Shown here: in pieces, positions 1 through 64,000 of the stretch | Position numbering within the stretch: the first letter of the stretch is position 1 | Layout of the letters: the number at the start of each line of letters is the position of its first letter | Source of the DNA: Cyanidioschyzon merolae | Lineage: Eukaryota | DNA: 64,000 nucleotides | NCBI GenBank assembly: GCA_000091205.1 | Contig: AP006502.2 | Strand: one strand, 5' to 3' | Position numbers and translations under genes: made by a program | Notes under the pieces: generated by a model | The model's database searches: none | Told to the model about the DNA's origin: nothing | Seen by the model: the letters and a program-made list of their open reading frames with translations, nothing else

Positions 1-2918
1 TCTTCGCTCGAAAAATGTTCTGCAGTGCATGTGCCAAATGGTATCAAATGCCTAACTGCAGACCGAAAAGCCTATGTTGGTGAACCTCGAGAGCTTCATG
101 GAGCGCACCGTGTGGGCGTTGTATCCTCATCTTCGTGGGCCCGCAAAGAAGAGCTGATGGAGGGGATTCTCTGCTCCAGCTTGTACATGAGTGCCACTAA
201 GTGTCACGGGGGCGATCCCTGGCATGGGCACGTGATGTCGCGCTGGGGCCGCCACCCGTATCGCAGTGCGGAGGCAAGAGGCGTGTATTCGGGCACACGT
301 TCAATGCGTCGGAAGAAGGAGATGATTGAGAGGTCGCGTCGCTTGCCCGTAGCCTATGGCGCTGCTCGTTCCGGGCAGCGTAAAACCTGCACTCGTACAG
401 CCTTCGCGCCGAATGTGCAACGACTGCAGGAATCGATGCTGCACAACTCCCATAGATGCATCCCCGACGACATACGCGCCTCACGAGCACGAGTGCACCC
501 TGCAACAGGCCCAGAAGCAGTATGTGGAATGGAGTCGCATGCACGAGATGGCCTACGACCAGCTCAGCAAACATCAGATGCCGAGGCAATCGCCAGTGAG
601 ACGCTCGGTATGGTAGGATTCCACAGGCCGCAGTACGCCCGAGCGAACAGGATCTGCGCGGAGACCTCAGCCCATCGATGACCTGCGGGTACCGTCTTGC
701 ACTTGCAGAGCGTCCGGCTTCCTTGCGACGAGCGAGTTCTCGATGTCTACGCTCAGCACGCATCAGTCTGGGCGCTTCGCGAAAACGCTGCAGACCTGCG
801 ACGGAAGATAGAAACCCCATTGCCCAGGAGAGCGGGCATTGGATTCAAGCTTGAAGCGAGCCACAGGTATGGTATGGTACCGCGATCCAGCAAGACTACA
901 GCGCTCAATATCTGCACCGAAAAACCTTTCCCGGGGCACCTGCTAGACGATATTTGGGTTTTGTTATTTGATTTTACGCAGCGTATCTGCTCGCCTACCG
1001 TCTGGGAAAATGTACTAGTCGAAAACAGTCAGGCCGACGGGTTCGTCGCATGATGCTTGCTCGTGTAGGCAACGCTATTCGCAAAGCGTTCGCTTCATTT
1101 CAAACACTATTTCCGCTGGGCGGGTGGCGTGGCGCGTCACGTTCCATGGTGCATGCTCTATCCAGTCCGCAGAAAGCGCTCCCAGACAGCCTGCTGAGCT
1201 TCGGTGTGGCCTGCGACATGAAAGGTCGACTTTGCTGCGCACTGGCTACACGAACAGCGCCCGACTCTTGCGCTTCGATCGATCATTTCGATGTTTCCGC
1301 GTACAGCACTGGCCGTAGCCTAAACACGACATGTTTGCCCGCCTGATGATATGGATCGCAGGCAATGCATCGCGATTATCGCCACTATGGAGCTAACGCA
1401 TCGCGTCATTCAGCGTAGCATCTCGTCATCGCTTAGTTCAAGCTCAAGAGTAGCAAATATTGTTTGTGCTTAATCATCCGCGAAGTGTTAGCGTCATCGA
1501 AACGACTGAAGCTGGCCATACACACACATACGGGAGCATCTGATCACATACATCCACCTTCAGTCAATAAACATGACTCGAGCTCTGGAGCGCGATTGCC
1601 TCACAAGCGAATGACTTGATCTCCCGTGGGGGGGGGGGTGCGCCATAATGCTCCGGTCTGCCGGGGAGCCGCTGCGCTAGCATTCTGCATCATACGTCGC
1701 ATCGGTTACATTCGCGGTAAGATATCGACATGCATCACCCGAGGAAGGAGCAAATTCCGTACGGAGGTAAAGCAGCAGCTATGCTGCAATGCACAACTCT
1801 GGCAACTACCCCGGGATACGTGGCGAACGCAATGAAATCTCCAACCAGTATCTCCGATTCGGCGCTTTTCGGCTGTCTGTGTCATAAAATGCTTCAGACG
1901 CCGAGTCTGAGTGGCGCTTCGCATAAGACTGATTCGCCTTCCGGCACCTTACCGGGTAGCATGCATGCTTAATGTTTGATGCAGTGTGACGGAGGCAGTC
2001 GTACGATGAGAAACGATCACACGCGTTGCCCGGTATTCGCTCTGTGTTGCCTGGACAACCGAATGAGTAGAGACCCATCTGGTGGAATCGGCAAACTTTC
2101 CAACGCTGCACAAGCCGCACCCATCCAACAACAACCTCGGACGCGAGCAGGACGCAGCACTCCGTGCCTGCTACGCACAGGTTTCGCTTTCGGTGCAACG
2201 CAGATGCCAAATCATCGATTCCAGTGCGCGTGGATAGAAAGCAATAGCTATGGCCAGTTATCTTTGGTACCTAGGCTGCGCTGAACAGCGACAGTCAAGG
2301 AGCAAGCGCTACCGCCCGGTAGAGAGCAGCGCCACACCTCGCGAAGCCGTCGAGTGTGCAGTGGCAGTCCTCCCAGCACGGTTGCACTGCTTCTAGAACA
2401 GAGTGCGCAACCCAGAGCAGTTCATAGGCGTGTCTCAATACCTGAAAACAAGTATCCAAGGCGAACGTTTACCGTGCAGCCTCCTCAAATGTGGTGCAAC
2501 CGATAGCTCCAGGAGTGTGTCAAGCCCTAGCGCATGAACCTGACGGATGCCTTCCGAGAGACTTTATTCTATCAGATTCAGCACACAATGGCGTAAAGTA
2601 CGTCTCCGATTCTTTCCAGGAGGCTCTGCACGCGAACGTACCTTGAAGCCCTGCTCCGGTCCGTGGAGCTCTCATACCAGAACGCAAAAGTAATTTCGTC
2701 TGCCGCTGCTTAACGACGCAACTATTGCCCTTTCCTGTAGCTCTGTACAAATGTAGGTGCCTACCTACCCGCCGTACTCGACTACCTTGCGTCCCTCAGT
2801 GCCGTAGCTGCTTGCCTGGTGTACACCTCAGCGCTCGAACGCATTCGCCGTACAGCGCAGCGTCGACTAAACGCGACACCACATTTGTCTCTCCTCGCGC
2901 TGCTCGACGGCCAGTCGT

Positions 2919-3911
2919 TTGCACTGGTCAGGGAAACCTGCGGCTGTCTCCGGAAACTTCTCGACCATGTTTGTAAATACTGCGCTGACACGCGTGCAAC
3001 TTGTGAGTCGCAGTGGTCAGTCTCCGTCCAAGACTCTAGTGCGGGGGGAACTGTACGCGTCACCTGCCGGGGCCTTTGTGCCCCGAGCACAACGCTTAGT
3101 GTCAGGCGTGACTGCAGCCAGGCCGAGTCGGACGCTTGCGCGTCAGACGCTTTCCATGAACCTCTTTTCCCGCTTCTTTCGCGTGATACGTGCGAATCTG
3201 AACGCGCTTGTCTCGAGAATGGAAGATCCAGAAAAAGTCTTGACACAGTCACTGGAGGACGTGCAGAAGGACCTGTTGCGGTTGCGGCAAGCCTACGCCG
3301 AGGTCTCTGCCAGTAAGAAACGACTGGAACGACAGCGGGAAGCGGCACTGAAAACTGCTGCAGAGTGGCAGCAACGTGCACGTCTGGCACTCGAGAAAGG
3401 TAACGAGGATCTTGCTCGCGAGGCTCTCCTCCGGAAGAAGCAACAAGAGGACATGGCCAAAGCGTTGGAAAATCAGCTGCGTATGCAGGCTGAAAATACT
3501 GCAAAGCTTTACAGCTCGATGCAGCAATTAGAAGCGAAAATATCGGAAGCACAAGCGAAGAAGGACGAGTATATTACGCGTGCTCGGACGGCCAAGACTG
3601 CAATCAAGGTGAATGAGATGTTGACGTCAGTGGACACGTCCAGTGCGTTGTCCGCGTTTGAGCGCATGCAGGAGAAGGTCGAAACCTTGGAAAGCCAGGC
3701 TGAAGTGAGCCGACAGATGATCGGTTCCGGGGATGCGAGTCTGGAGAGCCAGTTTCGGGCGCTGGAGGCCGGCACCGACGTCGATGAGGAGCTCAACCGG
3801 ATGAGGCGGGAACTACGAGGCGATTCCTCATATCGTGCTCTTCAAGCCTCCCGTGATCCTGAAATTGATGAGGAGATCCAGAGAATGAAACGGGAACAGC
3901 AGCAACGTTGA
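2919..3911 (+). CDS. VIPP1: VIPP1/IM30 (PspA family) membrane-remodelling protein with N-terminal extension (likely organelle transit peptide) and C-terminal extension
   Basis: The mature part begins 'MNLFSRFFRVIRANLNALVSRMEDPEKVL...', which matches the PspA/Vipp1 N-terminal amphipathic helix. Coiled-coil heptads run throughout. The C-terminal extension is typical of Vipp1 rather than PspA. The ORF is uninterrupted. Confidence 0.8.
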   Translation: MHWSGKPAAVSGNFSTMFVNTALTRVQLVSRSGQSPSKTLVRGELYASPAGAFVPRAQRLVSGVTAARPSRTLARQTLSMNLFSRFFRVIRANLNALVSRMEDPEKVLTQSLEDVQKDLLRLRQAYAEVSASKKRLERQREAALKTAAEWQQRARLALEKGNEDLAREALLRKKQQEDMAKALENQLRMQAENTAKLYSSMQQLEAKISEAQAKKDEYITRARTAKTAIKVNEMLTSVDTSSALSAFERMQEKVETLESQAEVSRQMIGSGDASLESQFRALEAGTDVDEELNRMRRELRGDSSYRALQASRDPEIDEEIQRMKREQQQR

Positions 3912-4522
3912 AGTATGAAACCGCAGCACGCGATTCTCCAGTCATATCCGCAGCCACTTTTTTGTGGCTCAGCCTCCTCAGTCGCTGCCACGGGCCTATC
4001 TGCAAACTAGTTTGTATGTGATACGAACGCATCAACCTGGGTAAAGATTCCAATATCAATCAGCTCTTATCGTTGATGCGTCACTGGACAGGGGCGTCAT
4101 GCGTTCGCGTGCGCTCGCGCATACGTTGTCCTTCAAGCCTAGACGGCCGTTGCAAAGGAAGACGCATGGTCTGGTATGCTCACAGCCGCCTTCTATGTGG
4201 GTAGCGGCTGCCCAGCGAGGAGAAATCACGGCCAGCAGTTGCGAGCAGAAAGGCCTGCCCAGGCGAACGGGGAAAACCTGAGCAGATGCTCTTTTTTTCA
4301 TCGAATCAAGGTTCACGATGGGGTTTAGTGACGGAGACGATCACCAGCGAACTCTCGATCTGAGCCCGTTCGCACATCAGCTTGCGCCCTTTGACGATAT
4401 GGTTTGCGTTGTCTGCACAAGATAGAGTTGTAGGGAGCTTCTGGTCTGCAGGGCGTTAGCGATCAGAAATCGTCTCCAGTTTCCCCGACGCAATATGATC
4501 TTGGCGTACCAGTCATTTATCT

Positions 4523-6121
4523 ATGATCAACGAAGATGAGACATGGCGCTCCATTCGATCGAGACTGGACCCACCAAGAAAGTGCTTGGGGCTCACACCA
4601 ATCGTTTATAAGGAAGAGCTGAGGACGGAGAGTGCCTCAGTGAATGAGGCCTGCACAGACCACGGGACAGAGCTGCATGAAGACGCAACTGGGCACTGCC
4701 AAGACCCAATCTATTGGCACCAATATGCTGCAGAACTACCGCGCCTCGACCCGGTACCGGTATGGAACGACCCAATCTTCTGGCCTGAATCTGTCCGGAC
4801 CCTCTTAAGGTCATGCAACCGCAAAACACCTGGCTTTGACGGTATCCCTGCGGAGTGGATGCAACTGGCGACCCCAGAAGACGAGACAACAGGGACACCA
4901 TCGATACCAAATGAATCTGACAGAATCCTGGGCAAACGCCTTCTGGAGCTCATCCAACGCATGTTTGAAGAAGCGTACATCCCGGATGTACCGAGGACTG
5001 TCGAGGTCGTACTGATCCTCAGAAAGGACTCTTACACACAAAGACATGAACATCTACCGGACTATTCGCCTCATCCCGTCTATCATGAAGCTACTTTTGC
5101 GCCATCCTCACGAACCGGATCCAGAGGCGCCTCGAGGAACGCAAGTTCTTCGCCCCAGGGAGGGCTGGATTCCGGAGCCGCGAGGAGTGCATGAGCCATG
5201 TCCTGACCCTCACTGAAGTGGCGCAACGTCGCTTCATTAGCGACCAACAACCAACTTACGTATGCTTCATCGACTTTCAAAAGGCCTTTGACACGGTCCC
5301 GCACGAGGCTCTATTTTAGAAGATGGAACGAGCCCAAGTCTCCGGAAAGTGCTTGGCGTTCTTCCGTGCGCTCTATGCAGACTCGTGGATGCGCATCCGA
5401 CTGGGCGATGGCTCAAGAACCCCTTGTATAAGAATCCGCCGTGGACTGCGACAGAGCGACCCCACATCCCCGCTCCTTTTCAACATCTTCATCAACGATC
5501 TGCTGAACAATTGCAGACAATACGGGCTTGAGGTGCCGTGGATAGACTGTGGAGATGCTCGGTGAGGAGCGCCCACATGGGAACCGCCTCGCAGGCCTTC
5601 TATTTGCGGACGATGTCGTGCTGTTGGCACCCGCCCCGGGAACGCTTGCGGGTAGCATGGAACAAGTCAGCGCCTGGACCGATCGCTGGGTTATGAGCAT
5701 AGGAGCATCGAAGTGCGGCGTCATGCTCATCCATGGAGACTCGCAGTGCATTCGCAATCGCTCGTGGCGGTTGCAGAGTCAGGAAATTCCAATCGTGGAA
5801 AAATATCGCTACCTGGGGGTCTGTCTCACGCCGACGCTCGACGAAAAGGCACACATCGACGAGATGATCGCCAAGATGCATAGACGTACAGCGATCGCAC
5901 GCCCATTCCCATCCGACCCCTCTATCCCCTTAGCAATCCGTACCAGGGCACGAAGGATGTGTATCATCCAGCCTGCGACCTGGGGTGCTGAATGGTGCGG
6001 CATGAAGCACCCAAATGCCTCGCGTCTGCAGACAGCCGCCAACATGGCAATGCGACCCGTTGTTGTCGTTGGATGCTCAATGCAGAGCAGAGCGACCAAC
6101 CCGCCTGGCACTCGGACTTGA
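4523..6121 (+). mobile_element. Non-LTR (LINE) retrotransposon reverse-transcriptase relic, frameshifted into at least three frames
   Basis: RT motifs are spread across frames. They include '...YRTIRLIPS...' (the RPISL-like motif), 'FQKAFDTVPHEALF', 'GLRQSDPTSPLLFNIFINDLL' and 'LLFADDVVLLAP' (the F/YxDD box). No single intact ORF remains. Confidence 0.7.
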
Positions 6122-7410
6122 ACTCCAAATACCCTCGACAGAGGCGATAGCAGCAGGCTGCCGGGCATGTATACGGGCCAAAGGGCCCAGCATGTGCACC
6201 TGGTTCAGTCGGATTCTCATGCAGACCCCAACGCACCGCGAGAAAACTTGGATGAAATCGACGCAGATTTAGCTGAGGCGCCTCTTAGGCGAAAATACGC
6301 TCCACTCGTTCCCCAGAAATATAGAATTCTCCCGTCGCCTCAAGCGAACGGTCCAAACACCAATATGGGAAAGTAGACACGGTACCAGTCGCGCCAGTAA
6401 CGCCGGCTTGACTCTATACCGGAACTACAACCTAGCATACACATGCAAGTACTGGTAGGAGGCGCTGGAATTCCCGGGACTTGCTCGAGGTACCCAGTTG
6501 CTCGCCAAAATCCGCGTTGGTGGCTTCCGGCTGGCAGCACCGTCTCTAAGCCGGATAGGAGCACTGGAATCGCACTGGGAGTTACACTGACCCTGCTGAG
6601 GAAACGAGACCCCCGAAACGCTGACATATTTGGGCATACAGTGCCCGCGCTGGAAACAGGAGCGCAGCGAGCTCCTTGAAGGACAGCAGCAGCTGGGCAT
6701 CACCTTGATAGCCAAACGCCGGACACTCACTTTGAGTGTAGCACTGGCAACTGATGGTCCGCTAACCGAGCCTCAGCGCTCATTAGTGACGAACAAACTC
6801 ACACTTTACCTTCTAGGCAGCAGTTCCAGCGAATCGGATACGCACACGGGGCCAGTGCGCTTTCTGCGCCTACCCACTGTGGTGGGTGTCAAGCACAAAC
6901 CCGCATTGCCAACCGACAACAAAGCACTCCATGCATGATCACGAAGGAGAGAGGCGGCTCCCAGGATATATCCTAACAGCCAAGTTTCTCCAGCGTGTCG
7001 TGCAGCGAAGGAAAGCCTGCATCCGCAGACTGTCCAAGCACAAACTGACGACGAGACCCGATTCTACGTCGGGTGAAGCACGCCTCGAGCCGACGCCCTC
7101 TGTGGTATAGAAAAGCTGTTCCAGCTCGGTGAACTATCTGCTCTAGCATTTAAGGTGCAAAGGCGAATACGGAACGGCAGGTACGAAGCACACACAATAG
7201 GACGTATGAAACCACCAGAATATCCGAGAAAAAGTCTGGGTAATGTAACTTGGAGATAGAGGGTTTGATGGATACTTTACAGTGCACTGAAAAACACAAA
7301 AAAAAGTAGGAAACAAATACACATAATTGGAAAACGCTCGCCTAAGTAAACGTTTTGTCGATGAAAAAAATGCATTCAGGGCACCGTCCGACAGGGGCGC
7401 GCACGCCGCT

Positions 7411-7432
7411 GCCTGCCTGCCTGCCTGCCTGC
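7411..7432. repeat. (GCCT)n microsatellite
   Basis: gcctgcctgcctgcctgcctgc is visible directly in the sequence. Confidence 0.85.
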
Positions 7433-7604
7433 TGGCTCGTCGAGTGGCGCCGCCCTGCCAGGCGATGCGCGTGCCCAGTGATGCGCGTTGTCCGTTTTGT
7501 CCCTTTTCACTCCGTTTAGACAGCACACGCGCTGACGCGACGCTACTCCTGCTACCCGGCGCTCCGCGCTGTGGCTCTGCGCTGGTCCAACGTTTGGTGC
7601 CGCA

Positions 7605-9194
7605 GTGGTCATGGTCACTGTGGAGGACCTTTTGCAACAGACAGTCCCTACGGGGAAGCGTCGTAGTGTGAGAAGCTCTTTAAATGACTCCCTAAACACC
7701 ACCGCGAGTTCTACTGTGGCAAGCGCGGGGAGCCAGGAGCCGGGACACGTGTCTGCGCCAGCGGCAGGGCAACGCCCTGCTTCCCCGAAGCAGCAGGCGT
7801 CGGAGCGCGTACAAACTGCGGGGCGTTGGCGCATCGGAAGTGTATTCAAGAGGCTTTTTCAACGAGCAGCACACCGGCCTGCTGTGCCGCAGCCTTCAGC
7901 GGAGAGCCCGGCCAATCCGGACGAAGGCCCCATCCTCCGACGGTACTCGGAAATAACCCGGGAGCTGCTTAACAACTGGGTCGAAAGCGACGCGCCGGAA
8001 CTGGCGCCGCCGAACGACAAGCTTGGTGAAGAGCGTGTAGAGGAAGATAGCACTCTAGGGGTCGACCATAACTTGCCGCCTAGCGAACGTTCATATCGGA
8101 GACGCGTATCGCGGAGACGACGGTTTATACGCGCCATGACGTGCGGGATTGATCCTAACCCAGAGGATGGAGATGCGGAGCCTACTCCCCAGCTCTATGC
8201 ATTTCGTAACCAGGAACTTCCAGCGGTGAAACCGCTCTTCCTTCCCTGGTTCGTGGCATTGATTCTACTCGTACTGGGTGTAGCCTGCCTGGGTATCGGT
8301 ATTTACCTCTCCGTTACGAACAACTCCTTGCGCCGGTCTATACAAGTGCGATACGACGACAAGTGCTCCCTGAATGAACAGGATTGTGTTGTTCAAGTTA
8401 ATGTACCAGAACGATTGACTGCTCCGGTCTACGTATGGTATCATCTCACAAATTTTTATAGCAATCATCGCATCTATGATGAATCTAGATCAGCTCGCAT
8501 GGATGAAGGGCACTGGCCGCTGACCTATTCGCAGGTTCGAGACTGCCTACCCAAGCTGTACGGCGGGAATGTAACAGCGAACAATCCTAACGGGTATCTC
8601 GTACCCTGCGGGTTGATTCAGTACTCACAATTCAACGACACCATTCATCTGTGCTCGAGCCCCGATGTTTCCGCCTCTAGTTGTACAGTCCTCAGCGGAA
8701 ATGACTGGACGGATGTTGGAGTTGCCTGGGAGAGCGATATTAATGCACTATACCACAATGGTACCGTGGATCCACCATTTACACCTGCGGTGAATGCACG
8801 CATCACGAGTCCCGATTACATCGTCTGGCAACGCATATCCAGCGGATCGAATTTTTTGCGTCTATATCGCATCATTAATCGAGACCTTGAACCCGGCAGG
8901 TATTCACTCAAAATCGCAAATAATTTCAATTCATATGCTTATCGTGGGTCCAAATATGTGAATATCGGCAAGGTTGCTGTCTATGGCATGAGGAACACGG
9001 TGCTTCAAATTGCTTACCTCACGACAGCTGGTGTGCTCCTGGTACTCGCGCCGGTGGTTATGGTGACCTACTGGTTGAGCAATCGCCGGATTGCAGATCC
9101 CAACAGCCGATTCTTGAAACAGATCATGGACGAGATCGACGATGCAGCGTGGATCGGAGAAGCGCCCGAATCTGCGAACTCGAGTGCGCTGTGA
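7605..9194 (+). CDS. CDC50/LEM3 (TMEM30) family P4-ATPase beta-subunit
   Basis: The N-terminus reads 'FRNQELPAVKPLFLPWFVALILLVLG' and is followed by a TM helix. The signature 'YVWYHLTNFYSNHRIYDES' (YYxLxNFYQNHRRY) is present, and a second TM lies near the C-terminus. The true start is probably the internal Met at ~8136 ('MTCGIDPNPEDG...'). Upstream the ORF is low-complexity. Confidence 0.8.
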   Translation: MVMVTVEDLLQQTVPTGKRRSVRSSLNDSLNTTASSTVASAGSQEPGHVSAPAAGQRPASPKQQASERVQTAGRWRIGSVFKRLFQRAAHRPAVPQPSAESPANPDEGPILRRYSEITRELLNNWVESDAPELAPPNDKLGEERVEEDSTLGVDHNLPPSERSYRRRVSRRRRFIRAMTCGIDPNPEDGDAEPTPQLYAFRNQELPAVKPLFLPWFVALILLVLGVACLGIGIYLSVTNNSLRRSIQVRYDDKCSLNEQDCVVQVNVPERLTAPVYVWYHLTNFYSNHRIYDESRSARMDEGHWPLTYSQVRDCLPKLYGGNVTANNPNGYLVPCGLIQYSQFNDTIHLCSSPDVSASSCTVLSGNDWTDVGVAWESDINALYHNGTVDPPFTPAVNARITSPDYIVWQRISSGSNFLRLYRIINRDLEPGRYSLKIANNFNSYAYRGSKYVNIGKVAVYGMRNTVLQIAYLTTAGVLLVLAPVVMVTYWLSNRRIADPNSRFLKQIMDEIDDAAWIGEAPESANSSAL

Positions 9195-11039
9195 ACCGCA
9201 ATGCCGTGTGCCCTACAGTGCTTTCACGTGCAGCTACACGACGACTGTACCTGTGGTTGCGCCTGTCCATGGTGAACGCAGGGCAAGGCGCACAAATAGC
9301 GGGAGCGCCTCGACTATGGCACTCAAATGGGCCCCTGCTGGACCAGCATCCCATGGGAGGTACTCGTCGACTCTACTTAGAGAGACTGTGAATCATACCG
9401 GATTCTCACTGGCCTGCATGCAGTTCATACGCCTGCTGAACTTGTTTTGGCGCGTGCGCCCTGTGTCTCTGTGAAACAGTTTGGGTAGCATCTAGTTCTG
9501 AGCGTTGCGTCTGGCAGAGCTGTTGAGTTCCTTGTAGGTTACTCGCCCATGCATATATCATCATGGCGACTATCCGGTCTCGGCGACTTGTTCAGCGAAG
9601 GCGCCGGGGATACGAAGCGTGAAACTGAGAGCGCCGGTTCCCCTCGTGATTTCCGTATCAGAGTTACAAGGTGTTAGGCCTCGCGATGCGTGCAGTCCTG
9701 GAATGCACGCTCCGGCACAGTGTTGCCACGTTCCGTGCTGGACTCTACGTTTGCGAATTCACCACTCGATGCGAGTCTGTGCATACGCGGGAGATTCGCG
9801 CTTGCAAAGCTGCGGTCCAAATTGTTCGTTTCCGGTTTCTGGTCTGTATTTCTTGTGTACAGTGCCTTGGTCAGAAGGAGCGGATCGCTAGGAGGCTCAG
9901 CATCGCGGGGTCCGACGGTAGGGCCCAGGTCGCGTTGCCGGCGCATCCAGGTCTGTAGCTATTCGTGAGAAACCAGATGTGGGCTGTCGGATCCCGTGTT
10001 CCCGAATGAGGCAACTCTTCGTGTTGCGGTCGAAGGAGAAGCTCCTTCGTATCTAGCGGAAGGGCGAGATTCCGCCAGTGTCATCTCACAGGCAGCAACA
10101 CAAGCGAGCACAAACAACCTCCAAAAACTGCGCGCTCGCAGCATGAGCGCCGGATCGTAGCCCCTGTTGCGCGCAGCTGGAAACCTCACTCCGATATCGA
10201 GCGCCCGCCTCGATAACCACGGCTGGTTGCTTGCGACCAGAGGCGGTATCCAGGCGCCGTTACCATGATCACACCAAACGCGGTCTAGAAGCTGAAAGCG
10301 TGCGACCTGCATATCATGTTCATTGGGTACTCAAACGAGCGATTTTGTTCGAATGTTTGAGAGCGCCCGCGGCAGTGCGTCGAGTTGGCCTCTGATTGCG
10401 CCATGGAGCTTGTCTAGTCGTCGAGAACATTTTGCACCTATGCTGAATATCCCGTGACATGAACTGAAATTTCACACGATACCTTTATTGGCTCGTGTTC
10501 ACGCTGAGTCTAGCCGTTGTTATCACTGTGCACCTGTCCTAAGAAACTCGTATCGTAAACTGCAATTCCAGACCGTGCACTGGCCGGTTCGCTTCAAAGT
10601 GGAAAGTAGCATCGGCGGCGTTGTTCGATATTGGCTGTGAACGGGTTGGTGACCTGCGTGGGTGTCTTGTTCACCTCAACCCTCTTCGCTGCTATCCGTA
10701 CTACGCGTACGCCAGTGCACAGGTTGCGCTCGATTCTAGCGTGCTTCTGCAAATCGCAACTAGACTCCCGAGAATGCACACGGACGTGCCAAAAGTCCTC
10801 TGCAAAATGCCTCGTAGGCCATCAGATACGGAAACACTGAGACCTCCCTGAATTCCTCTAACTCTGAGACAGAATTTTGGTCCCAAAGCCCACAAGAACC
10901 AGCCAAATTCAGAAGACACGTTTACCTGTTTGTCAGCGTTGACCGTTGGTATGCGAGCCTGCTGGTGCAGGTGTCGTACGCGCTCCGTAGAACTGAGGCA
11001 CATATTGCGCCAGCGATCCGATATCGCTGTGAGTCCGCC

Positions 11040-11180
11040 GAAGGGCCGGGCATATACACTGCATGGCTCACCCATGCTACTGATACTACCGTTGCAGCAG
11101 CAGCAGCAGCAGCAGCTTATGATGATGGTGATGCACCTGATCATGATGCTGCTGCTATATATGCCCCCACAGATGAGACT

Positions 11181-11212
<32 letters not shown>

Positions 11213-11460
11213 TTATGACGATGGTGATGCACCTGATCATGATGCTGCTGCTATATATGCCCCCACAGATGAGACTACAGCAGCAGCAGCAGCTTACGAT
11301 GATGGTGATGCACCTGATCATGATGCTGCTGCTATATATGCCCCCACAGATGAGGCAGCAGCAGCAGCAGCAGCAGCGGCAGCTTGTGATGATGGCGATG
11401 CTACTGCTACAGACGCTACTATTCGTTTTACAGATTCTATAGATACAAGTGCGGCAGCGG
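11040..11460. repeat. Minisatellite: ~100-110 bp unit repeated ~3.5x with embedded (CAG)n tracts of variable length
   Basis: 'cttatgatgatggtgatgcacctgatcatgatgctgctgctatatatgcccccacagatgag(a)ctacagcagcag...' recurs. Both strands give long repeat-driven ORFs (polyQ/polyA, polyCys). Confidence 0.8.
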
Positions 11461-11699
11461 CGAGCGACAATGGGAAATCTGGGTGGTGTCAAGACCGCGT
11501 CGGGTGCGGCGCCGGGCAGGCGCGCTCGATGATGACTGGAAGCGCTGGAGAATCGCAGTGCAGCATCGCGTGAAATCGTCAAGCTATTTTGGGCGGTTAG
11601 CCCTGCTGCTGCTAGCTGTCAAACTTGGACCCGCTGAGCAACCACTGTCCCTGAGACATGCTACAGTGACAGCTCGTTTGCTCTGCTGCGCATCATCCG

Positions 11700-14600
11700 A
11701 TGAATATAGTGTACAAACTTGGAGGAACTTTGGCAGCATCCTCGCAAGATAACCGGCCCGCGGAAGCGTTTTCGATTAATGTGCACAATTGGAGTTTCGG
11801 CAGTGCAGTGACCCACTGGACGCTTGCCGACTGGTGTCATCAAGGACCTGACCTTGTAGCGGCAATATGTCTCGTTACCGGAAGCGAAAACGCGAGTCCG
11901 CAGAACAGTTTAGGTGTGGAAGGACCGCAGAGTGCGAAAACGCCAAGTGTTTTGGTGTTTCACGCGGAGTCGCCGCAAGAGCTGGTTGTGTTGGCGGCAC
12001 CAGCCGGGCTTTGGCCGAACGCCCTATCTTGGCGGCCACCGCTGGACACTAGATTGTTCAGAGTCATCACGAACAGAGAGGGCAAACAACGAGTTGCTGA
12101 ATTCGCGGATGTAGAGCAGAGCCAGCAGTTGGTTTTCGGTGCTCGTTCGAATTGGCCAAGGCTTCTCGTTCTGCATGGTTGTTCCTTGTGGCGAATATGG
12201 GGACCTCATGCCTCTGGTTTTCGGGTAAATCGTTGGCGGATCACACACGAGGAAGAATGCATGTGGCAACTTCGAGATATCTCCTGGATGCCTCAGTTGG
12301 ACCTGCCTCTGATAGGGGTTTGCGGGCTTGCGGCGAACGGGGAAGTGCAACTCTGGATTGCTCCAGATACTGAAGATGACAAGGGCTTGTTTGCAGTACA
12401 CACGCTAACCATCTGCGAACCGCGGATCATACTCGGGCAACTTAATTTCATCAATCCAGCTGTCAGCTATTTTTCGTACGGCGATGCTGAACTGCATCAG
12501 CCCTGCGCTGCATTTCTAAGATCGGAGCAATCATCCGCTGAAGACAAAAATGGGATAGCGAGCATCCAGACTGAAGATTGGCGGCTTGTTTGTGCGCGTG
12601 TCGTCTACGCAACGCAGGATAACGACGATTGCTTCCAGGTATGTGAGATTGGATTTCTGATTCCCTGCACGAGACAATCCAACGCAGAGACTTGCAACGC
12701 TGTGCAGCCGCTGCCGGACCGTGTTCGAATCATCGCAAAACCTTTGGGATCGATCTGTCTCTCAACGAATCGTTCCGGAGCAAGTGAGTTTCCCACAGGT
12801 GCTGATCCGCTCGTGCCAAGCGCTGGGCTCGCAGCCGAAGCACCAGCTGTGCCCTGTCGATTTCAGATATGTCCCAGCACTGGAGATATTTTCATCGTCA
12901 TCGAGCGTCGCGAGGTTCAGCGGTGGCGCTTTGACTCCAAAACCGCCCAAGATGGGCTCTCGAAAGCCCTGGAGAATCACACCATATCTGGACGAGTCTC
13001 TGAGCCGTCACCCAGCGTCGACAGAGAACACGGCCTTTTGGGTGATCCTTCGTGGTCGCGCGTTGGAAGCTTTCAACACGAGCGGACCATCGACACAATG
13101 CGGTTGAGCCCAAACAGCCTCTTTGTCCTCCTTGGTAGCGGCGATGCTACTTTGACGGTCCTCAAGGGTGATCGGGTCGCATGGGCATCGGGCTCGACAC
13201 TGACAGGATCTCTGCAGATCGGTCCTATGGAGGTCGCAGCGATGGCGATCGCACCGTCACCACACGCTGGCTGCGCATTCGTCCTAACGAATGCGCCCGT
13301 CGAGTTCGGTAGCATTGTCCAGTTGCCCGCAGATCACCTGGACGCCAGTTTCATCGCCAAGACGCTGTGCCGAATGATGCAACATCGCGAGGGAGCAACT
13401 GAACGCGTATTCGACCTCATTACCCGCATCAGAGACGAACCCAAGATATTTGCCCAAATCGTCAAGGCTTTGGAGCAGTTACACGCTCCGCGACGCTGCT
13501 TTACGATGTTGATGCTCTGCCACACGCTCCTAACCCCGCTTTGGTTGGCGCTGAACACCATATCCGTACCCGTACGCATTCTGGAGTCGCTATCGGGCGT
13601 CATCGCGTGCGCGAGCCACATGTACGCATCCGCGGACCACAACATGAAACCGTTAGACGTTCGACTCGAACGCTTGCGCCTGTTTACTCGCCCTCGTCTC
13701 AGCCAGCTATCAACAGGAGATTCAGAGCGCATGTTCTGCGCAGCACAAAAAATACTCTGCATGGGCGCTGCCTGGATTCGACACGCCGCCCTAACGACAA
13801 TGCTCTTCATGCGAGCGGATGAGCTGCCGCCCTTGTGGGCTGCCTTGCGGCGGCAAGATTGGGCATCTATGATCCAATTTATCAAGCATCAAGGCGTTGC
13901 CTCGGGTGCAGTCGACGACCGACGGGTGACCCCGCGTGACACCGCTGCAGCGGCAGCGGCAATGGGCGATTGGGGCGTCACACCGGGCACCGGCAGTGCC
14001 ACCTCGCAGGTACTGATCCATGATTTCCTGAGAGTATCGTTTCACTTCGTTCACGACCCGTATTATGTTCGCCTTATCAATATCGCTTGCTGTTGCGCTG
14101 TTGCAGTTCTAGCAGAGCTGCGCAGTTTGAGTTTGATACCACGGGAGCTGATCGCACGCGTTCGGTTACAGTTTGATCTGGAAACGGGTCACCAGATTGC
14201 GGCTGCTATCCAGGATCTCCGCGATGCCTGGCGTGGTATGGATGCGGAGCTGACGCTATTGCTGCGTACCCAACGTAATGGCTATATGGCAAACTCACCG
14301 CGGCCTGCTGACTTGAGTGACGCTATACGCACACGATTGGACGCACTCAAGTCAGCGATTCATCGGCACATGCTTGCAAACATTGCCGTCGCTCAACGTC
14401 TTTTAGAAAATCCTCACTTTGCTCTTGAGCGCCTTGAAGACTGCGCTGGCATGTTTGGAAGCAGCATGCGTGGCTTCTTTCTTCGGACTGCGCCTCTGCG
14501 CGTATCGTCGGATATGCTCTCTCACGATGCGGTTACCTGCATGCCTCTGGAGGCAGCTGCAGGACGTCGGCGATGTTCACGTACCGGTCTGGTAGCCACT

Positions 14601-14963
14601 GAGCTTGAGGCCAGTTCCTCGACAGAGGATGCGCTACTCCAGACGTGGCGGAATGTATCGCCTTTTGGTGGTGTCTGGTACGTGGACAGTGCGGCCCCTG
14701 CTCATGAATTGAAGGCCAAGTCCGATGTTGGAGCGAACCAAGACTCGTTCGTGCCATCTGCTGCTGACAGGGAGCCCCGATCTCCCCGCGACGGTACTGC
14801 GACAATGGTGGAGAGATTCCCCGACTGGTCGTTGGTGGGCAATCACCGCGACGTTCTTTTAGCCGATCTAGATGATCTCGGACCTGATATCGATATGCGC
14901 CATGTTGCATCAGGTTTGCGAGATGAAGTTTTTGGCGAAACGCACCGCATAAACTTGGCCTAG
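11700..14963 (+). CDS. Large (1087 aa) uninterrupted ORF, conserved-looking hypothetical protein of unknown function
   Basis: This is the longest ORF in the window and has non-repetitive composition. I recognise no domain in it. A beta-propeller-like N-terminal half followed by a helical C-terminal half is a guess. Confidence 0.4.
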   Translation: MNIVYKLGGTLAASSQDNRPAEAFSINVHNWSFGSAVTHWTLADWCHQGPDLVAAICLVTGSENASPQNSLGVEGPQSAKTPSVLVFHAESPQELVVLAAPAGLWPNALSWRPPLDTRLFRVITNREGKQRVAEFADVEQSQQLVFGARSNWPRLLVLHGCSLWRIWGPHASGFRVNRWRITHEEECMWQLRDISWMPQLDLPLIGVCGLAANGEVQLWIAPDTEDDKGLFAVHTLTICEPRIILGQLNFINPAVSYFSYGDAELHQPCAAFLRSEQSSAEDKNGIASIQTEDWRLVCARVVYATQDNDDCFQVCEIGFLIPCTRQSNAETCNAVQPLPDRVRIIAKPLGSICLSTNRSGASEFPTGADPLVPSAGLAAEAPAVPCRFQICPSTGDIFIVIERREVQRWRFDSKTAQDGLSKALENHTISGRVSEPSPSVDREHGLLGDPSWSRVGSFQHERTIDTMRLSPNSLFVLLGSGDATLTVLKGDRVAWASGSTLTGSLQIGPMEVAAMAIAPSPHAGCAFVLTNAPVEFGSIVQLPADHLDASFIAKTLCRMMQHREGATERVFDLITRIRDEPKIFAQIVKALEQLHAPRRCFTMLMLCHTLLTPLWLALNTISVPVRILESLSGVIACASHMYASADHNMKPLDVRLERLRLFTRPRLSQLSTGDSERMFCAAQKILCMGAAWIRHAALTTMLFMRADELPPLWAALRRQDWASMIQFIKHQGVASGAVDDRRVTPRDTAAAAAAMGDWGVTPGTGSATSQVLIHDFLRVSFHFVHDPYYVRLINIACCCAVAVLAELRSLSLIPRELIARVRLQFDLETGHQIAAAIQDLRDAWRGMDAELTLLLRTQRNGYMANSPRPADLSDAIRTRLDALKSAIHRHMLANIAVAQRLLENPHFALERLEDCAGMFGSSMRGFFLRTAPLRVSSDMLSHDAVTCMPLEAAAGRRRCSRTGLVATELEASSSTEDALLQTWRNVSPFGGVWYVDSAAPAHELKAKSDVGANQDSFVPSAADREPRSPRDGTATMVERFPDWSLVGNHRDVLLADLDDLGPDIDMRHVASGLRDEVFGETHRINLA

Positions 14964-16783
14964 CTTGTGTTCAGTGTCGTAGGTGACCACACTGCCTGTA
15001 AAATTCATGAGAGCGCACTCGTAGCGTGCAGTGCCCGCATCCGTATCGAAAGGCGTTCCAGGAGGCCCCCGGAGAGGCGTCACGGACGCGCTTGCTGCCC
15101 GCCCCGGTTCCTGAGGTTCAAATCCGCCACAACGAATGCACTGGAATCATCACGCAAGTTTTCCATAGAGCATGCGCCGCGAATGGGGTACCCGGTTTCC
15201 CAGTGCTTTTCCACATGTGCAGCCATCGGGGCAAACTTGGGGCAATATGCAGCGCGCTGGTCGAGGCTCGAGCTCGTGATATATGTCGTTTGTGTCTTTA
15301 TTCAGGTCACGGGCTAGAATACTGTGTGCAATGGATGACCGTTGTATGCAGGCGCGACGTTGAAACCTGTACTTGGGAGACGCGCTCTCGTTGCACCCTG
15401 GAGTTGTAGAACGACGCTGGCTCGAATCCTGGCTTGCACCTCTGTGCGCTCGACATTTGGAACCTCAGCTGTGTTGGACTTTCGTTATCCTGAATAGAGG
15501 CTTTCTCGAACATTTACACGCTGGAGGCTACAACTGCGGAACGTGCCGCGAAGTCTCGCTCTATCCAGTTGAGAAAACTGGTCTTCTTGAAGTTCTGCTA
15601 GCCTCTGCGCGGCGTCTTTTTCCTGACAGCTGCAGAATAGATGAACTCTTTACTGGATTCTGTTTTACGGCATATGTACGGTGCGCTGCACCTAATATGG
15701 CTCTGTCGATTGGCTAGCCGCTCCGAAGCGGCTAATGTCCGCGCATCTAACCCAAACCTTTGCATTGGTTCAGTTTAACAGAGGGTACTGCAGACGTGCA
15801 TCCCAACGGGTGCCTTCACTCATGAACATACTCGCTGTAACAAGTTGCAACCCTGGAGCGCATTATTGACGATGACTGAACGTATCTGAGGAAGCGGGCT
15901 TCGCTGCTCATACAGAAGCTTGTAGAGAGGTCGAGCGACTCGCGCAAGGCCGTTCGAAAAGCACCACGTCCATACGGACAGTTCGGTAAGCCTCGACGCA
16001 CAACAATTCTTGGAACGTCGCTGTACATACCGACGGTTCCGGGGAATTGCACGTCTTGCACGGAAGTTCGTTTTCCTAAACACACGAAGTTATACCGATG
16101 TCCCGCAACCAAGCGGTGCCAAGGCCAGTTTCTCGCCCGGGCCTCGAGCTTCAGGGCCACAGCTGAGACGCCTTTCAAACCTCTCCCAGCAGGTTTGCTT
16201 ATGCACAGGCTTTCTCAAGTGGCTCCGAGTCTTGCCATCAGCTCAGTTGGAAGCCTGCAGCCGACGGTGGCCTCCGCGTCCCGGCAAGTAAACCAAAGAC
16301 CGGGCAGGGACTCGCGTCGCTCCAAGTTGTCTACGAAGACCAGCGTGTTCTTTCGCGTTCGCTGCAGCGCTTCCTGCAGCTACGAATGCTGCAAAGCACG
16401 CATGAGGAGGTCTTACAGGGGTATGCGGGAATCCCATGGCAAAGGGTTAGCTTTTGATTGACGTTTCTTTCCCAATAGCGGGAGCATGCACTTGGAGGTA
16501 GTCCACGAGCATGACGCAATGTGTATGGAGAGCGCTCGCGACCCATACCTGCATACTGGCTTACACTGCGCAACCAGCCTCTCGGTGTTCGTAGCGCACC
16601 GCACCAGCAACTGAGGAAAGCATACCAGAACGTAGTTTGCGCGACCGCTGCAAACATTGATTGTTCAAGGACTATGCGGGGAGTACGCTACCGAGCCGAG
16701 GGACGGAAACAACACATGCCGTCGTCTGCCGCCGCGAGGATAGCAGGATACCACTCTCCTCAAAGTGAGCCGCTATTCCAGGC

Positions 16784-17040
16784 AGTCGTATCAGGGCCAG
16801 TGTGATAAACAACGACCTGAGAAACGCCAGAAAGCGCTTGATAATCGTCATCGTCACTGGAGTCAGTATCACAGGAACGGCGCATGCTCTTTTGAAGATG
16901 ATTCCGACCACTACGCAGTCATATCAGGGCCACTGTGATAAACAACGACCTGAGAAACGCCAGGAAGCGCTTGATAATCGTCATCGTCACTGGAGTCAGT
17001 ATCACAGGAACGGCGCATGCTCTTTTGAAGATGATTCCGA
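16784..17040. repeat. Tandem duplication: two ~125-bp copies (16784-16908 and 16916-17040) at ~98% identity, 7 bp apart
   Basis: A direct read shows the two copies, with a g/a difference at 'cagtcgtatcagggcc' versus 'cagtcatatcagggcc'. Copy 2 encodes the C-terminal ~40 aa and the stop codon of the BRCT gene. Confidence 0.85.
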
Positions 17041-19847
17041 AAGAAGTTCGCTAGGGCTGCAGAGGAAGCCTCTCTGTCTCTGGGCTTAACGGTACTTTCA
17101 GCTTGCGATGCTGACTCCTTTTCTATTCGCAGTTGGGCGCTGGGCATCGTGCTATGCGGGTCCAGGCTCTGACCTGCCGAATCATTATGGACAGCGTCAG
17201 AAAGCTCGGGAACATGCTCCACTGAGGTACGAATGCCATCACAGACCTCATCTCTGCAAGTTTCCACCGCACAAGTGCTTCTCCGAAGCTCATGGGAACT
17301 TGTATGTAAAACCTGAGTTATCTGAGCCCCGGTTTCCTGTTGAGCACCTGGTTGCGGCGTCTGTTCATACCTCGCTGATATTGCGCTGGATATAGGCACA
17401 GACCCCTGATTCGGCTGCATTGCAAATCTGCCGTCGTGTTCGGCGTCTAACATCCGTTTCAGCCCCAATATGGTGTCGGAGAATGAGAGTCGCCGGCATT
17501 CAGAACCGGTGACACGCTCAGTAGCTTCCGCTGCCCAGCGATACTTGTCGTTAGGGAGAATGCGGCCCGCGGCAACGCAGTCCAATAACCACTGTACCCG
17601 CAAGGCTGGAATATTCCAGAGCACTGCTCTCTCATATTTCTTCCCTTGCGGCGACTCCGAAATGAGCATATCGGTATGATGGTGGCGGAGTCGTTCCGAG
17701 TAAGTAGCACCGAGCAACCGGACCAAGTGTTCGAGGGTTCTACGACACAGCACCATCTGGAACGTTGCTCCTGGGCCGTAAGAGGTGCGACGTGACTGGA
17801 AAAATCCAGAAACGCAGATCGTTTTCCCGCAGAGCCCTTCAAGAGGAACACGAGTGGGCAGCGGTTGGTACCGCGGGTCGGTGAGATAATCGTGAAGCGT
17901 GTTATCCCGGAGACAGTCCTGCACCCATTCGAGCGTTACAAGTGGCGCATTTCGCGTTTCTTTGGATGCAAACTGATCACCATGTACCGAAACAGCAAAA
18001 TCTATAGTCGTCGCTACCGAAATGCGTCGCTCATTGTTCACCGAATCAATCACCTGGGCTCCAGCAGCTCGCAACTGCTTTGCGACAGAAGCAGCCAGAG
18101 CTGGCTGTACACGTATAAGAGGAATGAGGCTCACGCAGGTACCGCGAAAGCAGCTACAAGTCTGGGGTAGGAGCGACCGAGGACTCTTGCTTGCACGAGA
18201 ATCAGCAGCATTTTCGCTCCACGCTTGAGCATGGTCCCGAACGCGGGCGCTTGCAATGCTCAAGAAGTCCGGAGGAATGCACTCTTGCCGTGCAACGCAA
18301 ACTTCAAGCCACTGGAGTGAGCACCACATCACGCCAGAGCGCCAGCTCCACTGAAAGAAATCGAAGACCTGGGGGTTCAGCTCCGCTGCCAATTCGGATG
18401 GTGCAATCACATGTGTGATCAAGGGACTCCAGAATATGTGCAAAAATCCACCGGAACGACGAATCCAAGCTCTAGCACGGTATCTCTGGTCCTCGGAGAG
18501 TCCAAACAGGAAAAAATGAAAATCCTCCAATGGACTGGTAAACGTTTCCGCGTCATCGTCGTCTTGTGGAGGGGAGCATTCAGCAGAAACTGGATTCGCT
18601 GCGCTCGAATTCACCGAAGACGGTTCATCGACAACGGCCACCGTGGCATTGTTCAAGGTGCTGCACATGGAAGTACCCCAGTGTTCGGTGTTTTTCTGAT
18701 GACCAGCGGGAACATGATCCTGGGAACTTGTTGCGCCAATGGCTGCAACAGCTGCGCACGCTAATGGAGGCGGTATGTCTGCTTCTGCGAGCAACGTGCT
18801 CACCTGATAGGTGCCTAAACCCTGGAGCTGATCACTTTCGGGCTGGGGCCCCAGCACAGCATTTCCCATCAAAGAAGCGATCCGTTCGTTCGTAGTTTGC
18901 AGCTGGAATTCGGAGGACCCTTGAAACCCCTCTGCTGCACATGGTTGGGGTCCACCCTGGGAGCCTTGGGTAAAGTCCGCATCCGCGAGATCCGCTGCAG
19001 TAATGAAGTAGGGTTCGCACTCTACGAGCCTCTGCTCGCTCTCGCATCTCTCTACCCAACAGAAAGATAGGATGATGAGTCCATGCCGCAGCGCATAGCG
19101 TACTTTGCGACCACTTGCTCGATGCACGACCAAATGAGTAGAGCAAGTGCTAATATTCCGGACATACTGACCACCATACTTTGTCACCAGAGCGTTCAAC
19201 CGATTGATCTCTGCGTCCAGCAACTGGGCAGAGCTAAATTTCAGGCCAGCGAGAGGTTCCAGCTCGTGCTTCATCTCAGGGCAACGTCGCCGTTGCGCCC
19301 AGCATTCCTCGAGCCAAGCTGGGCGAAGGATCCAGATGCCATGGCGACGACCTACGAGTACTTTTTTCGTGTCAGCCCGTGTGGCGAGAATGTGGGTCAC
19401 ATTTCGCCGCAAATCGCCAGAGAACTCGAAACCAACAAGACTACAAAGGCGTTCTATGCGCGATCGCTGCTCTGCTGATAATCCACTGCAGGTCACGACG
19501 ATCGCAGCTCGCGCGGGCGTCAAACATGATATCATTTCGCGTGCTGCTTCCTCGTTTGTTTTGCAGACGCTCATTAGCTGAGGGTTTAGCGCATGTTTGG
19601 GAGCAGTATCCATCGATACAATTTCAGAACAAAGCGCTTCATGAGTAGAACCGTGAGCAGTGTCGAACTTTTGGTTTCCACCGCCATCGAGGGAGTGTTT
19701 CGGGTGTAAGGCCGGGGTTTCTTCGACGCGACTGACCGAACAAGTTGCCGAACTTTGCGCTGGAGTACCCGTACTAGGCGAGGATGGGGCGGTGCACGGT
19801 TGCAAAGAGCCGACCTCGCCCCGAGCTGCCCTGCACGCTTCAGCCAT
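16911..19847 (-). CDS. Multi-BRCT-domain protein (TopBP1/Dpb11/Rad4-like replication/DNA-damage scaffold)
   Basis: There are at least four BRCT-like blocks, for example 'VVTCSGLSAEQRSRIERLCSLVGFEFSGDL..THILA', 'FFLFGLSEDQRYRARAWIRRSGG' and 'ICVSGFFQSRRTS...LRVQWLLDCV'. The ORF is 978 aa and single-exon. Confidence 0.65.
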   Translation of the reverse strand: MAEACRAARGEVGSLQPCTAPSSPSTGTPAQSSATCSVSRVEETPALHPKHSLDGGGNQKFDTAHGSTHEALCSEIVSMDTAPKHALNPQLMSVCKTNEEAAREMISCLTPARAAIVVTCSGLSAEQRSRIERLCSLVGFEFSGDLRRNVTHILATRADTKKVLVGRRHGIWILRPAWLEECWAQRRRCPEMKHELEPLAGLKFSSAQLLDAEINRLNALVTKYGGQYVRNISTCSTHLVVHRASGRKVRYALRHGLIILSFCWVERCESEQRLVECEPYFITAADLADADFTQGSQGGPQPCAAEGFQGSSEFQLQTTNERIASLMGNAVLGPQPESDQLQGLGTYQVSTLLAEADIPPPLACAAVAAIGATSSQDHVPAGHQKNTEHWGTSMCSTLNNATVAVVDEPSSVNSSAANPVSAECSPPQDDDDAETFTSPLEDFHFFLFGLSEDQRYRARAWIRRSGGFLHIFWSPLITHVIAPSELAAELNPQVFDFFQWSWRSGVMWCSLQWLEVCVARQECIPPDFLSIASARVRDHAQAWSENAADSRASKSPRSLLPQTCSCFRGTCVSLIPLIRVQPALAASVAKQLRAAGAQVIDSVNNERRISVATTIDFAVSVHGDQFASKETRNAPLVTLEWVQDCLRDNTLHDYLTDPRYQPLPTRVPLEGLCGKTICVSGFFQSRRTSYGPGATFQMVLCRRTLEHLVRLLGATYSERLRHHHTDMLISESPQGKKYERAVLWNIPALRVQWLLDCVAAGRILPNDKYRWAAEATERVTGSECRRLSFSDTILGLKRMLDAEHDGRFAMQPNQGSVPISSAISARYEQTPQPGAQQETGAQITQVLHTSSHELRRSTCAVETCRDEVCDGIRTSVEHVPELSDAVHNDSAGQSLDPHSTMPSAQLRIEKESASQAESTVKPRDREASSAALANFFRNHLQKSMRRSCDTDSSDDDDYQALPGVSQVVVYHSGPDMTA

Positions 19848-20378
19848 AACGTGCGCCGTTCCGTTGCGCGCCTATGCACTTTGCGCTTCGATACCAAGTC
19901 CAGGGGAATCGCAAGCCTTCTCAGCAGCTCGACGCCACGTTTGATCCCTTTTTGGCAGGTTTCCTTCGCACAGGTTCCAGAAGATGCCTCACTGACGCTG
20001 GAGTACGCCCCAGTACTGGGTCCGATCCCGGTGCGGTGGTGCACACACGAGCGGCGCCTTCAGTAAGGAGCCGCTAGCGACTGAAAACAGCCGCCAACAA
20101 CGATCGCGGTAACCTGTGTAAACCCTGCTGTAGTTTTCCACTCTGGACACCGTTTCCGCAATACACGTCTTGTCCCTACCTAACAAGTTTAGGCTCTCAG
20201 AATGGGGGCACGCTCGTGGCCCAGGGAGATGTCATGTTCGTCACGGCTGTGGCGTGAATGCTGCGCGGGAGGCGCGATGGCATTGCCCTGCCGCCCTGCA
20301 GAGGCGCTTACGCTACTGTTGGCGGGCTCCGGCAACCACATCGACGACACTTGCTAACTGTTGGCTAGTTCGAGAGTC

Positions 20379-20729
20379 ATGCCTGCATTCACGATAAAGT
20401 GCAACGTTGAACTTTCAAAGGAGAAAGCTACAGCGCTGTGTAAGGAGGCGAGCAAGGTCATGGCTGACATTTTGGGGAAACCCGAGTCGTTCGTGACTGT
20501 GACTTACGAGGTGCCGCTAGCCATGACCTGGGACGGTAACGAGGAACCGGCTGCCGTTTGCATGCTACTTTCTCTTGGAACCTCTAGCCCGGAACATAAC
20601 GTCAAGGTATCCGCCAAAGTTGCAGAACTTTTGCGTAAACACTGCGGGGTGCAGCCGAGTCGCTACTATGTGGAGTTCGTGGACCCTCCGCGGAGCGACC
20701 TAGGTTGGAATGGACGCACTTTTGCGTAA
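20379..20729 (+). CDS. MIF: MIF / D-dopachrome tautomerase family protein
   Basis: 'MPAFTIKCNV...PESFVTVTYE...AVCMLLSLGTSS...RYYVEFVDPPRSDLGWNGRTFA' keeps the catalytic Pro2 and matches MIF across its length of about 116 aa. Confidence 0.75.
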   Translation: MPAFTIKCNVELSKEKATALCKEASKVMADILGKPESFVTVTYEVPLAMTWDGNEEPAAVCMLLSLGTSSPEHNVKVSAKVAELLRKHCGVQPSRYYVEFVDPPRSDLGWNGRTFA

Positions 20730-20781
20730 CAAACACAGCAAAACACTTTTAGACGAAATATCTGGGAGGTAAAGATGGGAT

Positions 20782-21963
20782 CTATGCTGAATTGTTCGCA
20801 ACGACTTGTGCGTACGCCCAGTCTATCCATTTCGTAAGCAGCTCGATGTCCGTCGCATCCACCGTGGCCCCACACCAGATGCGAATACCTGGCGGTGCGT
20901 CCCGATAACTATCAATATCATAGGCTACTTGCTCGTCCTCCAGTAACTGAGTAAGCTGCTTGACCGCGTCGCGTTGAATTTTGGTGAAACGGAGACAAAC
21001 ACTGGTGCAACTGCGCGTTCGCTCGTCAAGGGCGAGAAACTCGATCCAGTCGCGGGAACGCACCCACTGTTCGAGAACGGCTAAGTTGCGCCGGCTGCGT
21101 TCCACAAGAGCAGACAAGCCACCGATAGAATCCGCCCAGCGTAGGGCGTCCAAATAGTCTTCTACGCACAACATGGAGACGGTATTGATCACGTTTCCTT
21201 CAAATATAGATACATCGAGTTTGCCCTTCTTCTTCAAGCGAAAGATCTTCGGTAGCGGCCAGGGCGGTGTATACTGCTCGAGGCGTTCGACTGCTCGTGG
21301 AGAAAGTATGAGCATTCCGTGGGCTGCCTCACCGCCGAGAACCTTCTGCCAAGAGTATGTCAGCACGTCAATTTTGTGCCATGGAATGGACATTGCGAAA
21401 ACAGCAGAGGTTGCATCACAAATGGTGAGACCTCGACGCTGGTCCGGTATCCAGTCAGCATCGGGGACTGCGACACCGGAAGTAGTTCCATTCCAGGTGA
21501 AAACGACGTCGTGTTCAGCAGCATTCACAGCACTGAGGTCTGGTAACTCGCCATATGCTGTTGCTTTGAATTCGCGCACGTTTGGCAGTTTTAGATGCTT
21601 GACCGCATCCTCGTACCAACCCGCACCGAAGGATTCCCAATGACAAATATCTACAGGCAGCGGGCCAAGAAGATTCCACATAGCCATTTCGACGGCGCCG
21701 GTATCGCTTGCGGGAACAATACCCACCAGGTAGTCCGACGGGAGCTCCAGAATCCTCTTCGTTTCCTCGATCGCCTCTTTGAGTTTCTTCTTCCCTATTT
21801 TTGAGCGGTGGGAGCGCCCAATTGGTGCATCCGATAACGCTTTCGCTAGATCGTAACCAGGACGCTTCTTACAGGGCCCCGACGAAAAACACGGCGACAG
21901 TGGGCGATCCTGCGGACGGGCTTCCGAGTGCTCTGTATTCGTTGAGTCCATAGCTGTCACCAT
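20782..21963 (-). CDS. serC: Phosphoserine aminotransferase, long (actinobacterial/archaeal Rv0884c-like) form
   Basis: '[16 protein letters not shown]...[24 protein letters not shown]', '[15 protein letters not shown]', '[22 protein letters not shown]' and '[17 protein letters not shown]' align with the Mycobacterium-type SerC, not the E. coli/plant type. The ORF extends to 22086. The start is probably an internal Met near 21951-21963. Confidence 0.75.
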
Positions 21964-22446
21964 AACCCAGCTGCATAAACGCTGCTTGTACTTCGTTTTC
22001 GCTGATCTAAATTGTTCTGTTCTGTTCTCACGTAGCTTGATAAGTGGACCAGGTGTGATGAAGAGCGACCCCTTGCACATCAACACTGGCCTTCAACGCC
22101 CGGCGTGAAAGTGCTCTATACACAAAGCAACCCCGTTGCCGCTTGCGATCCGGCTAAGAGCTCGTCAAAGTCTTCCTCGGGCACTAAAGTCGGTATCCTG
22201 CGTGCAGATCGCCCAGTTGCACTCACTCCAAAAGTTTTCACGCAATCGTACGGAGCTCGAGTCCTTCCAGTAAAGATACCAAGCAAGCAACCGTCTAGAA
22301 GACTAGGGCGCAATCCGTTTGTGTAAGCGCGGCGGCTGCGGCGACGACGATTGCAGCAACTGCAGCGCTTGCAAAGCCGCCGCAGCGGTACACCCATGTC
22401 AGAATGAAATGGAAGGGGCCGACTGGCTCAAGCAAACAAATTCGAG

Positions 22447-23431
22447 TTATGGTCTCTTCCCGATGTTATGAACATCAGCCTTCGCGGGCTTTTTCTGTGA
22501 CTGCTTCATATTCCTCTCCCTTATCCGTGGCTTTACATACACTGCTCTCGTCCTTCCTTCCCGCTCCGTTGTCAGCTGGAGAAGGATGTTGATGGCAGCG
22601 ATCAAGTCGCGATTTTGCTGGTTCAAGCTGATGTCAACGCATTTCATGCAAATCCGAAAGTCGCAATCAAACCTTCCTTTGCCATTTCTAGCTTCCTTGA
22701 TCGGAGCCTCTTTGCGCCATGAGCAGCAAGGACGCTTCATCGTGGTCGCGTGTTCCAACGAATCCACCACTTCGCCTCCCCATTGCCGGCCCCGCCACGC
22801 ATGAACGCTTGCCCCTTCGCTCGATGCAGGCCCTTGACAGGCACAGAGGGCTCCTCACAATGCCCACCTCCGGTTTGGCGACCGCTGCAGCACTCGACGA
22901 TCACGGGCGTTTCCTGCATAATCAGCCCGGCAAGTGCTGTGTCCACTGCACGCACACGTGCGAGCTCTTCCATACCATACAGGGTTTATGGAATGAGATG
23001 CGGCCCTAGATGAAACGAGCTCCGGAGGGAAGGCTCAGGGCTGAAGAACACGTCGAGAAATTTCAATCTTTGTACGCCCCTTTCGTGCGAAACGGCAACG
23101 CATACTCTGACCAACGCAATCACTGTGATGACTAAAGTGAGCGTCCAAGACCCTTTTCCATGCGAACGGAATAGAAAGGGACCTGCGGGGGTATGGTACC
23201 TTTCGTGAGTTGCACTGTGCTTGCGTCGAATGCCGATTCGCGAAGAGCCTCAGAGAGCAGGGAATTTGTCTTCCATACAGAATCGATTAGTTGGCACGAC
23301 AATTTCAGGGAACGTTTGGCATGAGCAGTTGAAGAAGCCGTCCAGAGACGACGTCGAGTATTTTCACTCGTCAATCCAGCGGCGCGAATTGCTGCGCCTA
23401 AGACTTGTCCTGCAACGGATAAGATCGACAA
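22447..23431 (-). pseudogene. TnpB/Fanzor-like element, family I, diverged copy. Zn-finger remnant and RuvC-III are retained, and upstream frames are broken.
   Basis: ORF 22447-22770(-) reads '...CDFRICMKCVDISLNQQNRDLIAAINILLQ'. ORF 23132-23431(-), 'TRRRLWTASSTAHAKRSLKLSCQLIDSVWKTNSLL', is homologous to 'TRRRSSTACSQAQAASSLDLSSQIIDSVRRMKTPLF' of the young copies. The 3' nucleotide motif 'cgcgggctttttctgtgactg' lies at 22483-22503. Confidence 0.55.
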
Positions 23432-23921
23432 CTTGAAATATGCGTGATTCTAGCACGCTACACGAACGTAGGGAGGAAGCGCAGAGGTCGTCATTTATGA
23501 ATCGAACAACGATATCGCTTAGTTTACGAGCTATTCATTGGGACGTCGCGAATCATCTTCGAGTCGGCGACTGCGCGACTGACAGCGGCATAACGTTGAA
23601 GGCACCGCTCCGAAAAGACGACTAGGAGTCCTGAACGTATGCATGAATTCGTAAACCCTCATTGCTGTGCTTCGAATATCGAGGTTGTACATGTAAAAAC
23701 AGTTCGGGAAAATTCGCTAGGCAGCAACGGAGCAAGCTGCTCAGTGCTTCATTTTAGTTTGTACGGGTGCGGCCAAGTCCTTCCCAGTAGCTCCTTCCGC
23801 AAAAGGCCGCACTGTTGCGTTCAAGTGAGAATCTCTGTCATATTGCGACATCTAATGAAACAGTATGCGCTTTTCCTGTCATGCTTAGTATCTCCATTCG
23901 AAAGCAGTCGCACTGCAGCCA

Positions 23922-24452
23922 TCAAAGAGGCTCTACTTGCCCTCCAGCAAAGCTTAGGATAGCAGCACGTGTAGCCTCTGGCAATGGCAACTGAACAGAG
24001 GATTTTGTTTCCCAATCCTCCGATTCCAGTTCAGCCTCGTCCAGACACCAAAGTTCGATGCGTATGCAAGGTAGAGGTTGCCTACTCCGGCGAGTAGTGC
24101 TCTCGATAGAGCCTGAGGCTGCCTCTGTTTCCGTTGACCAAGCTATCTCGGTCTGCTGTGCGAGCCTCGGCACCTCCCTTTTTAGCGTCTCAGCGACCGC
24201 AACCGTCCTCTGTATGTTGGCCCCGTTGCCTAGCAGTAAAACAGACTTGGGCTTCTGCCGGGAAGCGCTAACTTGCCCTAGTTCTCCCGCCGTCGAAATT
24301 TCTTTTCCTTCCTGACCAGCCTCGACAGCTGGCTGTTCCTGGTTAGATAACGTCAGAAAAGCTCTCGCTTTTGCAACGAAGTAACGGGACTTTTTCTGAG
24401 AGGTGATCGTAAGAACGAGCTTGTCCTTCGGAGACGTCAGTTCGCAGTTCAT
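23922..24452 (-). CDS. Alba-like protein (Rpp25/Pop7-type)
   Basis: 'KDKLVLTITSQKKSRYFVAKARAFL' and 'SVLLLGNGANIQRTVAVAETLKREVP' are the Alba hallmark G-x-A-I-x-x-AV-x-VAE-x-LK. Confidence 0.55.
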   Translation of the reverse strand: MNCELTSPKDKLVLTITSQKKSRYFVAKARAFLTLSNQEQPAVEAGQEGKEISTAGELGQVSASRQKPKSVLLLGNGANIQRTVAVAETLKREVPRLAQQTEIAWSTETEAASGSIESTTRRSRQPLPCIRIELWCLDEAELESEDWETKSSVQLPLPEATRAAILSFAGGQVEPL

Positions 24453-24589
24453 AGCCTTGGCAACACAAGTTCCTCACGCTTCAAGCAGCACGTAATGTAT
24501 GCTTGCTCCTTGAGGCTCGCTACGTACATAGTCTCAAAGCTACGCGTCCACACCCGCAGGAAGAGGCATGAAACTTGTAATAGCTTGGT

Positions 24590-24862
24590 TTAATCAGAAC
24601 AATGGCGAGCACGCCGAAAATACCTGAAGTGGGCGCTCCCAAAAAATGTCTCGCGATAGTGGAGCTTAAATATATATCTACCCACGCTCTGTCGCCTACC
24701 GGCCATTTTTGACCTGCCGCCTGCTATCGGTTTCAGTTTATCCAGGCACACCTCGAGCCTGAGAGGCTGCCTCACAAAGGTGGATCGTCTCAGCTCCTCG
24801 GGCCTCATCTTCAGGATCAAACATCGTCTAATATTGCTAGCAACTTCTGAGTCTCGGTTCAC
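24590..24862 (-). pseudogene. TnpB/Fanzor-like relic, family II, C-terminal fragment
   Basis: 'NRDSEVASNIRRCLILKMRPEELRRSTFVRQPLRLEVCLDKLKPIAGGRSKMAGRR' is a degraded RDxNAAxNI motif followed by the family-II conserved tail. Confidence 0.45.
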
Positions 24863-25467
24863 GAACTCCTTGCGTGCAGTGCCCTCTGGTTGGCCTCATC
24901 AATGCAAGGATTCCCCGAAAACATGCCATCTGTGGAATGAAGGTATCTTCATCGCCCTGCGGGCGAACAGCTTTTCTCGCCTACCTCACCTCTTGCTTTT
25001 CATTATCTTCTTCATTGCTTGCTCTTGTTTTCTTGATGATCGCCGAGAAGAGATTTTTTCGTTTTTTTTCACAGCAGCCAGCGAGGACTGTCCTCTAGGA
25101 TCCCCGACTTCCATGTGCGCACCTTTCCATTGGGGTTTTACTCTTGAAAATGAATGCCCTTCAAGAGAATCTGCTTTAAACCGCAAAAAAGCAGTTGATG
25201 ACACCCACCAGGTGGCGGAACGCAATTCAGGTTAAAGATCATAGTCTGCATCGCGTCGAGCGCGCGGATCTCGCAGGACTGACCGCTGCTGCTCGAAAAC
25301 TGCATTGATTTAGTTGCAATCCTCTTACGTGGTGTTCTACGTGGAATATTACTGCGCCTCTAAAGAGTCTGTGCGGGGTACTTTACTCGAAAAAGAGTTC
25401 AAGTTGGGTAGGAAATATCGGATACGTTATCCTAGGCGCCTGAAACGTCCGTGCCGTAGGGCGCAAT

Positions 25468-26109
25468 ATGCAGGCGCAGCCTGCGAGCTTTGTCTTCAGC
25501 GGCCAGAGCAGGCGACAGTCGCTTCGCAGCACCCACCGCAACTTAGTTCGTCGCATTATATGTACCTTTTCTACACGTGACAACTCTTGGACTGACGGCC
25601 TCGTGGCTCGGCGAGGAAGTCCTGCGGATCGCGGCGTCATCTTCCGCTCAATTCTCTCTGAAGGCATGAATCCTCTTGGCATTCGGACAGAGCGTTTTCT
25701 GGTCGTTGAAGAGAAGGATTTTCAAAGTCAAAAGAATCAGATAGTTGGTTTCGGCCAGCTGCGTCCTCTCTCTGCAACGGACTTAGAGTTAGCCTCTGTT
25801 TACGTTGCACCTGCGTATCGCAGGCGAGGCATCGCATCCAGGATCGTGGCCCACCTCCTCGAAGAGCAAAGGCGATCCTTGCACTCGGTCTCGGGCCCGA
25901 AGAAGCGCAGAATCTTCTGCCTTACAGTGGGAAACGAGAGCCTCTACAGCAGAGCCGGATTTACTCGCTTTCCCCTCGATCAAAATTTCATATGGAACAG
26001 CGACATTCCGTGTGGGCTCCGGTTCGAAATGCTAGCGGGTCGTGTGGTCGCAGCTCTTGTGAAACCACAAGACGTGCTTGTGCTGCTCTATACAATCCTT
26101 GAAGCATGA
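25468..26109 (+). CDS. GNAT-family N-acetyltransferase
   Basis: 'VGFGQLRPL...LASVYVAPAYRRRGIASRIVAHLLEE' carries the acetyl-CoA binding motif A (R/Q-x-x-G-x-G/A). Confidence 0.55.
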   Translation: MQAQPASFVFSGQSRRQSLRSTHRNLVRRIICTFSTRDNSWTDGLVARRGSPADRGVIFRSILSEGMNPLGIRTERFLVVEEKDFQSQKNQIVGFGQLRPLSATDLELASVYVAPAYRRRGIASRIVAHLLEEQRRSLHSVSGPKKRRIFCLTVGNESLYSRAGFTRFPLDQNFIWNSDIPCGLRFEMLAGRVVAALVKPQDVLVLLYTILEA

Positions 26110-26486
26110 AATACAGCCCAAGGAGTGCACCGCTTGCGGCTACCAAGATAAGTGTTCACACGATAAATGACAAGACTACTCGTATCGTGCTTGGTCTCCG
26201 TGCACCGACCAGTATCCTTTGAATAGTGCGACCCATGAGGCGAAACACGGATTCTGAAAAATTTTCTTGGAGCTCTTGGAGTGTCCGTGTCAAGAGACTC
26301 CTCTCTGTGACGCGTGCGGAAATCATTTGATAACTACGGGGACCTAGAATGCAGTTCGGTCGAGCACTAGGAACAGTGGGGTTCCTTGAAGTTGGCGGGA
26401 AGAGCAAAACAGCACTCCTTAGTAAAGGCTCTCGTCGTGGAGTAACTTTCATTTCTCCCAGGGTTTCACGTTGAAGTGGGTAAACG

Positions 26487-27038
26487 ATGCCGCTGGAGGC
26501 GGTAAAAGTGGGGTTGGCGCTTTTCGGCACAGTTGCTGGTGCTTTGGGAGCGTGTTCCGTGCCCTTCCTATTCACTCGCTGGCCCTACGTCGCTACCACG
26601 AACAAAGCACTTTGTGATCTACGTGAAATACTGAAACCCCTGGCGAAACCGACCGCATCTTTTCTTGATATCGGTTCTGGAGACGGCTCTGTGGTTGAAC
26701 TTGCAGCAATGACTGGCTTTGGCTCGAGCTTGGGTATCGAATCGAATCCTGTACTCGCGTTTTACAGCAAGTGGCGACTGCGAAAACTAAGAAATGCTAC
26801 TTGCCTCTGGGGGCGGTACCAAAATATGAACTTTTCCGGAATCGATACAGTTTACGTGTACGGAGGAGAACAGATAATGACTGCTCTGGGTGAAAAACTT
26901 ACGGCAGAACTGAAACCAGGCGCAACCATAGTCTGCAATTCTTTTCCGCTCCCAAAACCTGAAAACCACATTGGAAAAAGGTGCTTATTCTTCATCAGGC
27001 GAGCCGGTAGCTTATATATCTACCGTGTGCAAAACTAG
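26487..27038 (+). CDS. Class I SAM-dependent methyltransferase, FAM173 (ATPSCKMT/ANTKMT)-like
   Basis: An N-terminal TM helix is followed by 'PYVATTNKALCDLREIL...FLDIGSGDGSVVELAA..GIESNPVLAFYSKWR'. Confidence 0.55.
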   Translation: MPLEAVKVGLALFGTVAGALGACSVPFLFTRWPYVATTNKALCDLREILKPLAKPTASFLDIGSGDGSVVELAAMTGFGSSLGIESNPVLAFYSKWRLRKLRNATCLWGRYQNMNFSGIDTVYVYGGEQIMTALGEKLTAELKPGATIVCNSFPLPKPENHIGKRCLFFIRRAGSLYIYRVQN

Positions 27039-28276
27039 GCTTCATAGCCATTGTCGATGGAGGTGCCCCGGACTCGAGTCGCTTCAGTTGTATACAGATG
27101 TTTCCACAACAACTCTGGCGCCGGCTCGGGGGCATCCAGCGCCCTTTTGATTGCCTCGTCCACATCCTGTCGAATTGCCCTCTCAGTCTGCTTCAGCTCA
27201 TCAGCAGTCACCCAGCCAACGTCTACGAGTCGGCTCTTCACTTTCTCGATCGGATCACGCGTTTTTCTCATTTCATTGATCTCATCGCGTGTTCTATAGG
27301 TTATGCCAGGGTCACTCATCGAGTGCCCGTGATAGCGATATGTCTGCATCTCCAGCAAAATGGGTCCATTTCCTTGTAGACACCAGTCTTTCGCAAACCG
27401 GGTGGCCTCTCGAACCGCCAGAACATCCATGCCGTCGACACGTATTCCGGGAATGTAAGCTCCCCGCGTATAGTACAAAGGATTAGCTGCTGCTCGATTT
27501 GCGGATGTTCCCATGCCGTACTGATTGTTTTCAATCACGTAGACAACGGGTAACTTCCAAAGTGCGGCCATATTAAATGATTCGTAGACTTGGCCCTGGT
27601 TTGCCGCCCCATCGCCCATCATGGTTATAGAGACAGCGTTTTCCTTTTTGTATTTCGCGGCAAATGCAAGGCCTGTTCCCAGTGGCACCTGAGCTCCCAC
27701 AATACCGTTGCCACCAAAGTAGTTGTTTTCCGGAAAATACAGATGCATTGAGCCGCCCTTACCTTGCGAGCATCCGATCGCGCGACCCAGAAGTTCCGCG
27801 ATGATGCCCTCCACAGTGTCGCCACGCATGAGCTGCTGGCAATGGTTGCGATAGGCAGTAATGAGATAGTCGTCAAACGTAATCACTTGTGACATACCAG
27901 CCGCCACTGCCTCCTGCCCGTCGTATAGGTGGCAGAAACCTCTGATTTTTTGCGCTTTGTACAGCTGATCGGCACCGATCTCCATCCTTCTCATTGTAAA
28001 CATCAACCGGTGATACCCCAGAAGTTCTTCTCGGGAGGCTTGAACCAACGTTTCAGGTCCACGATCCAACAAATACAGTGCGAACGGTGAAAGTTCAAAG
28101 TTTTTCGTCGAAGGCGCAGAGGGCTTCTCCGCTCGGGCCTCAACCCGCTCCCTCTGGACTGCAGCTGAAGCAGAGTCCGTGCTCCCAGCTGCACATGTGA
28201 ACCGCAACCGTCCTCTTGAGCAGACACCCCACAACCTTCTAGACGAGGCGCGAAGCGCCATCCAAATAAGATGCAT
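27035..28276 (-). CDS. PDHA: Pyruvate dehydrogenase E1 component alpha subunit (organellar; N-terminal presequence)
   Basis: 'FCHLYDGQEAV', the TPP-binding 'GDGAANQGQVYESFNMAALWKLPVVYVIENNQYGMGTS' and 'YRYHGHSMSDPG' are present. The ORF extends to 28423, but the likely start is 'MHLIWMALRASS' at ~28276. Confidence 0.85.
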   Translation of the reverse strand: MHLIWMALRASSRRLWGVCSRGRLRFTCAAGSTDSASAAVQRERVEARAEKPSAPSTKNFELSPFALYLLDRGPETLVQASREELLGYHRLMFTMRRMEIGADQLYKAQKIRGFCHLYDGQEAVAAGMSQVITFDDYLITAYRNHCQQLMRGDTVEGIIAELLGRAIGCSQGKGGSMHLYFPENNYFGGNGIVGAQVPLGTGLAFAAKYKKENAVSITMMGDGAANQGQVYESFNMAALWKLPVVYVIENNQYGMGTSANRAAANPLYYTRGAYIPGIRVDGMDVLAVREATRFAKDWCLQGNGPILLEMQTYRYHGHSMSDPGITYRTRDEINEMRKTRDPIEKVKSRLVDVGWVTADELKQTERAIRQDVDEAIKRALDAPEPAPELLWKHLYTTEATRVRGTSIDNGYEA

Positions 28277-28535
28277 GTTCTGAGTACTGAACACCGCCAA
28301 CAAGTTCCAAAAGCGTCGAACGACCAAAGCCGACGTAGTGCACTTTGCGGTGCAGTTTCCAGGTATTGAAGAAGAGCTATGCAGGCGAAAGGTATGCAAT
28401 GCTTTGAGTAGGAGCGACCGCACCGCTCGACAGCGGCTTCGCGGGCGGCGCGCACTCTATAACATTGTTCTCGAGACCAGCGTCTGCAGCGTGGTGTGCC
28501 AGGCTTTAAGCAAGGTTGGCTACGAGTTTGAAAAG
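28277..28535. promoter_or_regulatory. Short divergent intergenic region between PDH E1-alpha (-) and Ran (+), putative bidirectional promoter
   Basis: This is inferred from the head-to-head arrangement of the two genes. I did not identify any motifs. Confidence 0.35.
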
Positions 28536-29222
28536 ATGCAGAGCAACCCTGTTAGTGCTCAACAACCGAACGCTACAGCTGGCGAGAGCATCCCTACTTT
28601 CAAGATCGTCCTTGTTGGAGATGGCGGCACTGGTAAAACAACTTTTGTGAAGCGGCACTTGACGGGCGAGTTTGAGCGGCGGTATATAGCAACGCTTGGT
28701 GTTGAGGTTCATCCTTTGAAGTTCTACACAAACAGAGGCCCGATCTTGTTCAACGTTTGGGACACTGCGGGTCAAGAAAAGTTTGGAGGTCTGAGGGATG
28801 GGTACTACATCCAAGGCCAAGGTGCCATAATCATGTTCGACGTGACGTCGAGAATCACGTACAAGAACGTGGCGAACTGGCATCGTGATTTGGTACGCGT
28901 ATGCGACAATATACCAATCGTGCTGGTAGGAAACAAAGTAGATGTCAAGGATCGGAAAGTGAAAGCGAAGCAGATCAACTTTCATCGGAAAAAGAATCTT
29001 ATGTACGTGGATATATCGGCAAAGAGCAATTACAACGTTGAAAAACCGTTCCTATGGCTTGCTCGAAAACTAACAGGAGACCCGAATCTTGTCTTTGTTG
29101 AGGCGCCAGCCCTTGCTCCGGCCGAGATCCAGATAGATGAGGAATACAAACGACAAATGGAGGAGGAGCTCCAACAAGCGCAAGCGGTGCCGCTTCCTGA
29201 TGAGGATGACGAGGAAATGTGA
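28536..29222 (+). CDS. RAN: Ran GTPase
   Basis: '[40 protein letters not shown]', '[17 protein letters not shown]' and '[14 protein letters not shown]' are present, along with the acidic tail 'DEDDEEM'. It is single-exon. Confidence 0.9.
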
Positions 29223-29611
29223 CAAGCTGAGCGAGTTGTAGGCGCTGACCTCTACGCTCCTCCGTAAACAAGATCTTCGCGTTAAAAAACGTTCTGATCA
29301 GGGTGCGGGCGAGCATCTCTGTTGGCCAGACACATTTACAGATCCCACCGGAAGGAAAGCTTATCGACGTATGGAATTGGTCCCTATATTACATCCATGA
29401 GGTTTTTATGAGGATTGGGGCATTTAGGGCACGCAAGACGCTGTTCTTGTGCGGTGGGGAACCACTGGAGTACCCTCCATAGAAATCATCACTCGTGGAG
29501 CGTGTCCAGACGTCGCCTAGTGTCTGCATGTTCTGAGCAATTTCAGAATAAAGTGGAATTAGTCCGCTTCTAAAAACGTTCCCGCGAATGTTTCTACCTC
29601 TTCACATTGTG

Positions 29612-30590
29612 ATCGACGCCAGCCAGCGCGGGATTTTTCTGTGACTGGTTCTTCTCCCCGCTCTTATCTCCAGCCTTCAATACGTCGTGCTCTCCTATCC
29701 GTCCAGCTCTGTTGCCAGCAGTCGAGGGATGTTGATGGCAACGTTACAGCCACGATTTCGCCGCTTCCTCTTGTTTTCTACGTATTTCATGTACAGACGA
29801 AGGTTGCAATCAAGCCTTTGCTTCGCATTTTCACCCTTTTTCTGTTCAACTTTAATGCGCCCACATAGCGGTGGTAGGTGACTGCGCTCAGGTCCTCACG
29901 AATGTCCACAACGCCTAATCCGCCAAGCGCCGCCCCGTGGTACATGCGCGCTTGCTTTGTCGCCCGGTGAATGCGCTTGACGAGCGCCGGCGGCTCCCGT
30001 AGATGCCCTCCGGTCCTGCGCCCTGTGCCGTGCGCTACGCTCACGCGCTTTCCCTGAGTAGTCCCGCACGCGAGCACTCTGGCAGCTGCACGCGCAAGCG
30101 CTCGCTGTTCCATTTCAGTCGAGGATTGGTGGTGCGCGATGCTTTCCATGTTGAAATAAGTACCTGAAAAAAGCCCAAGATTGGGAACACATCCAGATAT
30201 TTCGATCAGTCTGTTCCGTCCTCGTGCACAACTGAGACGCACTGTCCACTGGAGGCGATCGCTGCGATGATTCAAGTCTTAGAACAAGATTCTTTTCCAC
30301 GCAGACAGAAGATTCGGGGCCCCCCCGGAGAACACTCGAGAGGTGTCATGCTGCCGTTGGGTGCCATTTCATCCATTGCCACAAAGAGAGGAGTTTTCAT
30401 CCTTCGGGCAGAGTCGATTATTTGGGATGACAAGTCCAGTGAACTCGCGGCCTGGGCTTGTGAACAAGCCGTCGAGGAACGACGTCGAGTTGTTTTCATC
30501 GTCACTGGAACGGCGCTCAGTGCTGAACCCACGAGTTGCCTTGCAACAGAGAGATCGAAATTCGGAGAGTGCGTGATTTGAGCATGTTAC
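29612..30590 (-). mobile_element. TnpB/Fanzor-like element, family I, copy A (truncated at both ends; ~98-99% identical to copies B and C)
   Basis: It shares the same set of ORFs as B and C (MNHRSDRLQW..., MEKNLVLR..., MIQVLEQ...). The RuvC-III region reads 'RNRGCNVAINIPRLL' on the minus strand (29725-29757). Its flanks differ from those of B and C. Confidence 0.6.
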
Positions 30591-31845
30591 ATGTAATTAG
30601 AGAATAAGATCGGAGGCTTGTACGTATAAAATGGATACTGACAGCGTTTTTTTCTATCCCCTGCTCGAGTACGTCGAGAATCGTCTCAGTATCGGTGACG
30701 TAAAGTATTCCACTGGAAAGGCCTCGTAGATGTCGCGCCCAAACAGATTACAGAGACTCCTAATGCTACGTACGAATTCGTAAGCCTCTAGAGCAGCATT
30801 TTGAATCTGGAGGCTCTGGATCAAAAATGACATTCCTAAAATATATTGAAAAATAGGAAGAAAGCAAGCTTTTCGGGGCTGCATCTCAATTTGTCAAGGC
30901 TTTAGCGAGCCGGCCAATCGTCAAAACACTACAAAGAGCATCACTCAAATCTTTAGTTAGTGGAGAAAATCGTATGAACAGCAATTTGTAATATTTCCTA
31001 TATTCCGGAAAGTCCCTTTCATTCAATACAAACTCATTTCCAGTTAATTCCATCGAGCAGAATCGAAGAGAGGGCTATATGGGTATTCCCCGCGGAAATT
31101 ATGTGCATAAGAGCCGCTGTTACTGATGTACGACAGAAAATGTGGTCATTGACGTGTGATATATGCACCAGTGAATTCTGAAACACCTGTACCAATACAT
31201 CTATTTTGTTTGCATTTTTTCTATTATTCTAAGCAAAAGCTTCCATCTTTTGGATTGGGCAGAGGCAGCAAAAACCTCTATGCTGTGAATGGTGGCATGG
31301 GAAGAAGAGCTCTAAAAGTGCAAGTCATTCATTCCGCCGTCAACAGCTGGATAAGGCACAGTTCTGATGGACCTAATCGTACACGTCGTGCATCAAAAGA
31401 AACAGTACTTACAAATTCCATAGAGGCGACTCTCTTTTCTTCCTTCAAATCCAGTTCATAATTTCCCAAAAAACACCACCAAAGAAGCCGCAGGATGAAA
31501 AGTTCTTCTACCGCGGATGCAAACGGCGATGAAGAGGCACAGATGTGCAAAGAAGAAAGCACGATCCTGTGATACTCGCGCAACCTATAGCAAATTGTCG
31601 AATTTGAACTAATACGTGAACTCTTATAATTATAATCCTTGACCTGATTTGTGTTCCGCGCATAGGTGAGCGTAATGGAGTGTTTTCTCGTGGTCTATAG
31701 GAGATACATTTGAAGTACGTTCATTTTCAAAAATAGAAAGTCCAAGTGAAAGCTGCTTATGTGGAAATATTGGGTCCTGGAGAGCCGTCATCGCCGATTA
31801 AGTGAGAAAAGAAGTTCTCGCCGACTATAGAGCGAAAAAGAGCAA

Positions 31846-32238
31846 GTGACGAAGATGAAGGCGAATAGATGGAAAGAGAGCCAAAAAAAGATATTTGCCC
31901 GACGGAACGACGACGAGAGTTTCGTGGCACAGAAGGTACCCATTCGAGGAATTTTCGGATGGGTGCGCTCAACCCACGTAAATGCATGCATGGATTTGTT
32001 GAACCGACACGTCAACGCCGCCGTCAATATCGGAAGAAATGTGGTACTAAAGAAGAGACCCAAGGAGCTGGCGCGAACCAACTTTGTGCGGCGACCTCTT
32101 ATAATCGAAGTTCACAAACAGAGGCTTAAGCCGATAGCAGGCGTCGGGTTGAAATATGCTGGGAAGCATCTGCGGGTAGTTGTTAATTTACCCACGGTCG
32201 CGACACTTTTTCGCTCCGTCGAGCAGTACCAACGATAG
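31846..32238 (+). pseudogene. TnpB/Fanzor-like relic, family II, C-terminal fragment
   Basis: 'STHVNACMDLLNRHVNAAVNIGRNVVLKKRPKELARTNFVRRPL...RLKPIAGVGLKYAGKHLR' is a RuvC-III motif with D replaced by H, plus the family-II tail. An upstream 'ICP...C' sits in another frame. Confidence 0.45.
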
Positions 32239-33923
32239 AGAAGGCCTAACTCTCCAGACACACTTCATTTTTCAGCAATTGCTCCAGCCTGTACTCTCCG
32301 GTGGTAGGGCCTATCGCGCAGCCTTGCGGGTGCAAGGCATTCCTTTGGCACATCGCTGATACGATTTATGTGCGACGACGCTCCTCACAGGAATACAGAA
32401 CAGGTTTAAGACGCTTTACGGGCCTCGGCTCGATATCGAGGAATGTTGGAATGCGATTCGAGTCATGCTCGTGGTGGACTGAGTGAGAAGCTCATAGCGC
32501 TATTTGCGATAATATTTTTGGAATTCCACAAGTGAGAGACAACGTGGGACTCCTGAGCATGTTGCCGTGAAGCATCGGCAGGCAAGAAAGTTCGACTCCA
32601 TACAGTTTAGGCTGAAGTGCACGCCTCCTGGAACATTCATTCATTACATGAAATGTGCATAGATGAACCAGCGAACCAGCGCCTTGAGCTTTCAGTGAGT
32701 AAAGTCAAAAACAATGTGGAATTCGCCTGGGTGCTAAGCGGGAGCGTATTTTCTTTTCCCATGATAAACAACTAGAGAACCTTGGTGACAACCTTAAACA
32801 TGTGCAATTGACGACAGCCTCCAACAGGCCAGGGTACTCAAGAGAAATACAAGTATCTGTAAAAAAACAAGATCCGATGCACCGGAGCATGAACTGATGA
32901 GAAACCTATGCTTAGCCTACTCAAGAAAGTGATGCGGCCCATGCTCGCGGAGGCCTGCGCCCAGCATACTCGATTTCCGACAGCATGATACTAACAAACT
33001 GACTGCAGAACAACAATCCTCACGGTGAGCGTGATTCCATCATAAAGGTCACTGCCTTTCTCCCAGTCGCTCATAATTCAAAATGCCGTCCGAAGCAGCA
33101 TCCACGTAGCGATCAAACGCACGGAAAGATTTGAAGCAAGCGCTGCATGCACTGAACGCATTCCATCAAATTAGTGGGATCGAGTGCTTCGCTCCCAGTT
33201 ATTGCACAAGCAGTAACACGTATTTCACCACGGGGGCATGACCCTGTAACTACCCACAGCTGGGTCACTTTGGCGAGACGCGCACAACTCGCTTTCCATT
33301 GCGCATGCCAGCAGCAGCGATTTGCGATGCTCGCTGCCTCTGGCTCTGGCTCTGCCTCCGCCTCGCGCCATCGCAGCGCGGTGTCCAGCCCAGACCTGGC
33401 AGTGTCCGACGTGAAGCACACACACGTCCAGGTGAACAGACGATAACAGCCAGCAGCTGCGATCTCTGCGGAGCGTGCGTATCGGTCTGAACGAGGATCG
33501 CAAAGCGAGTGCACCAACGTTCTCCAGCGCAAGCCGTGTGCCGACACTGTGGCTGTTCATTCTGTGGCCGTCTACCAGCGAACAATGTGGTGCGGGCGAG
33601 TACGCCACAGGTAGGCCTCCAGCATCCATGCGTGCCGCACTCGGATATCGCCGGAAGCGCTCATGAACCCGCACAGGCCACGTTACTGCGCGCGATCGCT
33701 ACTTCTCGCCCCATCGAGCAGAGTCCCCGTGGCCTGCACTGCGCCAGTGGCAGAGATCGCCACGTTGCCCACTGCACTGCGTAAACCTCGATTCATATGT
33801 GCGTAATCACCCTAGCATCCGTACACGCACAGCAGCGCATCGAACACCGGTCCATCCGCAGGCGCGCCTCGCACGGACCCACTGCGGATGCGTGGCAACC
33901 CGTCCGCAGCGCTCGTGCCCCAT

Positions 33924-36362
33924 TCATGCGATACTACAGGCACTGCGCGCTCGATTTTGGGGCACGCTCGTCGCGGGCTTCCCTTGCGTCTGCGCAGCGG
34001 CATCCGGCTTGGGGTCCCCGAGCACGCCAGCACGCGCATCCACGAGACCTGCCCGCCTGCCGTCGGCTGCAGGTTCCACATCAGCCACCGCATCCCCTGC
34101 GGAAGGCGGAGGTGTCGCAACTGGCCGCGCTCTGCCACTACGATCGCCAAAGCACTGGCATACCCAGTGAAACCGCTTCCGCGCCACAGACTCGAGATTC
34201 CCGCTGCTGCGCAGCTTGGCAGCATCCAGATGCGCGACGCGTTCGCGGAAGCGTCGACGACGTTCGAGCATCTCACGGGTTGCACGCGCCTGCCGCTCGC
34301 GCAGTCGCCACTGCGCGGGAAACGCAGCACGCAGTAACCCGTCAATAGAGGACGCTCGCCGCTCGCGTTGCTCCGTCCGTGCGCACGCATCCGCAGGAGA
34401 CAGCGCATCGCGCTCGGCGCTCGACACGCATTCCTCGGGCGATGCCGATGCGTGCCTCGCGGCCTGCACCGCTGACGTGTCCGCTGTTTCGCAGCAGTGT
34501 CGGCGATACAGACCCGGCTGACACAACGGGCACGAGAGCGTAGCGCCTTGTAGCTCTGCGGAAAAGCGTGCCTCTTGGATGCAGACCTCGCAGAAACGAT
34601 GTCTGCAGGGGAGCTCGACGGTCTCAAAAAGCATATCCAGGCATATTGGGCACAAAAAGTGCATAGGAACGGATCGCGCAGCTCGGAGAAAAGCTTCGGC
34701 CGTCACCGCCGGTCCAGAGGCAGCCACGTTCGCCAGATAGAAGCGTGTCGCAACCTCGTATGGCGACGATGGATCTGTAGTCGGGTTGTAGGCCGCCAGC
34801 TGCGACTCGAGTTGGCGGGCTAAGAGGCGGCACTCCTCTGCGAAAGGTCGCACACGCCCGCCGGGCGGCAAAGCTGGTAGATGCGCTGAGGGAGCATGCA
34901 AAGAGTACTCACCTGGCGGAGGCACATCGTCCAAAACGTGCCGCAACAGCGTGAGCGCGCCTAACGTGCGCTGATCGCCATCGACGCCCCGACCTGGGGC
35001 ACATGCCGCCGCAGTATGCAGCTGCCCGGTAGGGGCACCACCCAGCGCCGCATCATCCCCGGTCGCAGCTGGTGTTAGGCTTTCTAAGATGCGGTGCAGC
35101 GCCAGAACTGCGCAATCCTTACGGTGGCGTAGATCGGCGAGAAAGCCCAACCGTCTTTGGTCGCACACAAAAGGTTGCTGCACCAGGAATCTGCGAAGGC
35201 GCGTAACCAGCACCAGCGGCGGTGCCTCTTCAGAGGGATCCAGCGCTAGGGCCGAGCTCAGCGACCCGCACATGGCCAACCGTACAGCACGCTCGAGTTT
35301 TGCATCCTGAATAGCGTTCGGGGCGGCGTTGCCAACGCCGCGGGTACCGCCTCGCCGCTTATCAACGCCATCGGCGTCGCTCCTACCGCCGCTGCCGGCC
35401 GGCGTCGCTGACGTCGTCGTCGTGGAGCTCTGCTCGCTCTCACTCTGGCCTGCGCCTTCGAGCGCGTCTTCGCGCACATCCGCAACATCCCAACCATGCC
35501 AGCCGCGAGCCGCCGCTTCGTCCGATGCGATCAGAGCCAACGCCTTGGTGAACTTTTTCAAAATCTTTCCAATGGCAACCTGGGCAATCTGCAAGCACAC
35601 TAGAACCTGCTCCGCCTCCGCGCCCAGCTCCAGCGCGCCACGCACGCTGCTAGATGCTCCCTGTTGGCGCAGCACATCCAGGCGGCACTGCAAGTCAGCT
35701 GTGCGCTCTTCGAAAACTCTTCGAAACGCCCCAATTTCTCGGATAATGGAGTCGAAAAAGACCCAAACCGCATCAAACACCTGCTCGAGGTCACTGGGGA
35801 TCCGACTCAGCTGCAGATTATTGCCCAGCAGCTTCAAATAGCGGGAGCGTCTGCCCAGCGCCTCTGGGGGCACTGATGTCCGATGATGAGCCCTTGGTGC
35901 GTGCTCGTCCATGGTTGCGCGTATGCACCGGACAGCGGCCTTTCCCGCCTTGTACATGGCGTACAGAGCGCGGTATCGATCACCGAGCTCAGAGCGCAGG
36001 TCCGGGAGCTGCGACGCTGGTGCTCGTGGTCCCATCACAGCAGCATCCGGCAGCGGGTCAGCTTCCGGGGTGGTGTCTTCCGCTGGCACCGGTGAAAGCG
36101 AGCGCTGCGAGCTGCCGCGGCCACCACCGGCCCCCGACGAGGCTGAAGTCTCGTAGCCAGCTGAGGAGTCACGGCCGGCATTCTCGGCTACGTCGCACAC
36201 GACCTCAGGCTCGACTTGTCGGTGCCAGTCGGACGCGCGGCTCTTCGGCGCCGTTCCAGGTGCAGGGCGCTCCCGAGCGTCGGGCGCAGTGCCGTCCGGG
36301 CCCACCTGATCCGCTGCCCCGAAAACCTCGTAAAACGCCCGAAGACGGTGACCGTATTTCAT
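33924..36362 (-). CDS. SPX-domain plus C3HC4 RING E3 ligase (NLA/BAH1-like architecture)
   Basis: The N-terminus reads 'MKYGHRLRAFYEVF' and an SPX-like 'AIGKILKKFTKAL' follows. A RING is visible at 'CPICLDMLFETVELPCRHRFCEVCIQEA...SCPLCQ'. It lies in a very GC-rich, Ala/Arg/Gly-rich stretch. Confidence 0.55.
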   Translation of the reverse strand: MKYGHRLRAFYEVFGAADQVGPDGTAPDARERPAPGTAPKSRASDWHRQVEPEVVCDVAENAGRDSSAGYETSASSGAGGGRGSSQRSLSPVPAEDTTPEADPLPDAAVMGPRAPASQLPDLRSELGDRYRALYAMYKAGKAAVRCIRATMDEHAPRAHHRTSVPPEALGRRSRYLKLLGNNLQLSRIPSDLEQVFDAVWVFFDSIIREIGAFRRVFEERTADLQCRLDVLRQQGASSSVRGALELGAEAEQVLVCLQIAQVAIGKILKKFTKALALIASDEAAARGWHGWDVADVREDALEGAGQSESEQSSTTTTSATPAGSGGRSDADGVDKRRGGTRGVGNAAPNAIQDAKLERAVRLAMCGSLSSALALDPSEEAPPLVLVTRLRRFLVQQPFVCDQRRLGFLADLRHRKDCAVLALHRILESLTPAATGDDAALGGAPTGQLHTAAACAPGRGVDGDQRTLGALTLLRHVLDDVPPPGEYSLHAPSAHLPALPPGGRVRPFAEECRLLARQLESQLAAYNPTTDPSSPYEVATRFYLANVAASGPAVTAEAFLRAARSVPMHFLCPICLDMLFETVELPCRHRFCEVCIQEARFSAELQGATLSCPLCQPGLYRRHCCETADTSAVQAARHASASPEECVSSAERDALSPADACARTEQRERRASSIDGLLRAAFPAQWRLRERQARATREMLERRRRFRERVAHLDAAKLRSSGNLESVARKRFHWVCQCFGDRSGRARPVATPPPSAGDAVADVEPAADGRRAGLVDARAGVLGDPKPDAAAQTQGKPATSVPQNRARSACSIA

Positions 36363-37856
36363 GGCTGTGGGCAGCACTAGCGCGACGCAAACAGTGCAGG
36401 CAACAGCTGCTGCAGCGAGCTAGAGCACTCGCGACTGCGCATCGAGGTAGCCCCAACCTAGAAAACCGCACAGAACGTCGCGCCACACACACTGAGCCAG
36501 AGAAAACGCAGCCTCAGAGCTGTACCGCCCTGTGTCCGCACACCAGCTGCTAGGTCCGCTGCAGCGCGTTGCCCCGCGCCTTACCGTAGCCGTCCGATAA
36601 ACGCGCTCGCCGCCAGACGCGCACAAGAAGCCCAAGTCCTCAAGGTGCCGACGTGCGCTTCGCGCTGCTGCTCTGTCTGATTGTTCGCACCGGATACCGG
36701 TGTCAACACTAGCGCTTCGCAATATACCTCCGTGTGAAGACGAACAGCTCCCGACAACTCGCCTCGACTAGCAGTCCAACGTCCACACACATCCAATACA
36801 CTTCACCGCACACAGGTACAGTAATTGGTACGCGTACGTGTCGCGTCTCCCGCCGTGCTCCCCTCGAGGGCAGCGCTTGCATGCGCGCGCTACCGCACGA
36901 TGGACGCGATGCGTTCCTGATCTGCTAGCGTTGCGTCTTGCAGAACGGCTGGCTCACAGCTGGTGGCGAGTCTCGCCACGCAGTGCGATGGGATCCAGGA
37001 GATGCGCATCCGGTGCGCTCGCGTTCTCGAGCGCTGCCGCCTCGGAACGCCGAACCGGGACACACACATCGACTGCGCACGCATTGGAATATTGGTGTAG
37101 GGAACTCTCGTGCGTGTATGCGCATGCAAGAGGCGGTGCCCCGCCGTGGCTATTCATTTACCCTGTCGATGGAAATGCTTTTTTCCGAATGCAGATTTTT
37201 TGTCGGTAATGCACGATAGTGACGCGTGCTGCTTCCCGATTGGATTCGTCGTGACTGCATACCGCGGTGATAAGAAAGTGATGGTGTAGGTATGGAACGT
37301 ACGCGGAGCGCTCTGATGCAACAAAACCTAATTTCATCCACAGGATAGCCGTGATAGATGTCCGGCCTGTAATGGACTGTACCAATGTTTTGTTGCGGGC
37401 ACAGAAGGAGCACTGTGTAGAGTCTCTATGCGAAAGGGTTTCAGTTTTCTCTGGCAGGTTCCAAAGAATTCGGGAGTTTTTGATAAGGTAAACGATCGCG
37501 ATTTGAGATCATCGCAGTCAGTTGGCAGACACCGCACAATGTCAAGCGTATTTCAGAACCGATGCGAAAATCTTCGGAAGATCACTGTACGTCCAGGAGT
37601 CCAGCGCCCTCAAACTAATGTTTTCTGCGGCCCGATCTGCGCTGACAGAGTCTCTTCTCTCAAACGTGCGTGAATGCAAATGCTTCATGCGCAATGCTGT
37701 TTCGGTCAGTATTCTACGCCAAGTTTCCGTGATTCCAATGCTATTACACGATCTTGTTCCCCGAAATTGGCAACAGAATTATCGCATTTACAGTAACTGA
37801 ACATAATCCTGCTCAATATACCCAACTAACTCCCTTGAAAGCATGCAAACGCACTC

Positions 37857-39211
37857 TCACTTGATGACTAAAAACTCTTGTTCGGCAATATTGAATTTGA
37901 TCGCGGCATCCTGCGATTCGCTTTGGGTATGAAGCAGGCGTGATAAAAGCTCATCACCAAGCACTGCGCCACATGTGAAGCAACCGGCCTTCTCCCGTAG
38001 AGCTGGTCTCGCCACAATTAGGCAGCGCGCCGTCTCAACAGCAAGTACAGCTGTGGCCTCGTACATCTCTATCGTGTTGCAGATCGCATGAACACGAACT
38101 CTGGCCTGACGATTGCTTTCTACCAAGCTCACCAACGCCTCAGCAAAGAAATGCACTTCCGCTCTAGTGTGCTTCCGAACTTCTTCGTCAGGCCCATAGC
38201 CGTCTGGTTTCCAGTACTTCAGAATCCTCCGACCGGCACGGCCTGCTTTAGAAAGGGCAAAAACAGTCATCGCCTGGAAGGAAAGTCTAAGCAATGCAGT
38301 TCTCGAGTCCAGAAGGACATAGTGACAGTATCGAGCTATTTTGGCAGACTGCGGATTCTGTCGTCCGAGCTGGCGTGCAGTAGCACGCACAACAAGAGGA
38401 TCTGAGCTCTGCAACGGCAGGGCGTAACCCTCAAGCTCGCCTCTCTTCATGTAATGCAGCCTGGGTTTGATGGGAACAGGCCTATTCTCTTGAAGATGGG
38501 TTTCATTAGCAACGCTCGACTGCGCAAAACGTTGCGATTTTCTCCGACGGTAGCTTGCCATATCCTTCAACGATTCCAAAATAGTGTAGAATGTCCCAGC
38601 ACTGACCCCATGGAGTGATCCTTGCGAAAGCGTACTCTGGCCAATGAAATGAATCAAGCATTCGATGCTTACAAGGGATTCAGCAGTGGGCGTCGCCACC
38701 TCGTGGGCATGCTTTTCCAGCAAATTGCTTACGTGTTTGAGAGAAAAAAGCACACCGAGGTCAGCGGGCACAGAATCAAAACCGCATGCTGGAATGACAA
38801 GCACCCCTGCCTCGACGGCGGATGAAAATACGTCGTTGCCCTCACTGTATGGAATACCAAGCTGGTCGATGAAGTTTGGCTCCCCCGTGATATCCACATA
38901 GTCCGCTCCCCCTTGTATACAGGAACGAACGACGTTAAGGCCAGACAGCGAGAAAGGACCTGCACAATTTAAGAGCACTTTTGTTCTTCTGGCCAGAGCA
39001 CTAGCCCCGAAGTGTCGCTCGAGTCCACACTGAAAATCTTGCACTTGCTGTCCAAGCTCTGGCGGAGAGCTTCCAGTTTTCTCAGGTTGCGTCCCGCAAG
39101 CGCTACTTTATCTTCACTTAAATGTTTGAGGGCATACTTCGCAACAAGCGTACCGGTAAAACCGGAAGCCCCGTAAACAATGATGTCAAACTCTCTCTCG
39201 ACTTGCGACAT
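37857..39211 (-). CDS. Saccharopine-dehydrogenase-like oxidoreductase (SCCPDH family) with an apparent 1-nt frameshift near 38990-39045
   Basis: The N-terminus 'IIVYGASGFTGTLVAKY' is a Rossmann fold. 'KVLLNCAGPF' and 'GADYVDITGEPNFI' follow. The protein is split between ORFs 38969-39211 and 37857-39044, which are in different frames. The alternative frame restores '...RQSPELGQQVQDFQCGLERHFGASALARRTKVLLNC'. Confidence 0.65.
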
Positions 39212-39461
39212 GCCTCAAAAGTGCACCACGATTCCAGAACGCTGCAATAAATGCACTTAGAGGCGGGTCGAGGGGCGTGCGCAGCAAAAGGTACAAGCTC
39301 GGCAGATTTGTTGGCGTAGCGCACTAGACTACCCACTCCTAAGCAATAAAGCTGTTTGTTCTTTATGCGGCCGTAAAAATTCCGCAGCTTGTCGCAGAAG
39401 CCCTAAATCACTCACACGGGCCTCGGAAAACAAAAGTGCTTCCAGGAACTTTGGCTCCAAC

Positions 39462-41087
39462 ATGGAACCCGTTTGCCTCAGCTCTGGGCAACTGATTTCA
39501 GCCAGTGGTGCTTTCCTCGCAGCGCCGGGAACCAACGACGATTTCAAAGCTGAATCCTCTACAGGTACGCTCGCAGAGGACTTGCCTTTCGTTTGTGCAA
39601 TAATTGGGGCGCAGGGGAGCGGCAAGTCGACGCTTTTGAACGATCTGTTTCACACAGACTTCCCAGTCCTGGACGCCTCGAGGACCGGGCCCCGGCGCAC
39701 TACTGAAGGGATCTTTTATGCTTTGTTGCACCTCCAGGAACGCGGCAATTCGCTTCTGATTTTTGATGTGGAAGGATTAGACAGCAAAGAACGCGGATCT
39801 ACTGGTCGACACTTCGAATACAACGTGGCATTCTTTGTTGCCTACACTGCAGATATTGTGATTCTGAACGTGTTCAGTCATGATATTGGGAGGCAAAATG
39901 CCGCCACTTTTCATGCGCTAGTCACTGTTTTGAGGGAAAAATTCAAACTGGTCGAATCCAGTCATAAAAAAGACCGCACGCTTCTACTTGTCGCGATTCG
40001 AGACTTCGATGAGGTCGACGCACCCATAGATGATCTGAAACAAGCGCTCGAAGATGATTTTCACGCTCTTTGGCCCAGTGTTGTACAAGGCAGTGACATT
40101 AAGATGGAAGAACTTTATGATATTCAGTTCTACGGTCTCCCGAGCAAATTGTTTGAAATCGCTAGATTTGAGGAGAAAGTAGATCACATGCGAAAGAGCA
40201 TAATGGATCGATGGCTTCGCACGTCGGGTGGCCTATCCTCGTCATCATCTTTCCTCATGCTTTTCAAAGAGCTGTGGACGGAGATCTCTAATCGGACTTC
40301 TAGTCCTGAGCCATTGTGCATATCCGCAACGGCTTCACTGGTTGAGCTCCTGATTGACCTGCATTGCACGAGAATCATTCAGTACGTAATGGGAGGAGCG
40401 CGCGAGAAAGTACATCGGGCGCTCTCATCTATTCTCGAAAATTTTAGCGATGAAATATCTGTCGCTTCTCTCGCGCTTGAAATTCATGATGAGAGCATTC
40501 TCAAGTACCGCTGGATGGCTAGACACTATGTCCATTCTCCCACCTTTAGCCGGAAAGAAACGGAGCTGCATGGATTGCTGTGGTCACAGCCAGATGGGGA
40601 TCTTGCAAATCTCGTTCGGCAGTACTGGTTTGTCGTCACTGAAAATCGATGCAGGGACTTTGAAGCAGATTTCGCCTCCATTCTTGGAGGCACAGCCGAC
40701 TTTGAGCAGCAAACGCAGCAGCTACGCGGAAAATGGGCCTCTTCGTTGGCAGATTTCTTGCGTGAGGAGTCGCAAAAGCTTAATTCCCTGATGCCAGAGG
40801 TGCAGACGCTCCAGCATACTTGCATGGAGCGCTTCGAGAATCATGTCGGAAGCTGCATAGACGAGAGACGACGCCAGGGAGCTGTGATGTTGCCTACCCT
40901 GGATGGAAATTGGAGGCAATATGGAAAACCTGCTTCCAAAAAGGGAATCTTGCAAAAAATGCGACCCGTCCTGCTGCGCATTCTGGTCATTTACTTGAAT
41001 TACCTGCAGGCGAAGCAACGCATGAAGAGCATCCAATCCCGCAAACGCCGGTGCGACTTGAATATGCCTTTGGGCCCAACGTTCTAG
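39462..41087 (+). CDS. RHD3/Sey1 (atlastin-like) dynamin-superfamily GTPase, 541 aa, apparently lacking the C-terminal TM hairpin
   Basis: 'FVCAIIGAQGSGKSTLLNDLFHTDFPVLDASRTGPRRTTEGIF', 'LLIFDVEGLDSKERG' and 'ADIVILNVFSHDIGRQNA' match the Sey1/RHD3 G-domain. Confidence 0.7.
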   Translation: MEPVCLSSGQLISASGAFLAAPGTNDDFKAESSTGTLAEDLPFVCAIIGAQGSGKSTLLNDLFHTDFPVLDASRTGPRRTTEGIFYALLHLQERGNSLLIFDVEGLDSKERGSTGRHFEYNVAFFVAYTADIVILNVFSHDIGRQNAATFHALVTVLREKFKLVESSHKKDRTLLLVAIRDFDEVDAPIDDLKQALEDDFHALWPSVVQGSDIKMEELYDIQFYGLPSKLFEIARFEEKVDHMRKSIMDRWLRTSGGLSSSSSFLMLFKELWTEISNRTSSPEPLCISATASLVELLIDLHCTRIIQYVMGGAREKVHRALSSILENFSDEISVASLALEIHDESILKYRWMARHYVHSPTFSRKETELHGLLWSQPDGDLANLVRQYWFVVTENRCRDFEADFASILGGTADFEQQTQQLRGKWASSLADFLREESQKLNSLMPEVQTLQHTCMERFENHVGSCIDERRRQGAVMLPTLDGNWRQYGKPASKKGILQKMRPVLLRILVIYLNYLQAKQRMKSIQSRKRRCDLNMPLGPTF

Positions 41088-41576
41088 TTTGAGTGGTTGC
41101 TCACACAGACGGGATCCACACGGGGTATTTCGAAAGAGGTTGCTGTCACCCGCGTTCACTAAACAGGATGCAGTGCACAGGACCTGAAAGTTTTGCATCG
41201 ACCAAGATGAACAAGCATCTTATCTGTTGATATCGCTGCATGCTGGAGGTCTCGCGAGCTTGCAGCATCGAACCAAATGGCACTGACAAAATGAGCCGAA
41301 TGTCGATATGCTCGACTGCTGAATACCTAAGGCCGTAAGCAAACTTTGGAGCTCGATGGTATCGATTGCATTATTTCTTTGCTTTTCCGTCAATAGAGCT
41401 CCAGTTTATTTGCGTGCGGGATACAAACATAGAGTGGGTCCGGAGCAGAATTTCTAGAAGACCCGTATATGGTCCGTAGCGCAATTACCTGGAAGCGCTT
41501 CCTGTGAAAGTGATGAGTCCTTTTTGCTGATGATGGTTACGTGATTCCGAGCAACATATCCATATGAGATTTCTGA

Positions 41577-41885
41577 TCACAGGAAGGTTCCTGTATGACG
41601 CAAAAGCGGACTCACGAGAAATACCGTGTCGCCGCGGACGTAAACCAGCTGAAGCTTGCGTCTCTCCTGTCTCACGATCTGCTCGTAAGTCTCCTCATCA
41701 AGTTCAGCTTTTTGTAGCGTTTCCTCGGCATCGCTTATAATAAGGTTCAGGTGCTGATCGTACGCGTGTAGAGTCCCAACGAGTTCTCGATCACCTTTCA
41801 GTTTAACGAACACCCTTTCGTCAAGGGCTATCCGAAGCAGCTCCACGGGCTCCTCTAATTGCCCTTTTCCGACAGTGAACGACAT
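41577..41885 (-). CDS. LSM3: Sm-like protein LSm3
   Basis: 'PVELLRIALDERVFVKLKGDRELVGTLHAYDQHLNLIISDAEET...LQLVYVRGDTVFLVSP' is the Sm1/Sm2 fold and is LSm3-like. The ORF extends to 41972. The likely start is 'MSFTVGKG'. Confidence 0.75.
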   Translation of the reverse strand: MSFTVGKGQLEEPVELLRIALDERVFVKLKGDRELVGTLHAYDQHLNLIISDAEETLQKAELDEETYEQIVRQERRKLQLVYVRGDTVFLVSPLLRHTGTFL

Positions 41886-43966
41886 GGCACGCTTCCAGCG
41901 CAACAGAGAACCGCCCGCGTATTGACTGCTACGAAGTTCTTTGGCCGTGGAACGCCCGCGGTACTTAAACACAATTTGGCCCCACCGCTGCGTGGAATCG
42001 AGTGCTTGTCCAAAGCGAGGAGCAAGCGATCGAAATTATTATGCAACGTACACTAAAGATCTTAGGCGAGATCCCTGTAACATAGGTTCTTTATTGGATA
42101 GCGAAGGAGGACTGCATTCCTCCTTCTGGTAAGTCATACGACAGTACTCGGATAGCTGAGGAACCCTGAAAGAGAAAAATACGTGCGCTCAGCGCCAAAA
42201 ACCGGATTCTCATAAACAGTTTTGGTTTTACAGTAGAAAACGACCCGTTGATCACAGTGCACAAAGCAAAAGTGACGACGGTAGCCACCAGGGGCGTCTC
42301 TTTTTCTCGACAGCTTGTTCATATAGTTCTGCAAGCACTAGGATATGGTCGCAAAAAGGGTCCAATTTCATGCACGGCCATCTTCCACTGAAATCGCAAG
42401 TACAGATTTCCTGGAACGAAGCGATTGGTTTGAAGCACGGAGAAGTCGCTTTGTTTTTTCAGTCGATTAGACGTCCTTCCGATGAAATGGTCGAAGCCAA
42501 GGTAGGTTCTCGCGGAGCAGAGAACACGTTCTATGTACAATAGATCTCGAGGAGAACGAAGACGTCATCATCGGTTCTAGCTGCAGTGGAGTCATTTGGC
42601 GGCCTCAGTTTCGCTCGCAGAGAATGCTCGTCCACGAGTGCCGACTTTATCGAATCGTTGAAGACTTTTTCCCTGATGTCTGACAATGCCCTTCTGTTTG
42701 AAAATGCGATATTTCACCATTCCCTTTGTGTTCGACGTTTTCCAGACTCTATCGGGGAGTAGAACTGCTTCTCATACCTCCGAAAGCTCAGTGTTTCAAC
42801 CGCATCGAAAGAGTGTTTGCTATCGTGATATGTAATGATCGCTCCTCTGAGAGAATCCCTGAAGTACTTTGCACGGTGACACCAGGACATGCGTCGTTGT
42901 TGTTCCGCAAGTGCTTCTCCCTCTGAAAAGATCCTCATCTATGGGCAAAAAGAAGTGAGTTCATTTTCAAAAATAGAAAAATGAAGGAAAGTTATGGATA
43001 TGTAAGTCGAAGATACTGGAGGCCCGGCGTTGCCGGGATCCAACAAACGAAAAGAGTGCCGAGCCCAGAGGAACAGGAAAAGACGAAGAAGCAAAAGGGG
43101 CGCTAGATGTCGAGAGCGACACGATAGGGGACACTACGACGAGATTGTACTGAAAGCCTATCTTGTACGCCATATCAAGGATTCGCACTATCAAAAATTA
43201 AAAAAGCCATCAGAAACCGTAGCCCGTCCAACTCCAGATTCGTCGACGAAGAGACATCACCCAGGAGCACGAATGGAGATTCTGTGATCCGTGCTGTTCT
43301 GGGGCTTATCAACCCAACAGAAAATGTATCAGAGATATAAAATGGTGCTATCCCCTCATCCTGCTCTATTTCGTGTTCCTGAACCGAGAACTACAACGCA
43401 AGAAGGAGATGGAGCCGTGTGGGAAAAAATCAAGAGTCGTTGGAACGGAAGGCTTTCCTAATGGATAAGCGCTTCAACGTCGTTCCGTTATGCAACATCA
43501 AGTGGCACGTTGTGGCAACCATCGCAAGCGTCCTTTACGGCATCATGGAGATCTGTCCGGAGTTCGATGTAAGCAGGGATGAATTTACGGGTGAAAACAG
43601 GGAAACTCTTTGGAAGCGCACCTTCGATTTCAAACGTCTCAACACGAGCAAGTGAAAGGTATGCTCGGGGACGATCGAAAGCGATGGGGTATCTAAATGT
43701 GGACACTATTGGCACTTTAAATTGGATCGTTCTATTTTGTCTTCGGCTTCGCCCCCGCCGAAACGTGAAGACACAAGGAGATGGATCCTGCAACGCAGGA
43801 GGTGCAGGAGAACGACTTTGTCATCGGCGTGGAGCCCTGAAATACGAATGTCATGACCATCGCTGCTCCCATGCGTGAGGAAGATGGCACTGACGGCAAC
43901 TTACGACAAAAAGACATCCGTCTTTTAAAGTTCTCAAGAACGAGATATTATTGAGAATCGGGAATT

Positions 43967-44718
43967 ATGAATGCATGGAAAAAAAGTGAGGCATGGAGTG
44001 CAGGAGTGAAGGAGCATCGGGAAGCGATCAGCCGGGTGACGAGCCGCGGAGCGCACTTTCAAACTTCTCGTGAATTCATGAAAATTCGCGCTGCTCATGT
44101 CGCGGAGCTGTGGAGAGAGTATACAAAGTCCCGGTGGGCTCGTCAGCATATGAATCTGTATTGCTGGAAACAGCGTGCATTCGCAAAATTCTTCAATGCG
44201 TTGTGCGCTCTCACAGTTGATAAGAGTCAAAGGCTCGAAATAGCATAAACGCAGGGCCCTGTGTGCCCAGAAAAAGGAGCACACAAGCTTTGTCGAAATG
44301 AACATTCATGGATGGCACCCAGTGTCTTGTTCCGGTACGGATAGATGAATTCCGAACGTCATACGTGCACCATGAGCTGGGGTGTACAATTCAGAAGGTC
44401 GAGATGGAGCGAAGGCAGAGGAGCCCTGATGAGATAGAAAAGTACGGAGAGCTGAAAGATCATCGAACGGCGCAGAGGGCGCGAGTTCGAGGAATCCCTG
44501 CGTGAATGAGTTCCACCGGAGGCAATAAGCCAATGGAGTTCGTGAAGCGAGACTTAAACGCCGCGATCAATATCAGAAGATGTGCCCTGCTGAAGACGAG
44601 ACCTGCAGAGCTGACGCGATCCAAGTTTATGGGGCAGCCCCTTATGCCCGATACGTGCAGGAAGCAGCTGAAGCTGATGGCAGGGAGCCGATCAGAAAAG
44701 GCCGGGAGGCGCCTGTGA
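43967..44718 (+). pseudogene. TnpB/Fanzor-like relic, family II (Zn-finger region degraded; RuvC-III and tail retained)
   Basis: 'VRIDEFRTSYVHHELGC' resembles V-x-P-x-YTSQ-x-C-x-x-CG with its Cys residues lost. After a frame change comes 'EFVKRDLNAAINIRRCALLKTRPAELTRSKFMGQPL...KLMAGSRSEKAGRRL'. Confidence 0.5.
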
Positions 44719-44790
44719 GGGGGTGTGAATTTACCCCACATGGTCCTGGGACATTTTTTCTTTTACTGAGGATACTATATTTGTTTCAAA

Positions 44791-46135
44791 TTAAAATGGT
44801 CCGTTAAGCTGCGCGCACTGTTTCTGCACTTCGATTTTTCCGAACACTTTTCGATATACAGCCTCATCATCCAATGTACTGCGACCGGGGGCTCCGCTTC
44901 ATCTGTTCTTTAGGGCTCTCTGTCGTCATCTCGAAGTGTCGACTCCGGCTCCGTGCCGCTGGAGCTCGTTCAGCCACACCAACTGGGATGGTTCGCGGCG
45001 CCCCACGGGCAAGAGTTCGTGAAAGTACTGATATCACAACTTAATTTTTACTTAAGAGCTTCCACTCTATTTCTTTCCCCGACTTGCGCCATGCTCAAAT
45101 CACGCACTCTCCGAATTTCGATCTCTCTGTTGCAAGGCAACTCGTGGGTTCAGCACTGAGCGCCGTTCCAGTGACGATGAAAACAACTCGACGTCGTTCC
45201 TCGACGGCTTGTTCACAAGCCCAGGCCGCGAGTTCACTGGACTTGTCATCCCAAATAATCGACTCTGTCCGAAGGATGAAAACTCCTCTCTTTGTGGCAA
45301 TGGATGAAATGGCACCCAACGGCAGCATGACACCTCTCGAGTGTTCTCCGGGGGGCCCCCGAATCTTCTGTCTGCGTGGAAAAGAATCTTGTTCTAAGAC
45401 TTGAATCATCGCAGCGATCGCCTCCAGTGGACAGTGCGTCTCAGTTGTGCACGAGGACGGAACAGACTGATCGAAATATCTGGATGTGTTCCCAATCTTG
45501 GGCTTTTTTCAGGTACTTATTTCAACATGGAAAGCATCGCGCACCACCAATCCTCGACTGAAATGGAACAGCGAGCGCTTGCGCGTGCAGCTGCCAGAGT
45601 GCTCGCGTGCGGGACTACTCAGGGAAAGCGCGTGAGCGTAGCGCACGGCACAGGGCGCAGGACCGGAGGGCATCTACGGGAGCCGCCGGCGCTCGTCAAG
45701 CGCATTCACCGGGCGACAAAGCAAGCGCGCATGTACCACGGGGCGGCGCTTGGCGGATTAGGCGTTGTGGACATTCGTGAGGACCTGAGCGCAGTCACCT
45801 ACCACCGCTATGTGGGCGCATTAAAGTTGAACAGAAAAAGGGTGAAAATGCGAAGCAAAGGCTTGATTGCAACCTTCGTCTGTACATGAAATACGTAGAA
45901 AACAAGAGGAAGCGGCGAAATCGTGGCTGTAACGTTGCCATCAACATCCCTCGACTGCTGGCAACAGAGCTGGACGGATAGGAGAGCACGACGTATTGAA
46001 GGCTGGAGATAAGAGCGGGGAGAAGAACCAGTCACAGAAAAAGCCCGCGCTGGCTGGCGTTGGTGGCATCGGGAAGAGATCCGAAGCTGGGTTGATTCGC
46101 CCTCGTCAGCCGAGTGCAATCTTTCAATTTTTTGT
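44791..46135 (+). mobile_element. TnpB/Fanzor-like element, family I, copy B (full ~1.34-kb unit, about 99.5% or more identical to copy C)
   Basis: It has the same ORF set as A and C. The RuvC-III region 'KRKRRNRGCNVAINIPRLL' lies at 45916-45948. The 3' region 'ccagtcacagaaaaagcccgcg' lies at 46029-46050. Ends were defined by where identity with C stops. Confidence 0.65.
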
Positions 46136-47683
46136 CTCGCATGGTAAGGGGCTGTGTGGAGCGGCGAAGAAATGAGAGACGCTTCGTGACGCGCCCCGTT
46201 GCCTACAGTGCTAGGCGAATTATGCAGCCGCATACGCGCGATTTGTGAGCAAACATGCCCGTACATTCAAAATCATTCTGCGTATAGTTTATCTTAGACT
46301 GAGCCCGTACCCCTCTGGGCATACTGAGCTGAGATGCGCTCTGTCTATCATAGTACAGATCATGGAAAAAGCCGTGTCATGTGCTGCATGCAAAAAGGTA
46401 CTTTCTGCAGGAATCTTTGTTTTCTGATGCAGCGCGGTTTGAGCTTCGTTTTCAAATGGAACATTTAGTTGTAAAATATTAAGGACAACAGAGGGCCTGG
46501 CTTCATACGCGTTACCGAAGCCATTAAGGCCTAAATCCTGATGCGAAATTGCTTCTGGCCGTTTCTTGGAAAACGAACGGACTTCGAATGCTATTTTTCT
46601 GCATGTTCTTCCATTATGAGACAACAACCTTGGGACTTATCGTGCCCCTTATGTCTGCTACATGGTTTGCTATTCCAGGAGAGCCCCAACAGGAAAAATG
46701 TGCGTGAAATTCCACCGCGAATCTTTTGTGAGGCCTTGAATCATAGGGGCGCCTAAAATACAGAGTCTACGCTGCTTAAAATCCGAATGAAAATATCCTG
46801 CGCCCCTGGGAACGAGAGTGCTTTCCCGAAAAGAGGGGCCCTCTGGAGCGATTTCTTTGTTCTCTTCGATTGACAATTCTTGGAATGTGTGGATATTTTG
46901 AACGTATACGCAAAATCACGGGGAGTTACGCCCAACAAACTTGCACGCGTGAATAGTGGATGAGGTTCATTAAGGCGTAAATTTTTGGTCTTCGAGGTTC
47001 CCCTGAGCGCCTATTCCCAATCATGAAGTAAAGAATTTACATATCTCTCCTCACGCATCTAGCACTGTAAGTACACTCGCAACTTGTTTCCGAATGTATG
47101 ATCAGCCACTCTGAAGCTAGTCATGAAGAGTTCATTCGCAATGTCTGGCGCATTTTCAAGCCTTTCAAGGTCTGATACCCTCTAAATGATATGCCATGAG
47201 GAAGACGCGTCAAGTAGACTAGCACTTCCTGCGCAGTGATAGCCCACCTATTTGATTCACAAAAGAACCTTTGAGCGAAGTGAAAAATACATCGAGCTTC
47301 CGAGAAGCAGGTTCCGTACTCCGAAACGCAAACTTCAACAATGCCACGGTAATTGCCATATGGATGCCGACTATGTTGCGTGCAAGGCTCAGGAACTTGA
47401 TACAATCAAACATTTTCCACCAGGAAGAGCCTACACTCCAACCTTGTATCCAAAGCCTCACGCAGTTTGAAGAATTTCTTGTAACGATGCAACAATCGTG
47501 CTTCAGCTATTTTCTTCGTGTGAGGCCCGCAAGTATAGAAGTCAGCCCTCGCTCCCTTACATTCTCTCGGTAAAACCATTATTGAAGCTAGTTGCTGTAC
47601 GAAACAGGTTCCCAAGCAGAAGCTACACCTATAGGTGGAACTTTTAGAGTTAAGCGCTCGGTGGTGAAACCGCAACTCCCAGC

Positions 47684-48097
47684 CTAGACGTTGAAGGACT
47701 CACCACAGCCGCAGGTTCCCTTCGCATTCGGGTTCCGGAAAACAAACTCACTGGCCAGGTCGTTTTCAACGTAATCCATTTCTGTGCCAACTACGTGAAG
47801 CATAGCTCTTGGGTCTACGAGTACTCGAACCCTCCCGTCCGCAGAAACGACTTCCTCTTCGAAACGTCTCCTCTCCTTCGCGTAGTCGAGCTGGTAAGAC
47901 AGCCCATTGCAGCCGCGCTGCTTCAGGGACAGTCGAACACCGTAAGACTCGGGATGTTTTTCGAGAAGGGACCGCAAACGCTTCGCTGCGGCTTCCGTTA
48001 TAGTCATAGCGGCTCTGCTGCGACACATGGTCAGAAACAGTTGTGTGGAAATCAAAACTTTGATTGCAATCTTTCGCTTCGCTTCCGGATATGACAC
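47684..48097 (-). CDS. IscA/HesB (A-type carrier) iron-sulfur cluster assembly protein
   Basis: 'ITEAAAKRLRSLL...GVRLSLKQRGCNGLSYQL' and the C-terminus 'GTCGCGESFNV' are present. Confidence 0.8.
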   Translation of the reverse strand: MSYPEAKRKIAIKVLISTQLFLTMCRSRAAMTITEAAAKRLRSLLEKHPESYGVRLSLKQRGCNGLSYQLDYAKERRRFEEEVVSADGRVRVLVDPRAMLHVVGTEMDYVENDLASEFVFRNPNAKGTCGCGESFNV

Positions 48098-49110
48098 GTC
48101 GTCGCCTCGTCACGTTCAGCAAGGCTTGTACCATTGTACCCACATATGAGTGCTTCAACCGGTGCACTTACTGTAATTTTCGAAAAGATGCTTCGGGTTG
48201 GATATCACTCTCCAAGGCGGCTGAGATTGCGCGAACTAACCGGGACGCTGGAGCAACGGAAGCTCTCGTTCTTTCCGGAGAAGTCCACCCAAAAAGTTCC
48301 CTCAGGAGGCACTGGATAGCACACACTGTCGAAATCTGCAAAGTTGCCATCCAGAATGGCTTGCTGCCGCACGTAAACGTAGGACCACTCAGCTGGGGTG
48401 AAATGAAAGAGCTCACAAAGTTCAGCGTGAGTATGGGTCTGATGTTGGAACAAGTCACAGATAAGTTAATGGCAAGCGTGCACCGAAGAGCACCTTCGAA
48501 AGACCCCTCACTTCGCATCGAACAGTTGCATCTTGCGGGTCAGCTGAAGATACCTTTCACAACAGGAATTCTTGTCGGTCTCGGAGAAGAAGAATGTGAT
48601 TGGAAAACCTCCCTGAATTGTATAGCAGCGGTGCACAACAAATACGGGCATATCCAAGAATGCATCATACAGCCCTTTCGTCCTGGTGATCGTGGTTACA
48701 TTTCGGGCCCGAAATTGAATGCATTCCATAGCGAGGCCCTTCCGTATGTTGTGTCACTCGCTCGCAAGATACTACCGACAGAAATCGCTATACAGATTCC
48801 ACCGAATTTAGTACTGTCTGATACAGACCGCCGAAAGGGACTAGAGCTCGTGTTCCGGTGCCTCGAAGCAGGGGCGTCCGATCTCGGAGGTATTTCCCCT
48901 GTCGATGAAGTTAATCCGACCTATGCGTTTCCTAGTATTACATGGCTGAGAGAAGTTCTTTTACTAGAGGGGTTCGAGCTTATGCACCGTTTGCCTATCT
49001 ATGAGCAATATATTCCATGGATTCAGAAAGCAGAGAAATTCGAACATCTTCAAAGACTCTTTCCCGTATACAAGCAAGGCAACTCAGCCAAATCAACCCC
49101 GAAATCGTGA
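48064..49110 (+). CDS. Radical-SAM protein of the CofG/CofH (FO synthase) family, single-subunit size
   Basis: 'VTFSKACTIVPTYECFNRCTYCNF' has a C-x3-C-x-Y-C-x-F cluster, and 'DAGATEALVLSGEVHP' follows. These match CofG/CofH. MqnC/E and ThiH/HydG are lower-probability alternatives. Confidence 0.5.
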   Translation: MQSFASLPDMTRRRLVTFSKACTIVPTYECFNRCTYCNFRKDASGWISLSKAAEIARTNRDAGATEALVLSGEVHPKSSLRRHWIAHTVEICKVAIQNGLLPHVNVGPLSWGEMKELTKFSVSMGLMLEQVTDKLMASVHRRAPSKDPSLRIEQLHLAGQLKIPFTTGILVGLGEEECDWKTSLNCIAAVHNKYGHIQECIIQPFRPGDRGYISGPKLNAFHSEALPYVVSLARKILPTEIAIQIPPNLVLSDTDRRKGLELVFRCLEAGASDLGGISPVDEVNPTYAFPSITWLREVLLLEGFELMHRLPIYEQYIPWIQKAEKFEHLQRLFPVYKQGNSAKSTPKS

Positions 49111-49321
49111 TTTTTTGACAAGCTCTGATAGGAGACCTTCACAAATGAGCCCACGTATCTATAACGGCTCGCAAAATATGTGCTGCAAAGGGCGACGTGA
49201 ACATTGCTAACTAGGCGAAGATTGTTTTTCGTAGAGGGTTGGCTGAAATTAGTCAAGTTGCAAAATTTTCGAAGATTTTTACCTTTTCAGAGATGGTTTC
49301 CGTCACTTCACCAGTGTAAGC

Positions 49322-50665
49322 CAACAAATGAACGATCGCACTCGGCTGACGAGGGCGAATCAACCCAGCTTCGGATCTCTTCCCGATGCCACCAACGCCA
49401 GCCAGCGCGGGCTTTTTCTGTGACTGGTTCTTCTCCCCGCTCTTATCTCCAGCCTTCAATACGTCGTGCTCTCCTATCCGTCCAGCTCTGTTGCCAGCAG
49501 TCGAGGGATGTTGATGGCAACGTTACAGCCACGATTTCGCCGCTTCCTCTTGTTTTCTACGTATTTCATGTACAGACGAAGGTTGCAATCAAGCCTTTGC
49601 TTCGCATTTTCACCCTTTTTCTGTTCAACTTTAATGCGCCCACATAGCGGTGGTAGGTGACTGCGCTCAGGTCCTCACGAATGTCCACAACGCCTAATCC
49701 GCCAAGCGCCGCCCCGTGGTACATGCGCGCTTGCTTTGTCGCCCGGTGAATGCGCTTGACGAGCGCCGGCGGCTCCCGTAGATGCCCTCCGGTCCTGCGC
49801 CCTGTGCCGTGCGCTACGCTCACGCGCTTTCCCTGAGTAGTCCCGCACGCGAGCACTCTGGCAGCTGCACGCGCAAGCGCTCGCTGTTCCATTTCAGTCG
49901 AGGATTGGTGGTGCGCGATGCTTTCCATGTTGAAATAAGTACCTGAAAAAAGCCCAAGATTGGGAACACATCCAGATATTTCGATCAGTCTGTTCCGTCC
50001 TCGTGCACAACTGAGACGCACTGTCCACTGGAGGCGATCGCTGCGATGATTCAAGTCTTAGAACAAGATTCTTTTCCACGCAGACAGAAGATTCGGGGGC
50101 CCCCCGGAGAACACTCGAGAGGTGTCATGCTGCCGTTGGGTGCCATTTCATCCATTGCCACAAAGAGAGGAGTTTTCATCCTTCGGACAGAGTCGATTAT
50201 TTGGGATGACAAGTCCAGTGAACTCGCGGCCTGGGCTTGTGAACAAGCCGTCGAGGAACGACGTCGAGTTGTTTTCATCGTCACTGGAACGGCGCTCAGT
50301 GCTGAACCCACGAGTTGCCTTGCAACAGAGAGATCGAAATTCGGAGAGTGCGTGATTTGAGCATGGCGCAAGTCGGGGAAAGAAATAGAGTGGAAGCTCT
50401 TAAGTAAAAATTAAGTTGTGATATCAGTACTTTCACGAACTCTTGCCCGTGGGGCGCCGCGAACCATCCCAGTTGGTGTGGCTGAACGAGCTCCAGCGGC
50501 ACGGAGCCGGAGTCGACACTTCGAGATGACGACAGAGAGCCCTAAAGAACAGATGAAGCGGAGCCCCCGGTCGCAGTACATTGGATGATGAGGCTGTATA
50601 TCGAAAAGTGTTCGGAAAAATCGAAGTGCAGAAACAGTGCGCGCAGCTCAATGGACCATTTTAAT
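49322..50665 (-). mobile_element. TnpB/Fanzor-like element, family I, copy C (full ~1.34-kb unit, inverted relative to B)
   Basis: Its 162-aa, 104-aa and 61-aa ORFs are identical to those of B. The RuvC-III region is identical to B on the minus strand. Confidence 0.65.
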
Positions 50666-52309
50666 CTCTCACCGAGCTTGAACCGTCGAGAAATTCTAGC
50701 TGGAAGCGCGAAATTTGCGCGCGCGTTTGCATAGATTTTCGATCGCGATCTGAATTGTTCTCTTTATTTGGGAGCAATGTTTCATAACGTGCTTAGGCTC
50801 CTTACAAGTGTCGTGGCAGAAAACCGAACGGTCCAGTTCTGTTTGACGGGATTCTCGAACAACAATATCGCCGGAAGTTCGAGGGATTTGCATTCAGAAC
50901 AGAATATGTATTTCTTACGATTTCTTTGCTGGCAGCTTCGGGACCAGTGAGGTGGTTGGTTAATTCCAGTGAATCACTAATGTACAGCGAACCTTTATCG
51001 TTATATACTTGCACAGGAAAGCGTTTTCCTGTATTTACACTCGATTCACTAACCTCAATGGTTTGCTGTGCCATTCCATGCCAGAACCATGCTCCAGGCC
51101 AGAATACCATAAGTCTCATCTGGGTCAATTACTCTCTCTCACGGCAATACTTTAGCGTTTCAGGAGAATGGATTGACTGAGTATTGAATGATTCCCTGGG
51201 AAGTTAACTCGACTCAAAGATGCTGAACGCTTCCAATGCACAAAACATTTCCGGACTTTGATCGAGGCGCTCACTTCTCGTTGCGGAGAATATTTGAGCG
51301 AATTTTTGCTGGTAGGAGCACACCCGAGCAAGTCTCTCACCTAGCTTTGCACTCCCATTTGACGTCTGCTCAGCTTGCTGGGGATCATCTGGTGAATCAG
51401 GCTCGTTTCACTTGTTTCCCCAGCAGCAATTTCAGTTTGCATTCTGCGCTCGTAATAAGTTTACGCCGCCTTGAATTCAATGGTGGTACTCGTAGAGAAT
51501 CATCTCTGCAATCAGTTCTCGCGCTCGTAGAAGGAACAGAAGAGCATCTTTGTACGCTATAACTCCAAGATCGTCACTGTCTACCTTCGAAACACAAGGC
51601 ATATCTGCCATTTCTTTTTTTGACTCCACTGAAGAAAAATGGCGAATGAACGCTTCCTGCATCCGTACAATCGACTGCATTGCGTTCCCCAGCGCAGGTC
51701 AACTAACCTCTAACGAAGATCGTCTTCAAGAGCCAGTTGGACTTTCAGGTCCTCTCTGGATCTAACCTCCACAGCATGCCACTCAGATGGATACGGTGCT
51801 CCAACCGTCGCTATCGGTTGTAACCCCGTCATTCCAAACGTTCGTGTGCCTCCTGACGCCCATCATGCTTCACTCTAGTATAAAGCCCTCGAAAATTTGC
51901 ACACTATCATCTGGATTCTGTTCAACTCTTTCATTCCGCTCTCTTGATTTTGAGATAAGGCAACCGCGCGATGTATTTCTCTTCATTTATCTTGGACGGT
52001 TGAAAATCAGCATCGTTAGTTGAGTCAAGTTTAAGTTTCACAAAGTGCATGCAGCCTGGTCTTCCGTCGGTCTCCATTCTCCCTGCGTACTCCTTACGAT
52101 TTCCTGCCCTGTAAGGCGAAACGTCGAATCAGCTCTACCCATGATCTTCGGAAAGCTGTTCGAGTGACCCGTGCTCGCTGCCAGAGACCGGCCGTAGCCC
52201 ACTGAGTGGAACGTATAGTACAGAGGAGTCTGCTGTGATTAGTGGGCGTTGAAGTGACGAACGAGGGCCGCTTCGAGCAGACGCTTACGGAGTCGAGTGC
52301 ACCCGCATT

Positions 52310-52620
52310 GGTGGACGGAGTCTGCTTCGCTCTCGAGGGCTCTCTTGAGGCAAATATAATGGGGCGAGAGATGCAAGCAAGGCAGGTACCCCGTTAACGC
52401 CATGGTATGGATAAGACTTGTGCCGATCCTCTCGAGGGCTCTTTTGAGGCGAATATAATGGGGCGCGGAATGCAAGCAAGGCAGGTATCCCGTTGACACC
52501 ATCGTATGGATAAGACTTGTGCCGATCCTCTCGAGGGCTCTCTCGACGCGAATATAGTGGTGCGCGAATTGCAAGCAAGGCAGGTATCCCGTTGACGCCA
52601 TCGTATGGATAGGACGTGTG
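52310..52620. repeat. Tandem repeat, ~93-bp unit with at least 3 copies
   Basis: 'tgccgatcctctcgagggctct[c/t]t[t/c]gaggc[a/g]aatataatggggcg[a/c]g[a/g]gatgcaagcaaggcaggta[c/t]cccgtt[a/g]ac[g/a]ccatggtatggataagacttg' repeats. It sits in an AT-rich, gene-free stretch. Confidence 0.8.
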
Positions 52621-54682
52621 GCGATCCGAGTCCGAGATCCACTCGATAGGCGCGGGCGATCTGACGCGAGTCTCGCTCTCGGTGCGATATCGCTTCCGGC
52701 GTCGTTGGCACCTCGATCCCATCTGTCACCATCAGCTTGTCATTTGCCTCCTTCGGCACTCCAAGAAACCGTTCTATCAGTCACCACTTTTTTGGGCCAG
52801 TAAGGTGGCTAAAACGGTTCTAACTTCCAAACGGTGAACCGATTGAAGCACTCGAGATTGTCTCGCGTATCGTTTCATTTTTCAGGTTGATTCGATATTT
52901 TTCTCTTTCGTCATAGATATTCCGATTGCTGATGTGATTTCATGACGTACAAATGTTTTCTCGCAAGCGTGCGTGCAGATCTTGTATACTGCGATCAGGC
53001 CGTGTTTCACGTTCTGTCGCGAACGCTGGTAGAAGAACGAAGGATTTGTACAAAAATCCGTGTGGAATGAGGGCAGCTCGCAATGCGCATCCGGAACTTG
53101 CACGAGCATTTGCATGACGAGCTGTGCCATGGCAAGAGAAGCTATACTAGCCTTCCTCGGGTAAAAGGCTACACAATATCTGATGGGGTCGTGCATGTCA
53201 CATGTAGGAAAATTCTTCCTGTTAAAATATTTTAGTCGGTTGGCTTCGCAGAGATTCCAGACCAAACGCTCCGACCAATTGTCTTTCCTGTGCATTCTTG
53301 TCTTACACTTGGTAGAATCTTTCTCTCCATTTTCTAGCAGTATTTCGCCTTCTCTTGCGCTCAGCTTGCTGGCTTCATTGTCGTCGGTAAACTCAACATC
53401 CGTTTTTCCGCCTGATTCATACGTACCGGATGGACGGTGAGATCAAGGCTCGCTTATTGTGAGTAAATAAGATTGCATCTTTTTTCCCACATATAACTTT
53501 ACATCATCTGTTCCCTAGCGACTTTGCCCATGGAATGGGATGTGCGTTTTGGTTCCCTCGCGCGCTCGCAAAGAGAAGCAATAGTTTGTTTCAGGACAAT
53601 AGAAAGAAGAGAATGATTTGTCTACGAGCGTTTTCACGAGCACGATAGACTCGTTCTCGCAGATGGCGTCTCACTATGTGAGACGAACATGCCCTTTGTG
53701 TGATAGAAATTCGCGTTTCAGTGCGAGATCGATAATATACAGTTAATCGTGCGACAATCTCACAATGTGGCGTAATTTTTTTGCTCATCCGTTTCTTTTC
53801 AATATCGTTCATATTAACGGTACATAAACTTCACATCACTTCTTTTCTTTGGTAGCTTTTCGTAGAGAACGTAGGGAATGGAATGGATCGATGGGGGAAG
53901 ACGCGTGTAGGTACAGTTTCGCAAATTCAGGCATGAGTGCATGACGTTCAGAACAAGGGCTAAACGAAGGGAAGCTCATCAACCTTTGAACCATAGAGCG
54001 ACTGACAGACGTAATGCCATTTTTCGCAGGCTCGTAGTGACAGCATACCCTCTCCCGAAACCTCTCTCCAGTTTGCAGGATGCATTTCATTTGTTGGTTA
54101 CGAGCGAGAAAATCAAAAATAAACAAAAAGAATGCGCTAGTCAATGTGCAACAGAACTCACTGTTCTGCGCACAACCACTCTGAGCGTAACGAACACGAT
54201 TCAATCGTGTAAAGCGTGTTTTCCGGGTGCTCCCACCATCGCACGATCTCATACCAAGTTACTTGAGGAGCGTACTTAATAGATCGTTTCCCCATACCCA
54301 GACACTGTCGTATGTCACAACGGCATACCAGTGCGCTTAGGAGTCAACTGACGACAAGTCAGGGAGTATACGCGAAGGGAGCCACACCGAGTGGCTCAAA
54401 ACCGGCTCCCGCGCCAATGCGCGTAGCTCTTGTACAATGGCTGCATAACCGCTTTTCATAGAAAACCAAAATGAAACCTAAGGCGTGTTGCAGCGACCAG
54501 CAAATCATCAATACTTTTTGGGCCGATTGGCGAGGGCGACTCCATCGACCGTTACACGAATCTCCGAGGCGGCGGATCCGCGACGCCTGCGGCTGCGATT
54601 TTATCTTCTAAATAATTTCGCATCCGCACAGTTCTAGCTCACAGTTGCCGATAGTAGTTTCCGGCTCCTTAGTTTCGTTTAG

Positions 54683-56092
54683 ATGGACCATGACTTTTGG
54701 TGTAGTGATCTGGAGTTTGAATCATATCCGGAGTTGATGAGTGGGAACGGGCGCGAGAGCTCCGTCGACGCAACTGCTGCCGACGGTGACGGTGCTGGCT
54801 GCAGAAACCCGCTCAGAGAGACACTTGACTCGCACGCAAAGCCACTCGGTAGCGATCAATTTTTCGAGCAGGTTCTGCCTAGAGAGGGCGACTTCCTTCA
54901 CGAAGGCCCTTTTCTTAGTGAGGACTCGTTGCAGCGTTTGCTGCTTTCTGTTTCGTCTCCCAGGACCCATGGCGAGTCACAGCTCTCGGAAGAGAAGTCC
55001 ACTCCGGACAAGAGGAGAAGCGGACAGTCAGGTAAAAGCAATAAGGCAGCCCAGGGAGACATACTTGAAGACCCGGAAAGCTTTGTCGGTACTCAAACGG
55101 ACGCCCATGGCGACAATACTGTCAGCCTTCGGGACGTTCTTGCGCTAGCGTTGCCGCGAGTAGACCCGTACTCGCGCCAGCGTCTCCTTGAGCTCCACGG
55201 TTTACTTCGCAAAGGTTCTCTCGATGTGTATGGATTTATCAGCGAGCTGCGTAGAGTTATAGGCTCTAGGATGCTTCGTGAGCTGGCAACCGAGCTGGAA
55301 ACGACTCAGCACGATTTTCTCGAGTGTGAGAGGACTCTTGGGGCGCACAAAACCCAAGAATCATTCATAGAACCGAGTCAACAAAACGCTATGGAGTCTG
55401 TTGAAGAGATTTCTCTCTTGGAACCAGCAACCATGGCGGGAACCGAGGTGTCATCAAGCGAAAGTACGCCACTCTCGACGTCCCAGAGCGCGTCCACCAG
55501 CAAACCGAAGAAGCGCGCTTGGACCCGACTCGAACATTATATATTTTTGAAGGCAATGCAGATCTACGGTAGAGGGAAGTGGAAGTATATCGCCGACGTC
55601 CTGCCCGGTCGAACTCCAAACCAGGTTGCGAGTCACGCCAAGAAGTTTTTCCTGCGACAGAGAAAGAGCTTGAAAGACAAGCGAATGCGCAGCATACATG
55701 ATCTCGTTCTCTCAAGTCCTGAAATGCGCGAAGTGGAACGGGCCCTCGAAACTGGAGCGATTGAAACGCCGGGGTTCAATCTGGCGGCACTGGGTATCGT
55801 TCGGAAGGTACAGTCCGTGTTTCCCCGGCCTGCGCCTTCACATCATGATGGAAGCCTCAGTGGGTGGGAGACTGCCCTTCCTGGGATCAGCAGGAGAGCG
55901 GAGTACACGTCTGCCCCCATGTATCCTTCCGCGGACTATGCGGGGACAAACGCTCACATGGGAGACCCGATGACGCGCAGCTGCGACCTGCGGCTGCGAC
56001 GTTTAGAGTACACGGCCCATTTGCTCCGTCAAACGATCTCCACGATGCGTGCTCAAGCTTGCGGCACCTTAGTCGATCCAAGAGGGTCTTGA
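54683..56092 (+). CDS. 1R-MYB (SHAQKYF-class, CCA1/RVE/RAD-like) DNA-binding protein
   Basis: 'KKRAWTRLEHYIFLKAMQIYGRGKWKYIADVLPGRTPNQVASHAKKFF' is present. Confidence 0.65.
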   Translation: MDHDFWCSDLEFESYPELMSGNGRESSVDATAADGDGAGCRNPLRETLDSHAKPLGSDQFFEQVLPREGDFLHEGPFLSEDSLQRLLLSVSSPRTHGESQLSEEKSTPDKRRSGQSGKSNKAAQGDILEDPESFVGTQTDAHGDNTVSLRDVLALALPRVDPYSRQRLLELHGLLRKGSLDVYGFISELRRVIGSRMLRELATELETTQHDFLECERTLGAHKTQESFIEPSQQNAMESVEEISLLEPATMAGTEVSSSESTPLSTSQSASTSKPKKRAWTRLEHYIFLKAMQIYGRGKWKYIADVLPGRTPNQVASHAKKFFLRQRKSLKDKRMRSIHDLVLSSPEMREVERALETGAIETPGFNLAALGIVRKVQSVFPRPAPSHHDGSLSGWETALPGISRRAEYTSAPMYPSADYAGTNAHMGDPMTRSCDLRLRRLEYTAHLLRQTISTMRAQACGTLVDPRGS

Positions 56093-56668
56093 ATGCTCTA
56101 TCTCCGAGAAGCATCCAAGGCATCTCACGGGTGAAAGGATCAGTGTTAGATTCCGCATTCGTACTTATAAGTGTCCAGACCTGATCCTTTACACGCTTCG
56201 ACGCAGGATTTAGATGTGTCCATGCATATGAACAGTTAGCATGTTGATAAATCGCTATTCTTTAACTTTCTGGGCACGAATGCAGAATCGTTTGATCCAT
56301 ACTTGCCCAGCTCCCACTATCTGAACACATGCTGGTACTCGTGTGAACGGATATCTGACGCTTTCTAGCCTTTTCGGAAGGATCTTGGCTTCGCAGGCGC
56401 TTCGGTGCGCCCCAAGAACTTGTGCTAGATTTCATCATACGGGAGAGCTTTCTGAGTACCATTATACATCTGAAAACGAAAACGTCTTTACTTTCTTTAA
56501 TTGGAGAAGCGCAGTCATATGCATCTCGGTCGGGCCGGGCATGTCATCAGGTGCGATGCGCATTCCACATGCGGGGCGATTCAGGACCCGAGTATGATGC
56601 AACCGCAGTTCAACCATGTACTGCAGCCTATAATTCACTCTCTATTTCTGTATCATTTGGATAATCTA

Positions 56669-58066
56669 CTAGGGAGTGCCACGTTCCATGTCCACTCGTC
56701 GAGTGGTTTTCCAGTAGGGAAGACATTCCGATGGCTTCCAAATGCAGAGCACGACAGTCCAGTATATAAAGAAGATCCGGTGCAATGAGAAGATAAGACC
56801 CAGAAGCGCTAGCCGCAGACTTGCGCAAGCTTGGCACATGAGTCCTAGGCCCCAGACGAGAAGGAACGCTAGATGAAACCAAACCGCACGGTTTCCATTG
56901 AACCAGAATGAGAGAATAAATTGCGGAAGCAAAAATATTGGTGCTAGGAGCACACAAAATTCTACGAGTTCGTCAGGGTCGTTCCACCAGAGGCAGGGCA
57001 ATGACTCCAGATAGTCCGTATAGCGACGGTAGCCGCCGTAGACCCAGCGAGCCCGCTGCTGAAAAAGTGCCTTCCAGCTAGGAGCTAGTTCCTCCATAAC
57101 GTAGGTATCATCGATGTAGTGGATCTTCAGACCCGCAATTTTGAGGCGACAAGTCATATCAACGTCATCACCCGTGGTTTGATCATTGAAGAAAAAGCCT
57201 CTGAGAGCCGACCTGCCATCAGCAACATGCAAGATGACAGCTTCGTCGAAAAACATGCCATTTCCTCGTAATGAAGCACAACCAGCCCGACGAATCTGTC
57301 TCTGAGAGGAGACGAACCAGTCAGCCATATAGTCCGCAACCTGGCAATCCTCAAGCAGGGATCTGCTACCCCATCGAATGGGCTTTTTGAGGACCTGAAG
57401 AACAAGCGCGTCTTCGCTCAAAAATACTGCCGCTAGAGCCGCGAGAAGGCGGGGATCGCACTGTGCATCCGCGTCCAAAAAGCCAATAATATGCCTCTTT
57501 TTCGGTGAAATAATCACATCTTGCTCTCGTTCATAGAAAATGTACTTGAGTGCTGCATTCAAAGCACCAGACTTGCCTCCGCCGATATCGTGCTGCGGAC
57601 GTGCAATCGCTTGGCACACAGGCAGAGGTCGCAATGTGTCCCGTATCCAATGATGAATACGGTCAAAGGAACCATCCGTCGAATGGTCATCAAGTACCAA
57701 AATCCGATAGGAATCCACTGGGTACTTAAGGCCAAAGCAGAGTTTCTGCAGAGTCTTGCAAATCACGCCGCTTTCATTTTTGCAAGGAACTACCAGAGTG
57801 AAGAACGGGAGACTTCCAGTATCAATATCAGCTTCAGGGATTTTTTTAGTTGTAACCTTTTTACGCACTAGGAACGCCAAAAGATATGCGTCTAGTAAGA
57901 TAGCCGCTATATGGTAAACTCGTGAGGCTGGTCTCCAGAGAAACGACACTACGCCCGCCCCGAGGACACACAAGGGCAAAAGCACCGATCTTGAGCGCCG
58001 GTTGCTCGTTTCCGGCAACATCGAGAGGCCCGCGCAAGGTACTCGGACAGAAGTACCGCACAGCAC
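56669..58066 (-). CDS. GT2-family processive beta-glycosyltransferase (CesA/Csl/NodC-like), polytopic membrane protein
   Basis: 'LVLDDHSTDGS', 'GFLDADAQ', 'TTGDDVDMTCRLKIAGLKI' and 'QQRARWVYGG' (QxxRW) are present. TM segments lie at both ends. Confidence 0.75.
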   Translation of the reverse strand: MLCGTSVRVPCAGLSMLPETSNRRSRSVLLPLCVLGAGVVSFLWRPASRVYHIAAILLDAYLLAFLVRKKVTTKKIPEADIDTGSLPFFTLVVPCKNESGVICKTLQKLCFGLKYPVDSYRILVLDDHSTDGSFDRIHHWIRDTLRPLPVCQAIARPQHDIGGGKSGALNAALKYIFYEREQDVIISPKKRHIIGFLDADAQCDPRLLAALAAVFLSEDALVLQVLKKPIRWGSRSLLEDCQVADYMADWFVSSQRQIRRAGCASLRGNGMFFDEAVILHVADGRSALRGFFFNDQTTGDDVDMTCRLKIAGLKIHYIDDTYVMEELAPSWKALFQQRARWVYGGYRRYTDYLESLPCLWWNDPDELVEFCVLLAPIFLLPQFILSFWFNGNRAVWFHLAFLLVWGLGLMCQACASLRLALLGLIFSLHRIFFIYWTVVLCIWKPSECLPYWKTTRRVDMERGTP

Positions 58067-58198
58067 ATATCCATTTGAGAACCTGACAGGACGTTATCAG
58101 AGCGGAACACTCCACACTAGAACGGACTGGAAACGGCACCGACGTCCACCCTTCGTCTCGCGCACGACGGAAGAACAAGAATCCGCGTTGCTCTATCC

Positions 58199-58741
58199 AT
58201 GATCGAGCTCCAGCTTGAACTGTTTCCGGGACATATCGCGGGTTTGCTGCTGGTTGAACTTTCGAAACCTGTTGAAGACTTTGCAAGCATTTTCATACAA
58301 GGAACCTGGGAGTGTGCGCTTCTTGATGCGGGTGTCGTTTTCCACAAGTCACAATTGCTGACTGCGGTTAACGTTGCGTTCCAAAGATTCGAGGCTGGAC
58401 GATTGAAGACTCACTCCCTCCACAATGAGGTGATGCTCGCTCTTTCAGCTAAGCTTAGTATAAGAGATGGACTTGCAGCTGTTCGTTTTTCATGGGAGAA
58501 AACTAGATGTTTAGTTGTTGCTGTGGACCCGCCTGCCTCGTTTCCTCAAGCGGCTGAGTCGACGTCGAACGCTCTGGCTGCAAAGGTCAGACATTTTCCG
58601 GAGGGTGCGAACGAGCTTTTCAACGAACTCCTTGTTCACGTTGATAAGCCTTCGATCCAGAATCTTTATGGAACAGATATCGATCCACACTGGATATGCA
58701 CGAAGATTGCTACCGTTGAGTATGTACGGCAGCTTCGTTGA
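58199..58741 (+). CDS. Cgi121/TPRKB (KEOPS complex subunit)-like
   Basis: The overall similarity is modest: 'ALLDAGVVFHKSQLLTAVNVAFQRFEAGRLKTHSLHNEVMLALS'. Confidence 0.5.
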   Translation: MIELQLELFPGHIAGLLLVELSKPVEDFASIFIQGTWECALLDAGVVFHKSQLLTAVNVAFQRFEAGRLKTHSLHNEVMLALSAKLSIRDGLAAVRFSWEKTRCLVVAVDPPASFPQAAESTSNALAAKVRHFPEGANELFNELLVHVDKPSIQNLYGTDIDPHWICTKIATVEYVRQLR

Positions 58742-59360
58742 TCGTGGCGGCATTACGCACACAGGAACGCTAGCGAACGGAATATTCAACGCGAGGGCAA
58801 CCATTTGTGGGCGCTAGGAAAGCGACTTGTACCGTCCAGAGCGCTCTGTTGTTATCATGGAATTTGTTACGAATCCATTCATGGTATCACGGTTAACCGA
58901 CGCTGGGATTGTCATTTTACTTGTCCAGAGCGTTCTGTTGTAATCATTGGGTTTCCTCTGCTGCATTCCCTATCTCATGAGCCGTCATCCAGCGCACAAC
59001 GCACAGTCTATGGGAACGTCACAAGGACTTATAAGCATGTCTTAATTGCGCGTCTGATTTGTCCTGACAAACGCCCTCCTGTTAGTTAACTAGCGCTCAT
59101 GCGGCGTTTCCTGTTTTCGCCAAAGCATCCATGCAGACGACAGCCTGAATCCTTTCGAAACAGTGTGTGATAGCCTCTTTGGACTTGCACGGAGGTCTTT
59201 TCCTCCGTGGTCGATGCAACAGAGCTTGGAAGGCCTGGGAACGTGAAGCCTCCCCTGAAAGCGTAAACGCTCTGCGAAATCGCAGTAAAACGCTTTAAGC
59301 TGGCGTCTGCCAGTTGGCGTGATTAAAAGGGCCCAACGCTTGCCATACAGCAGAAACAAC

Positions 59361-61247
59361 CTAACGCATTTGCGGTGCCTGTAGGATAGATCCATCCAAC
59401 GTGATGCCCAGTAAACGCAAAAATACGGCGATTTCTTCCCTCGAGTTTTCATCCGCAATACGTTGCTCCAAGTCTGAGAAACAGGAAGCGGTCCGTCGCC
59501 CTTGAACCGCATCAATCCCTTCAGGATGTAGCGATCCGTGCATGCTATTCAAATCGAGGCTCGGTCTCGAAAGGACCTGCTTATCCTCTCTGGTCGCCGT
59601 TGGACGTCCCGGAAAGGGTGAATTGCTCCGTTTGACTGTGTTCGTGCAATGATGCATTGAATCTGTGAATCTCGCGGACCGACTCGGAGCTGGGAGGTGC
59701 GCGTTTTTGATCGGAGCCTTTGGGATTTTCAGACGATCAAACCACCGATGCTTGAGCAACTCTTGACAAGACGGACGTTGCCTGTAATCTTGGGCTAAGC
59801 ATAAGGCAAGAAAGTTACGAGCGTTACTACTGAGGCGAATTTCCTGCGGAATTTCAGGCGATCCTTTTTCAAGCAGCGTTACGATCAAGTCAAGGTGTCC
59901 TCTGCAGCCCAAATAGTCATCATAGTTTGGATGCTTCCCTTGCAGGCACTCAAGGAGGCTGATTCCAAGACTATAAATATCCGCTCGGTAATCGTAAGGA
60001 CTCGCGCGAAGCATCTCGGGTGCCATATAAAGGCAAGTCCCGACGAATTTCCCTTCCCGAACTGGTCCGTGCACTCCGAGATCGGAATTATCTTTCTGAG
60101 GATTCTTCTGCACAGATATTGATGAAGATAGACCAAAATCTGCGAGTTTCACTTGCCCAAGACGATTCAACAGAAGGTTGGACGGCTTCACATCCCGATG
60201 CACGCGATGGCAGACGTTGTGGACGAACTGGAGTGCTCGGAGCGTCTGCCACGCAATCGCTCGTACAACTGATTCAGACAGCCGCTTCACGGACGATCGG
60301 CGGTATAAGCCGTCGATGCTTCCGACGTCCATAAGCTCCATAAGAATCATGACCCTGTTTCCGTCCTCGACGATTTCATGGTAATGAACGATGTTTTCGC
60401 AGTCGTGCGCTCGGGCCATTCTCAAGACGGATACTTCGCTTCGTATCTGAGCACGATGCGAGCTTGAATCAATGATCTTTATCGCTATCGGCTCCGATTT
60501 GTCCTTGTACATGGCAAGCTGAACAGATGCGAAGGAACCGCTTCCGATTGTACGGAGAAATTGTAGATGGTTCGCTTTCAGGCCAGAGCCAGTTCCAAAG
60601 CTATTAGATGTCGGACAATCAGATACTTGCATAACACGCGAGACACCCGATTCCATACGAGAGGATTTCATGGAAACGTCTTCCTGTTTGAGAGATTTCC
60701 AATCGGCCGCGGCCTGTCGAGTTTCATAGCTGGTTTCGCCTGCCTCTCCGGCAGATATACTACAAGCCATCACTTGTCGTTCTGCAGTCGAGTACGCGGT
60801 AGGAGCTTCATCTGCCTCTGCACAGCACTCAAAACTCGCACCGTACTCATCGTTTGGTTGGAGTGGGTCTCCAAAGTTGAGATCCGTTTCATTCAGGGTG
60901 AGCTTGCCGAGCCCGCGGCGAACGCTCAGGCTCTTGCTACGTGTTTCTAATAGATTCGATACTGCCACGACAGAATTCGAGGTTGCACTTCCGTAGTTGT
61001 CTTGAGGACGTTTTCGATTGTTCACAGCCGACGCTTGCAAACGCGTCTCGTCTGCAGCTGGTGGTGGACTTCGAGCGACCTTCCCTTTGAGGAGCCCGCT
61101 CAACCAGAGCGGGACGCGGTGGCGCCCTCGCTTCGGGGCAACTCGCCCGAGACGCGAATCAACTTGCGCATACCCTGGTGCGAACCGAGAGTGCAGTGTG
61201 CTGCCTTCTCCAGAGTGCTCCTCTGCGAACCGAAGACATCGCAACAT
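59361..61247 (-). CDS. Ser/Thr protein kinase, MAP kinase kinase (STE7)-like
   Basis: 'IGSGSFASVQLA...IAIKII', 'VHRDVKPSNLLLNRLGQVKLADFGLS' and 'GTCLYMAPE' are present. A long N-terminal non-kinase region means the true start may be internal. Confidence 0.7.
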   Translation of the reverse strand: MLRCLRFAEEHSGEGSTLHSRFAPGYAQVDSRLGRVAPKRGRHRVPLWLSGLLKGKVARSPPPAADETRLQASAVNNRKRPQDNYGSATSNSVVAVSNLLETRSKSLSVRRGLGKLTLNETDLNFGDPLQPNDEYGASFECCAEADEAPTAYSTAERQVMACSISAGEAGETSYETRQAAADWKSLKQEDVSMKSSRMESGVSRVMQVSDCPTSNSFGTGSGLKANHLQFLRTIGSGSFASVQLAMYKDKSEPIAIKIIDSSSHRAQIRSEVSVLRMARAHDCENIVHYHEIVEDGNRVMILMELMDVGSIDGLYRRSSVKRLSESVVRAIAWQTLRALQFVHNVCHRVHRDVKPSNLLLNRLGQVKLADFGLSSSISVQKNPQKDNSDLGVHGPVREGKFVGTCLYMAPEMLRASPYDYRADIYSLGISLLECLQGKHPNYDDYLGCRGHLDLIVTLLEKGSPEIPQEIRLSSNARNFLALCLAQDYRQRPSCQELLKHRWFDRLKIPKAPIKNAHLPAPSRSARFTDSMHHCTNTVKRSNSPFPGRPTATREDKQVLSRPSLDLNSMHGSLHPEGIDAVQGRRTASCFSDLEQRIADENSREEIAVFLRLLGITLDGSILQAPQMR

Positions 61248-61439
61248 GCAGCAAAGCTAGTCCTTCTTTCCTAGTCGCATAGAAAACTCTGCGGCATTGA
61301 TCCTAATTTGCTAGTGCGCGTTGTACCCTCCAATACCGTGGCGGCTGCAGGCAGATGTGACTTCACACCCATATTAGACTAAACTGCAACAGGCTTTCAA
61401 ACAAAGCTGCGCAAACTAAAGTTTGATTTTGTTCCCGCT

Positions 61440-62300
61440 CTAATAAACACTAGCCTTTGTGGCTTGTTCTGCGATTGGGTTTGCTCCCTCTAACTTATTT
61501 CGGGCTTTGAATGCACTGGTCTATCCTTTTCCTCAAAATCCATCGTCTGCAGTTCGGGGATATTGATGGCAGCGTTGAGGTCCCGATTTCGCTGCTTCCC
61601 GCAATTGTCGACTCAGTCGATGCACCGGGCGGTAGATAAGTTCAGAGCTTCGCTCTCCATTTTCACCTTCTTTATGTACAGCGTGGAGCGCATATCGCAG
61701 AGTGACATATGGCTGCAGTCAGGTATTCAAGCATTTCCGACATACCTCATTCTTCTGCGCAAGGTACCCTACGGCGCGTGCAGGCATGGTTCATCGCTCC
61801 ATCATGCCATTGACGGGCATAGAAGATGCCCTCGGTGCTCTCTTCCGTTTCCGCGTATGGTGCCGTGCGCTACGAGCATGGGGGATCCTCCCTGTGAGAA
61901 CTCTGTTCTCTGGATACGCAAGCGCGCACTGTTCCATAAGATAGAGGATTCATGGAACACAATATCGTACATGATGGAACGCGTACTCGAAGGAATATCC
62001 GGGCTGGATATCACTCTGCGAAATTTCGATACGACTAAGCTACCCTCGTGCAAAATGTCACGTACTGCCCACTGCAAGCGGTCGCCGCGTGGACTGACGT
62101 CCAAGTCCGAGACCTTTTTCCATGTAAACAAAAGAGACGAGAAAAGCAACGAGCAGATATTGAGTGCCATTTCTTCGATACCGAAGAAGAGAGGAGGACG
62201 TATTTTCGAATCGAATGGTTTCTTTGATGTGGCAAGTTTAGTGGACTTTTGGAATGAGCTTGCGAAAAAAGTCGTCTAGGGACAGCGTCGAGTGTTTTAC
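61440..62300 (-). pseudogene. TnpB/Fanzor-like element, family I, diverged copy with an intact RuvC-III motif
   Basis: The minus strand reads 'VDNCGKQRNRDLNAAINIPELQ' at 61559-61624. ORF 61802-62170(-), 'GDRLQWAVRDIL...VAHGTIRGNGREHRGHL', is homologous to 'SDRLQWTVRLSC...VAHGTGRRTGGHL' of B and C. The 3' motif 'ccagtgcattcaaagcccg' lies at 61501-61519. Confidence 0.55.
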
Positions 62301-63327
62301 GTCTTCATTCTAATGGTGCGAGTTGCTGCGCCCCGGGTCGGCTCGAAGCACAGAGGTCCAAAACGTGAGGAATATGTGAATTGAGCATGATAAGTGTGAG
62401 AAAAGGAGAGAGGCGGAGGTTTGTACCCATGAACTAGATGATGATGACGGCTATTCTACGAACCTGAATTCGACGGTATCGCGAAGGATCTTAATTACGG
62501 TGACATCCCGGTTTCCAGCAGCAAGGAGCGGATAGAGCTACTCCGAAACGACGACCGGGAATCCAAATACTCCGAATCAATCCATAAGCCCCTACTGCGG
62601 GACCTGGAGTTCCGAAGCCGCACATCCATAAATGGTCGAAAACATCGCAAGTCAGGAACAGAGCGGGCAGTTCAACTTTTCATTTTAATCTGACAGGGGC
62701 TAGGCCAGTCTCTGGATGAATCACAAATAGCAAGGAGACATCCTAGCAAGAGGAGAGCATCATTTGCAGAAAGTTCTGCGAAGATATTAAGGCGCGCATG
62801 CAGAAGTCCCCAGATATCCGGAACGTACACGAGCACCAGTTCGTCCACGAAGCGTTCATGACGAATCCTGGTCAGTTTGGAATATGCAAAGAAATATTCT
62901 AGCACACGCCAATCACTCAATGCGTTTTGCACCCAATTCAGCCTCTGGAACTCACGCCCTCGTTGGACACCCCACAGACATTCTGTCTCCATGCGACATC
63001 CGCAGATGCGTCAGCAACGACTCAGCGAGCGTCCGCAGTAGGCTCAATGCCACCTGCATCGCTGGATCTTTCAAGTTGCCGTTGTTTAGGACCAATGAGC
63101 CGGCCTCCAAGGCTGCGTGAATCGCGAGCACAGGGGAACAGTCCCTATGAGTTTCCGCGCAAACCGCAGTCGGTGTACGAGCGTACTTGAAGATGATTAC
63201 CATTCATGAGAAGACCCTCATGCAACGCTCCTCTGTGGCGACAGTAGACATGACAGCTCCTCGCATGACTGCATCAGAACCGGGTATATTCTTTGGCAGC
63301 GCCTTACCCTAGTATGTACCCAGGTCT

Positions 63328-64000
63328 TCAAATCCGTGCATTCGGACCAAGTGTTTTCTTGGGCAGCGCCTTACCCTCGTACGCATCCAGGTAAGAGCTA
63401 TCCGATAATTTTCGCTCCACATCGTAGCTCATTCTTCTGAGAACTTGAGGCGTCATTTGCAAAGGCTCAAACTGGAAAATTTCCGGGGGCGGTCTCGTGG
63501 AGGGTGGTCGCCTGCGCCGATTCTCGAGCCCTGTACCAGAACGCGTCGGCAACTCGCCCTCCGCTGAAGCAGACTTGTCGGGCGGTATAGCTGCGGACTG
63601 CTCCACGGCAGCTACCCAGTTCCAGTCAAGACTTTTCAATTCTTGCAGAGAAAACTCTAGTCGGCCCTGCTTCCCAACAATTTGGACGTTCGGAAGTGGC
63701 TCCGCCTCTGGCCTTTGGTCCCGCCTCAGGACCCGCAGCACAACGTCAGGCCTTCGATGAGCAGCTATTGTCCTTGCCTTTATTTTTTCTCTCAGAGGCT
63801 CTGGGAGCGTCTTCCCCCGATTCCAAGGCACACGCTCTCTGCTGTTTTTAGGTGGCGGCGGCTTCTTCTCTGCCTTCCGCTTCTGCGACGTGCGCTTCAC
63901 CGGAGCCTTCGCAGAGTCCTTTGCACGCGAAGCGTCTTGGATTTTACCGCTCCCCGGTGCGCGCTTCTTGCGGGTACGGCGCTCTTGTTTTGGTTCGCAG
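63328..64000 (-). CDS. Basic, Lys/Arg/Pro-rich ORF. Its listed start is at 63900, but it is open to the window edge.
   Basis: This rests on ORF evidence only. I recognise no domain in it. Confidence 0.25.
   Translation of the reverse strand, partial: CEPKQERRTRKKRAPGSGKIQDASRAKDSAKAPVKRTSQKRKAEKKPPPPKNSRERVPWNRGKTLPEPLREKIKARTIAAHRRPDVVLRVLRRDQRPEAEPLPNVQIVGKQGRLEFSLQELKSLDWNWVAAVEQSAAIPPDKSASAEGELPTRSGTGLENRRRRPPSTRPPPEIFQFEPLQMTPQVLRRMSYDVERKLSDSSYLDAYEGKALPKKTLGPNARI

What the first reader, a model, noticed from the sequence alone, without database searches (positions are those of the whole stretch)
43967..44718. Second TnpB/Fanzor-like subfamily with a conserved ~45-aa tail after the RuvC-III motif
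Three relics share a distinctive extension beyond RDxNAAxNI. At 24590-24862 (-) it is '...NIRRCLILKMRPEELRRSTFVRQPL..KLKPIAGGRSKMAGRR'. At 31846-32238 (+) it is 'NIGRNVVLKKRPKELARTNFVRRPL..RLKPIAGVGLKYAGKHLR'. At 43967-44718 (+) it is '...KRDLNAAINIRRCALLKTRPAELTRSKFMGQPL..KLMAGSRSEKAGRR'. Canonical TnpB ends a few residues after the motif.

A conserved, basic, 'KPIAG'-containing tail suggests an added C-terminal module, for example a nuclear localisation signal or an RNA or protein contact. All three are pseudogenised: the zinc-finger cysteines are lost, D became H in one copy, and there are frameshifts. This is therefore an older family than the one above.
Basis: seen in the sequence. Interest (0 to 1): 0.6.

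Follow-up and report, generated by a model that had tools for sequence, protein, structure and literature searches.

The report
Known red-alga Fanzor1 transposon relics
The three sequences are dead copies of CMe-1A, a Fanzor1 transposon family already described in this very genome (Cyanidioschyzon merolae 10D), and their "extra tail" is the normal C-terminus of Fanzor1 nucleases, so the finding is real but ordinary.

Summary
All three sites encode a RuvC-III motif followed by a similar tail of about 46-48 residues, far beyond chance.

The window is C. merolae 10D chromosome 20. The three sequences match the published CMe-1A Fanzor1 transposon consensus of that species (Bao & Jurka 2013), whose published protein already ends with this tail.

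Copy 3 (42953-44785) is a 1.8-kb internally deleted, frameshifted copy. Copies 1 and 2 belong to a 0.6-kb non-autonomous derivative.

The tail does not mark a new subfamily. In 137 diverged relatives the median tail is 33 residues, and 129 carry an "RP" motif. The proline is invariant, like the catalytic D/E/D. SpuFz1, whose structure is solved, ends with the same RPxx[L/F]xR loop.

AlphaFold models the first 30 or so tail residues confidently. The last 22 or so are basic, specific to this lineage and predicted to be disordered. They show no codon periodicity. They probably overlap the element's 3'-terminal ωRNA and right end, as in ISDra2 TnpB, but this is inferred and not shown.

The missing zinc-finger cysteines are a trait of the whole clade, not decay.

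Verdict: already known, low interest.

The parts
42953..44785 (+). Copy 3: a dead CMe-1A Fanzor1 element. Consensus positions 869-1155 and 1565-3169 are present; consensus 1156-1564 is deleted.
   Evidence: blastn of the published CMe-1A consensus gives 77% over 291 nt and 77% over 1446 nt. HMM hits run colinear from profile position 5 to 614. The 3' end was set by alignment to the consensus end and by the T-run at 44748-44771.
42981..43106 (+). Relic of the N-terminus of the Fanzor1 ORF, with an NLS-like basic stretch KRVPSPEEQEKTKKQKGR (43050-43103).
   Evidence: ORF list. Matches the CMe-1 N-terminus KRKTVPSPEEQEKTKKQKRE. Coordinates.
43814..43837 (+). RuvC-I motif relic DFVIGVEP. The catalytic D has become E and a stop codon follows.
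   Evidence: Three-frame translation, coordinates. The family has VVGADPG.
44338..44361 (+). RIDEFRTS: the relocated RuvC-II glutamate motif typical of Fanzor. It is followed by YVHHELGC, with no CxxC.
   Evidence: E is invariant in 110 relatives. The relocated glutamate is described in PMC10530073.
44545..44574 (+). RuvC-III motif KRDLNAAINI.
44575..44715 (+). The tail of copy 3 (47 codons): RRCALLKTRPAELTRSKFMGQPLMPDTCRKQLKLMAGSRSEKAGRRL, with a stop at 44716-44718. The first 30 or so codons are the conserved RuvC C-terminal segment. The last 17 or so are the basic extension specific to this lineage.
   Evidence: Structure prediction of the homologous segment.
44719..44785 (+). Non-coding 3' end of copy 3. 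It has a small hairpin (GGGGT..ACCCC) and TTTTTTCTTTT, and corresponds to the last 59 nt of CMe-1A. This is the expected position of the right end and of any ωRNA 3' part.
   Evidence: Alignment to the consensus and to copies 1 and 2. Similarity to copy 2 continues about 40 nt past the stop. Folding is no more stable than shuffled sequence (z=-0.15).
24641..25243 (-). Copy 1: a short non-autonomous CMe-1A derivative (consensus ~826-969, plus ~140 nt, plus consensus ~2851 to the end). RuvC-III relic NRDSEVASNI at 24830-24859; tail at 24692-24829.
   Evidence: HMM E=2.4e-10.
31631..32211 (+). Copy 2: a second member of the same short derivative (consensus ~822-889, plus ~250 nt, plus consensus ~2901 to the end). 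RuvC-III relic NRHVNAAVNI (D->H) at 32002-32031; tail at 32032-32175.
   Evidence: Aligns with copy 1 over 537 nt at 65%.. HMM E=4.8e-10.
51155..53442 (-). A fourth, far more decayed Fanzor1-like relic with the same tail architecture (..RKCFVHWKRSASLSRVNFPGNH..). It is related, but assignment to CMe-1A is not secure.
   Evidence: Colinear weak HMM hits from profile 45 to 599, translation, tblastn with P0102 and P0014.

Best explanation
The three sequences are decayed copies of CMe-1A. This is the Fanzor1-carrying transposon family of Cyanidioschyzon merolae 10D that Bao & Jurka described in 2013 (about 150 copies, roughly 80% identical to the consensus). Copy 3 is an internally deleted, frameshifted copy of the full element. 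Copies 1 and 2 belong to a 0.6-kb deletion derivative that spread on its own.

The 'tail' is the ordinary C-terminus of the encoded RNA-guided nuclease. It has two parts.

(1) About 30 residues directly after the last RuvC helix (RRCxxLxxRPxxLxRxxFxGQPLxVE). This is a structured, pan-Fanzor1 segment, with the proline as invariant as the catalytic residues. [quoted passage not shown] An arginine of that loop (R631) sits in the groove of the DNA loaded on the RuvC site. I infer that this part closes the nuclease lobe and helps hold the substrate DNA.

(2) About 17-22 further residues that are basic, specific to the Cyanidioschyzon lineage, and predicted to be disordered. Their DNA lies in the last 120 nt or so of the element. 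They are probably kept mainly at the nucleotide level, because they overlap the right end and the ωRNA scaffold, as the disordered C-terminal domain of ISDra2 TnpB does.

Shown here: the identity of the family, the two-part conservation and order/disorder pattern, and the pseudogene state. Inferred: the DNA-contact role of part 1 and the ωRNA overlap of part 2.
For: Genome and family:
- Eight window ORFs are exact matches to C. merolae 10D proteins BAM83225-BAM83243 on a 1.62-Mb contig.
- The published CMe-1A consensus aligns to copy 3 at 77% over 1737 nt, and to both ends of copies 1 and 2.
- The published CMe-1 protein ends ...NIRRCAVLEKRPPELTRENFVGQPLKVELYEKKLEAVVGGRSKKTGRRLHVSWRRFV.
- There are 127 close homologues with open frames and 433 related stretches in hot-spring metagenomes.

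Fanzor1 membership:
- PDB profile hit to SpuFz1, E=9.7e-9.
- Foldseek hit to SpuFz, E=5e-21, TM 0.63-0.73.

Part 1 of the tail:
- 129 of 137 representatives have RP about 8 residues after the motif; median tail 33 residues.
- P668 is invariant, alongside D439, E605 and D651. R667 and R673 are at least 90% conserved.
- pLDDT is 91-97 over the whole 32-residue tail of P0102 and 75-94 for residues 371-400 of P0002.
- SPu-1 ends GRPEVFSRSVPAVA. MDe, ROr and PBl Fanzor1 proteins carry the same motif.
- R631 of the C-terminus loop contacts DNA in SpuFz1 (PMC11423790).

Part 2 of the tail:
- pLDDT is below 50 for residues 404-425 of P0002.
- The last 19 codons have dN/dS 0.75 and dS 0.31, against core values of 0.19 and 0.57.
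- They show no codon periodicity: diversity 0.218 at positions 1+2 and 0.217 at four-fold sites.
- Four-fold diversity across the whole tail is 0.223 against 0.306 in the core (permutation p=0.02).
- Only 59 nt follow the stop codon, and 38 copies align exactly to the consensus end.
- The ISDra2 TnpB precedent. The GtFz1 ωRNA overlaps 17 codons.
Against: The ωRNA overlap of part 2 is not demonstrated:
- RNAalifold finds no consensus structure in 57 3' ends.
- Candidate helices inside the ORF show one-sided, pair-breaking changes.
- The named post-stop hairpins give only weak covariation: score 0.148 against 0.132, reached by 33 of 500 shuffles.
- The 59 nt after the stop evolve at about the neutral rate (0.318).
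- Folding z-scores are only -1.8 for metagenome copies that align to the consensus 3' end, and about 0 for the window copies.
- Rfam finds nothing.

The equivalence of the conserved tail arginine with SpuFz1 R631 rests on counting residues in a consensus sequence, not on a superposition. The reduced synonymous diversity rests on 27 four-fold sites. Nothing measures whether intact family members are active.
Confidence: 0.8

Rival explanations
1. One reading: a distinct second Fanzor subfamily defined by an added C-terminal module that acts as a nuclear localisation signal, or as a new RNA or protein contact.
For: The Cyanidioschyzon family does have a tail about 20 residues longer than its relatives (54 against a median of 33). 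The extra part is rich in K and R (GGRSKKTGRRLHVSWRRFV) and disordered, as many NLSs are. Fanzors are reported to have acquired NLSs.
Against: The conserved part of the tail, including RP..L.R, is pan-Fanzor1 and present in SpuFz1, so it defines no subfamily. The family is the published CMe-1. A classical basic stretch lies at the N-terminus of CMe-1, and the N-terminus is where Fanzor NLSs were mapped experimentally. The extension shows almost no protein-level constraint (dN/dS 0.75). The 'KPIAG' string occurs only in the two short non-coding derivatives; the consensus has EAVVG and copy 3 has KLMAG.
Confidence: 0.1
2. The tail similarity is only shared ancestry of non-coding DNA. On this view there is no protein constraint, and the apparent peptide is a by-product of a conserved transposon end or RNA.
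For: Copies 1 and 2 are non-coding derivatives. DNA similarity runs about 40 nt past the stop codon. Synonymous diversity in the tail is lower than in the core. The last 19 codons show no codon periodicity.
Against: The proximal tail is conserved in proteins with no detectable DNA similarity (26-47% amino-acid identity to the reference protein P0102), and its proline is invariant. It is modelled with pLDDT above 90. Among the window copies and the consensus, pS exceeds pN in every pair, and there are no indels in 60 codons. Diversity at positions 1+2 in the tail (0.183) is well below the neutral level (0.31). This reading can hold only for the distal third, where it merges with the best explanation.
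Confidence: 0.07
3. The short elements (copies 1 and 2) encode a mini-protein made of the RuvC-III helix plus the tail. That would explain why the tail frame survives in them.
For: Copy 2 has a 130-codon ATG ORF (31846-32238) covering the tail. Copy 1 against copy 2 gives NG86 ω=0.49.
Against: Copy 1 and the metagenome members L004 and L033 have stops inside or just upstream of this frame. They have also lost the invariant RP (TSP) and the catalytic D. A RuvC-III helix without the rest of the domain has no plausible fold. ω below 1 by NG86 on 47 synonymous sites is weak evidence.
Confidence: 0.03

Closest known systems
CMe-1 protein / CMe-1A transposon of Cyanidioschyzon merolae (Bao & Jurka 2013, Mob DNA 4:12; Repbase)
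   Same: Same species and strain and the same family. Copy 3 is 77% identical to the consensus over 1.7 kb, matching the reported divergence of about 80%. The published 734-residue consensus protein ends with the same tail. It has the same HH..C in place of a CxxC finger.
   Different: The window copies are dead. Copies 1 and 2 represent a 0.6-kb derivative (5' leader plus 3' 330 nt) that the paper does not describe; its TE-N2_CMe is the unrelated 5' 635-bp module. The window copies stop 5-8 codons earlier than the consensus, and their last 60 nt or so differ from it.
SpuFz1, Spizellomyces punctatus Fanzor1 (PDB 8GKH, 9CEU-9CEZ)
   Same: Same fold (Foldseek E=5e-21, TM 0.63-0.73 for the relative P0102) and a profile hit at E=9.7e-9. 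It has the RuvC D, relocated E and D. It also has a C-terminal RPxx[F/L]xR loop after RuvC-III (GRPEVFSR), reported to touch the DNA bound on RuvC through R631.
   Different: Only 16-17% identity. SpuFz1 keeps the CCCC zinc finger and the CMe-1 clade does not. The SpuFz1 tail is 24 residues against 47-54 here. SPu-1 has 33-bp terminal inverted repeats and TA duplications, whereas CMe-1A has none reported. The SpuFz1 ωRNA lies wholly downstream of the stop.
C-terminal domain of ISDra2 TnpB (residues 376-408; Nakagawa et al. 2023)
   Same: A tail of about 33 residues after the RuvC domain. It is poorly conserved, disordered and dispensable for cleavage, and its codons overlap the functional part of the ωRNA. 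The distal 22 residues of CMe-1 behave alike: disordered, dN/dS 0.75, no codon periodicity.
   Different: The ISDra2 tail has no conserved RP loop. The ωRNA overlap is proven there and only inferred here. It is bacterial IS200/IS605 rather than a eukaryotic element of unknown class.
'Ghost loci' of Spizellomyces punctatus (Saito et al. 2023)
   Same: Short (about 550 nt) non-coding relatives of Fanzor loci that keep the element ends and the ωRNA-like 3' region. Copies 1 and 2 and their metagenome relatives are 0.55-0.6 kb and keep the 5' leader and the 3' 330 nt or so.
   Different: No inverted repeats are seen here. The C. merolae short form still contains the last 85 or so codons of the ORF. 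No expression data exist.

Membership tests
CMe-1A transposon family (C. merolae) | Nucleotide similarity to the published 3169-bp consensus at the family's typical level (~80%), in the same host genome. | tested here: met
   Copy 3 is 77% identical over 291 + 1446 nt. Copies 1 and 2 are 71-75% identical over both terminal segments. The host is C. merolae 10D by exact protein matches.
CMe-1A transposon family (C. merolae) | Encodes the CMe-1 Fanzor1 protein. | tested here: met
   The stitched copy-3 translation is 47-55% identical at 99-100% query coverage to the five best full-coverage homologues, P0001, P0002, P0003, P0006 and P0008, whose sequences match the published CMe-1. In the window only relics remain.
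Fanzor1 | RuvC triad: D in RuvC-I, relocated glutamate in the D-E-[FY]-[RK]-T-[ST] motif, and RD in RuvC-III. | tested here: met
   D439, E605 and D651 are invariant in 110 relatives. Copy 3 keeps the E and RuvC-III D but has D->E at RuvC-I. Copy 2 has D->H at RuvC-III. The family meets the test; the window copies are inactivated.
Fanzor1 | Fold of the solved Fanzor1 nucleases (WED, REC, RuvC, TNB). | tested here: met
   The AlphaFold model of P0102 (pLDDT 88.6) has SpuFz, PpFz and GtFz as its top seven PDB hits, E=5e-21 to 7e-16; Cas12f follows at about 1e-6. This was tested on a relative about 33% identical to copy 3, not on the relic itself.
Fanzor1 | C4 (CCCC) zinc finger between the relocated Glu and RuvC-III (the Bao & Jurka motif; seen in SpuFz1). 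| tested here: not met
   Only 6 of 150 clade members have both CxxC pairs, and most have 0-2 cysteines there. CMe-1 has YTHHELGC...VRGLLALV. Bao & Jurka nevertheless classed CMe-1 as Fanzor1, so the clade is a finger-less variant.
Fanzor1 | Multi-copy, transposon-borne gene in a eukaryotic nuclear genome. | tested here: met
   The window is a nuclear chromosome of C. merolae with three or four copies in 64 kb. About 150 copies are reported.
Fanzor1 | ωRNA encoded at the 3' end of the element, with the guide starting at the right-end boundary. | tested here: inconclusive
   The 3' boundary is sharp (38 copies end at consensus 3169). But there is no RNAalifold structure, only weak covariation, z of about -1.8 and no Rfam family. 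RNA data are needed.
Fanzor1 | N-terminal disordered region with a nuclear localisation signal. | tested here: inconclusive
   CMe-1 has KKRK..KKQKR at residues ~18-36, and copy 3 keeps KRVPSPEEQEKTKKQKGR. Residues 1-77 of P0102 are disordered. No NLS predictor or experiment was run.
IS200/IS605-type TnpB (prokaryotic) | Canonical RuvC-II glutamate, a neighbouring TnpA, a prokaryotic host. | tested here: not met
   The host is eukaryotic. The canonical position reads VVAYGAG and the Glu is relocated. No transposase gene was found in the element. The best PDB matches are Fanzor1; no TnpB structure appears among the 50 listed Foldseek PDB matches.

The most novel reading that the evidence does not exclude
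The 0.6-kb derivatives (copies 1 and 2, plus relatives on independent metagenome contigs) may be 'ghost' elements. On this reading they survive because they keep the two ends and an ωRNA gene that overlaps the last 30 or so codons of the Fanzor ORF. The distal tail would then be a true dual-coding stretch, in which RNA or right-end function rather than the peptide is what selection sees. This would occur in a zinc-finger-less Fanzor1 clade of a red alga whose transposition mechanism is still unknown.
Probability: 0.3. Interest if true: 0.4.

Novelty: already known. Interest (0 to 1): 0.15.

Why it matters
It matters little for discovery. The family, its host genome and its protein sequence, tail included, were published in 2013. 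The conserved part of the tail is visible in solved Fanzor1 structures.

There are three modest points of use.
- The RPxx[L/F]xR loop after RuvC-III is as conserved as the catalytic residues across thousands of Fanzor1 relatives. It deserves to be treated as part of the domain when truncating or engineering these compact nucleases.
- A large Fanzor1 clade, CMe-1 included, lacks the CCCC zinc finger that is usually listed as defining.
- C. merolae is a tractable, intron-poor model alga. With its short derivatives it could be used to test whether the end of a Fanzor ORF and its ωRNA share sequence, as in bacterial TnpB.

Tried and rejected
- Pfam scan of the stitched copy-3 protein and of six homologues found nothing significant. 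Only sub-threshold Cas12f1-like_TNB hits appeared (E=0.017 and 0.071), and a precomputed DUF8286 tag.
- Single-sequence phmmer of P0102 against the PDB gave no hit. A profile was needed.
- The look-up of encoding contigs with two window ORFs returned nothing on record. The exact look-up by cluster worked instead.
- RNAalifold on 57 element 3' ends gave an empty structure.
- A column-pair scan for helices was uninformative, because any complementary stretch in an 88%-conserved family scores high.
- The long-range helix CAGTAGT/ACTACTG and the hairpins CCGGTC/GACTGG and AGAC/GTCT, suggested by the minimum-free-energy fold of the consensus, show mostly pair-breaking single changes. I dropped them.
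- The post-stop hairpins give only weak covariation.
- Folding energies of the window 3' ends do not differ from shuffled sequence.
- Rfam and tRNA scans of the window were empty.
- The mini-protein idea for the short elements was rejected.
- 'Family I' (44790-46148 and its copies) is not recognised by the Fanzor1 clade HMM. I did not pursue it.
- I did not determine target-site duplications, a target-adjacent motif (TAM) or the transposase class. The literature also reports none.
Full report
**1. What is in the sequence**

The window has no long bacterial-style gene array. It carries long intron-free eukaryotic ORFs (BRCT, RHD3 GTPase, CDC50, protein kinase, PDH E1) at about 52% G+C. Eight of these ORFs are exact matches to annotated proteins of Cyanidioschyzon merolae strain 10D (BAM83225-BAM83243, locus tags such as CYME_CMT247C) on a 1,621,617-bp contig. 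The window is therefore C. merolae 10D nuclear DNA.

- Copy 3: KRDLNAAINI at 44545-44574, then 47 codons to a stop at 44716-44718.
- Copy 1 (minus strand): NRDSEVASNI at 24830-24859, tail at 24692-24829.
- Copy 2: NRHVNAAVNI at 32002-32031, tail at 32032-32175.

The similarity is far beyond chance. blastn gives E=5e-26 and 5e-14. A family HMM gives E=2e-15, 2e-10 and 5e-10.

**2. What the three sequences are**

A stitched translation of copy 3 finds 127 homologues. The best full-coverage ones are 47-55% identical, and many have open frames of 413-593 residues. All come from JGI and ENA metagenomes.

A literature search led to Bao & Jurka 2013 (PMC3627910). They described one Fanzor1 family in C. 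merolae, CMe-1A. It has about 150 copies roughly 80% identical to a 3169-bp consensus, no terminal inverted repeats, and no determinable target-site duplication. Some copies are still intact.

Their supplementary files hold the consensus DNA and the 734-residue CMe-1 protein. The protein ends ...FVNRDFNAAINIRRCAVLEKRPPELTRENFVGQPLKVELYEKKLEAVVGGRSKKTGRRLHVSWRRFV. That is the tail of the finding.

blastn of the consensus against the window shows three things:
- Copy 3 covers consensus 869-1155 (window 42953-43236) and 1565-3010 (43238-44642) at 77%. It is an internally deleted copy running to about 44785. It has at least three frame changes, at least five in-frame stops, and D->E at RuvC-I.
- Copy 1 holds consensus 826-969 and 2851-3012.
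- Copy 2 holds consensus 822-889 and 2901-3020.

Copies 1 and 2 align with each other across the junction (537 nt, 65%). The same architecture is found on independent metagenome contigs (L004, L012, L033). They are therefore members of a 0.6-kb non-autonomous derivative that multiplied as such. None of these short copies keeps an open frame or the invariant residues.

A fourth, much more decayed Fanzor1-like relic lies at 51155-53442 on the minus strand.

**3. Is it Fanzor1?**

Pfam does not recognise the family, and a single sequence finds nothing in the PDB. A profile of 18 members does hit SpuFz1 (8GKH) at E=9.7e-9. A profile search of 1.84 billion representatives finds 4170 relatives, of which 569 have E<=1e-30. 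Most are 600-650 residues long.

An AlphaFold model of a full-length relative (P0102, 110-sequence alignment, pLDDT 88.6, pTM 0.84) has the solved Fanzor1 structures as its best PDB matches. These are SpuFz (E=5e-21, TM 0.63-0.73), PpFz and GtFz. Cas12f follows at about 1e-6.

The catalytic D, the relocated glutamate in DEFRTS, and the RuvC-III D are invariant. This agrees with the rearranged site reported for Fanzors (PMC10530073).

One listed hallmark is missing. Only 6 of 150 clade members have the two CxxC pairs of the zinc finger, and intact CMe-1 reads YTHHELGC...VRGLLALV. The 'lost cysteines' are therefore a trait of the clade. They are not evidence of decay.

**4. Is the tail special?**

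It is not. After the ...N[IML] of RuvC-III, 137 representatives have a median of 33 further residues (interquartile range 32-42). In 129 of them 'RP' follows about 8 residues later. The consensus is RRCxxLxxRPxxLxRxxxxxxLxxxxGKxIK. In the 110-sequence alignment the proline is one of only five invariant columns. Three of the other four are the catalytic residues. The flanking arginines are at least 90% conserved.

Fanzor1 proteins from unrelated hosts in Bao & Jurka's set show the same pattern:
- Hessian fly MDe-4: ...GRPLPRNYL...RFPRR.
- Rhizopus and Phycomyces: ...RPERFCR....
- Chlamydomonas, Volvox and Chlorella...RPxxLxR....

SPu-1, the consensus of SpuFz1, ends NMLMIVQSMLDGHGRPEVFSRSVPAVA.

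Even bacterial ISDra2 TnpB has a 33-residue C-terminal domain after RuvC (PMC10097598). The premise that canonical proteins stop a few residues after the motif is wrong.

**5. Anatomy of the tail**

AlphaFold places the whole 32-residue tail of P0102 with pLDDT 91-97. It comprises the last RuvC helix (650-663), a turn at the RP motif, an extended stretch, and a terminal β-strand (684-688).

For the Cyanidioschyzon protein P0002, residues 371-400 (RRCAVLETRPPEWTRENFVGQPLKVELYKK) have pLDDT 75-94. Residues 404-425 (LKLVVGGRSKQTRRRLRFSWRRFV) fall below 50.

The tail therefore has two parts: a structured, family-wide segment, and a basic, disordered extension of about 20 residues that only this lineage has.

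Evolutionary rates in 61 metagenome copies agree with this split:

| Region | dN/dS | dS | Diversity, positions 1+2 | Diversity, four-fold sites |
|---|---|---|---|---|
| Core (consensus 2500-2947) | 0.19 | 0.57 | 0.116 | 0.306 |
| Whole tail | 0.49 | 0.36 | 0.183 | 0.223 |
| Last 19 codons | 0.75 | 0.31 | 0.218 | 0.217 |

The four-fold difference between core and tail has permutation p=0.02. In the last 19 codons there is no codon periodicity.

Among the three window copies and the consensus, pS exceeds pN in every pair (ω 0.25-0.81), and there is no indel in 60 codons.

**6. How it most likely works**

Proximal part. [quoted passage not shown] I counted from the 633-residue SPu-1 consensus (R621 and R627). 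I then allowed for the two extra residues seen in the PDB sequence. On that count, R631 falls in the RPEVFSR loop, most likely at its second arginine.

I therefore infer that the conserved RPxx[L/F]xR segment is an integral strap of the nuclease lobe, and that it presents an arginine to the substrate DNA. This is an inference from homology. I could not superpose coordinates.

Distal part. Only 59 nt follow the stop codon, and the element end is sharp: 38 copies align exactly to consensus 3169. Fanzor and TnpB ωRNAs are made from the 3' end, with the guide starting at that boundary. The GtFz1 ωRNA overlaps 17 codons. In ISDra2 the disordered, dispensable C-terminal domain is encoded by the functional part of the ωRNA.

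Four observations fit the same arrangement here:
- The extension is predicted to be disordered.
- It lacks codon periodicity.
- Its synonymous diversity is lowered.
- The short derivatives retain this region.

The direct RNA evidence, however, is weak:
- RNAalifold finds no consensus structure.
- Helices inside the ORF do not covary.
- Post-stop hairpins give a covariation score of 0.148 against 0.132, reached by 33 of 500 shuffles.
- The post-stop 59 nt drift at the neutral rate.
- Folding z-scores are -1.8 for metagenome copies that align to the consensus 3' end, and about 0 for the window relics.
- Rfam has no match.

I put this step at roughly even odds.

**7.

- 'Older than the family above' is supported in the sense of copy age. 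These copies are 65-77% identical to each other and to the consensus, while the other repeat (44790-46148, 49306-50665, 29616-30586) is 99.2-99.7% identical.
- The NLS proposal has no support. CMe-1 has a classical basic stretch at its N-terminus, where Fanzor NLSs were mapped. The C-terminal extension is nearly unconstrained as protein.
- 'KPIAG' occurs only in the two short derivatives.

**8. Verdict**

The family and its tail are already in the literature for this very genome, and the conserved part of the tail is a standard, structurally resolved feature of Fanzor1.

What remains mildly new:
- The explicit two-part description of the tail.
- The near-absolute conservation of the RP loop.
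- The finger-less nature of this large clade.
- The short ghost-like derivative.

Interest is low.

Noticed in passing
Two 1361-bp copies, 99.2% identical, sit in inverted orientation around about 3.1 kb that includes ORF 48064-49110. A third, 971-bp copy is 99.7% identical. The first copy starts only about 5-20 nt after the 3' end of CMe-1A copy 3. Its 'NVAINIPRLL' string is not recognised by the Fanzor1 clade HMM.
   Followed up: partly
window 51155-53442 (-): A fourth, very decayed Fanzor1-like relic. It gives colinear weak HMM hits from profile 45 to 599, and the tail is still discernible (RKCFVHWKRSASLSRVNFPGNH).
   Followed up: partly
window 25243-24641 (-) and 31631-32211 (+); L004 5554-5991, L012 7090-7424, L033 5358-5617: A 0.55-0.6-kb non-autonomous derivative of CMe-1A (5' leader and first ~20 codons, plus ~140-250 nt, plus the last ~85 codons and the 3' end). 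It occurs in the window and on independent hot-spring metagenome contigs. It resembles the 'ghost loci' of S. punctatus. No copy has an open frame.
   Followed up: partly
proteins P0001-P0265 (relatives of the finding): This large Fanzor1 clade (4170 representatives at E<=1e-3) lacks the CCCC zinc finger that is usually given as a defining motif. Only 6 of 150 members have both CxxC pairs.
   Followed up: partly
proteins P0006, P0007, P0018, P0025 and others (metagenome CMe-1 homologues): Between the WED-like region and RuvC-I these proteins carry one to six tandem copies of an acidic repeat of about 22 residues (KDEDEKEADPATQEVEDNDLVV). Each copy ends in a pseudo-'DNDLVV' that mimics the start of the RuvC-I strand.
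   Followed up: no
window 7057-7259 (-): A fragment 74% identical to CMe-1A consensus 85-282, which is the separate TE-N2_CMe module reported by Bao & Jurka. In metagenome loci, CMe-1A 5' ends fall into two classes, starting at consensus 1 (26 hits) or at ~625-675 (27 hits). The module is therefore optional.
   Followed up: partly
window 61493-61612 (-) and 353-613 (+): Two isolated scraps with weak Fanzor similarity. The first reads RNRDLNAAINIPELQTMDFEEKDRPVHSKPEIS, just upstream of the MAP kinase kinase gene (59361-61247, minus strand). The second matches profile positions 505-547 (E=0.012).
   Followed up: no
L002-L081, last ~25 nt of CMe-1A: The element's terminal hairpin exists in two sequence versions that pair in different registers: CGTCGTTCGA-CTT-TCGAACGGCG and CGTTTTTC-TTTT-GAAAGGCG. 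A terminal stem is thus kept despite different sequence, but the formal covariation test is only weakly positive.
   Followed up: partly
window 11094-11401, 16782-17040, 52330-52627: Short local tandem duplications (90-98% identical, 125-200 bp), two of them inside or next to long ORFs.
   Followed up: no

What the first reader, a model, noticed from the sequence alone, without database searches (positions are those of the whole stretch)
44791..50665. Recently amplified TnpB/Fanzor-like (OMEGA-type) element family whose young copies carry Gly in place of the RuvC-III catalytic Asp
Three copies (29612-30590 -, 44791-46135 +, 49322-50665 -) are about 98-100% identical over 1.0-1.34 kb, and their encoded ORFs are identical. 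Their flanks differ, so they are dispersed insertions rather than one segmental duplication. Their C-terminal coding end reads '...NKRKRRNRGCNVAINIPRLL'. Diverged relatives in the same window read 'CGKQRNRDLNAAINIPELQ' (61.5 kb) and 'CDFRICMKCVDISLNQQNRDLIAAINILLQ' (22.5 kb). That is the C-x-x-CG zinc finger plus the D-R-D-x-NAA-x-NI RuvC-III motif that defines TnpB and its eukaryotic Fanzor homologues.

In the young subfamily the Asp codon gac has become ggc (Gly) and the neighbouring Leu has become Cys. The copies that proliferated most recently are therefore predicted to be nuclease-dead. This implies either mobilisation in trans, domestication, or a non-catalytic, guide-dependent role. The unit is TnpB-sized at about 1.3 kb, which is more Fanzor2-like.
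Basis: partly seen in the sequence, partly recalled or inferred. Interest (0 to 1): 0.85.

Follow-up and report, generated by a model that had tools for sequence, protein, structure and literature searches.

The report
Dead TnpB-like repeats homogenised by conversion
The three near-identical 1-1.3 kb segments in this Cyanidioschyzon merolae (red alga) chromosome are old, broken relics of a small TnpB/Fanzor-like mobile element that gene conversion has made alike; they are not a newly spreading nuclease-dead family, so the finding is largely ordinary.

Summary
Segments 44790-46132(+), 49323-50665(-) and 29598-30586(-) are 99-100% identical. They read ...NRGCNVAINI... where diverged relatives at 22.5 and 61.5 kb read NRDLxAAINI (GAC to GGC).

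The interpretation mostly fails.
- The window is C. merolae 10D, which already has a known Fanzor1 family, CMe-1A. A decayed CMe-1A copy (42953-44772) ends 15 nt before copy C.
- The repeat is a separate ~1.36-kb element, here called 'U', with five copies in the window. The old copies are 55-65% identical.
- No U copy has an ORF: each frame carries 10-13 stops, and the motif lies in a 66-codon open stretch.
- The near-identity comes from gene-conversion tracts inside old copies. C and D are identical only over 44807-46117, and their homologous edges are diverged.
- Copy B is identical only over 45090-46060. Its 5' 300 nt is an old, diverged homologue.
- Environmental strains carry the same three loci and share strain-specific SNPs across paralogues.
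- No other young copy was found.

TnpB ancestry of U rests on the C-terminal motif and sub-threshold profile hits. Asp-to-Gly is one lesion in a pseudogene, spread by conversion. Interest is low.

The parts
44788..46145 (+). U copy C: full ~1.36-kb decayed TnpB-like repeat. Ends are approximate to about 10 nt.
   Evidence: All five copies start to align at AAATTAAAATG and stop aligning near ...CATGGT / ...ATGGGTGT. Each frame has 10-13 stops.
44807..46117 (.). Tract of perfect identity between copies C and D (1311 nt); interpreted as a gene-conversion tract.
   Evidence: No differences inside the tract. There are 2 mismatches in the 17 nt to its left, and about 9 of 30 in the homologous 30 nt to its right.
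49310..50667 (-). U copy D, inverted relative to C. Its identity tract is 49338-50648.
29535..30892 (-). U copy B, a mosaic. 29616-30586 is 99.7% identical to C and D (C coordinates 45090-46060). Its 5' 300 nt (30587-30892) and its 3' tail are old, diverged U sequence.
   Evidence: Mismatch list. The B 5' region is homologous to the same region of C, A and E (z 12.6-19.7, 0 of 300 shuffles), while control flanks give z -1.4.
22390..23760 (-). U copy A, an old relic about 65% identical to C. It keeps the Asp codon (NRDLIAAINI) and a Cys cluster (CDFRICMKC).
   Evidence: PF07282 13.2 bits
61365..62691 (-). U copy E, an old relic. It has NRDLNAAINI and can be read in one frame with 6 in-frame stops.
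   Evidence: PF07282 19.4 bits, E 1.2e-3; NF040570 11.4 bits
45919..45948 (+). RuvC-III-like motif in copy C (N R G C N V A I N I). GGC replaces the GAC seen in copies A and E.
42953..44772 (+). Decayed copy of the known Fanzor1 element CMe-1A ('F'). It has RuvC-I (VIGVEP*N), RuvC-II (VRIDEFRTS) and RuvC-III (KRDLNAAINIRRC) motifs, plus stops, frameshifts and a 409-nt internal deletion. It ends 15 nt before U copy C and is not part of the repeat.
   Evidence: blastn against the published CMe-1A consensus gives 77% (consensus 869-1155 and 1565-3010). tblastn with CMe-1 protein gives E 1e-108. The family HMM scores 253 bits.
47684..49110 (.). Two intact host genes between the inverted U copies: an Fe-S biogenesis (PF01521) gene on - and a radical-SAM (PF04055) gene on +.
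   Evidence: ORFs; Pfam labels on the orthologous metagenome genes

Best explanation
The window (Cyanidioschyzon merolae 10D) holds five copies of an old, ~1.36-kb, non-coding repeat, here called 'U'. U is the decayed remnant of a small TnpB/Fanzor-type gene. It is distinct from the Fanzor1 element CMe-1A already described in this alga.

The three 'young' copies are not new insertions. They are old copies whose interiors were overwritten by ectopic gene conversion, that is, homologous recombination between dispersed and inverted repeats. The tract covers almost the whole element between C and D, and only the 3' 971 nt in B. The Asp-to-Gly change at the RuvC-III position arose once in an already dead copy and was carried to the other two by conversion. 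It has no functional meaning.

Shown: the mosaic structure, the absence of ORFs, occupancy of the same loci in other strains, and strain-specific SNPs shared among paralogues. Inferred: TnpB ancestry (motif level only), and homologous recombination as the process.
For: Organism.

Five copies have common ends and sizes of 1327-1371 nt. The old copies are 55-65% identical, with no third-position bias in their divergence.

No coding capacity remains: 10-13 stops per frame, and the motif lies in a 66-codon open stretch.

Mosaicism:
- C and D have 0 differences in 1311 nt, yet their homologous edges are diverged. The probability that all 11 differences fall in the outer 47 nt by chance is about 1e-16. 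The right-edge 30 nt is still homologous, 21 of 30 matches, p 7e-6.
- B is 99.7% identical only over 45090-46060. Its 5' 300 nt is an old homologue, z 12.6-19.7 against shuffles.

Concerted evolution: metagenome contigs from other strains (flanks 99.3-99.7% identical to 10D) have U copies at the same B and C/D loci. They share alleles across paralogues (for example 45852C and 45746C at both B and D loci), where all three 10D copies carry G.

No sign of a burst: a pattern scan of metagenome contigs and two exact-ORF look-ups found the similar type only at the B and C/D loci. Logan assemblies collapse exactly the 971-nt three-copy tract.

C. merolae integrates DNA by homologous recombination (PMC3764038).

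TnpB ancestry: the NRDLxAAINI motif sits after Cys remnants in copies A and E. PF07282 gives 19.4 and 13.2 bits on that stretch, more than the 11 bits scored by the accepted Fanzor1 CMe-1 protein. NF040570 gives 11.4 bits. hhalign finds the expected motif, VAHGTGR against VAYGAGRW, E 4.8e-4.
Against: All profile hits are below the curated thresholds. hhalign probability is only 32%.

No homologue of the conceptual U protein or profile was found among 5.8 billion proteins or in the PDB. The RuvC-I and RuvC-II assignments are therefore by eye only.

Conversion and a full-length new insertion of D cannot be told apart by the 5' edge alone (2 mismatches in 17 nt). The case for C/D rests mainly on the 3' edge and on the strain data.

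Metagenome contigs can collapse or mis-join repeats, so the shared-SNP pattern is suggestive, not proof.

I could not scan the rest of the 10D genome for further near-identical copies.
Confidence: 0.7

Rival explanations
1. Recent transposition of a non-autonomous U subfamily, mobilised in trans.
For: The copies are 99-100% identical, dispersed over 21 kb and in both orientations. U has discrete ends shared by five copies, so it was once mobile.
Against: The identity tracts stop inside the element, and the edges are diverged but homologous. B is a mosaic with an old 5' 300 nt. All three loci are already occupied in other strains. No other young copies were found. There are no TIRs and no TSDs. 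No intact U-type protein exists in 5.8 billion sequences to act in trans. The CMe-1 family profile does not recognise U.
Confidence: 0.08
2. A single inverted segmental duplication created D from C (or C from D), and a second partial duplication created B. No older copies pre-existed at those sites.
For: The inverted arrangement of C and D around a 3.2-kb spacer resembles a palindromic duplication.
Against: The C/D similarity starts within about 3 nt of the family's 5' terminus as defined by the independent copies A, E and B, and no flanking sequence is shared. Diverged but homologous U sequence lies just outside the tracts in D (3' edge) and in B (5' 300 nt and 3' tail). A fresh segmental copy would not leave that pattern.
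Confidence: 0.07
3. U is not derived from a TnpB/Fanzor gene at all. The NRDLNAAINI string is either a small captured fragment, for example from a CMe-1-type Fanzor1 3' end, or a coincidence, and the rest of U is unrelated non-coding repeat.
For: Every profile hit covers only the last 16-20 residues of the models. Neither the conceptual proteins nor the 3-sequence profile finds any homologue. A 3-copy consensus does not improve the scores. The CMe-1 HMM finds nothing in U.
Against: The motif is far too specific to be chance, with 0 expected. It sits at the right place in a TnpB-sized unit, about 200 nt before the 3' end. It is preceded by Cys clusters and, further upstream, by collinear GIEEMALN, VAHGTG and IPDCSHMS-type strings. 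hhalign picks the expected pre-RuvC-II motif. The true Fanzor1 CMe-1 scores even lower against the same Pfam model, so weak scores are expected for this lineage.
Confidence: 0.15
4. Assembly artefact: the near-identical copies are a mis-assembly in the reference.
For: None specific.
Against: Independent metagenome assemblies reproduce the C-spacer-D arrangement (L008/L014, L013, L015, L016) and the B locus (L004, L005, L011, L012).
Confidence: 0.01

Closest known systems
CMe-1A, the Fanzor1-carrying element of Cyanidioschyzon merolae (Bao & Jurka 2013, PMC3627910): 3169-bp consensus, 734-aa Fanzor1, about 150 copies each about 80% identical to the consensus, no TIRs, TSDs undetermined
   Same: Same genome and similar age of decay. 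Both lack TIRs and TSDs, and both have a C-terminal NRDxNAAINI motif. A CMe-1A copy (42953-44772, 77% to the consensus) lies 15 nt upstream of U copy C. Other CMe-1 relics lie 0.5-0.9 kb from the 5' ends of copies A, B and D.
   Different: U has no DNA similarity to the CMe-1A consensus and is not hit by CMe-1 protein or the family HMM. It is 1.36 kb rather than 3.2 kb. U lies outside the published consensus, which ends about 60 nt after the Fanzor1 stop codon.
Prokaryotic TnpB (IS200/IS605, IS607) and eukaryotic Fanzor2: TnpB-sized RNA-guided RuvC nucleases
   Same: The unit size (~1.36 kb, room for about 400 aa) is TnpB-like. The RuvC-III-like motif follows Cys remnants near the 3' end. The weak hits are to PF07282 (Cas12f1-like TNB domain) and NF040570 (guided_TnpB).
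   Different: U has no ORF. No significant profile, sequence or PDB match was found. There is no serine-recombinase or TnpA partner. The 3' ends show no detectable structured RNA (z 0.05, 1.2, -0.4) and there is no Rfam hit. Subfamily placement is impossible with these data.
Concerted evolution of dispersed or inverted repeats by ectopic gene conversion, as in palindrome arms, rDNA and duplicated genes
   Same: Perfect identity is confined to internal tracts, with diverged homologous edges. One copy is a mosaic. Paralogues within a genome are more alike than orthologues between strains.
   Different: Here the substrates are dead transposon relics 3-21 kb apart in a very compact algal genome. 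The direction and timing of the transfers were not determined.

Membership tests
TnpB / Fanzor (OMEGA RNA-guided nucleases) | RuvC-III motif (D-x-N-A-A-x-N-I with catalytic Asp) | tested here: inconclusive
   The motif is present with Asp in old relics A and E and with Gly in B, C and D. Pfam PF07282 scores 19.4 and 13.2 bits against a 26.3-bit cutoff. NF040570 scores 11.4 bits against a cutoff of 100.
TnpB / Fanzor (OMEGA RNA-guided nucleases) | Complete split RuvC domain (RuvC-I Asp, RuvC-II Glu) upstream of the motif, with a RuvC fold | tested here: inconclusive
   Only by-eye candidates exist (GIEEMALN / VAMDEMAPN; IPDCSHMS / VVDIREDLS). hhalign against the CMe-1 family aligns only the pre-RuvC-II motif (E 4.8e-4, probability 32%). 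There are no hits in 5.8e9 proteins or the PDB. Structure prediction is not meaningful for a stop-ridden sequence.
TnpB / Fanzor (OMEGA RNA-guided nucleases) | Zn-finger / TNB insertion between RuvC-II and RuvC-III | tested here: inconclusive
   Cys remnants only: A has CC...C....C..C, E has C......C, and C has lost most of them.
TnpB / Fanzor (OMEGA RNA-guided nucleases) | Intact ORF of about 400-800 aa | tested here: not met
   Each frame of copy C has 10-13 stops and the longest open stretch is 163 codons. Copy E has 6 in-frame stops. Divergence among copies shows no codon periodicity.
TnpB / Fanzor (OMEGA RNA-guided nucleases) | omegaRNA encoded at the 3' end of the element | tested here: inconclusive
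   The 3' 150 nt of C, A and E fold no better than shuffles (z 0.05, 1.21, -0.43). There is no Rfam match. The 46009-46067 segment is only slightly more conserved, 0.68 against about 0.58. Expression is not testable here.
CMe-1A (Fanzor1 element of C. merolae) | DNA or protein similarity to the published CMe-1A consensus or CMe-1 protein | tested here: not met
   No blastn, tblastn or HMM hit falls in any U copy, whereas the neighbouring relic 42953-44772 matches at 77% DNA identity and 253 bits.
Fanzor2 | Clusters with IS607-type TnpB; often accompanied by a serine recombinase | not testable with these tools
   No alignable protein remains. No recombinase ORF lies within or beside the U copies. 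Only the unit size is suggestive.
Recently active transposon subfamily | Identity extends to the element termini, insertion polymorphism between strains, copies scattered in the genome | tested here: not met
   The tracts end inside the element. The same loci are occupied in other strains. Only the B and C/D loci were recovered. The whole 10D genome could not be scanned.
Gene-conversion (concerted-evolution) tracts | Mosaic copies: a perfect internal tract flanked by old, diverged homologous sequence; paralogues share strain-specific alleles | tested here: met

The most novel reading that the evidence does not exclude
U is a second, previously undescribed TnpB-sized (Fanzor2- or TnpB-like) OMEGA lineage in a red alga. 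Its copies are non-randomly paired with CMe-1A Fanzor1 relics: a CMe-1 relic lies 15-920 nt from the 5' end of four of the five U copies, three of them in the same orientation. That could reflect targeted insertion, or homing, of one guided-nuclease element next to another. The conversion tracts might then be footprints of nuclease-induced, break-driven homing rather than of spontaneous recombination.
Probability: 0.07. Interest if true: 0.55.

Novelty: new member of a known kind. Interest (0 to 1): 0.17.

Why it matters
It matters little for nuclease biology. Fanzor elements in C. merolae have been known since 2013, and the supposed 'nuclease-dead but proliferating' clade is a set of pseudogene relics homogenised by recombination.

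Three points have modest value. First, there appears to be a second, TnpB-sized, extinct OMEGA-like repeat family in this very compact genome, outside the published CMe-1A consensus. Second, this is a clean example of ectopic gene conversion keeping dead repeats identical in an alga known for efficient homologous recombination. Third, it is a caution: near-identity of repeats should not be read as recent transposition without checking the tract edges.

Tried and rejected
- Pfam and NCBIfam scans of frame-stitched translations of copies C, A, E and of a 3-copy consensus gave only sub-threshold hits to the last 16-20 model positions. The consensus did not help. A DDE_3 hit (E 0.016) appeared only on the artificial consensus and was treated as noise.
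- The search for homologous proteins with the conceptual protein of copy C returned only a trivial metagenome ORF from the same locus. With the 3-sequence profile it returned nothing at E<=10.
- PDB sequence searches with the profile and with the consensus C-terminus found nothing.
- hhalign of copy C alone against the CMe-1 family was too weak to use (probability 2.4%).
- I tested whether U is the 3' part of CMe-1A. It is not: the published consensus ends about 60 nt after the Fanzor1 stop, near 44772.
- I tested for TIRs (score equal to shuffles) and for TSDs (none).
- I tested 3' RNA structure (no signal), Rfam and tRNA (none).
- Exact look-ups of several window proteins failed because the start codons differ from the annotated ones.
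- Codon-periodicity analysis could not identify the ancestral reading frame, because divergence is neutral.


Full report
ORGANISM AND CONTEXT. An exact-sequence look-up of the 628-aa ORF at 59361-61247(-) identifies it as the C. merolae strain 10D MAP kinase kinase (BAM83243.1 / XP_005539279.1), on a 1.62-Mb chromosome. The window is gene-dense and nearly intron-free, with GC about 0.52. It contains no tRNA or Rfam-family genes.

THE OBSERVATION. The repeat finder reports an inverted pair, 44790-46132 and 49323-50665 (1343 nt, 3190 nt apart), and a third copy, 29598-30586, matching 45090-46078 at 99%. Base-by-base, C and D are identical across 44807-46117; all six mismatches sit in the outer 17 and 15 nt. 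B differs from C at three sites within 45090-46060 and diverges beyond that.

The quoted peptide strings are correct translations. In aligned DNA the similar copies read AAT CGT GGC TGT AAC GTT GCC ATC AAC ATC. The relics at 22.5 and 61.5 kb have GAC at the third codon and TTG or CTC at the fourth.

NO GENE REMAINS. Each forward frame of copy C has 10-13 stops. The longest open stretch is 163 codons. The stretch that carries the motif is 66 codons (45781-45981), and its first Met gives a 28-residue peptide. Linking the TnpB-like strings requires at least two frame changes.

Relic E can be read in one frame, but with six in-frame stops. Differences among copies C, A and E are spread evenly over codon positions. 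The copies have therefore diverged as non-coding DNA. C. merolae has almost no introns (established knowledge), so splicing cannot rescue a frame.

A KNOWN FANZOR1 ELEMENT LIES NEXT DOOR. Directly upstream of copy C, 42953-44772(+) carries canonical motifs: VIGVEP*N, VRIDEFRTS and KRDLNAAINIRRC. Bao & Jurka (2013, PMC3627910) described one Fanzor1 family in C. merolae, CMe-1A. It has a 3169-bp consensus, a 734-aa protein, about 150 copies each about 80% identical to the consensus, no TIRs and undetermined TSDs.

I took the consensus from their supplement and mapped it. Consensus positions 869-1155 and 1565-3010 match 42953-43236 and 43238-44642 at 77%. The CMe-1 protein matches at E 1e-108. 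Homologues of this relic are abundant in acid-hot-spring-type metagenomes and keep D, E and D.

The consensus ends about 60 nt after the stop codon, near 44772. The repeat under study therefore lies outside CMe-1A. Neither the consensus, nor the protein, nor a family HMM run with all filters off hits any copy of it. Further CMe-1 relics lie at 328-604, 7057-7259, 24680-25243, 31631-32212 and 51191-52260.

THE REPEAT IS A SEPARATE ~1.36-KB ELEMENT, 'U', WITH FIVE COPIES. Sensitive BLAST and alignments show five copies with common ends:
- A: 23760-22390(-)
- B: 30892-29535(-)
- C: 44788-46145(+)
- D: 50667-49310(-)
- E: 62691-61365(-)

They measure 1327-1371 nt. Each begins A(A/G)A(T/C)T(A/G)A(A/G)ATG, and they stop aligning near ...ATGG(G)TGT. 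The old copies are 55-65% identical along their whole length. I found no TIRs (score equal to shuffles) and no TSDs.

WHY THREE COPIES ARE NEARLY IDENTICAL. Four lines of evidence point to gene conversion rather than new insertion.

First, the C/D identity is an internal tract. Beyond 46117 the two copies remain homologous for about 30 nt, but at only 70% identity (21 of 30 matches, p 7e-6). The first 17 nt carry 2 mismatches. If 11 differences were spread at random over the element, the chance that all fall in the outer 47 nt is about 1e-16.

Second, B is a mosaic. Only 45090-46060 is C-type (99.7%). Its 5' 300 nt is a diverged homologue of the same region in C, A and E (local-alignment z 12.6-19.7, 0 of 300 shuffles). 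Control flanks give z -1.4. Its 3' tail is also diverged.

Third, other strains carry the same loci. Contigs whose unique flanks are 99.3-99.7% identical to 10D have U at the B locus (L004, L005, L011, L012) and the C/D locus (L008/L014, L013, L015, L016). Several variants are shared by B-anchored and D-anchored contigs of those strains, for example 45852C, 45746C and 45502T. All three 10D copies carry the other allele. Paralogues more alike than orthologues is the signature of concerted evolution. The caveat is that short-read assemblers can collapse repeats.

Fourth, there is no sign of a burst. A pattern that accepts both the Asp and the Gly allele found six metagenome stretches, all orthologous to loci A, B, C/D or E of this window. 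Look-ups of two ORFs internal to the unit returned only B or C/D contexts, plus two Logan contigs of 971 and 953 nt, which is the collapsed three-copy tract.

C. merolae is known for efficient homologous recombination (PMC3764038). The most economical reading is ectopic gene conversion among old copies. A recent transposition burst does not fit these data.

IS U REALLY TnpB-DERIVED? Probably, but only at motif level. The evidence in favour:
- NRDLxAAINI follows Cys remnants in copies A and E.
- Its position, about 200 nt before the 3' end of a TnpB-sized unit, is as expected.
- Upstream strings are collinear with Fanzor motifs: GIEEMALN / VAMDEMAPN; QRALA...VAHGTGR; IPDCSHMS / VVDIREDLS.
- PF07282 hits E (19.4 bits, E 1.2e-3) and A (13.2 bits). 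NF040570 hits E (11.4 bits). The accepted Fanzor1 CMe-1 protein scores only 11 bits on PF07282.
- hhalign of the U profile against the CMe-1 family aligns VAHGTGR with VAYGAGRW (E 4.8e-4, probability 32%).

The evidence against:
- All scores are below the curated cutoffs.
- The similar copy itself hits nothing.
- No homologue exists among 5.8 billion proteins or in the PDB.
- A three-copy consensus does not improve matters.
- The 3' ends show no excess RNA structure.

VERDICT. The sequence facts are right. 'TnpB/Fanzor-like' is plausible for the ancestor of U. The central claim, a recently expanding clade defined by a catalytic Asp-to-Gly change with implications for trans-mobilisation or domestication, is not supported. 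Asp-to-Gly is one of many lesions in a dead relic, and conversion copied it to two neighbours.

Fanzor elements in this species are already published. U appears to be an additional, extinct, small family. Whether Repbase already lists it could not be checked. Interest is low.

Noticed in passing
window 42953-44772 (+), and CMe-1 relics at 24680-25243 (-), 31631-32212 (+), 51191-52260 (-): Four of the five U copies have a relic of the Fanzor1 element CMe-1A within 15-920 nt of their 5' end: C 15 nt, D about 520 nt, A about 920 nt (all same orientation), and B about 740 nt (opposite orientation). The intervening spacers are not homologous to one another. Under a null that confines relics to intergenic DNA, the association is not clearly significant (rough p about 0.07).
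   Followed up: partly
window 24680-25243 (-) and 31631-32212 (+): Two CMe-1A relics share the same architecture: consensus positions about 822-969 are joined to about 2851-3020. They look like copies of an internally deleted, non-autonomous ~0.56-kb derivative of CMe-1A. They are 65% identical to each other.
   Followed up: partly
L005:9392-12553, L012:2615-5534, L004:1-1447 (metagenome contigs orthologous to window locus B): In three metagenome contigs the B-locus flank continues through the shared tract into C-type sequence: the U 5' region and the CMe-1A relic, as far as window 42901. In L004 it continues into a novel junction with an inverted U fragment that is only 89.7% identical. Either conversion tracts are longer or rearranged in those strains, or the contigs are chimeric across the 971-nt repeat.
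   Followed up: partly
window 46146-49309 between the inverted U copies: The 1.3-kb inverted repeats bracket two intact host genes, an Fe-S biogenesis gene (PF01521) and a radical-SAM gene (PF04055). All four metagenome contigs that span part of this region are collinear with 10D, so no repeat-mediated inversion was seen.
   Followed up: partly
window 52330-52626: Three tandem 99-nt units, 86-91% identical, lie directly upstream of the CMe-1 relic at 51191-52260. They were not compared with the CMe-1A 5' region or with TE-N2_CMe.
   Followed up: no
alignment A1 (metagenome CMe-1 homologues, e.g. P0020, P0082): Environmental CMe-1-type Fanzor1 proteins carry a variable number (0 to about 6) of ~25-residue acidic repeats (KDEEKKEAGPATQEVEDNDLVV) immediately before the RuvC-I motif. 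The published consensus has one.
   Followed up: no
window 11101-11407; 16782-17040; 63254-63387: Other short tandem or near-tandem repeats: an 81-nt periodicity inside the ORF region near 11 kb, a 126-nt pair spaced 133 nt apart, and a 67-nt pair. The 126-nt pair is also present in metagenome contig L009.
   Followed up: no
window 34001-36000: A local GC peak (0.63 against about 0.52) coincides with an 817-aa ORF on the minus strand. It was not examined.
   Followed up: no

What the first reader, a model, noticed from the sequence alone, without database searches (positions are those of the whole stretch)
45949..46135. Nucleotide-conserved ~20-nt motif just 3' of the RuvC-III codons in five family-I copies, a candidate guide (omega) RNA scaffold
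Family-I proteins have diverged strongly between the old and young copies. Despite that, the non-coding stretch about 80-100 nt downstream of the RuvC-III motif keeps a near-identical core. The young copies B, A and C carry 'CCAGTCACAGAAAAAGCCCGCG', with one substitution in A. The 22.5-kb copy carries 'cagtcacagaaaaagcccgcg' at 22483-22503. The 61.5-kb copy carries 'ccagtgcattcaaagcccg' at 61501-61519. 'catcgggaagaga' is also shared between B and the 22.5-kb copy.

In TnpB and Fanzor systems the guide RNA is transcribed from exactly this position: it overlaps the 3' end of the ORF and runs to the right end of the element. Conservation that is stronger at the nucleotide level than at the protein level fits a structured RNA well.
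Basis: seen in the sequence. Interest (0 to 1): 0.8.

Follow-up and report, generated by a model that had tools for sequence, protein, structure and literature searches.

The report
Dead Fanzor transposon tail codons
The conserved 20-base motif is a leftover of the last codons of a dead Fanzor nuclease gene in a decayed Tc1/mariner-type transposon of the red alga Cyanidioschyzon merolae. The better guide-RNA candidate lies just downstream of it, at the transposon's right end.

Summary
The window is Cyanidioschyzon merolae 10D nuclear DNA. The motif CAGTCACAGAAAAAGCCCGCG is real in four copies. The claimed fifth copy (61501-61519) is about 40 nt out of register; the true homolog is 61452-61478 and is only about 70% alike.

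The five "family-I" copies are dead elements of about 1.37 kb, bounded by terminal inverted repeats (TIRs). They derive by internal deletion from a [DDE_3 transposase + Fanzor1] Tc1/mariner-like transposon. Intact, apparently active relatives were recovered from metagenomes. The three "young" copies are old insertions homogenised by gene conversion.

The motif is not non-coding. It lies in the ancestral reading frame (…KQSQKKPAKAGV..GKRPKL*), in the lysine/arginine-rich C-terminal tail.
- Among 16 independent lineages it is moderately conserved: 0.60 mean pairwise identity, against a background of 0.53 and 0.70 for RuvC-III.
- It shows no covariation.
- It cannot be aligned in intact relatives, whose tails vary.

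There, a 7-bp helix UACGCCN/N'GGUGUA shows three independent compensatory switches. That segment is the plausible omega-RNA scaffold.

This is a new member of a known kind and of low to moderate interest.

The parts
44773..46148 (+). Copy B: a complete but dead family-I element of about 1.37 kb. It is a TIR-bounded, internally deleted derivative of a DDE_3 + Fanzor1 Tc1/mariner-like transposon.
   Evidence: Ends were placed by aligning to the family consensus TIRs. Homology among three window lineages spans about 44790-46130. tblastn with intact Fanzor1 relatives hits 45611-45996.
44773..44803 (+). Left TIR of copy B (decayed). The family consensus is TACACCCATGTCAGAATAAAATGGAACA.
   Evidence: The 5' ends of 14 lineages align to the reverse complement of the 3' terminal block.
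45611..46091 (+). Relic of the C-terminal part of the Fanzor1 ORF: GxG/VPVK block, Zn-finger/TNB, RuvC-III and K/R tail. It carries frameshifts, in-frame stops and D->G in RuvC-III (RNRGCNVAINI).
   Evidence: Six-frame translations, a weak Pfam PF07282 hit and tblastn with P0039/P0040. The position of the ancestral stop comes from a 15-lineage alignment.
45916..45948 (+). RuvC-III codons (R N R G C N V A I N I). This is the best-conserved block of the 3' region.
46028..46049 (+). It corresponds to codons (N)QSQKKPA of the ancestral K/R-rich tail.
   Evidence: It is in frame with the ancestral stop position at 46089-46091: 60 nt from the first motif codon CAG at 46029 to that stop position.
46067..46095 (+). 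Start of the right-end-specific nucleotide-conserved block. The family consensus is GGGAAGAGACCCAAACTTTAG; deep relatives have GAAGACCC.ACACTTTAG.
   Evidence: The block is coding in some lineages and lies in the 3' UTR in others (L040, L041, L042, L043).
46096..46102 (+). TTCGCCC, the decayed homolog of the invariant subterminal block TACGCCN. This is the 5' strand of the proposed terminal helix.
46116..46148 (+). Right TIR of copy B (decayed). The family consensus is ACCTGTTCCATTTTATTCTGACATGGGTGTA. Its last 7 nt form the 3' strand of the proposed helix, and homology stops here in every lineage.
49307..50682 (-). Copy C. It is identical to B only over the internal tract that corresponds to B 44807-46117. 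Its motif is at 49406-49426.
29533..30904 (-). Copy A. It is near-identical to B only over B 45090-46060. Its motif, with G->T, is at 29627-29647.
22389..23771 (-). Old copy o22. Its frame is uninterrupted from RuvC-III through the motif (22483-22503) to a TAA just after GKRP.
61364..62703 (-). Old copy o61. It keeps RNRDLNAAINI.

Best explanation
The motif is a relic of coding sequence. It corresponds to codons …K-Q-S-Q-K-K-P-A… of the lysine/arginine-rich C-terminal tail of a Fanzor1 (TnpB-like) nuclease. I infer that this tail acts as a nuclear-localisation signal.

The gene was carried by a Tc1/mariner-type transposon with ~30-nt TIRs, TA at both ends and a DDE_3 transposase. In this window only five dead, internally deleted copies of about 1.37 kb remain. 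Three of them (A, B, C) look young only because ectopic gene conversion has pasted the same internal tract into old insertions.

The motif's moderate conservation reflects shared descent plus past selection on the tail among the master copies. Local conversion may also contribute.

The nucleotide-level functional element of this transposon clade begins about 20-40 nt downstream of the motif. It consists of:
- a right-end-specific block (GAAGACCC.ACACTTTAG … GAATACGCC);
- a spacer of variable length;
- the right TIR.

UACGCCN pairs with the last seven nucleotides, N'GGUGUA. By analogy with characterised Fanzor1 systems, I infer that this segment is the omega-RNA scaffold, with a guide-proximal stem-loop, and that the guide is read from the flanking DNA. 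In the window copies it is decayed and has no intact nuclease partner.

Shown: the coding frame, the element anatomy, the gene conversion, and the deep conservation with one covarying base pair. Inferred: the NLS role, transcription, and omega-RNA function.
For: Origin. Window proteins are identical to C. merolae 10D BAM83243, BAM83240 and BAM83236 on a 1,621,617-bp contig.

Coding frame.
- The consensus of three window lineages gives one open frame from the Zn-finger through RNRDLNAAINI to …KNQSQKKPAKAGVHNIGKRP*.
- Over 58 codons in 15 lineages, frame 0 has 13 internal stops, against 45 and 28 in the other frames. Five lineages are fully open. Four lineages still end at a shared stop, …KRPKL/V*.
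- Intact relatives P0040-P0050 (712-863 aa) end with NRDFNAAINIL..EL.GEERP.YLC(P/T) followed by a variable K/R-rich tail.
- tblastn of the P0040 tail reaches 22489, inside the o22 motif.

Fanzor identity.
- Pfam TNB (PF07282) hits 8 of 12 relatives.
- Foldseek of the P0042 model hits only SpuFz 9cez and PpFz 9cf1, at E about 3e-6.

Transposon anatomy.
- An identical P0042 sits next to a DDE_3 gene in about 8-9 different flanks, with exact ends.
- TIRs were found in four further lineages and in family I.

Gene conversion..

The motif is not exceptional..

Right-end block.
- It is conserved whether or not it is coding.
- There is no equivalent at the left end beyond the TIR.

Terminal helix.
- Pairs 1-6 are invariant.
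- Pair 7 is C-G, U-A or A-U in 10 of 11 lineages, with three independent switches on the protein tree. Permutation p = 4e-4, not corrected for phylogeny.
- The left TIR does not share the pair-7 base in L030, L040 and L044.
- The helix appears in the MFE fold of 4 of the 7 consensus and intact-relative sequences folded.

Literature. The Fz1 omega-RNA is transcribed from the 3' IR. It is 75-150 nt long and overlaps at most 17 codons in GtFz1 (PMC10432273, PMC11423790). Fanzors carry NLSs (PMC10530073).
Against: - The codon-position signal is weak. The pos2 < pos1 < pos3 pattern is only a trend (p = 0.045 for the tail, not significant for motif-to-stop), because most divergence is neutral decay after insertion.
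- The motif is nevertheless the second-best conserved 21-nt block of the 3' region within family I. A variable, NLS-like tail would not obviously predict that.
- An omega-RNA of 130-150 nt would still reach the motif. Coding and RNA roles can overlap, so coding does not exclude an RNA role.
- The terminal-helix evidence rests on one covarying pair. Single-sequence folds are no more stable than shuffles (z from -0.97 to +1.31).
- RNAalifold returned no consensus structure for the deep set. That MAFFT alignment was visibly misaligned.
- No expression data were available.
Confidence: 0.72

Rival explanations
1. The motif is part of the omega-RNA scaffold, for example the 5' strand of a 7-bp first stem-loop. 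It overlaps the 3' end of the ORF and is conserved for RNA reasons.
For: - The motif lies 100-120 nt from the element end. That is within the 75-150-nt range of known Fz1 omega-RNAs (PMC11423790).
- The family-I consensus folds GUCACAG with UUG.UGAC into a 7-bp stem capped by AGCC/GGCU. Across 15 lineages 70.5% of cells pair, against 30-55% when the partner is slid.
- Fz1 SL1 is reported to have 7 bp (PMC11423790).
- The motif is the second-best conserved block.
Against: - Pairing equals the column-shuffle mean (70.9%). No pair shows more compensatory change than shuffles.
- The helix was derived from the consensus, which inflates the comparison with the slid controls.
- RNAalifold finds no pairs. 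Fold z-scores are -0.97 for the consensus and -0.31 for copy B.
- The equivalent region of intact relatives is a tail of variable length and sequence with no nucleotide conservation.
- The reported overlap with the ORF is at most 17 codons (GtFz1), whereas the motif lies 14-20 codons before the ancestral stop, with ~55 nt of 3' UTR after it.
- There is no Rfam match.
Confidence: 0.18
2. The exact 21-nt identity between the B lineage and o22 results from short-tract ectopic gene conversion (concerted evolution) among copies, rather than from any selection.
For: - Conversion is demonstrably active among these copies. The B/C tract is 44807-46117 and the A/B tract is 45090-46060, ending 11 nt after the motif.
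- The tract differs between strains (L007 against window copy A).
- The B-o22 window scores 27/30, against about 20/30 in the flanks.
Against: The core CAGTC…AAAA…GC is also recognisable in 13 further lineages from other loci. The block is therefore moderately conserved family-wide. No flanking tract of raised B-o22 identity longer than about 30 nt is seen.
Confidence: 0.08
3. The conserved block is a transposase-binding site, meaning a terminal or subterminal repeat present at both ends.
For: The last ~30 nt of the finding's neighbourhood (46116-46148) are indeed the right TIR, mirrored at the left end.
Against: The motif itself occurs only at 3' regions. It is never seen near a left end, even allowing up to 3 mismatches. 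Left ends share only the TIR.
Confidence: 0.02

Closest known systems
Fanzor1 in Tc1/mariner elements, e.g. Spizellomyces punctatus Spu-1 / SpuFz1 with its omega-RNA (Bao & Jurka 2013, PMC3627910; Saito et al. 2023, PMC10432273; Xu et al. 2024, PMC11423790)
   Same: - A TnpB-like nuclease with a GLDPG-type RuvC-I, a rearranged Glu (VWEH.TT), a Zn-finger/TNB and RNRD.NAAINI.
- The Foldseek best hits are SpuFz and PpFz.
- The gene sits inside a TIR-bounded element with TA at both ends.
- Many non-autonomous or 'ghost' derivatives exist.
- A conserved segment specific to the right end abuts the right inverted repeat, where the omega-RNA of SpuFz1 is made.
- The left flank carries a TAM-like base (C before TA here; CATA in SpuFz1).
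   Different: - No RNA, RNP or cleavage data exist here.
- The 3' UTR is very short in some lineages (40 nt in L030), so any scaffold must overlap codons.
- The proposed guide-proximal helix uses the outermost TIR nucleotides.
- The window copies are pseudogenes lacking the N-terminal two-thirds of the protein and the transposase.
CMe-1A, the Fanzor1 family reported in C. merolae (Bao & Jurka 2013)
   Same: Same genome and the same protein superfamily. Both are old, diverged copies (about 80% identical to their consensus).
   Different: CMe-1A is described as about 3 kb, without TIRs and unclassified. Family I is 1.37 kb with clear TIRs and DDE_3-encoding relatives. The window's 'family II' relics (…RIDEFRTS…KRDLNAAINIRR…) may be CMe-1A. 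I did not test this.
TnpB omega-RNA (reRNA) of IS200/IS605, e.g. ISDra2
   Same: The guide RNA is encoded at the 3' end of the nuclease gene, overlaps its last codons, runs to the right end, and takes its guide from the flank.
   Different: The transposase is different (a Y1 HUH TnpA acting on ssDNA hairpin ends), as are the ends. There is no sequence or Rfam similarity.

Membership tests
Fanzor1 / TnpB-like nuclease (the gene that holds the motif) | RuvC-III motif (R)D.NAA.NI | tested here: met
   o61 has RNRDLNAAINI and o22 has QNRDLIAAINI. A/B/C have RNRGCNVAINI, with the catalytic D lost. Intact relatives have RNRDFNAAINIL.
Fanzor1 / TnpB-like nuclease (the gene that holds the motif) | Zn-finger/TNB domain and RuvC-I / rearranged Glu | tested here: met
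   Relatives match PF07282 in 8 of 12 cases. The best is 25.3 bits, against a cut-off of 26.3. They carry GLDPGRVNLYTTA, VWEH.TT.KCHRC and DRDFR.CEHCS. The window consensus gives only E = 0.065, and RuvC-I is absent from the 1.37-kb unit.
Fanzor1 / TnpB-like nuclease (the gene that holds the motif) | Fold similarity to solved Fanzor structures | tested here: met
   Foldseek of the P0042 model gives 9cez (SpuFz) at E = 2.6e-6 and 9cf1 (PpFz) at 2.8e-6; the next hit has E > 2. Caveats: the model is poor (pLDDT 56), and there are no sequence-level PDB hits.
Fanzor1 / TnpB-like nuclease (the gene that holds the motif) | Intact ORF in this window | tested here: not met
   All five copies carry stops and frameshifts and lack the N-terminal ~540 residues. 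A protein search with the stitched window sequence found nothing.
omega-RNA (Fanzor/TnpB guide RNA), as claimed for the 20-nt motif | Lies at the 3' end of the nuclease gene, running to the right end, with a variable flank as guide | tested here: met
   The motif is 100-120 nt from the element end. Flanks differ immediately after GGTGTA in the distinct insertions of one element. This is also expected of any transposon.
omega-RNA (Fanzor/TnpB guide RNA), as claimed for the 20-nt motif | Conserved secondary structure supported by covariation | tested here: not met
   RNAalifold predicts 0 pairs. The motif hairpin and the 7-bp motif stem pair no better than shuffles. Power is limited because the copies are decayed.
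omega-RNA (Fanzor/TnpB guide RNA), as claimed for the 20-nt motif | Nucleotide conservation independent of coding | tested here: not met
   The motif is in the ancestral frame and has no nucleotide counterpart in intact relatives.
omega-RNA (Fanzor/TnpB guide RNA), for the downstream segment 46067-46148 | Nucleotide conservation independent of coding, specific to the right end | tested here: met
   The GAAGACCC..TTAG..GAATACGCC block is conserved in 11 lineages. It is coding in some and in the 3' UTR in others. It is absent from left ends.
omega-RNA (Fanzor/TnpB guide RNA), for the downstream segment 46067-46148 | Covariation-supported helix | tested here: inconclusive
   In UACGCCN/N'GGUGUA six pairs are invariant. 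One pair shows three Watson-Crick types in 10 of 11 lineages, with three independent switches. There is no support within family I, and fold z-scores are not significant.
omega-RNA (Fanzor/TnpB guide RNA) | Transcribed and bound by the nuclease; guides TAM-dependent cleavage | not testable with these tools
Tc1/mariner-IS630 (DDE_3) DNA transposon | Terminal inverted repeats | tested here: met
   Family I has TACACCCATGTCAGAATAAAATGGAACA at both ends. L040, L041, L042, L044 and L030 also have TIRs.
Tc1/mariner-IS630 (DDE_3) DNA transposon | DDE_3-type transposase gene | tested here: met
   Met in relatives only: PF13358 at E = 1.6e-25 for a 317-aa ORF upstream of Fanzor in L030-L039 and L040. 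It is absent from the window copies.
Tc1/mariner-IS630 (DDE_3) DNA transposon | TA target-site duplication | tested here: inconclusive
   All elements begin with TA and end with TA. No empty site was available to separate a duplication from the terminal nucleotides of the element.

The most novel reading that the evidence does not exclude
Thermoacidophilic red algae (Cyanidiales) and their hot-spring relatives may host a still-active Tc1/mariner-Fanzor1 clade with two unusual features. First, the omega-RNA is unusually compact, about 65-115 nt. Second, it is partly built from the transposon's own terminal inverted repeat: the outermost seven TIR nucleotides pair with an invariant subterminal UACGCC block to form the guide-proximal stem. 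One DNA sequence would then serve both transposase recognition and guide-RNA folding. The invariant C 5' of the left TA would be part of the nuclease's TAM.
Probability: 0.3. Interest if true: 0.5.

Novelty: new member of a known kind. Interest (0 to 1): 0.3.

Why it matters
For the finding as written, little changes. It is a decayed coding remnant in a dead transposon, and Fanzor guide RNAs at 3' ends have been known since 2023.

The by-products are more useful.
- They classify a C. merolae repeat family as an internally deleted Tc1/mariner-Fanzor1 element.
- They show that apparent "young copies" in this compact genome can be gene-conversion products.
- They point to intact, multi-copy relatives in metagenomes, with precisely defined ends and a candidate compact omega-RNA. 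If active, these would be Fanzor nucleases, possibly from hot, acidic habitats (the host organisms and sample environments were not identified), that can be tested directly for genome editing.

Tried and rejected
1. Exact-protein look-ups of two long window ORFs found nothing. The third identified the organism.
2. A protein search with a stitched family-I translation gave no hits. The family has no called or intact proteins close enough.
3. A scan of viral contigs for the motif gave 0 hits.
4. The pattern GAATACGCC N{22,52} GGTGTA in viral contigs gave 120 hits, all apparently chance; none carries the TIR core.
5. A scan of viral contigs with the Fanzor alignment gave only 22-23% identical giant-virus homologs, useless for RNA alignment.
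6. The codon-position variability test had too little power in decayed copies.
7. Indel-length statistics were uninformative and are not used.
8. RNAalifold on MAFFT alignments gave 0 pairs for both sets. The deep-set alignment misplaces the TACGCC block in three lineages, so this is a weak negative.
9. Two alternative hairpins within the TIR (CCAU/AUGG and CCUGUU/AACA..GG) showed no covariation.
10. Profile search of the PDB by sequence and NCBIfam gave nothing.
11. The AlphaFold model was poor in the RuvC half, so only the top Foldseek hits are used.
12. Rfam gave nothing.
13. An attempt to identify the host of the intact elements through a neighbouring Skp1 gene was uninformative.
14. I considered that families I and II form one composite element because they are adjacent twice. 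I rejected this: a host Alba-domain ORF separates them at one locus.
15. I considered the antisense ORF 45808-46266 as a real gene. I rejected this: it has no family and no record, and it extends beyond the element.
Full report
**Where the window comes from.** Three window ORFs are identical to Cyanidioschyzon merolae 10D proteins (BAM83243, BAM83240, BAM83236) on a 1,621,617-bp contig. The other long ORFs are ordinary intron-less nuclear genes: BRCT, CDC50, an RHD3-like GTPase, pyruvate dehydrogenase E1 and others. Bao & Jurka (2013, PMC3627910) already reported Fanzor1 elements in this genome. Their CMe-1A family has about 150 copies of about 3 kb, lacks TIRs and is unclassified.

**Checking the observation.**
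- CAGTCACAGAAAAAGCCCGCG occurs exactly at 46029-46049 (+), 49406-49426 (-) and 22483-22503 (-). It occurs with one substitution at 29627-29647 (-). None is expected by chance.
- CATCGGGAAGAGA is at 46067-46079, 49376-49388 and 22453-22465.
- The sequence quoted for the 61.5-kb copy exists at 61501-61519. In the alignment it corresponds to B 45985-46004. The true homolog of the motif is CCAATCGCAGAACAAGCCACAAAGGCT at 61452-61478, about 15/21 identical with one gap.

**The "young" copies are gene-conversion products.**
- B and C are identical from 44807 to 46117, with two mismatches at 44803 and 44806.
- The outermost 17-34 nt at the left and about 31 nt at the right, still inside the elements, are diverged though homologous.
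- A equals B only over 45090-46060, with three mismatches. Its remaining 3' part is about 60% alike.
- Identity tracts that stop inside the element on both sides are what ectopic gene conversion produces. Recent transposition would copy the termini as well.
- The window therefore offers three independent lineages: A/B/C, o22 and o61.

**What the copies are.** Self-comparison shows that family I is a unit of about 1.35 kb, present five times. Conceptual translation shows a decayed TnpB/Fanzor C-terminus: a GxG…VPVK block, V.V.E..T…C..C, F.C….C..C and RNRDLNAAINI. Every copy has frameshifts and stops, and A/B/C have lost the RuvC-III aspartate. A protein search with a stitched translation found nothing.

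A metagenome scan used a translation that ended at RuvC-III, so retrieval did not depend on the motif. It returned 27 loci.
- Some are orthologs of the window copies in related strains (L003-L007, L016).
- About 13 are further independent family-I lineages.
- One more distant relative carries an intact ORF (L027). With it as query, intact proteins of 712-863 aa were found.
- These carry GLDPGRVNLYTTA, VIIGYGTGRGNGGGHKGEP.VPVKAMY, VWEH.TT.KCHRC, DRDFR.CEHCS and RNRDFNAAINIL.
- Pfam TNB (PF07282) matches 8 of 12.
- A low-confidence AlphaFold model of P0042 (pLDDT 56) matches only two PDB entries by Foldseek, the Fanzors SpuFz (9cez) and PpFz (9cf1), at E about 3e-6.

**Transposon anatomy.**
- P0042 is encoded, with identical protein sequence, directly downstream of a 317-aa DDE_3 (PF13358) transposase gene in ten contigs. 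They show at least eight different left flanks and eight different right flanks. This looks like an active multi-copy element.
- Comparing these copies gives exact ends. The element is 3476 nt. It starts TACAATCTTGTTATG… and ends …AACATAGGTGTA, 40 nt after the stop codon, with an imperfect ~30-nt TIR.
- TIRs of the form TACACC…AAAATGGAACA were found in four further lineages.
- Family I has the same design. Its left end, TACACCCATGTCAGAATAAAATGGAACA, is the reverse complement of its right end, …TGTTCCATTTTATTCTGACATGGGTGTA.
- The window copies are B 44773-46148, C 50682-49307, A 30904-29533, o22 23771-22389 and o61 62703-61364.
- tblastn shows that they keep only the equivalent of residues ~540-730 of a 765-aa protein.
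- They are internally deleted, non-autonomous derivatives of a Tc1/mariner-type Fanzor1 transposon.

**The motif is ancestral coding sequence.**
- The consensus of the window lineages gives one frame from the Zn-finger through RuvC-III to …ELEGKERAVYLKPEIRERNKNQSQKKPAKAGVHNIGKRP*.
- With 15 lineages the ancestral stop is the TAG of CAAACTTTAG, giving …GKRPKL*. Frame 0 has 13 internal stops over 58 codons, against 45 and 28 in the other two frames. Five lineages are completely open.
- The tail matches that of the intact relatives: EL.GEERP.YLC(P/T) followed by a K/R-rich segment that varies in length and sequence.
- tblastn with P0040 aligns into the o22 motif.
- The TAG at 45979-45981 and a 1-nt deletion are lesions of the A/B/C lineage. 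From the motif to the ancestral stop position (46089-46091), copy B is still in frame.
- The K/R-rich tail is plausibly a nuclear-localisation signal. Fanzors are known to carry NLSs (PMC10530073). This role is an inference.

**How conserved is the motif?** Across 16 independent family-I lineages, the 21-nt motif window has a mean pairwise identity of 0.60. All windows of the 3' 273 consensus columns average 0.53 (sd 0.08), and the RuvC-III codons reach 0.70. The motif is the second-best non-overlapping block. It is somewhat better kept than its surroundings but not exceptional, and not better than the protein core.

**Is there RNA structure at the motif?**
- RNAalifold on 15 lineages predicts no pairs.
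- I tested a hairpin AGCC/GGCU and a 7-bp stem GUCACAG/UUG.UGAC that appears in the consensus MFE fold. About 70% of cells pair, more than with slid partners. This equals the column-shuffle mean, with no excess of compensatory change.
- Fold energies are not better than shuffles. The z-score is -0.97 for the consensus and -0.31 for copy B.
- Rfam has no match.
- Decayed copies give little power, so this is absence of support rather than disproof. The intact relatives, which are the informative ones, have no alignable counterpart of the motif.

**What is conserved at nucleotide level.** I aligned the 3' ends of eleven lineages: L030, L045, L041, L042, L043, L168, L040, L044, L169, L027 and family I. 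Locus GC content ranges from 33 to 56% in the eight loci measured, and protein identity falls to 36%. The common architecture is:

[GA(A/T)(G/C)ACCC.AC(A/G)C(T)TT…] - [GAATACGCC] - spacer of 0-45 nt - [TGTTCCATTT…(A/C/T)GGTGTA].

- The first block is the end of the ORF in some lineages and lies after the stop codon in others (L040-L043). It is therefore conserved as nucleotides.
- Left ends share nothing beyond the TIR, so this is specific to the right end.

TACGCC is complementary to the terminal GGTGTA, with one G·U pair.
- Pairs 1-6 are invariant.
- Pair 7 is C-G, U-A or A-U in 10 of 11 lineages, and C·A in one.
- On a neighbour-joining tree of the proteins this needs three independent double changes. 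The mismatch lineage is sister to a U-A lineage. Permutation p = 4e-4, not corrected for phylogeny.
- In L030, L040 and L044 the left TIR does not share the pair-7 base. A shared transposase-site consensus therefore does not explain the covariation.
- The helix is in the MFE fold of 4 of the 7 consensus and intact-relative sequences folded.
- Within decayed family I it shows only consensus-level complementarity.

**Most likely mechanism.** In characterised Fanzor1 systems the omega-RNA is transcribed from the 3' inverted repeat. It is 75-150 nt long, has a first stem-loop and one or more further stem-loops before the guide, and overlaps at most 17 codons in GtFz1 (PMC10432273, PMC11423790). 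It overlaps the TIR (PMC10530073).

By analogy, I infer that in active members of this clade the segment from the GAAGACCC block to the right end is the scaffold. That is 65-115 nt. The UACGCCN/N'GGUGUA stem-loop would sit next to the guide, and the guide would be read from the flank.

In 14 of 14 insertions from five lineages the base 5' of the left TA is C, with no mirror at the right. This fits a TAM-like requirement (SpuFz1 uses CATA), or the C may be an element nucleotide.

In the window this apparatus is a decayed relic with no intact nuclease.

The motif is best explained as relic codons of the Fanzor1 C-terminal tail. Its apparent youth and copy number are inflated by gene conversion. 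A role as the 5' part of a long omega-RNA cannot be excluded; I put it at about 0.2.

Fanzor1, its Tc1/mariner association, 'ghost' derivatives and 3' omega-RNAs are all known. This is therefore a new member of a known kind. The more interesting lead is the set of intact, multi-copy relatives and their compact right-end element.

Noticed in passing
window 44807-46117 vs 50648-49338; 45090-46060 vs 30586-29616: Copies B/C and A/B share perfectly or near-perfectly identical internal tracts. The boundaries of these tracts lie inside the elements, and the termini stay diverged. This indicates ectopic gene conversion between old insertions 3-16 kb apart. In the metagenome ortholog of copy A (L007), the B-like tract extends further 5' than in the window.
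   Followed up: partly
window 24680-25243 (-), 31631-32149 (+), ~42500-44724 (+): A second family of Fanzor-like relics (…RIDEFRTS…, KRDLNAAINIRRCALLKTRPAEL…). It lies next to family I twice. It may be the published CMe-1A family. Its own 3' end was not analysed.
   Followed up: no
window 46149-49306: B and C lie tail-to-tail around two host genes: an Fe-S cluster biosynthesis ORF (47684-48097, -) and a radical SAM ORF (48064-49110, +).
   Followed up: partly
L030-L039, L040, L041, L042, L044 (left flanks): In 14 of 14 insertions from five lineages, the base immediately 5' of the left terminal TA is C, often as TC. The first base after the right TA is not constrained. This is either an asymmetric, TAM-like target requirement or an extra element nucleotide.
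   Followed up: partly
L027 4903-6735 (also L026, L028): An intact 610-aa ORF (P0039) joins a low-complexity, non-Fanzor N-terminal half to a Fanzor C-terminal half. A frameshift makes it read through the right TIR into the flank. This may be a chimeric or exapted gene.
   Followed up: no
L041 713-3342, L042 256-2837 vs L030 431-3906, L040 1778-5392: The same clade exists as TIR-bounded Fanzor-only elements (about 2.6 kb) and as DDE_3 + Fanzor elements (3.5-3.6 kb). The transposase gene has been lost, or was never gained, in some lineages.
   Followed up: partly
L040 ~5340-5360, L169 ~2645-2660: A small self-complementary insertion (CCCUUCGGG or CCUUCGG) sits inside the conserved subterminal block in one subclade. 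This is the kind of change seen in loops of structured RNAs.
   Followed up: no
L030 and L037: Two contigs carry the same element with the same 3' flank but different 5' flanks. The cause is either recombination between copies or an assembly chimera.
   Followed up: no
window 52330-52626; 11101-11407; 16782-17040; 63254-63387: Tandem repeats: 3 x 99 nt, units of about 81-96 nt inside a long ORF, 2 x 126 nt and 2 x 67 nt. They are unrelated to the finding.
   Followed up: no
window 23922-24452 (-): An Alba-domain ORF lies between the family II relic and copy o22. The two relic families are therefore separate insertions there.
   Followed up: partly

What the first reader, a model, noticed from the sequence alone, without database searches (positions are those of the whole stretch)
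46136..49321. IscA and CofG-like gene pair bracketed by inverted, near-identical 1.34-kb elements
Copies B (+) and C (-) are essentially identical and in inverted orientation. Between them lies a 3.19-kb segment holding the divergently arranged IscA (47684-48097 -) and radical-SAM CofG-like (48064-49110 +) genes. This geometry is a substrate for recombination-mediated inversion. It also resembles a composite element that could carry the enclosed genes. The 5' ends of both genes sit within a few tens of bp of each other.
Basis: seen in the sequence. Interest (0 to 1): 0.5.

Follow-up and report, generated by a model that had tools for sequence, protein, structure and literature searches.

The report
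Dead transposon copies bracket IscA–CofG
The two inverted 1.34-kb repeats around the IscA and CofG genes are dead copies of an old DNA transposon in a red-alga nuclear genome, kept identical by gene conversion; they could flip the segment between them but do not carry the genes.

Summary
Arms at 44790-46132 (+) and 49323-50665 (-) are inverted and enclose 3,190 nt holding divergent IscA and CofG genes. The window is nuclear DNA of a Cyanidioschyzon-type red alga.

The arms are two of five copies in the window of a ~1.36-kb non-coding family; at least two more lie elsewhere. A consensus shows a truncated IS630/Tc1-mariner transposase gene joined out of frame to the 3' end of a Fanzor1/TnpB-like nuclease gene, with ~16-nt imperfect terminal inverted repeats. 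All copies are full of stop codons. Independent lineages are only 55-62% alike.

B and C are identical over 1,311 interior bases, but their terminal 20-25 nt are diverged, the 3' ends about as much as unrelated copies. A third copy, A, shares only a 989-nt core. This points to gene conversion, not recent transposition.

IscA-CofG sits next to LSM in two relatives that lack the elements, so the "composite element" reading fails. A flip of the 3.19-kb spacer is plausible but untestable here, because every short-read assembly breaks in the arms. Three metagenome contigs show the junction expected from an inversion between A and B. That is suggestive, not proof.

This is an ordinary repeat landscape of modest interest.

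The parts
44785..46142 (+). Copy B (left arm) of the ~1.36-kb dead transposon family. The tract identical to C is 44807-46117.
   Evidence: nhmmer with the family profile, 1537 bits. Repeat finder. Mismatch map.
49312..50670 (-). Copy C (right arm), inverted relative to B.
   Evidence: Its outer junction is confirmed by contigs L056-L061.
45117..45629 (+). Remnant of an IS630/Tc1-mariner (DDE_3) transposase gene inside B. It is truncated just after the 'YSP' motif, before the third catalytic residue.
   Evidence: tblastn of the consensus piece. Pfam DDE_3 E=8e-6 and HTH_33. NCBIfam IS630 E=8e-8.
45632..45996 (+). Remnant of the C-terminal RuvC-II / zinc-ribbon / RuvC-III ('RD.NAAINI') part of a Fanzor1/TnpB-like nuclease gene inside B. 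It is in a different reading frame from the transposase part. In B the catalytic Asp is lost (RGCNVAINI).
   Evidence: Pfam PF07282 E=8e-5. Alignment to the C-terminus of PUl-1 Fanzor1, E=5e-6 and 5e-7.
46143..49311 (.). Unique spacer between the arms. This is the finding's segment.
   Evidence: It has no internal inverted repeats.
47684..48028 (-). IscA-type Fe-S assembly gene (114 aa from the ATG).
   Evidence: Pfam PF01521. 82% identical to the Cyanidiococcus IscA. Called as 114 aa on contigs.
48029..48090 (.). 62-nt head-to-head intergenic region shared by IscA and CofG. Presumed bidirectional promoter (inference).
   Evidence: Coordinates of the two ATG-started genes. The same divergent pair lies 71-91 nt apart in relatives.
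48091..49110 (+). CofG (FO synthase subunit 1, radical SAM), 339 aa.
   Evidence: P0001 is 99% identical.
29533..30895 (-). Copy A of the family. Only the core 29598-30586 is ~99% identical to B/C; its 5' 300 nt and 3' ~80 nt are as diverged as unrelated copies.
22390..23763 (-). Copy D of the family, an old lineage ~60% identical to B.
61363..62694 (-). Copy E of the family, an old lineage ~59% identical to B.
42953..44715 (+). Degenerate, internally deleted copy of the CMe-1A Fanzor1 element of Cyanidioschyzon merolae, lying directly upstream of B.
   Evidence: BLASTN to the published consensus: 77% over 1446 nt. tblastn with CMe-1 Fanzor1, E=1e-108. Sequences taken from PMC3627910.
51976..52266 (-). 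Short fragment resembling CMe-1 Fanzor1, outside arm C.
   Evidence: tblastn E=2e-5.

Best explanation
The window is nuclear DNA of a Cyanidioschyzon-type red alga. The two arms are old, dead copies (B and C) of a ~1.36-kb non-autonomous DNA transposon. The family looks like an internal-deletion derivative of a mariner/IS630-type element that carried a Fanzor1 (eukaryotic TnpB) gene. What survives is the 5' two-thirds of the transposase gene joined out of frame to the last ~120 codons of the nuclease gene, between ~16-nt imperfect terminal inverted repeats.

The copies inserted long ago on either side of a pre-existing, conserved, divergently transcribed IscA-CofG gene pair (insertion history is inferred). 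Their present near-identity is not due to recent transposition. It comes from non-reciprocal homologous recombination (gene conversion) between neighbouring copies. That process has homogenised 1,311 interior bases of B and C, and a 989-nt core of a third copy, A, 14.5 kb away. The element termini stayed diverged.

The same recombination, when resolved as a crossover, would invert the DNA between inverted copies: the 3.19-kb IscA-CofG spacer for B x C, or the 14.5-kb segment for A x B. That step is inferred for B x C and only suggested by contig junctions for A x B. The elements do not mobilise the enclosed genes.
For: Organism and synteny: the best named CofG relative is Cyanidiococcus (59%). 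The gene order RING-Sacchrp_dh-RHD3-LSM-IscA-CofG matches Cyanidiococcus L015, and Sacchrp_dh-RHD3-LSM-IscA-CofG matches the shorter MAG locus L016. The C. merolae CMe-1A consensus matches 43238-44642 at 77%, close to the ~80% reported for genomic copies (PMC3627910).

Family: nhmmer finds 5 full-length copies in the window. Two further loci, X and Y, occur in metagenome contigs. Pairwise identity between lineages is 0.53-0.62 in a star-like pattern.

Non-coding state: every copy has stops in all frames. There is no 3-base periodicity.

Identity: the majority consensus hits DDE_3 (E=8e-6) and PF07282 (E=8e-5), IS630 (E=8e-8), and the C-terminus of PUl-1 Fanzor1 (E=5e-7). The P0121 ORF, from another copy of the family, carries the same transposase-'SP' junction. 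The terminal inverted repeats appear in the alignment of copy ends.

Gene conversion: B and C are perfect from 44807 to 46117 but differ at 11 of the last 25 nt and 6 of the first 22 nt of the element. A versus B is 56% in the 5' part, the same as any unrelated pair, but ~100% in the core. The flanks of B and C are unrelated.

Ancestral gene pair: relatives have the pair and no repeats or elements at the locus.

Inversion hint: L012, L020 and L039, from three samples, join ..30586 to 45090->43141, ->42901 and ->43371 respectively.
Against: Both protein-domain assignments score below the curated Pfam and NCBIfam cut-offs, and they rest on a reconstructed consensus. No intact autonomous parent was found. 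No target-site duplication could be recovered. Conversion between copies that are now ~60% alike cannot start from scratch, so the model needs continuous concerted evolution since the copies were young, or an unusual event. No read-level evidence for either orientation of the 3.19-kb spacer exists here. The three A-B junction contigs could be wrong path choices by the assembler through a 1-kb, three-copy repeat. One other contig, L049, departs from the window at 39220 without any repeat known from the window at the join, so chimeric contigs or further structural variants do occur in these data.
Confidence: 0.8

Rival explanations
1. C is a recent transposed or duplicated copy of B. The pair then forms a composite, Tn10-like element able to move IscA-CofG.
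For: The identity tract coincides almost exactly with the element's limits, and the flanks are unrelated.
Against: The terminal inverted-repeat regions are exactly where B and C differ. There is no intact transposase in any copy or in the databases searched. Copy A is a mosaic that transposition cannot produce. The gene pair is syntenic in relatives that lack the elements.
Confidence: 0.04
2. The arms are an assembly artefact: a repeat that was collapsed, over-polished or mis-joined.
For: Perfect identity over 1.3 kb is what over-polishing can produce. The window also carries a 1-nt frameshift in Sacchrp_dh relative to all contigs.
Against: Independent assemblies from many samples reproduce all four arm junctions and the arm-specific end variants.
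Confidence: 0.02
3. The 1.36-kb units are functional non-coding genes or regulatory modules kept by selection, and the inverted pair insulates or regulates IscA-CofG.
For: Copy lengths are similar (1332-1374 nt) despite ~40% divergence. Some blocks are well conserved.
Against: The best-conserved block is simply the RD.NAAINI codons of the dead nuclease gene. Conservation is nearly uniform along the element, with lag-1 autocorrelation of 0.07. The 3' 230 nt show no covariation; the RNAalifold covariation term is unfavourable. Rfam gives no hit. Relatives manage without the elements.
Confidence: 0.05
4. The structure arose as one inverted segmental duplication (palindrome formation), not as two separate insertions.
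For: Palindrome geometry. A CMe-1-like fragment is present on both outer sides.
Against: Sensitive BLASTN and tBLASTX find no homology between the outer flanks or within the spacer. The element ends themselves are diverged.
Confidence: 0.05

Closest known systems
Mariner-type elements carrying Fanzor1, such as PUl-1 of Pythium ultimum (Bao & Jurka 2013, PMC3627910)
   Same: Same component types in the same order: an IS630/mariner-like transposase gene followed by a Fanzor1 gene, between short terminal inverted repeats. The C-terminal nuclease part aligns with PUl-1 Fanzor1 (E=5e-7).
   Different: Here only a ~1.36-kb deletion derivative survives. The transposase is cut before its third catalytic residue. 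The nuclease lacks everything upstream of RuvC-II. The two parts are out of frame, and every copy is decayed. No TA target-site duplication could be recovered. The transposase part shows only profile-level similarity, not pairwise similarity, to the PUl-1 transposase (E=0.93).
CMe-1A Fanzor1 family of Cyanidioschyzon merolae (~150 copies, ~80% identical to consensus; PMC3627910)
   Same: Same host lineage and same kind of old, dispersed Fanzor1-bearing repeat. A CMe-1A relic (77% to consensus) abuts arm B.
   Different: The arms are a different family. Outside the RD.NAAINI motif they show little similarity to CMe-1. They also carry a transposase remnant, whereas CMe-1A is reported to lack terminal inverted repeats and any transposase.
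Large palindromes and inverted repeats kept identical by arm-to-arm gene conversion, with invertible spacers: human Y-chromosome palindromes and the plastid inverted-repeat flip-flop (from my own knowledge)
   Same: Near-perfect inverted arms, a unique spacer with genes, and a sharp drop in identity at the tract edge. Crossover resolution would invert the spacer.
   Different: The arms are tiny (1.3 kb). They derive from transposon copies rather than from a duplicated gene block. Inversion isomers have not been shown here.
Bacterial composite transposons (Tn5, Tn10)
   Same: Two inverted copies of an insertion-sequence-like element bracket cargo genes.
   Different: This is a eukaryotic nuclear locus. 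The flanking copies are dead and their ends are diverged. The cargo is ancestral at the site.

Membership tests
Composite transposon | The flanking copies supply, or respond to, an active transposase. | tested here: not met
   All copies have stops in all frames. Domains are visible only in a reconstructed consensus. No intact relative was found among 5.8 billion proteins.
Composite transposon | The outer termini of both copies are intact and matching. | tested here: not met
   B and C differ at 6 of the first 22 nt and 11 of the last 25 nt of the element, while the interior is identical.
Composite transposon | The cargo moved with the element, so it is absent from or elsewhere than the orthologous site in relatives. 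| tested here: not met
   The order LSM-IscA-CofG is conserved in Cyanidiococcus (L015) and in a MAG (L016). Neither has elements or repeats there.
Composite transposon | A target-site duplication flanks the whole unit. | tested here: inconclusive
   No convincing direct repeat is seen at 44785 and 50670. Old duplications would have decayed.
Tc1/mariner-IS630 DNA transposon (non-autonomous derivative) | Homology to a DDE_3/IS630 transposase. | tested here: met
   Consensus against Pfam DDE_3: E=8e-6, 26.1 bits, cut-off 28.6, plus HTH_33. NCBIfam IS630: E=8e-8, profile positions 87-238 of 299. P0121, an ORF from another copy: DDE_3 E=7e-6. These are significant but below the curated cut-offs.
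Tc1/mariner-IS630 DNA transposon (non-autonomous derivative) | Terminal inverted repeats. | tested here: met
   The 5' consensus CAAATTAAAATGGAAC matches the reverse complement of the 3' end, CAGAATGAAATGGAAC, at 13 of 16 positions. This is visible in copies D, E, X and Y.
Tc1/mariner-IS630 DNA transposon (non-autonomous derivative) | TA target-site duplication. | tested here: inconclusive
   Flanking dinucleotides are not consistently TA. The copies are ~40% diverged, so the signal may be lost.
Tc1/mariner-IS630 DNA transposon (non-autonomous derivative) | Complete DDE/D catalytic triad. | tested here: not met
   The transposase frame ends at '...TEYSPGG', just before the expected (D/E)LNPIE residue.
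Fanzor1 / TnpB nuclease | C-terminal motif [TS][TS]-x-x-(C4 zinc finger)-x(5,50)-RD, as defined in PMC3627910. | tested here: met
   Consensus: '...EHLTAVKCHRC...RLCMKC...RNRDFNAAINI'. P0122: 'EHLTTMKCYKC...CESCHSC...RNRDFNAAINI'. PF07282 E=8e-5, 23.1 bits against a 26.3 cut-off. PUl-1 Fanzor1 C-terminus, E=5e-7.
Fanzor1 / TnpB nuclease | N-terminal half with the RuvC-I Asp (a full nuclease). | tested here: not met
   Everything upstream of RuvC-II is replaced by the transposase remnant. In B and C the RuvC-III Asp is also mutated.
Fanzor1 / TnpB nuclease | Associated guide (omega) RNA at the 3' end. | tested here: inconclusive
   RNAalifold on the last ~230 nt of 6 copies gives no supported structure; the covariation term is +0.75.
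CMe-1A element (the relic next to arm B) | Nucleotide and protein homology to the published CMe-1A consensus. | tested here: met
   77.1% over 1446 nt and 77% over 291 nt. tblastn E=1e-108.
Palindrome maintained by arm-to-arm gene conversion | An identity tract that ends inside older homology, plus mosaic third copies. | tested here: met
Palindrome maintained by arm-to-arm gene conversion | Both spacer orientations are present in a population. | not testable with these tools
   All contigs carrying CofG are shorter than 5 kb and end in the arms. Contigs from the outer flanks also end in the arms.
CofG (FO synthase subunit 1) | Radical-SAM domain and close similarity to named CofG proteins. | tested here: met
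   PF04055. 50-55% identity to many cyanobacterial proteins named CofG. The partner CofH was not looked for.

The most novel reading that the evidence does not exclude
The conversions that keep A, B and C identical might not be ordinary background recombination. They could be triggered by a still-active Fanzor nuclease encoded elsewhere in the genome; intact CMe-1A Fanzor1 genes are reported in C. merolae. Its guide RNA would cut at or near family ends, giving a homing-like repair that copies one element over another, as TnpB is reported to do for bacterial IS elements (from my own knowledge; not checked in the literature here). As a by-product it would generate polymorphic inversions such as the A-B junction seen in three samples.
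Probability: 0.04. Interest if true: 0.75.

Novelty: new member of a known kind. Interest (0 to 1): 0.3.

Why it matters
This matters mostly as a clean-up. A structure that looks like a gene-carrying composite element is really two decayed transposon relics flanking an ancestral gene pair. It adds a mariner/IS630-Fanzor1 deletion-derivative family to the known Fanzor1 repeats of Cyanidioschyzon. It also gives a compact example of concerted evolution between dispersed relics in a small red-alga genome, a lineage in which homologous recombination is efficient (from my own knowledge; not checked here). If the A-B junction seen in environmental contigs is real, such relics drive structural differences of 3-15 kb between strains. 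That would be relevant for comparing the reference strain with wild populations and for genome engineering near these loci.

Tried and rejected
- Rfam at gathering threshold over the whole window gave 0 hits, and ARAGORN found 0 tRNAs. The arms are not known RNA genes.
- Pfam on the raw ORFs inside the arms found nothing. The domains appeared only after building a consensus.
- A test for coding periodicity between lineages found none.
- phmmer of the consensus pieces and of P0122 against PDB sequences gave no meaningful hit.
- Consensus RNA folding of the 3' end found no supported structure.
- BLASTN and nhmmer of the family against the orthologous loci of Cyanidiococcus and the MAG found nothing, and those loci have no self-repeats.
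- A search for a larger palindrome, comparing outer flanks and the spacer against itself, found none.
- Target-site duplications were not recoverable.
- Exact-protein look-ups failed for the window's CofG, for a 76-aa ORF in the 5' part of A, and for the Ras gene.
- Look-ups via LSM, RING and the outer flank of C returned only contigs that stop at repeat edges. Neither the reciprocal A-B junction nor either orientation of the 3.19-kb spacer could be observed.
- The idea that the unit is a single natural transposase-nuclease fusion protein was rejected, because the two parts lie in different frames even in the consensus.
Full report
**Observation.** The repeat finder reports inverted arms at 44790-46132 and 49323-50665. 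They are 1343 nt long and 3190 nt apart. A third copy at 29598-30586 is 99% complementary to 45090-46078. BLASTN gives 99.5% over 1348 nt for B against C. A global pairwise alignment shows no difference at all between 44807 and 46117; every mismatch lies in the outermost ~20-25 nt.

The spacer holds an IscA-type gene (Pfam Fe-S_biosyn, E=3e-17) and a radical-SAM gene. The closest relatives of the radical-SAM gene are proteins named CofG / FO synthase subunit 1. Taking ATG starts, the genes are IscA 47684-48028 (-) and CofG 48091-49110 (+), 62 nt apart. These lengths agree with gene calls on metagenome contigs for both genes, and for IscA also with Cyanidiococcus (its CofG is 345 aa).

**Where the window comes from.** The window has no Rfam or tRNA hits. 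GC content is about 52%. It carries ordinary eukaryotic housekeeping genes: BRCT, Ras/Rab, CDC50, protein kinase, LSM, RHD3 and CGI-121. The best named CofG relative is Cyanidiococcus yangmingshanensis at 59%. Gene order from RING through Sacchrp_dh, RHD3, LSM and IscA to CofG matches that genome, and the shorter MAG locus shares the order from Sacchrp_dh onward.

The published consensus of CMe-1A, a Fanzor1 element of Cyanidioschyzon merolae, matches 43238-44642 at 77% over 1446 nt. That paper reports ~150 genomic copies at ~80% to consensus (PMC3627910). So the window is most likely C. merolae or a very close relative. Metagenome contigs 99.4-99.9% identical to the window occur in many samples. 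They differ from the window at fixed amino-acid positions, for example three in RHD3. They therefore represent related wild populations, not the same strain.

**The arms are real.** Independent contigs reproduce several junctions:
- spacer to B and spacer to C (L003, L004, L013, L014);
- left flank to B (L034);
- right flank to C (L056-L061).

**What the arms are.** A sensitive self-comparison and a profile search show five full-length copies of one ~1.36-kb family in the window:

| Copy | Coordinates | Strand |
|---|---|---|
| D | 22390-23763 | - |
| A | 29533-30895 | - |
| B | 44785-46142 | + |
| C | 49312-50670 | - |
| E | 61363-62694 | - |

A motif scan of metagenome contigs recovered two more loci, X and Y, in the same samples. 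Independent lineages are only 53-62% identical to each other, in a star-like pattern. Every copy has stop codons in all frames. There is no codon periodicity.

The key came from a small ORF upstream of B that ends in '...RDLNAAINIRR', the RuvC-III signature of TnpB/Fanzor nucleases. The best-conserved block of the arm family encodes the same motif. I built a majority consensus of five lineages. It reads in one frame as an IS630/Tc1-mariner transposase:
- Pfam DDE_3, E=8e-6, plus HTH_33;
- NCBIfam IS630, E=8e-8, profile positions 87-238 of 299.

That frame stops at '...TEYSPGG', just before the expected third catalytic residue. The consensus then continues in another frame as the C-terminal RuvC-II / zinc-ribbon / RuvC-III region of a Fanzor1-type nuclease ('VIVAYGTG...GGHRGEPSVPVK...EHLTAVKCHRC...RNRDFNAAINI'):
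- Pfam PF07282, E=8e-5;
- pairwise E=5e-6 for the consensus and 5e-7 for the metagenomic fragment P0122, both against the C-terminus of PUl-1 Fanzor1 (PUl-1 sequence from PMC3627910).

An ORF from another copy (P0121, 27 member sequences) carries the same transposase-'SP' junction, so the fusion is ancestral to the family. The two ends form an imperfect ~16-nt inverted repeat, 13 of 16 in consensus.

The simplest reading is an internal-deletion, non-autonomous derivative of a mariner-type element that carried Fanzor1. That architecture is described for PUl-1 and others (PMC3627910). The derivative amplified once and has since decayed. No intact parent was found. No target-site duplications could be recovered. 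A test for a conserved RNA structure in the 3' ~230 nt was negative.

Directly upstream of B, 42953-44715 is a degenerate, internally deleted CMe-1A Fanzor1 copy. Smaller CMe-1A pieces lie at 401-601, 7057-7259, 24760-25204, 31666-32109 and 51976-52266. The whole 42-54.6 kb stretch is transposon debris around two real genes. This fits the repeat expansion reported for Cyanidioschyzon: 12.7% of the genome against 0.6% in Cyanidiococcus (PMC9812998).

**Why B and C are identical.** If C were a fresh insertion copied from B, the terminal inverted repeats would be identical too. Instead B and C differ at 6 of the first 22 and 11 of the last 25 element positions. At the 3' end this is about the divergence seen between unrelated family members. 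The 1,311 nt between those ends are perfect.

Copy A is a mosaic. Its first 300 nt are 56% identical to B, the same as A or B against D, E, X or Y. Its last ~80 nt are 45% identical to B. Its 989-nt core is about 100% identical. The flanks of B and C show no homology.

This pattern is what gene conversion between neighbouring paralogues produces, not transposition or segmental duplication. Core polymorphisms shared between contigs assigned to different copies point the same way, although collapsed assemblies could mimic this. Copies now ~60% alike could not begin to convert each other. I therefore infer continuous concerted evolution since the copies were young, with the converted tract eroding from its edges. 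This step is an inference.

**Is the gene pair cargo?** No. In Cyanidiococcus (L015) and in a second relative (L016-L019) the same divergent IscA-CofG pair lies next to LSM, 71-91 nt head to head. No family copies and no self-repeats are detectable within the ~6-10 kb flanks fetched. The elements arrived around an ancestral pair.

**Inversion.** For the 3.19-kb spacer nothing can be said directly. In all 76 sample blocks the contig carrying CofG is shorter than 5 kb. Contigs entering from either outer flank also stop inside the arms.

For the related inverted pair A(-) and B(+), the evidence is as follows.
- Three contigs from three samples run from A's left flank through the core into B's 5' part and on into B's left flank in reverse.
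  - L012 is from JGI sample 3300054705.
  - L020 is contig Ga0080006_1152659 (31.5 kb).
  - L039 is from JGI sample 3300050357 (26.6 kb).
  - In window coordinates they join ..30586 to 45090->43141, ->42901 and ->43371.
- This is the junction expected if 30.6-45.1 kb is inverted in those populations.
- No contig shows the window's arrangement across A. All other contigs stop at the core edges.
- The window's arrangement is the ancestral one, because LSM is adjacent to IscA in both relatives.

I rate this as suggestive only. The core is a 1-kb, three-copy repeat, so assembler path choice could create the join. One unrelated contig, L049, also departs from the window with no repeat known from the window at the join. 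The reciprocal junction could not be retrieved.

On a longer time scale, the block IF2B-NAC-p248-kinase-CGI121-GT2 is inverted relative to Cyanidiococcus. One breakpoint lies between CofG and 54.7 kb, the stretch that contains C. The other breakpoint lies outside the available sequence.

**Verdict.** What is there is an ordinary, already-known kind of thing. Decayed Fanzor1-associated DNA-transposon relics, of a family not described in the one Fanzor paper I read (Repbase could not be checked), are homogenised locally by gene conversion and flank an ancestral gene pair. Interest is modest. The only lead worth following is whether these relics cause real 3-15-kb inversion differences between the reference strain and wild populations.

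Noticed in passing
window 38998 (Sacchrp_dh gene, 37857-39211, minus strand): The window lacks one C that is present in metagenome contig L034. This splits a gene that is an intact 451-aa ORF on every contig and in Cyanidiococcus. It is either a strain-specific frameshift or a base error in the source assembly.
   Followed up: partly
L049 1-2122, joined to window 39220: One JGI contig replaces the RHD3 side of the Sacchrp_dh promoter with 2.1 kb encoding a P-type ATPase that is not in the window. It is either a chimeric contig or a real rearrangement. It shows that contig joins in these data are not always collinear with the window.
   Followed up: partly
window ~33087 and ~37200: All seven RING-bearing contigs end at exactly 33087. 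Six contigs, three from each side (L034-L036 and L050-L052), end near 37180-37305. This implies further repeats or polymorphic junctions at those points.
   Followed up: no
window 49.1-54.7 kb, and L033 1-3469: Relative to Cyanidiococcus, the block IF2B-NAC-p248-kinase-CGI121-GT2 is inverted. One breakpoint lies in the stretch between CofG and the Myb gene that contains arm C. The other breakpoint is beyond the available sequence.
   Followed up: partly
window 401-601, 7057-7259, 24760-25204, 31666-32109, 42953-44715, 51976-52266: Several decayed pieces of the C. merolae CMe-1A Fanzor1 element. Two of them (24.8-25.2 kb and 31.7-32.1 kb) share the same internal deletion, joining roughly consensus positions 820-970 to 2850-3020.
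   Followed up: partly
window 16782-17040 (3' end of the BRCT gene): A 133-nt unit is present about twice in the window but once in the three ENA contigs from samples ERZ272xxxxx (L040, L042, L043). This is a copy-number polymorphism at the end of a coding region.
   Followed up: no
window 52330-52627 and 11094-11401: A 99-nt tandem repeat (3 copies, 89% matches) lies in the non-coding stretch right of arm C. Repeats of 81 and 96 nt, rich in CAG, lie at 11094-11401, overlapping the ORF at 10701-11582.
   Followed up: no
L027 7679-9053 and L032 5157-6485: Two further family copies, X and Y, lie outside the window. Each starts about 115 nt after the stop codon of a long same-strand ORF (1811 aa and 682 aa). 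This may be coincidence or an insertion preference.
   Followed up: no
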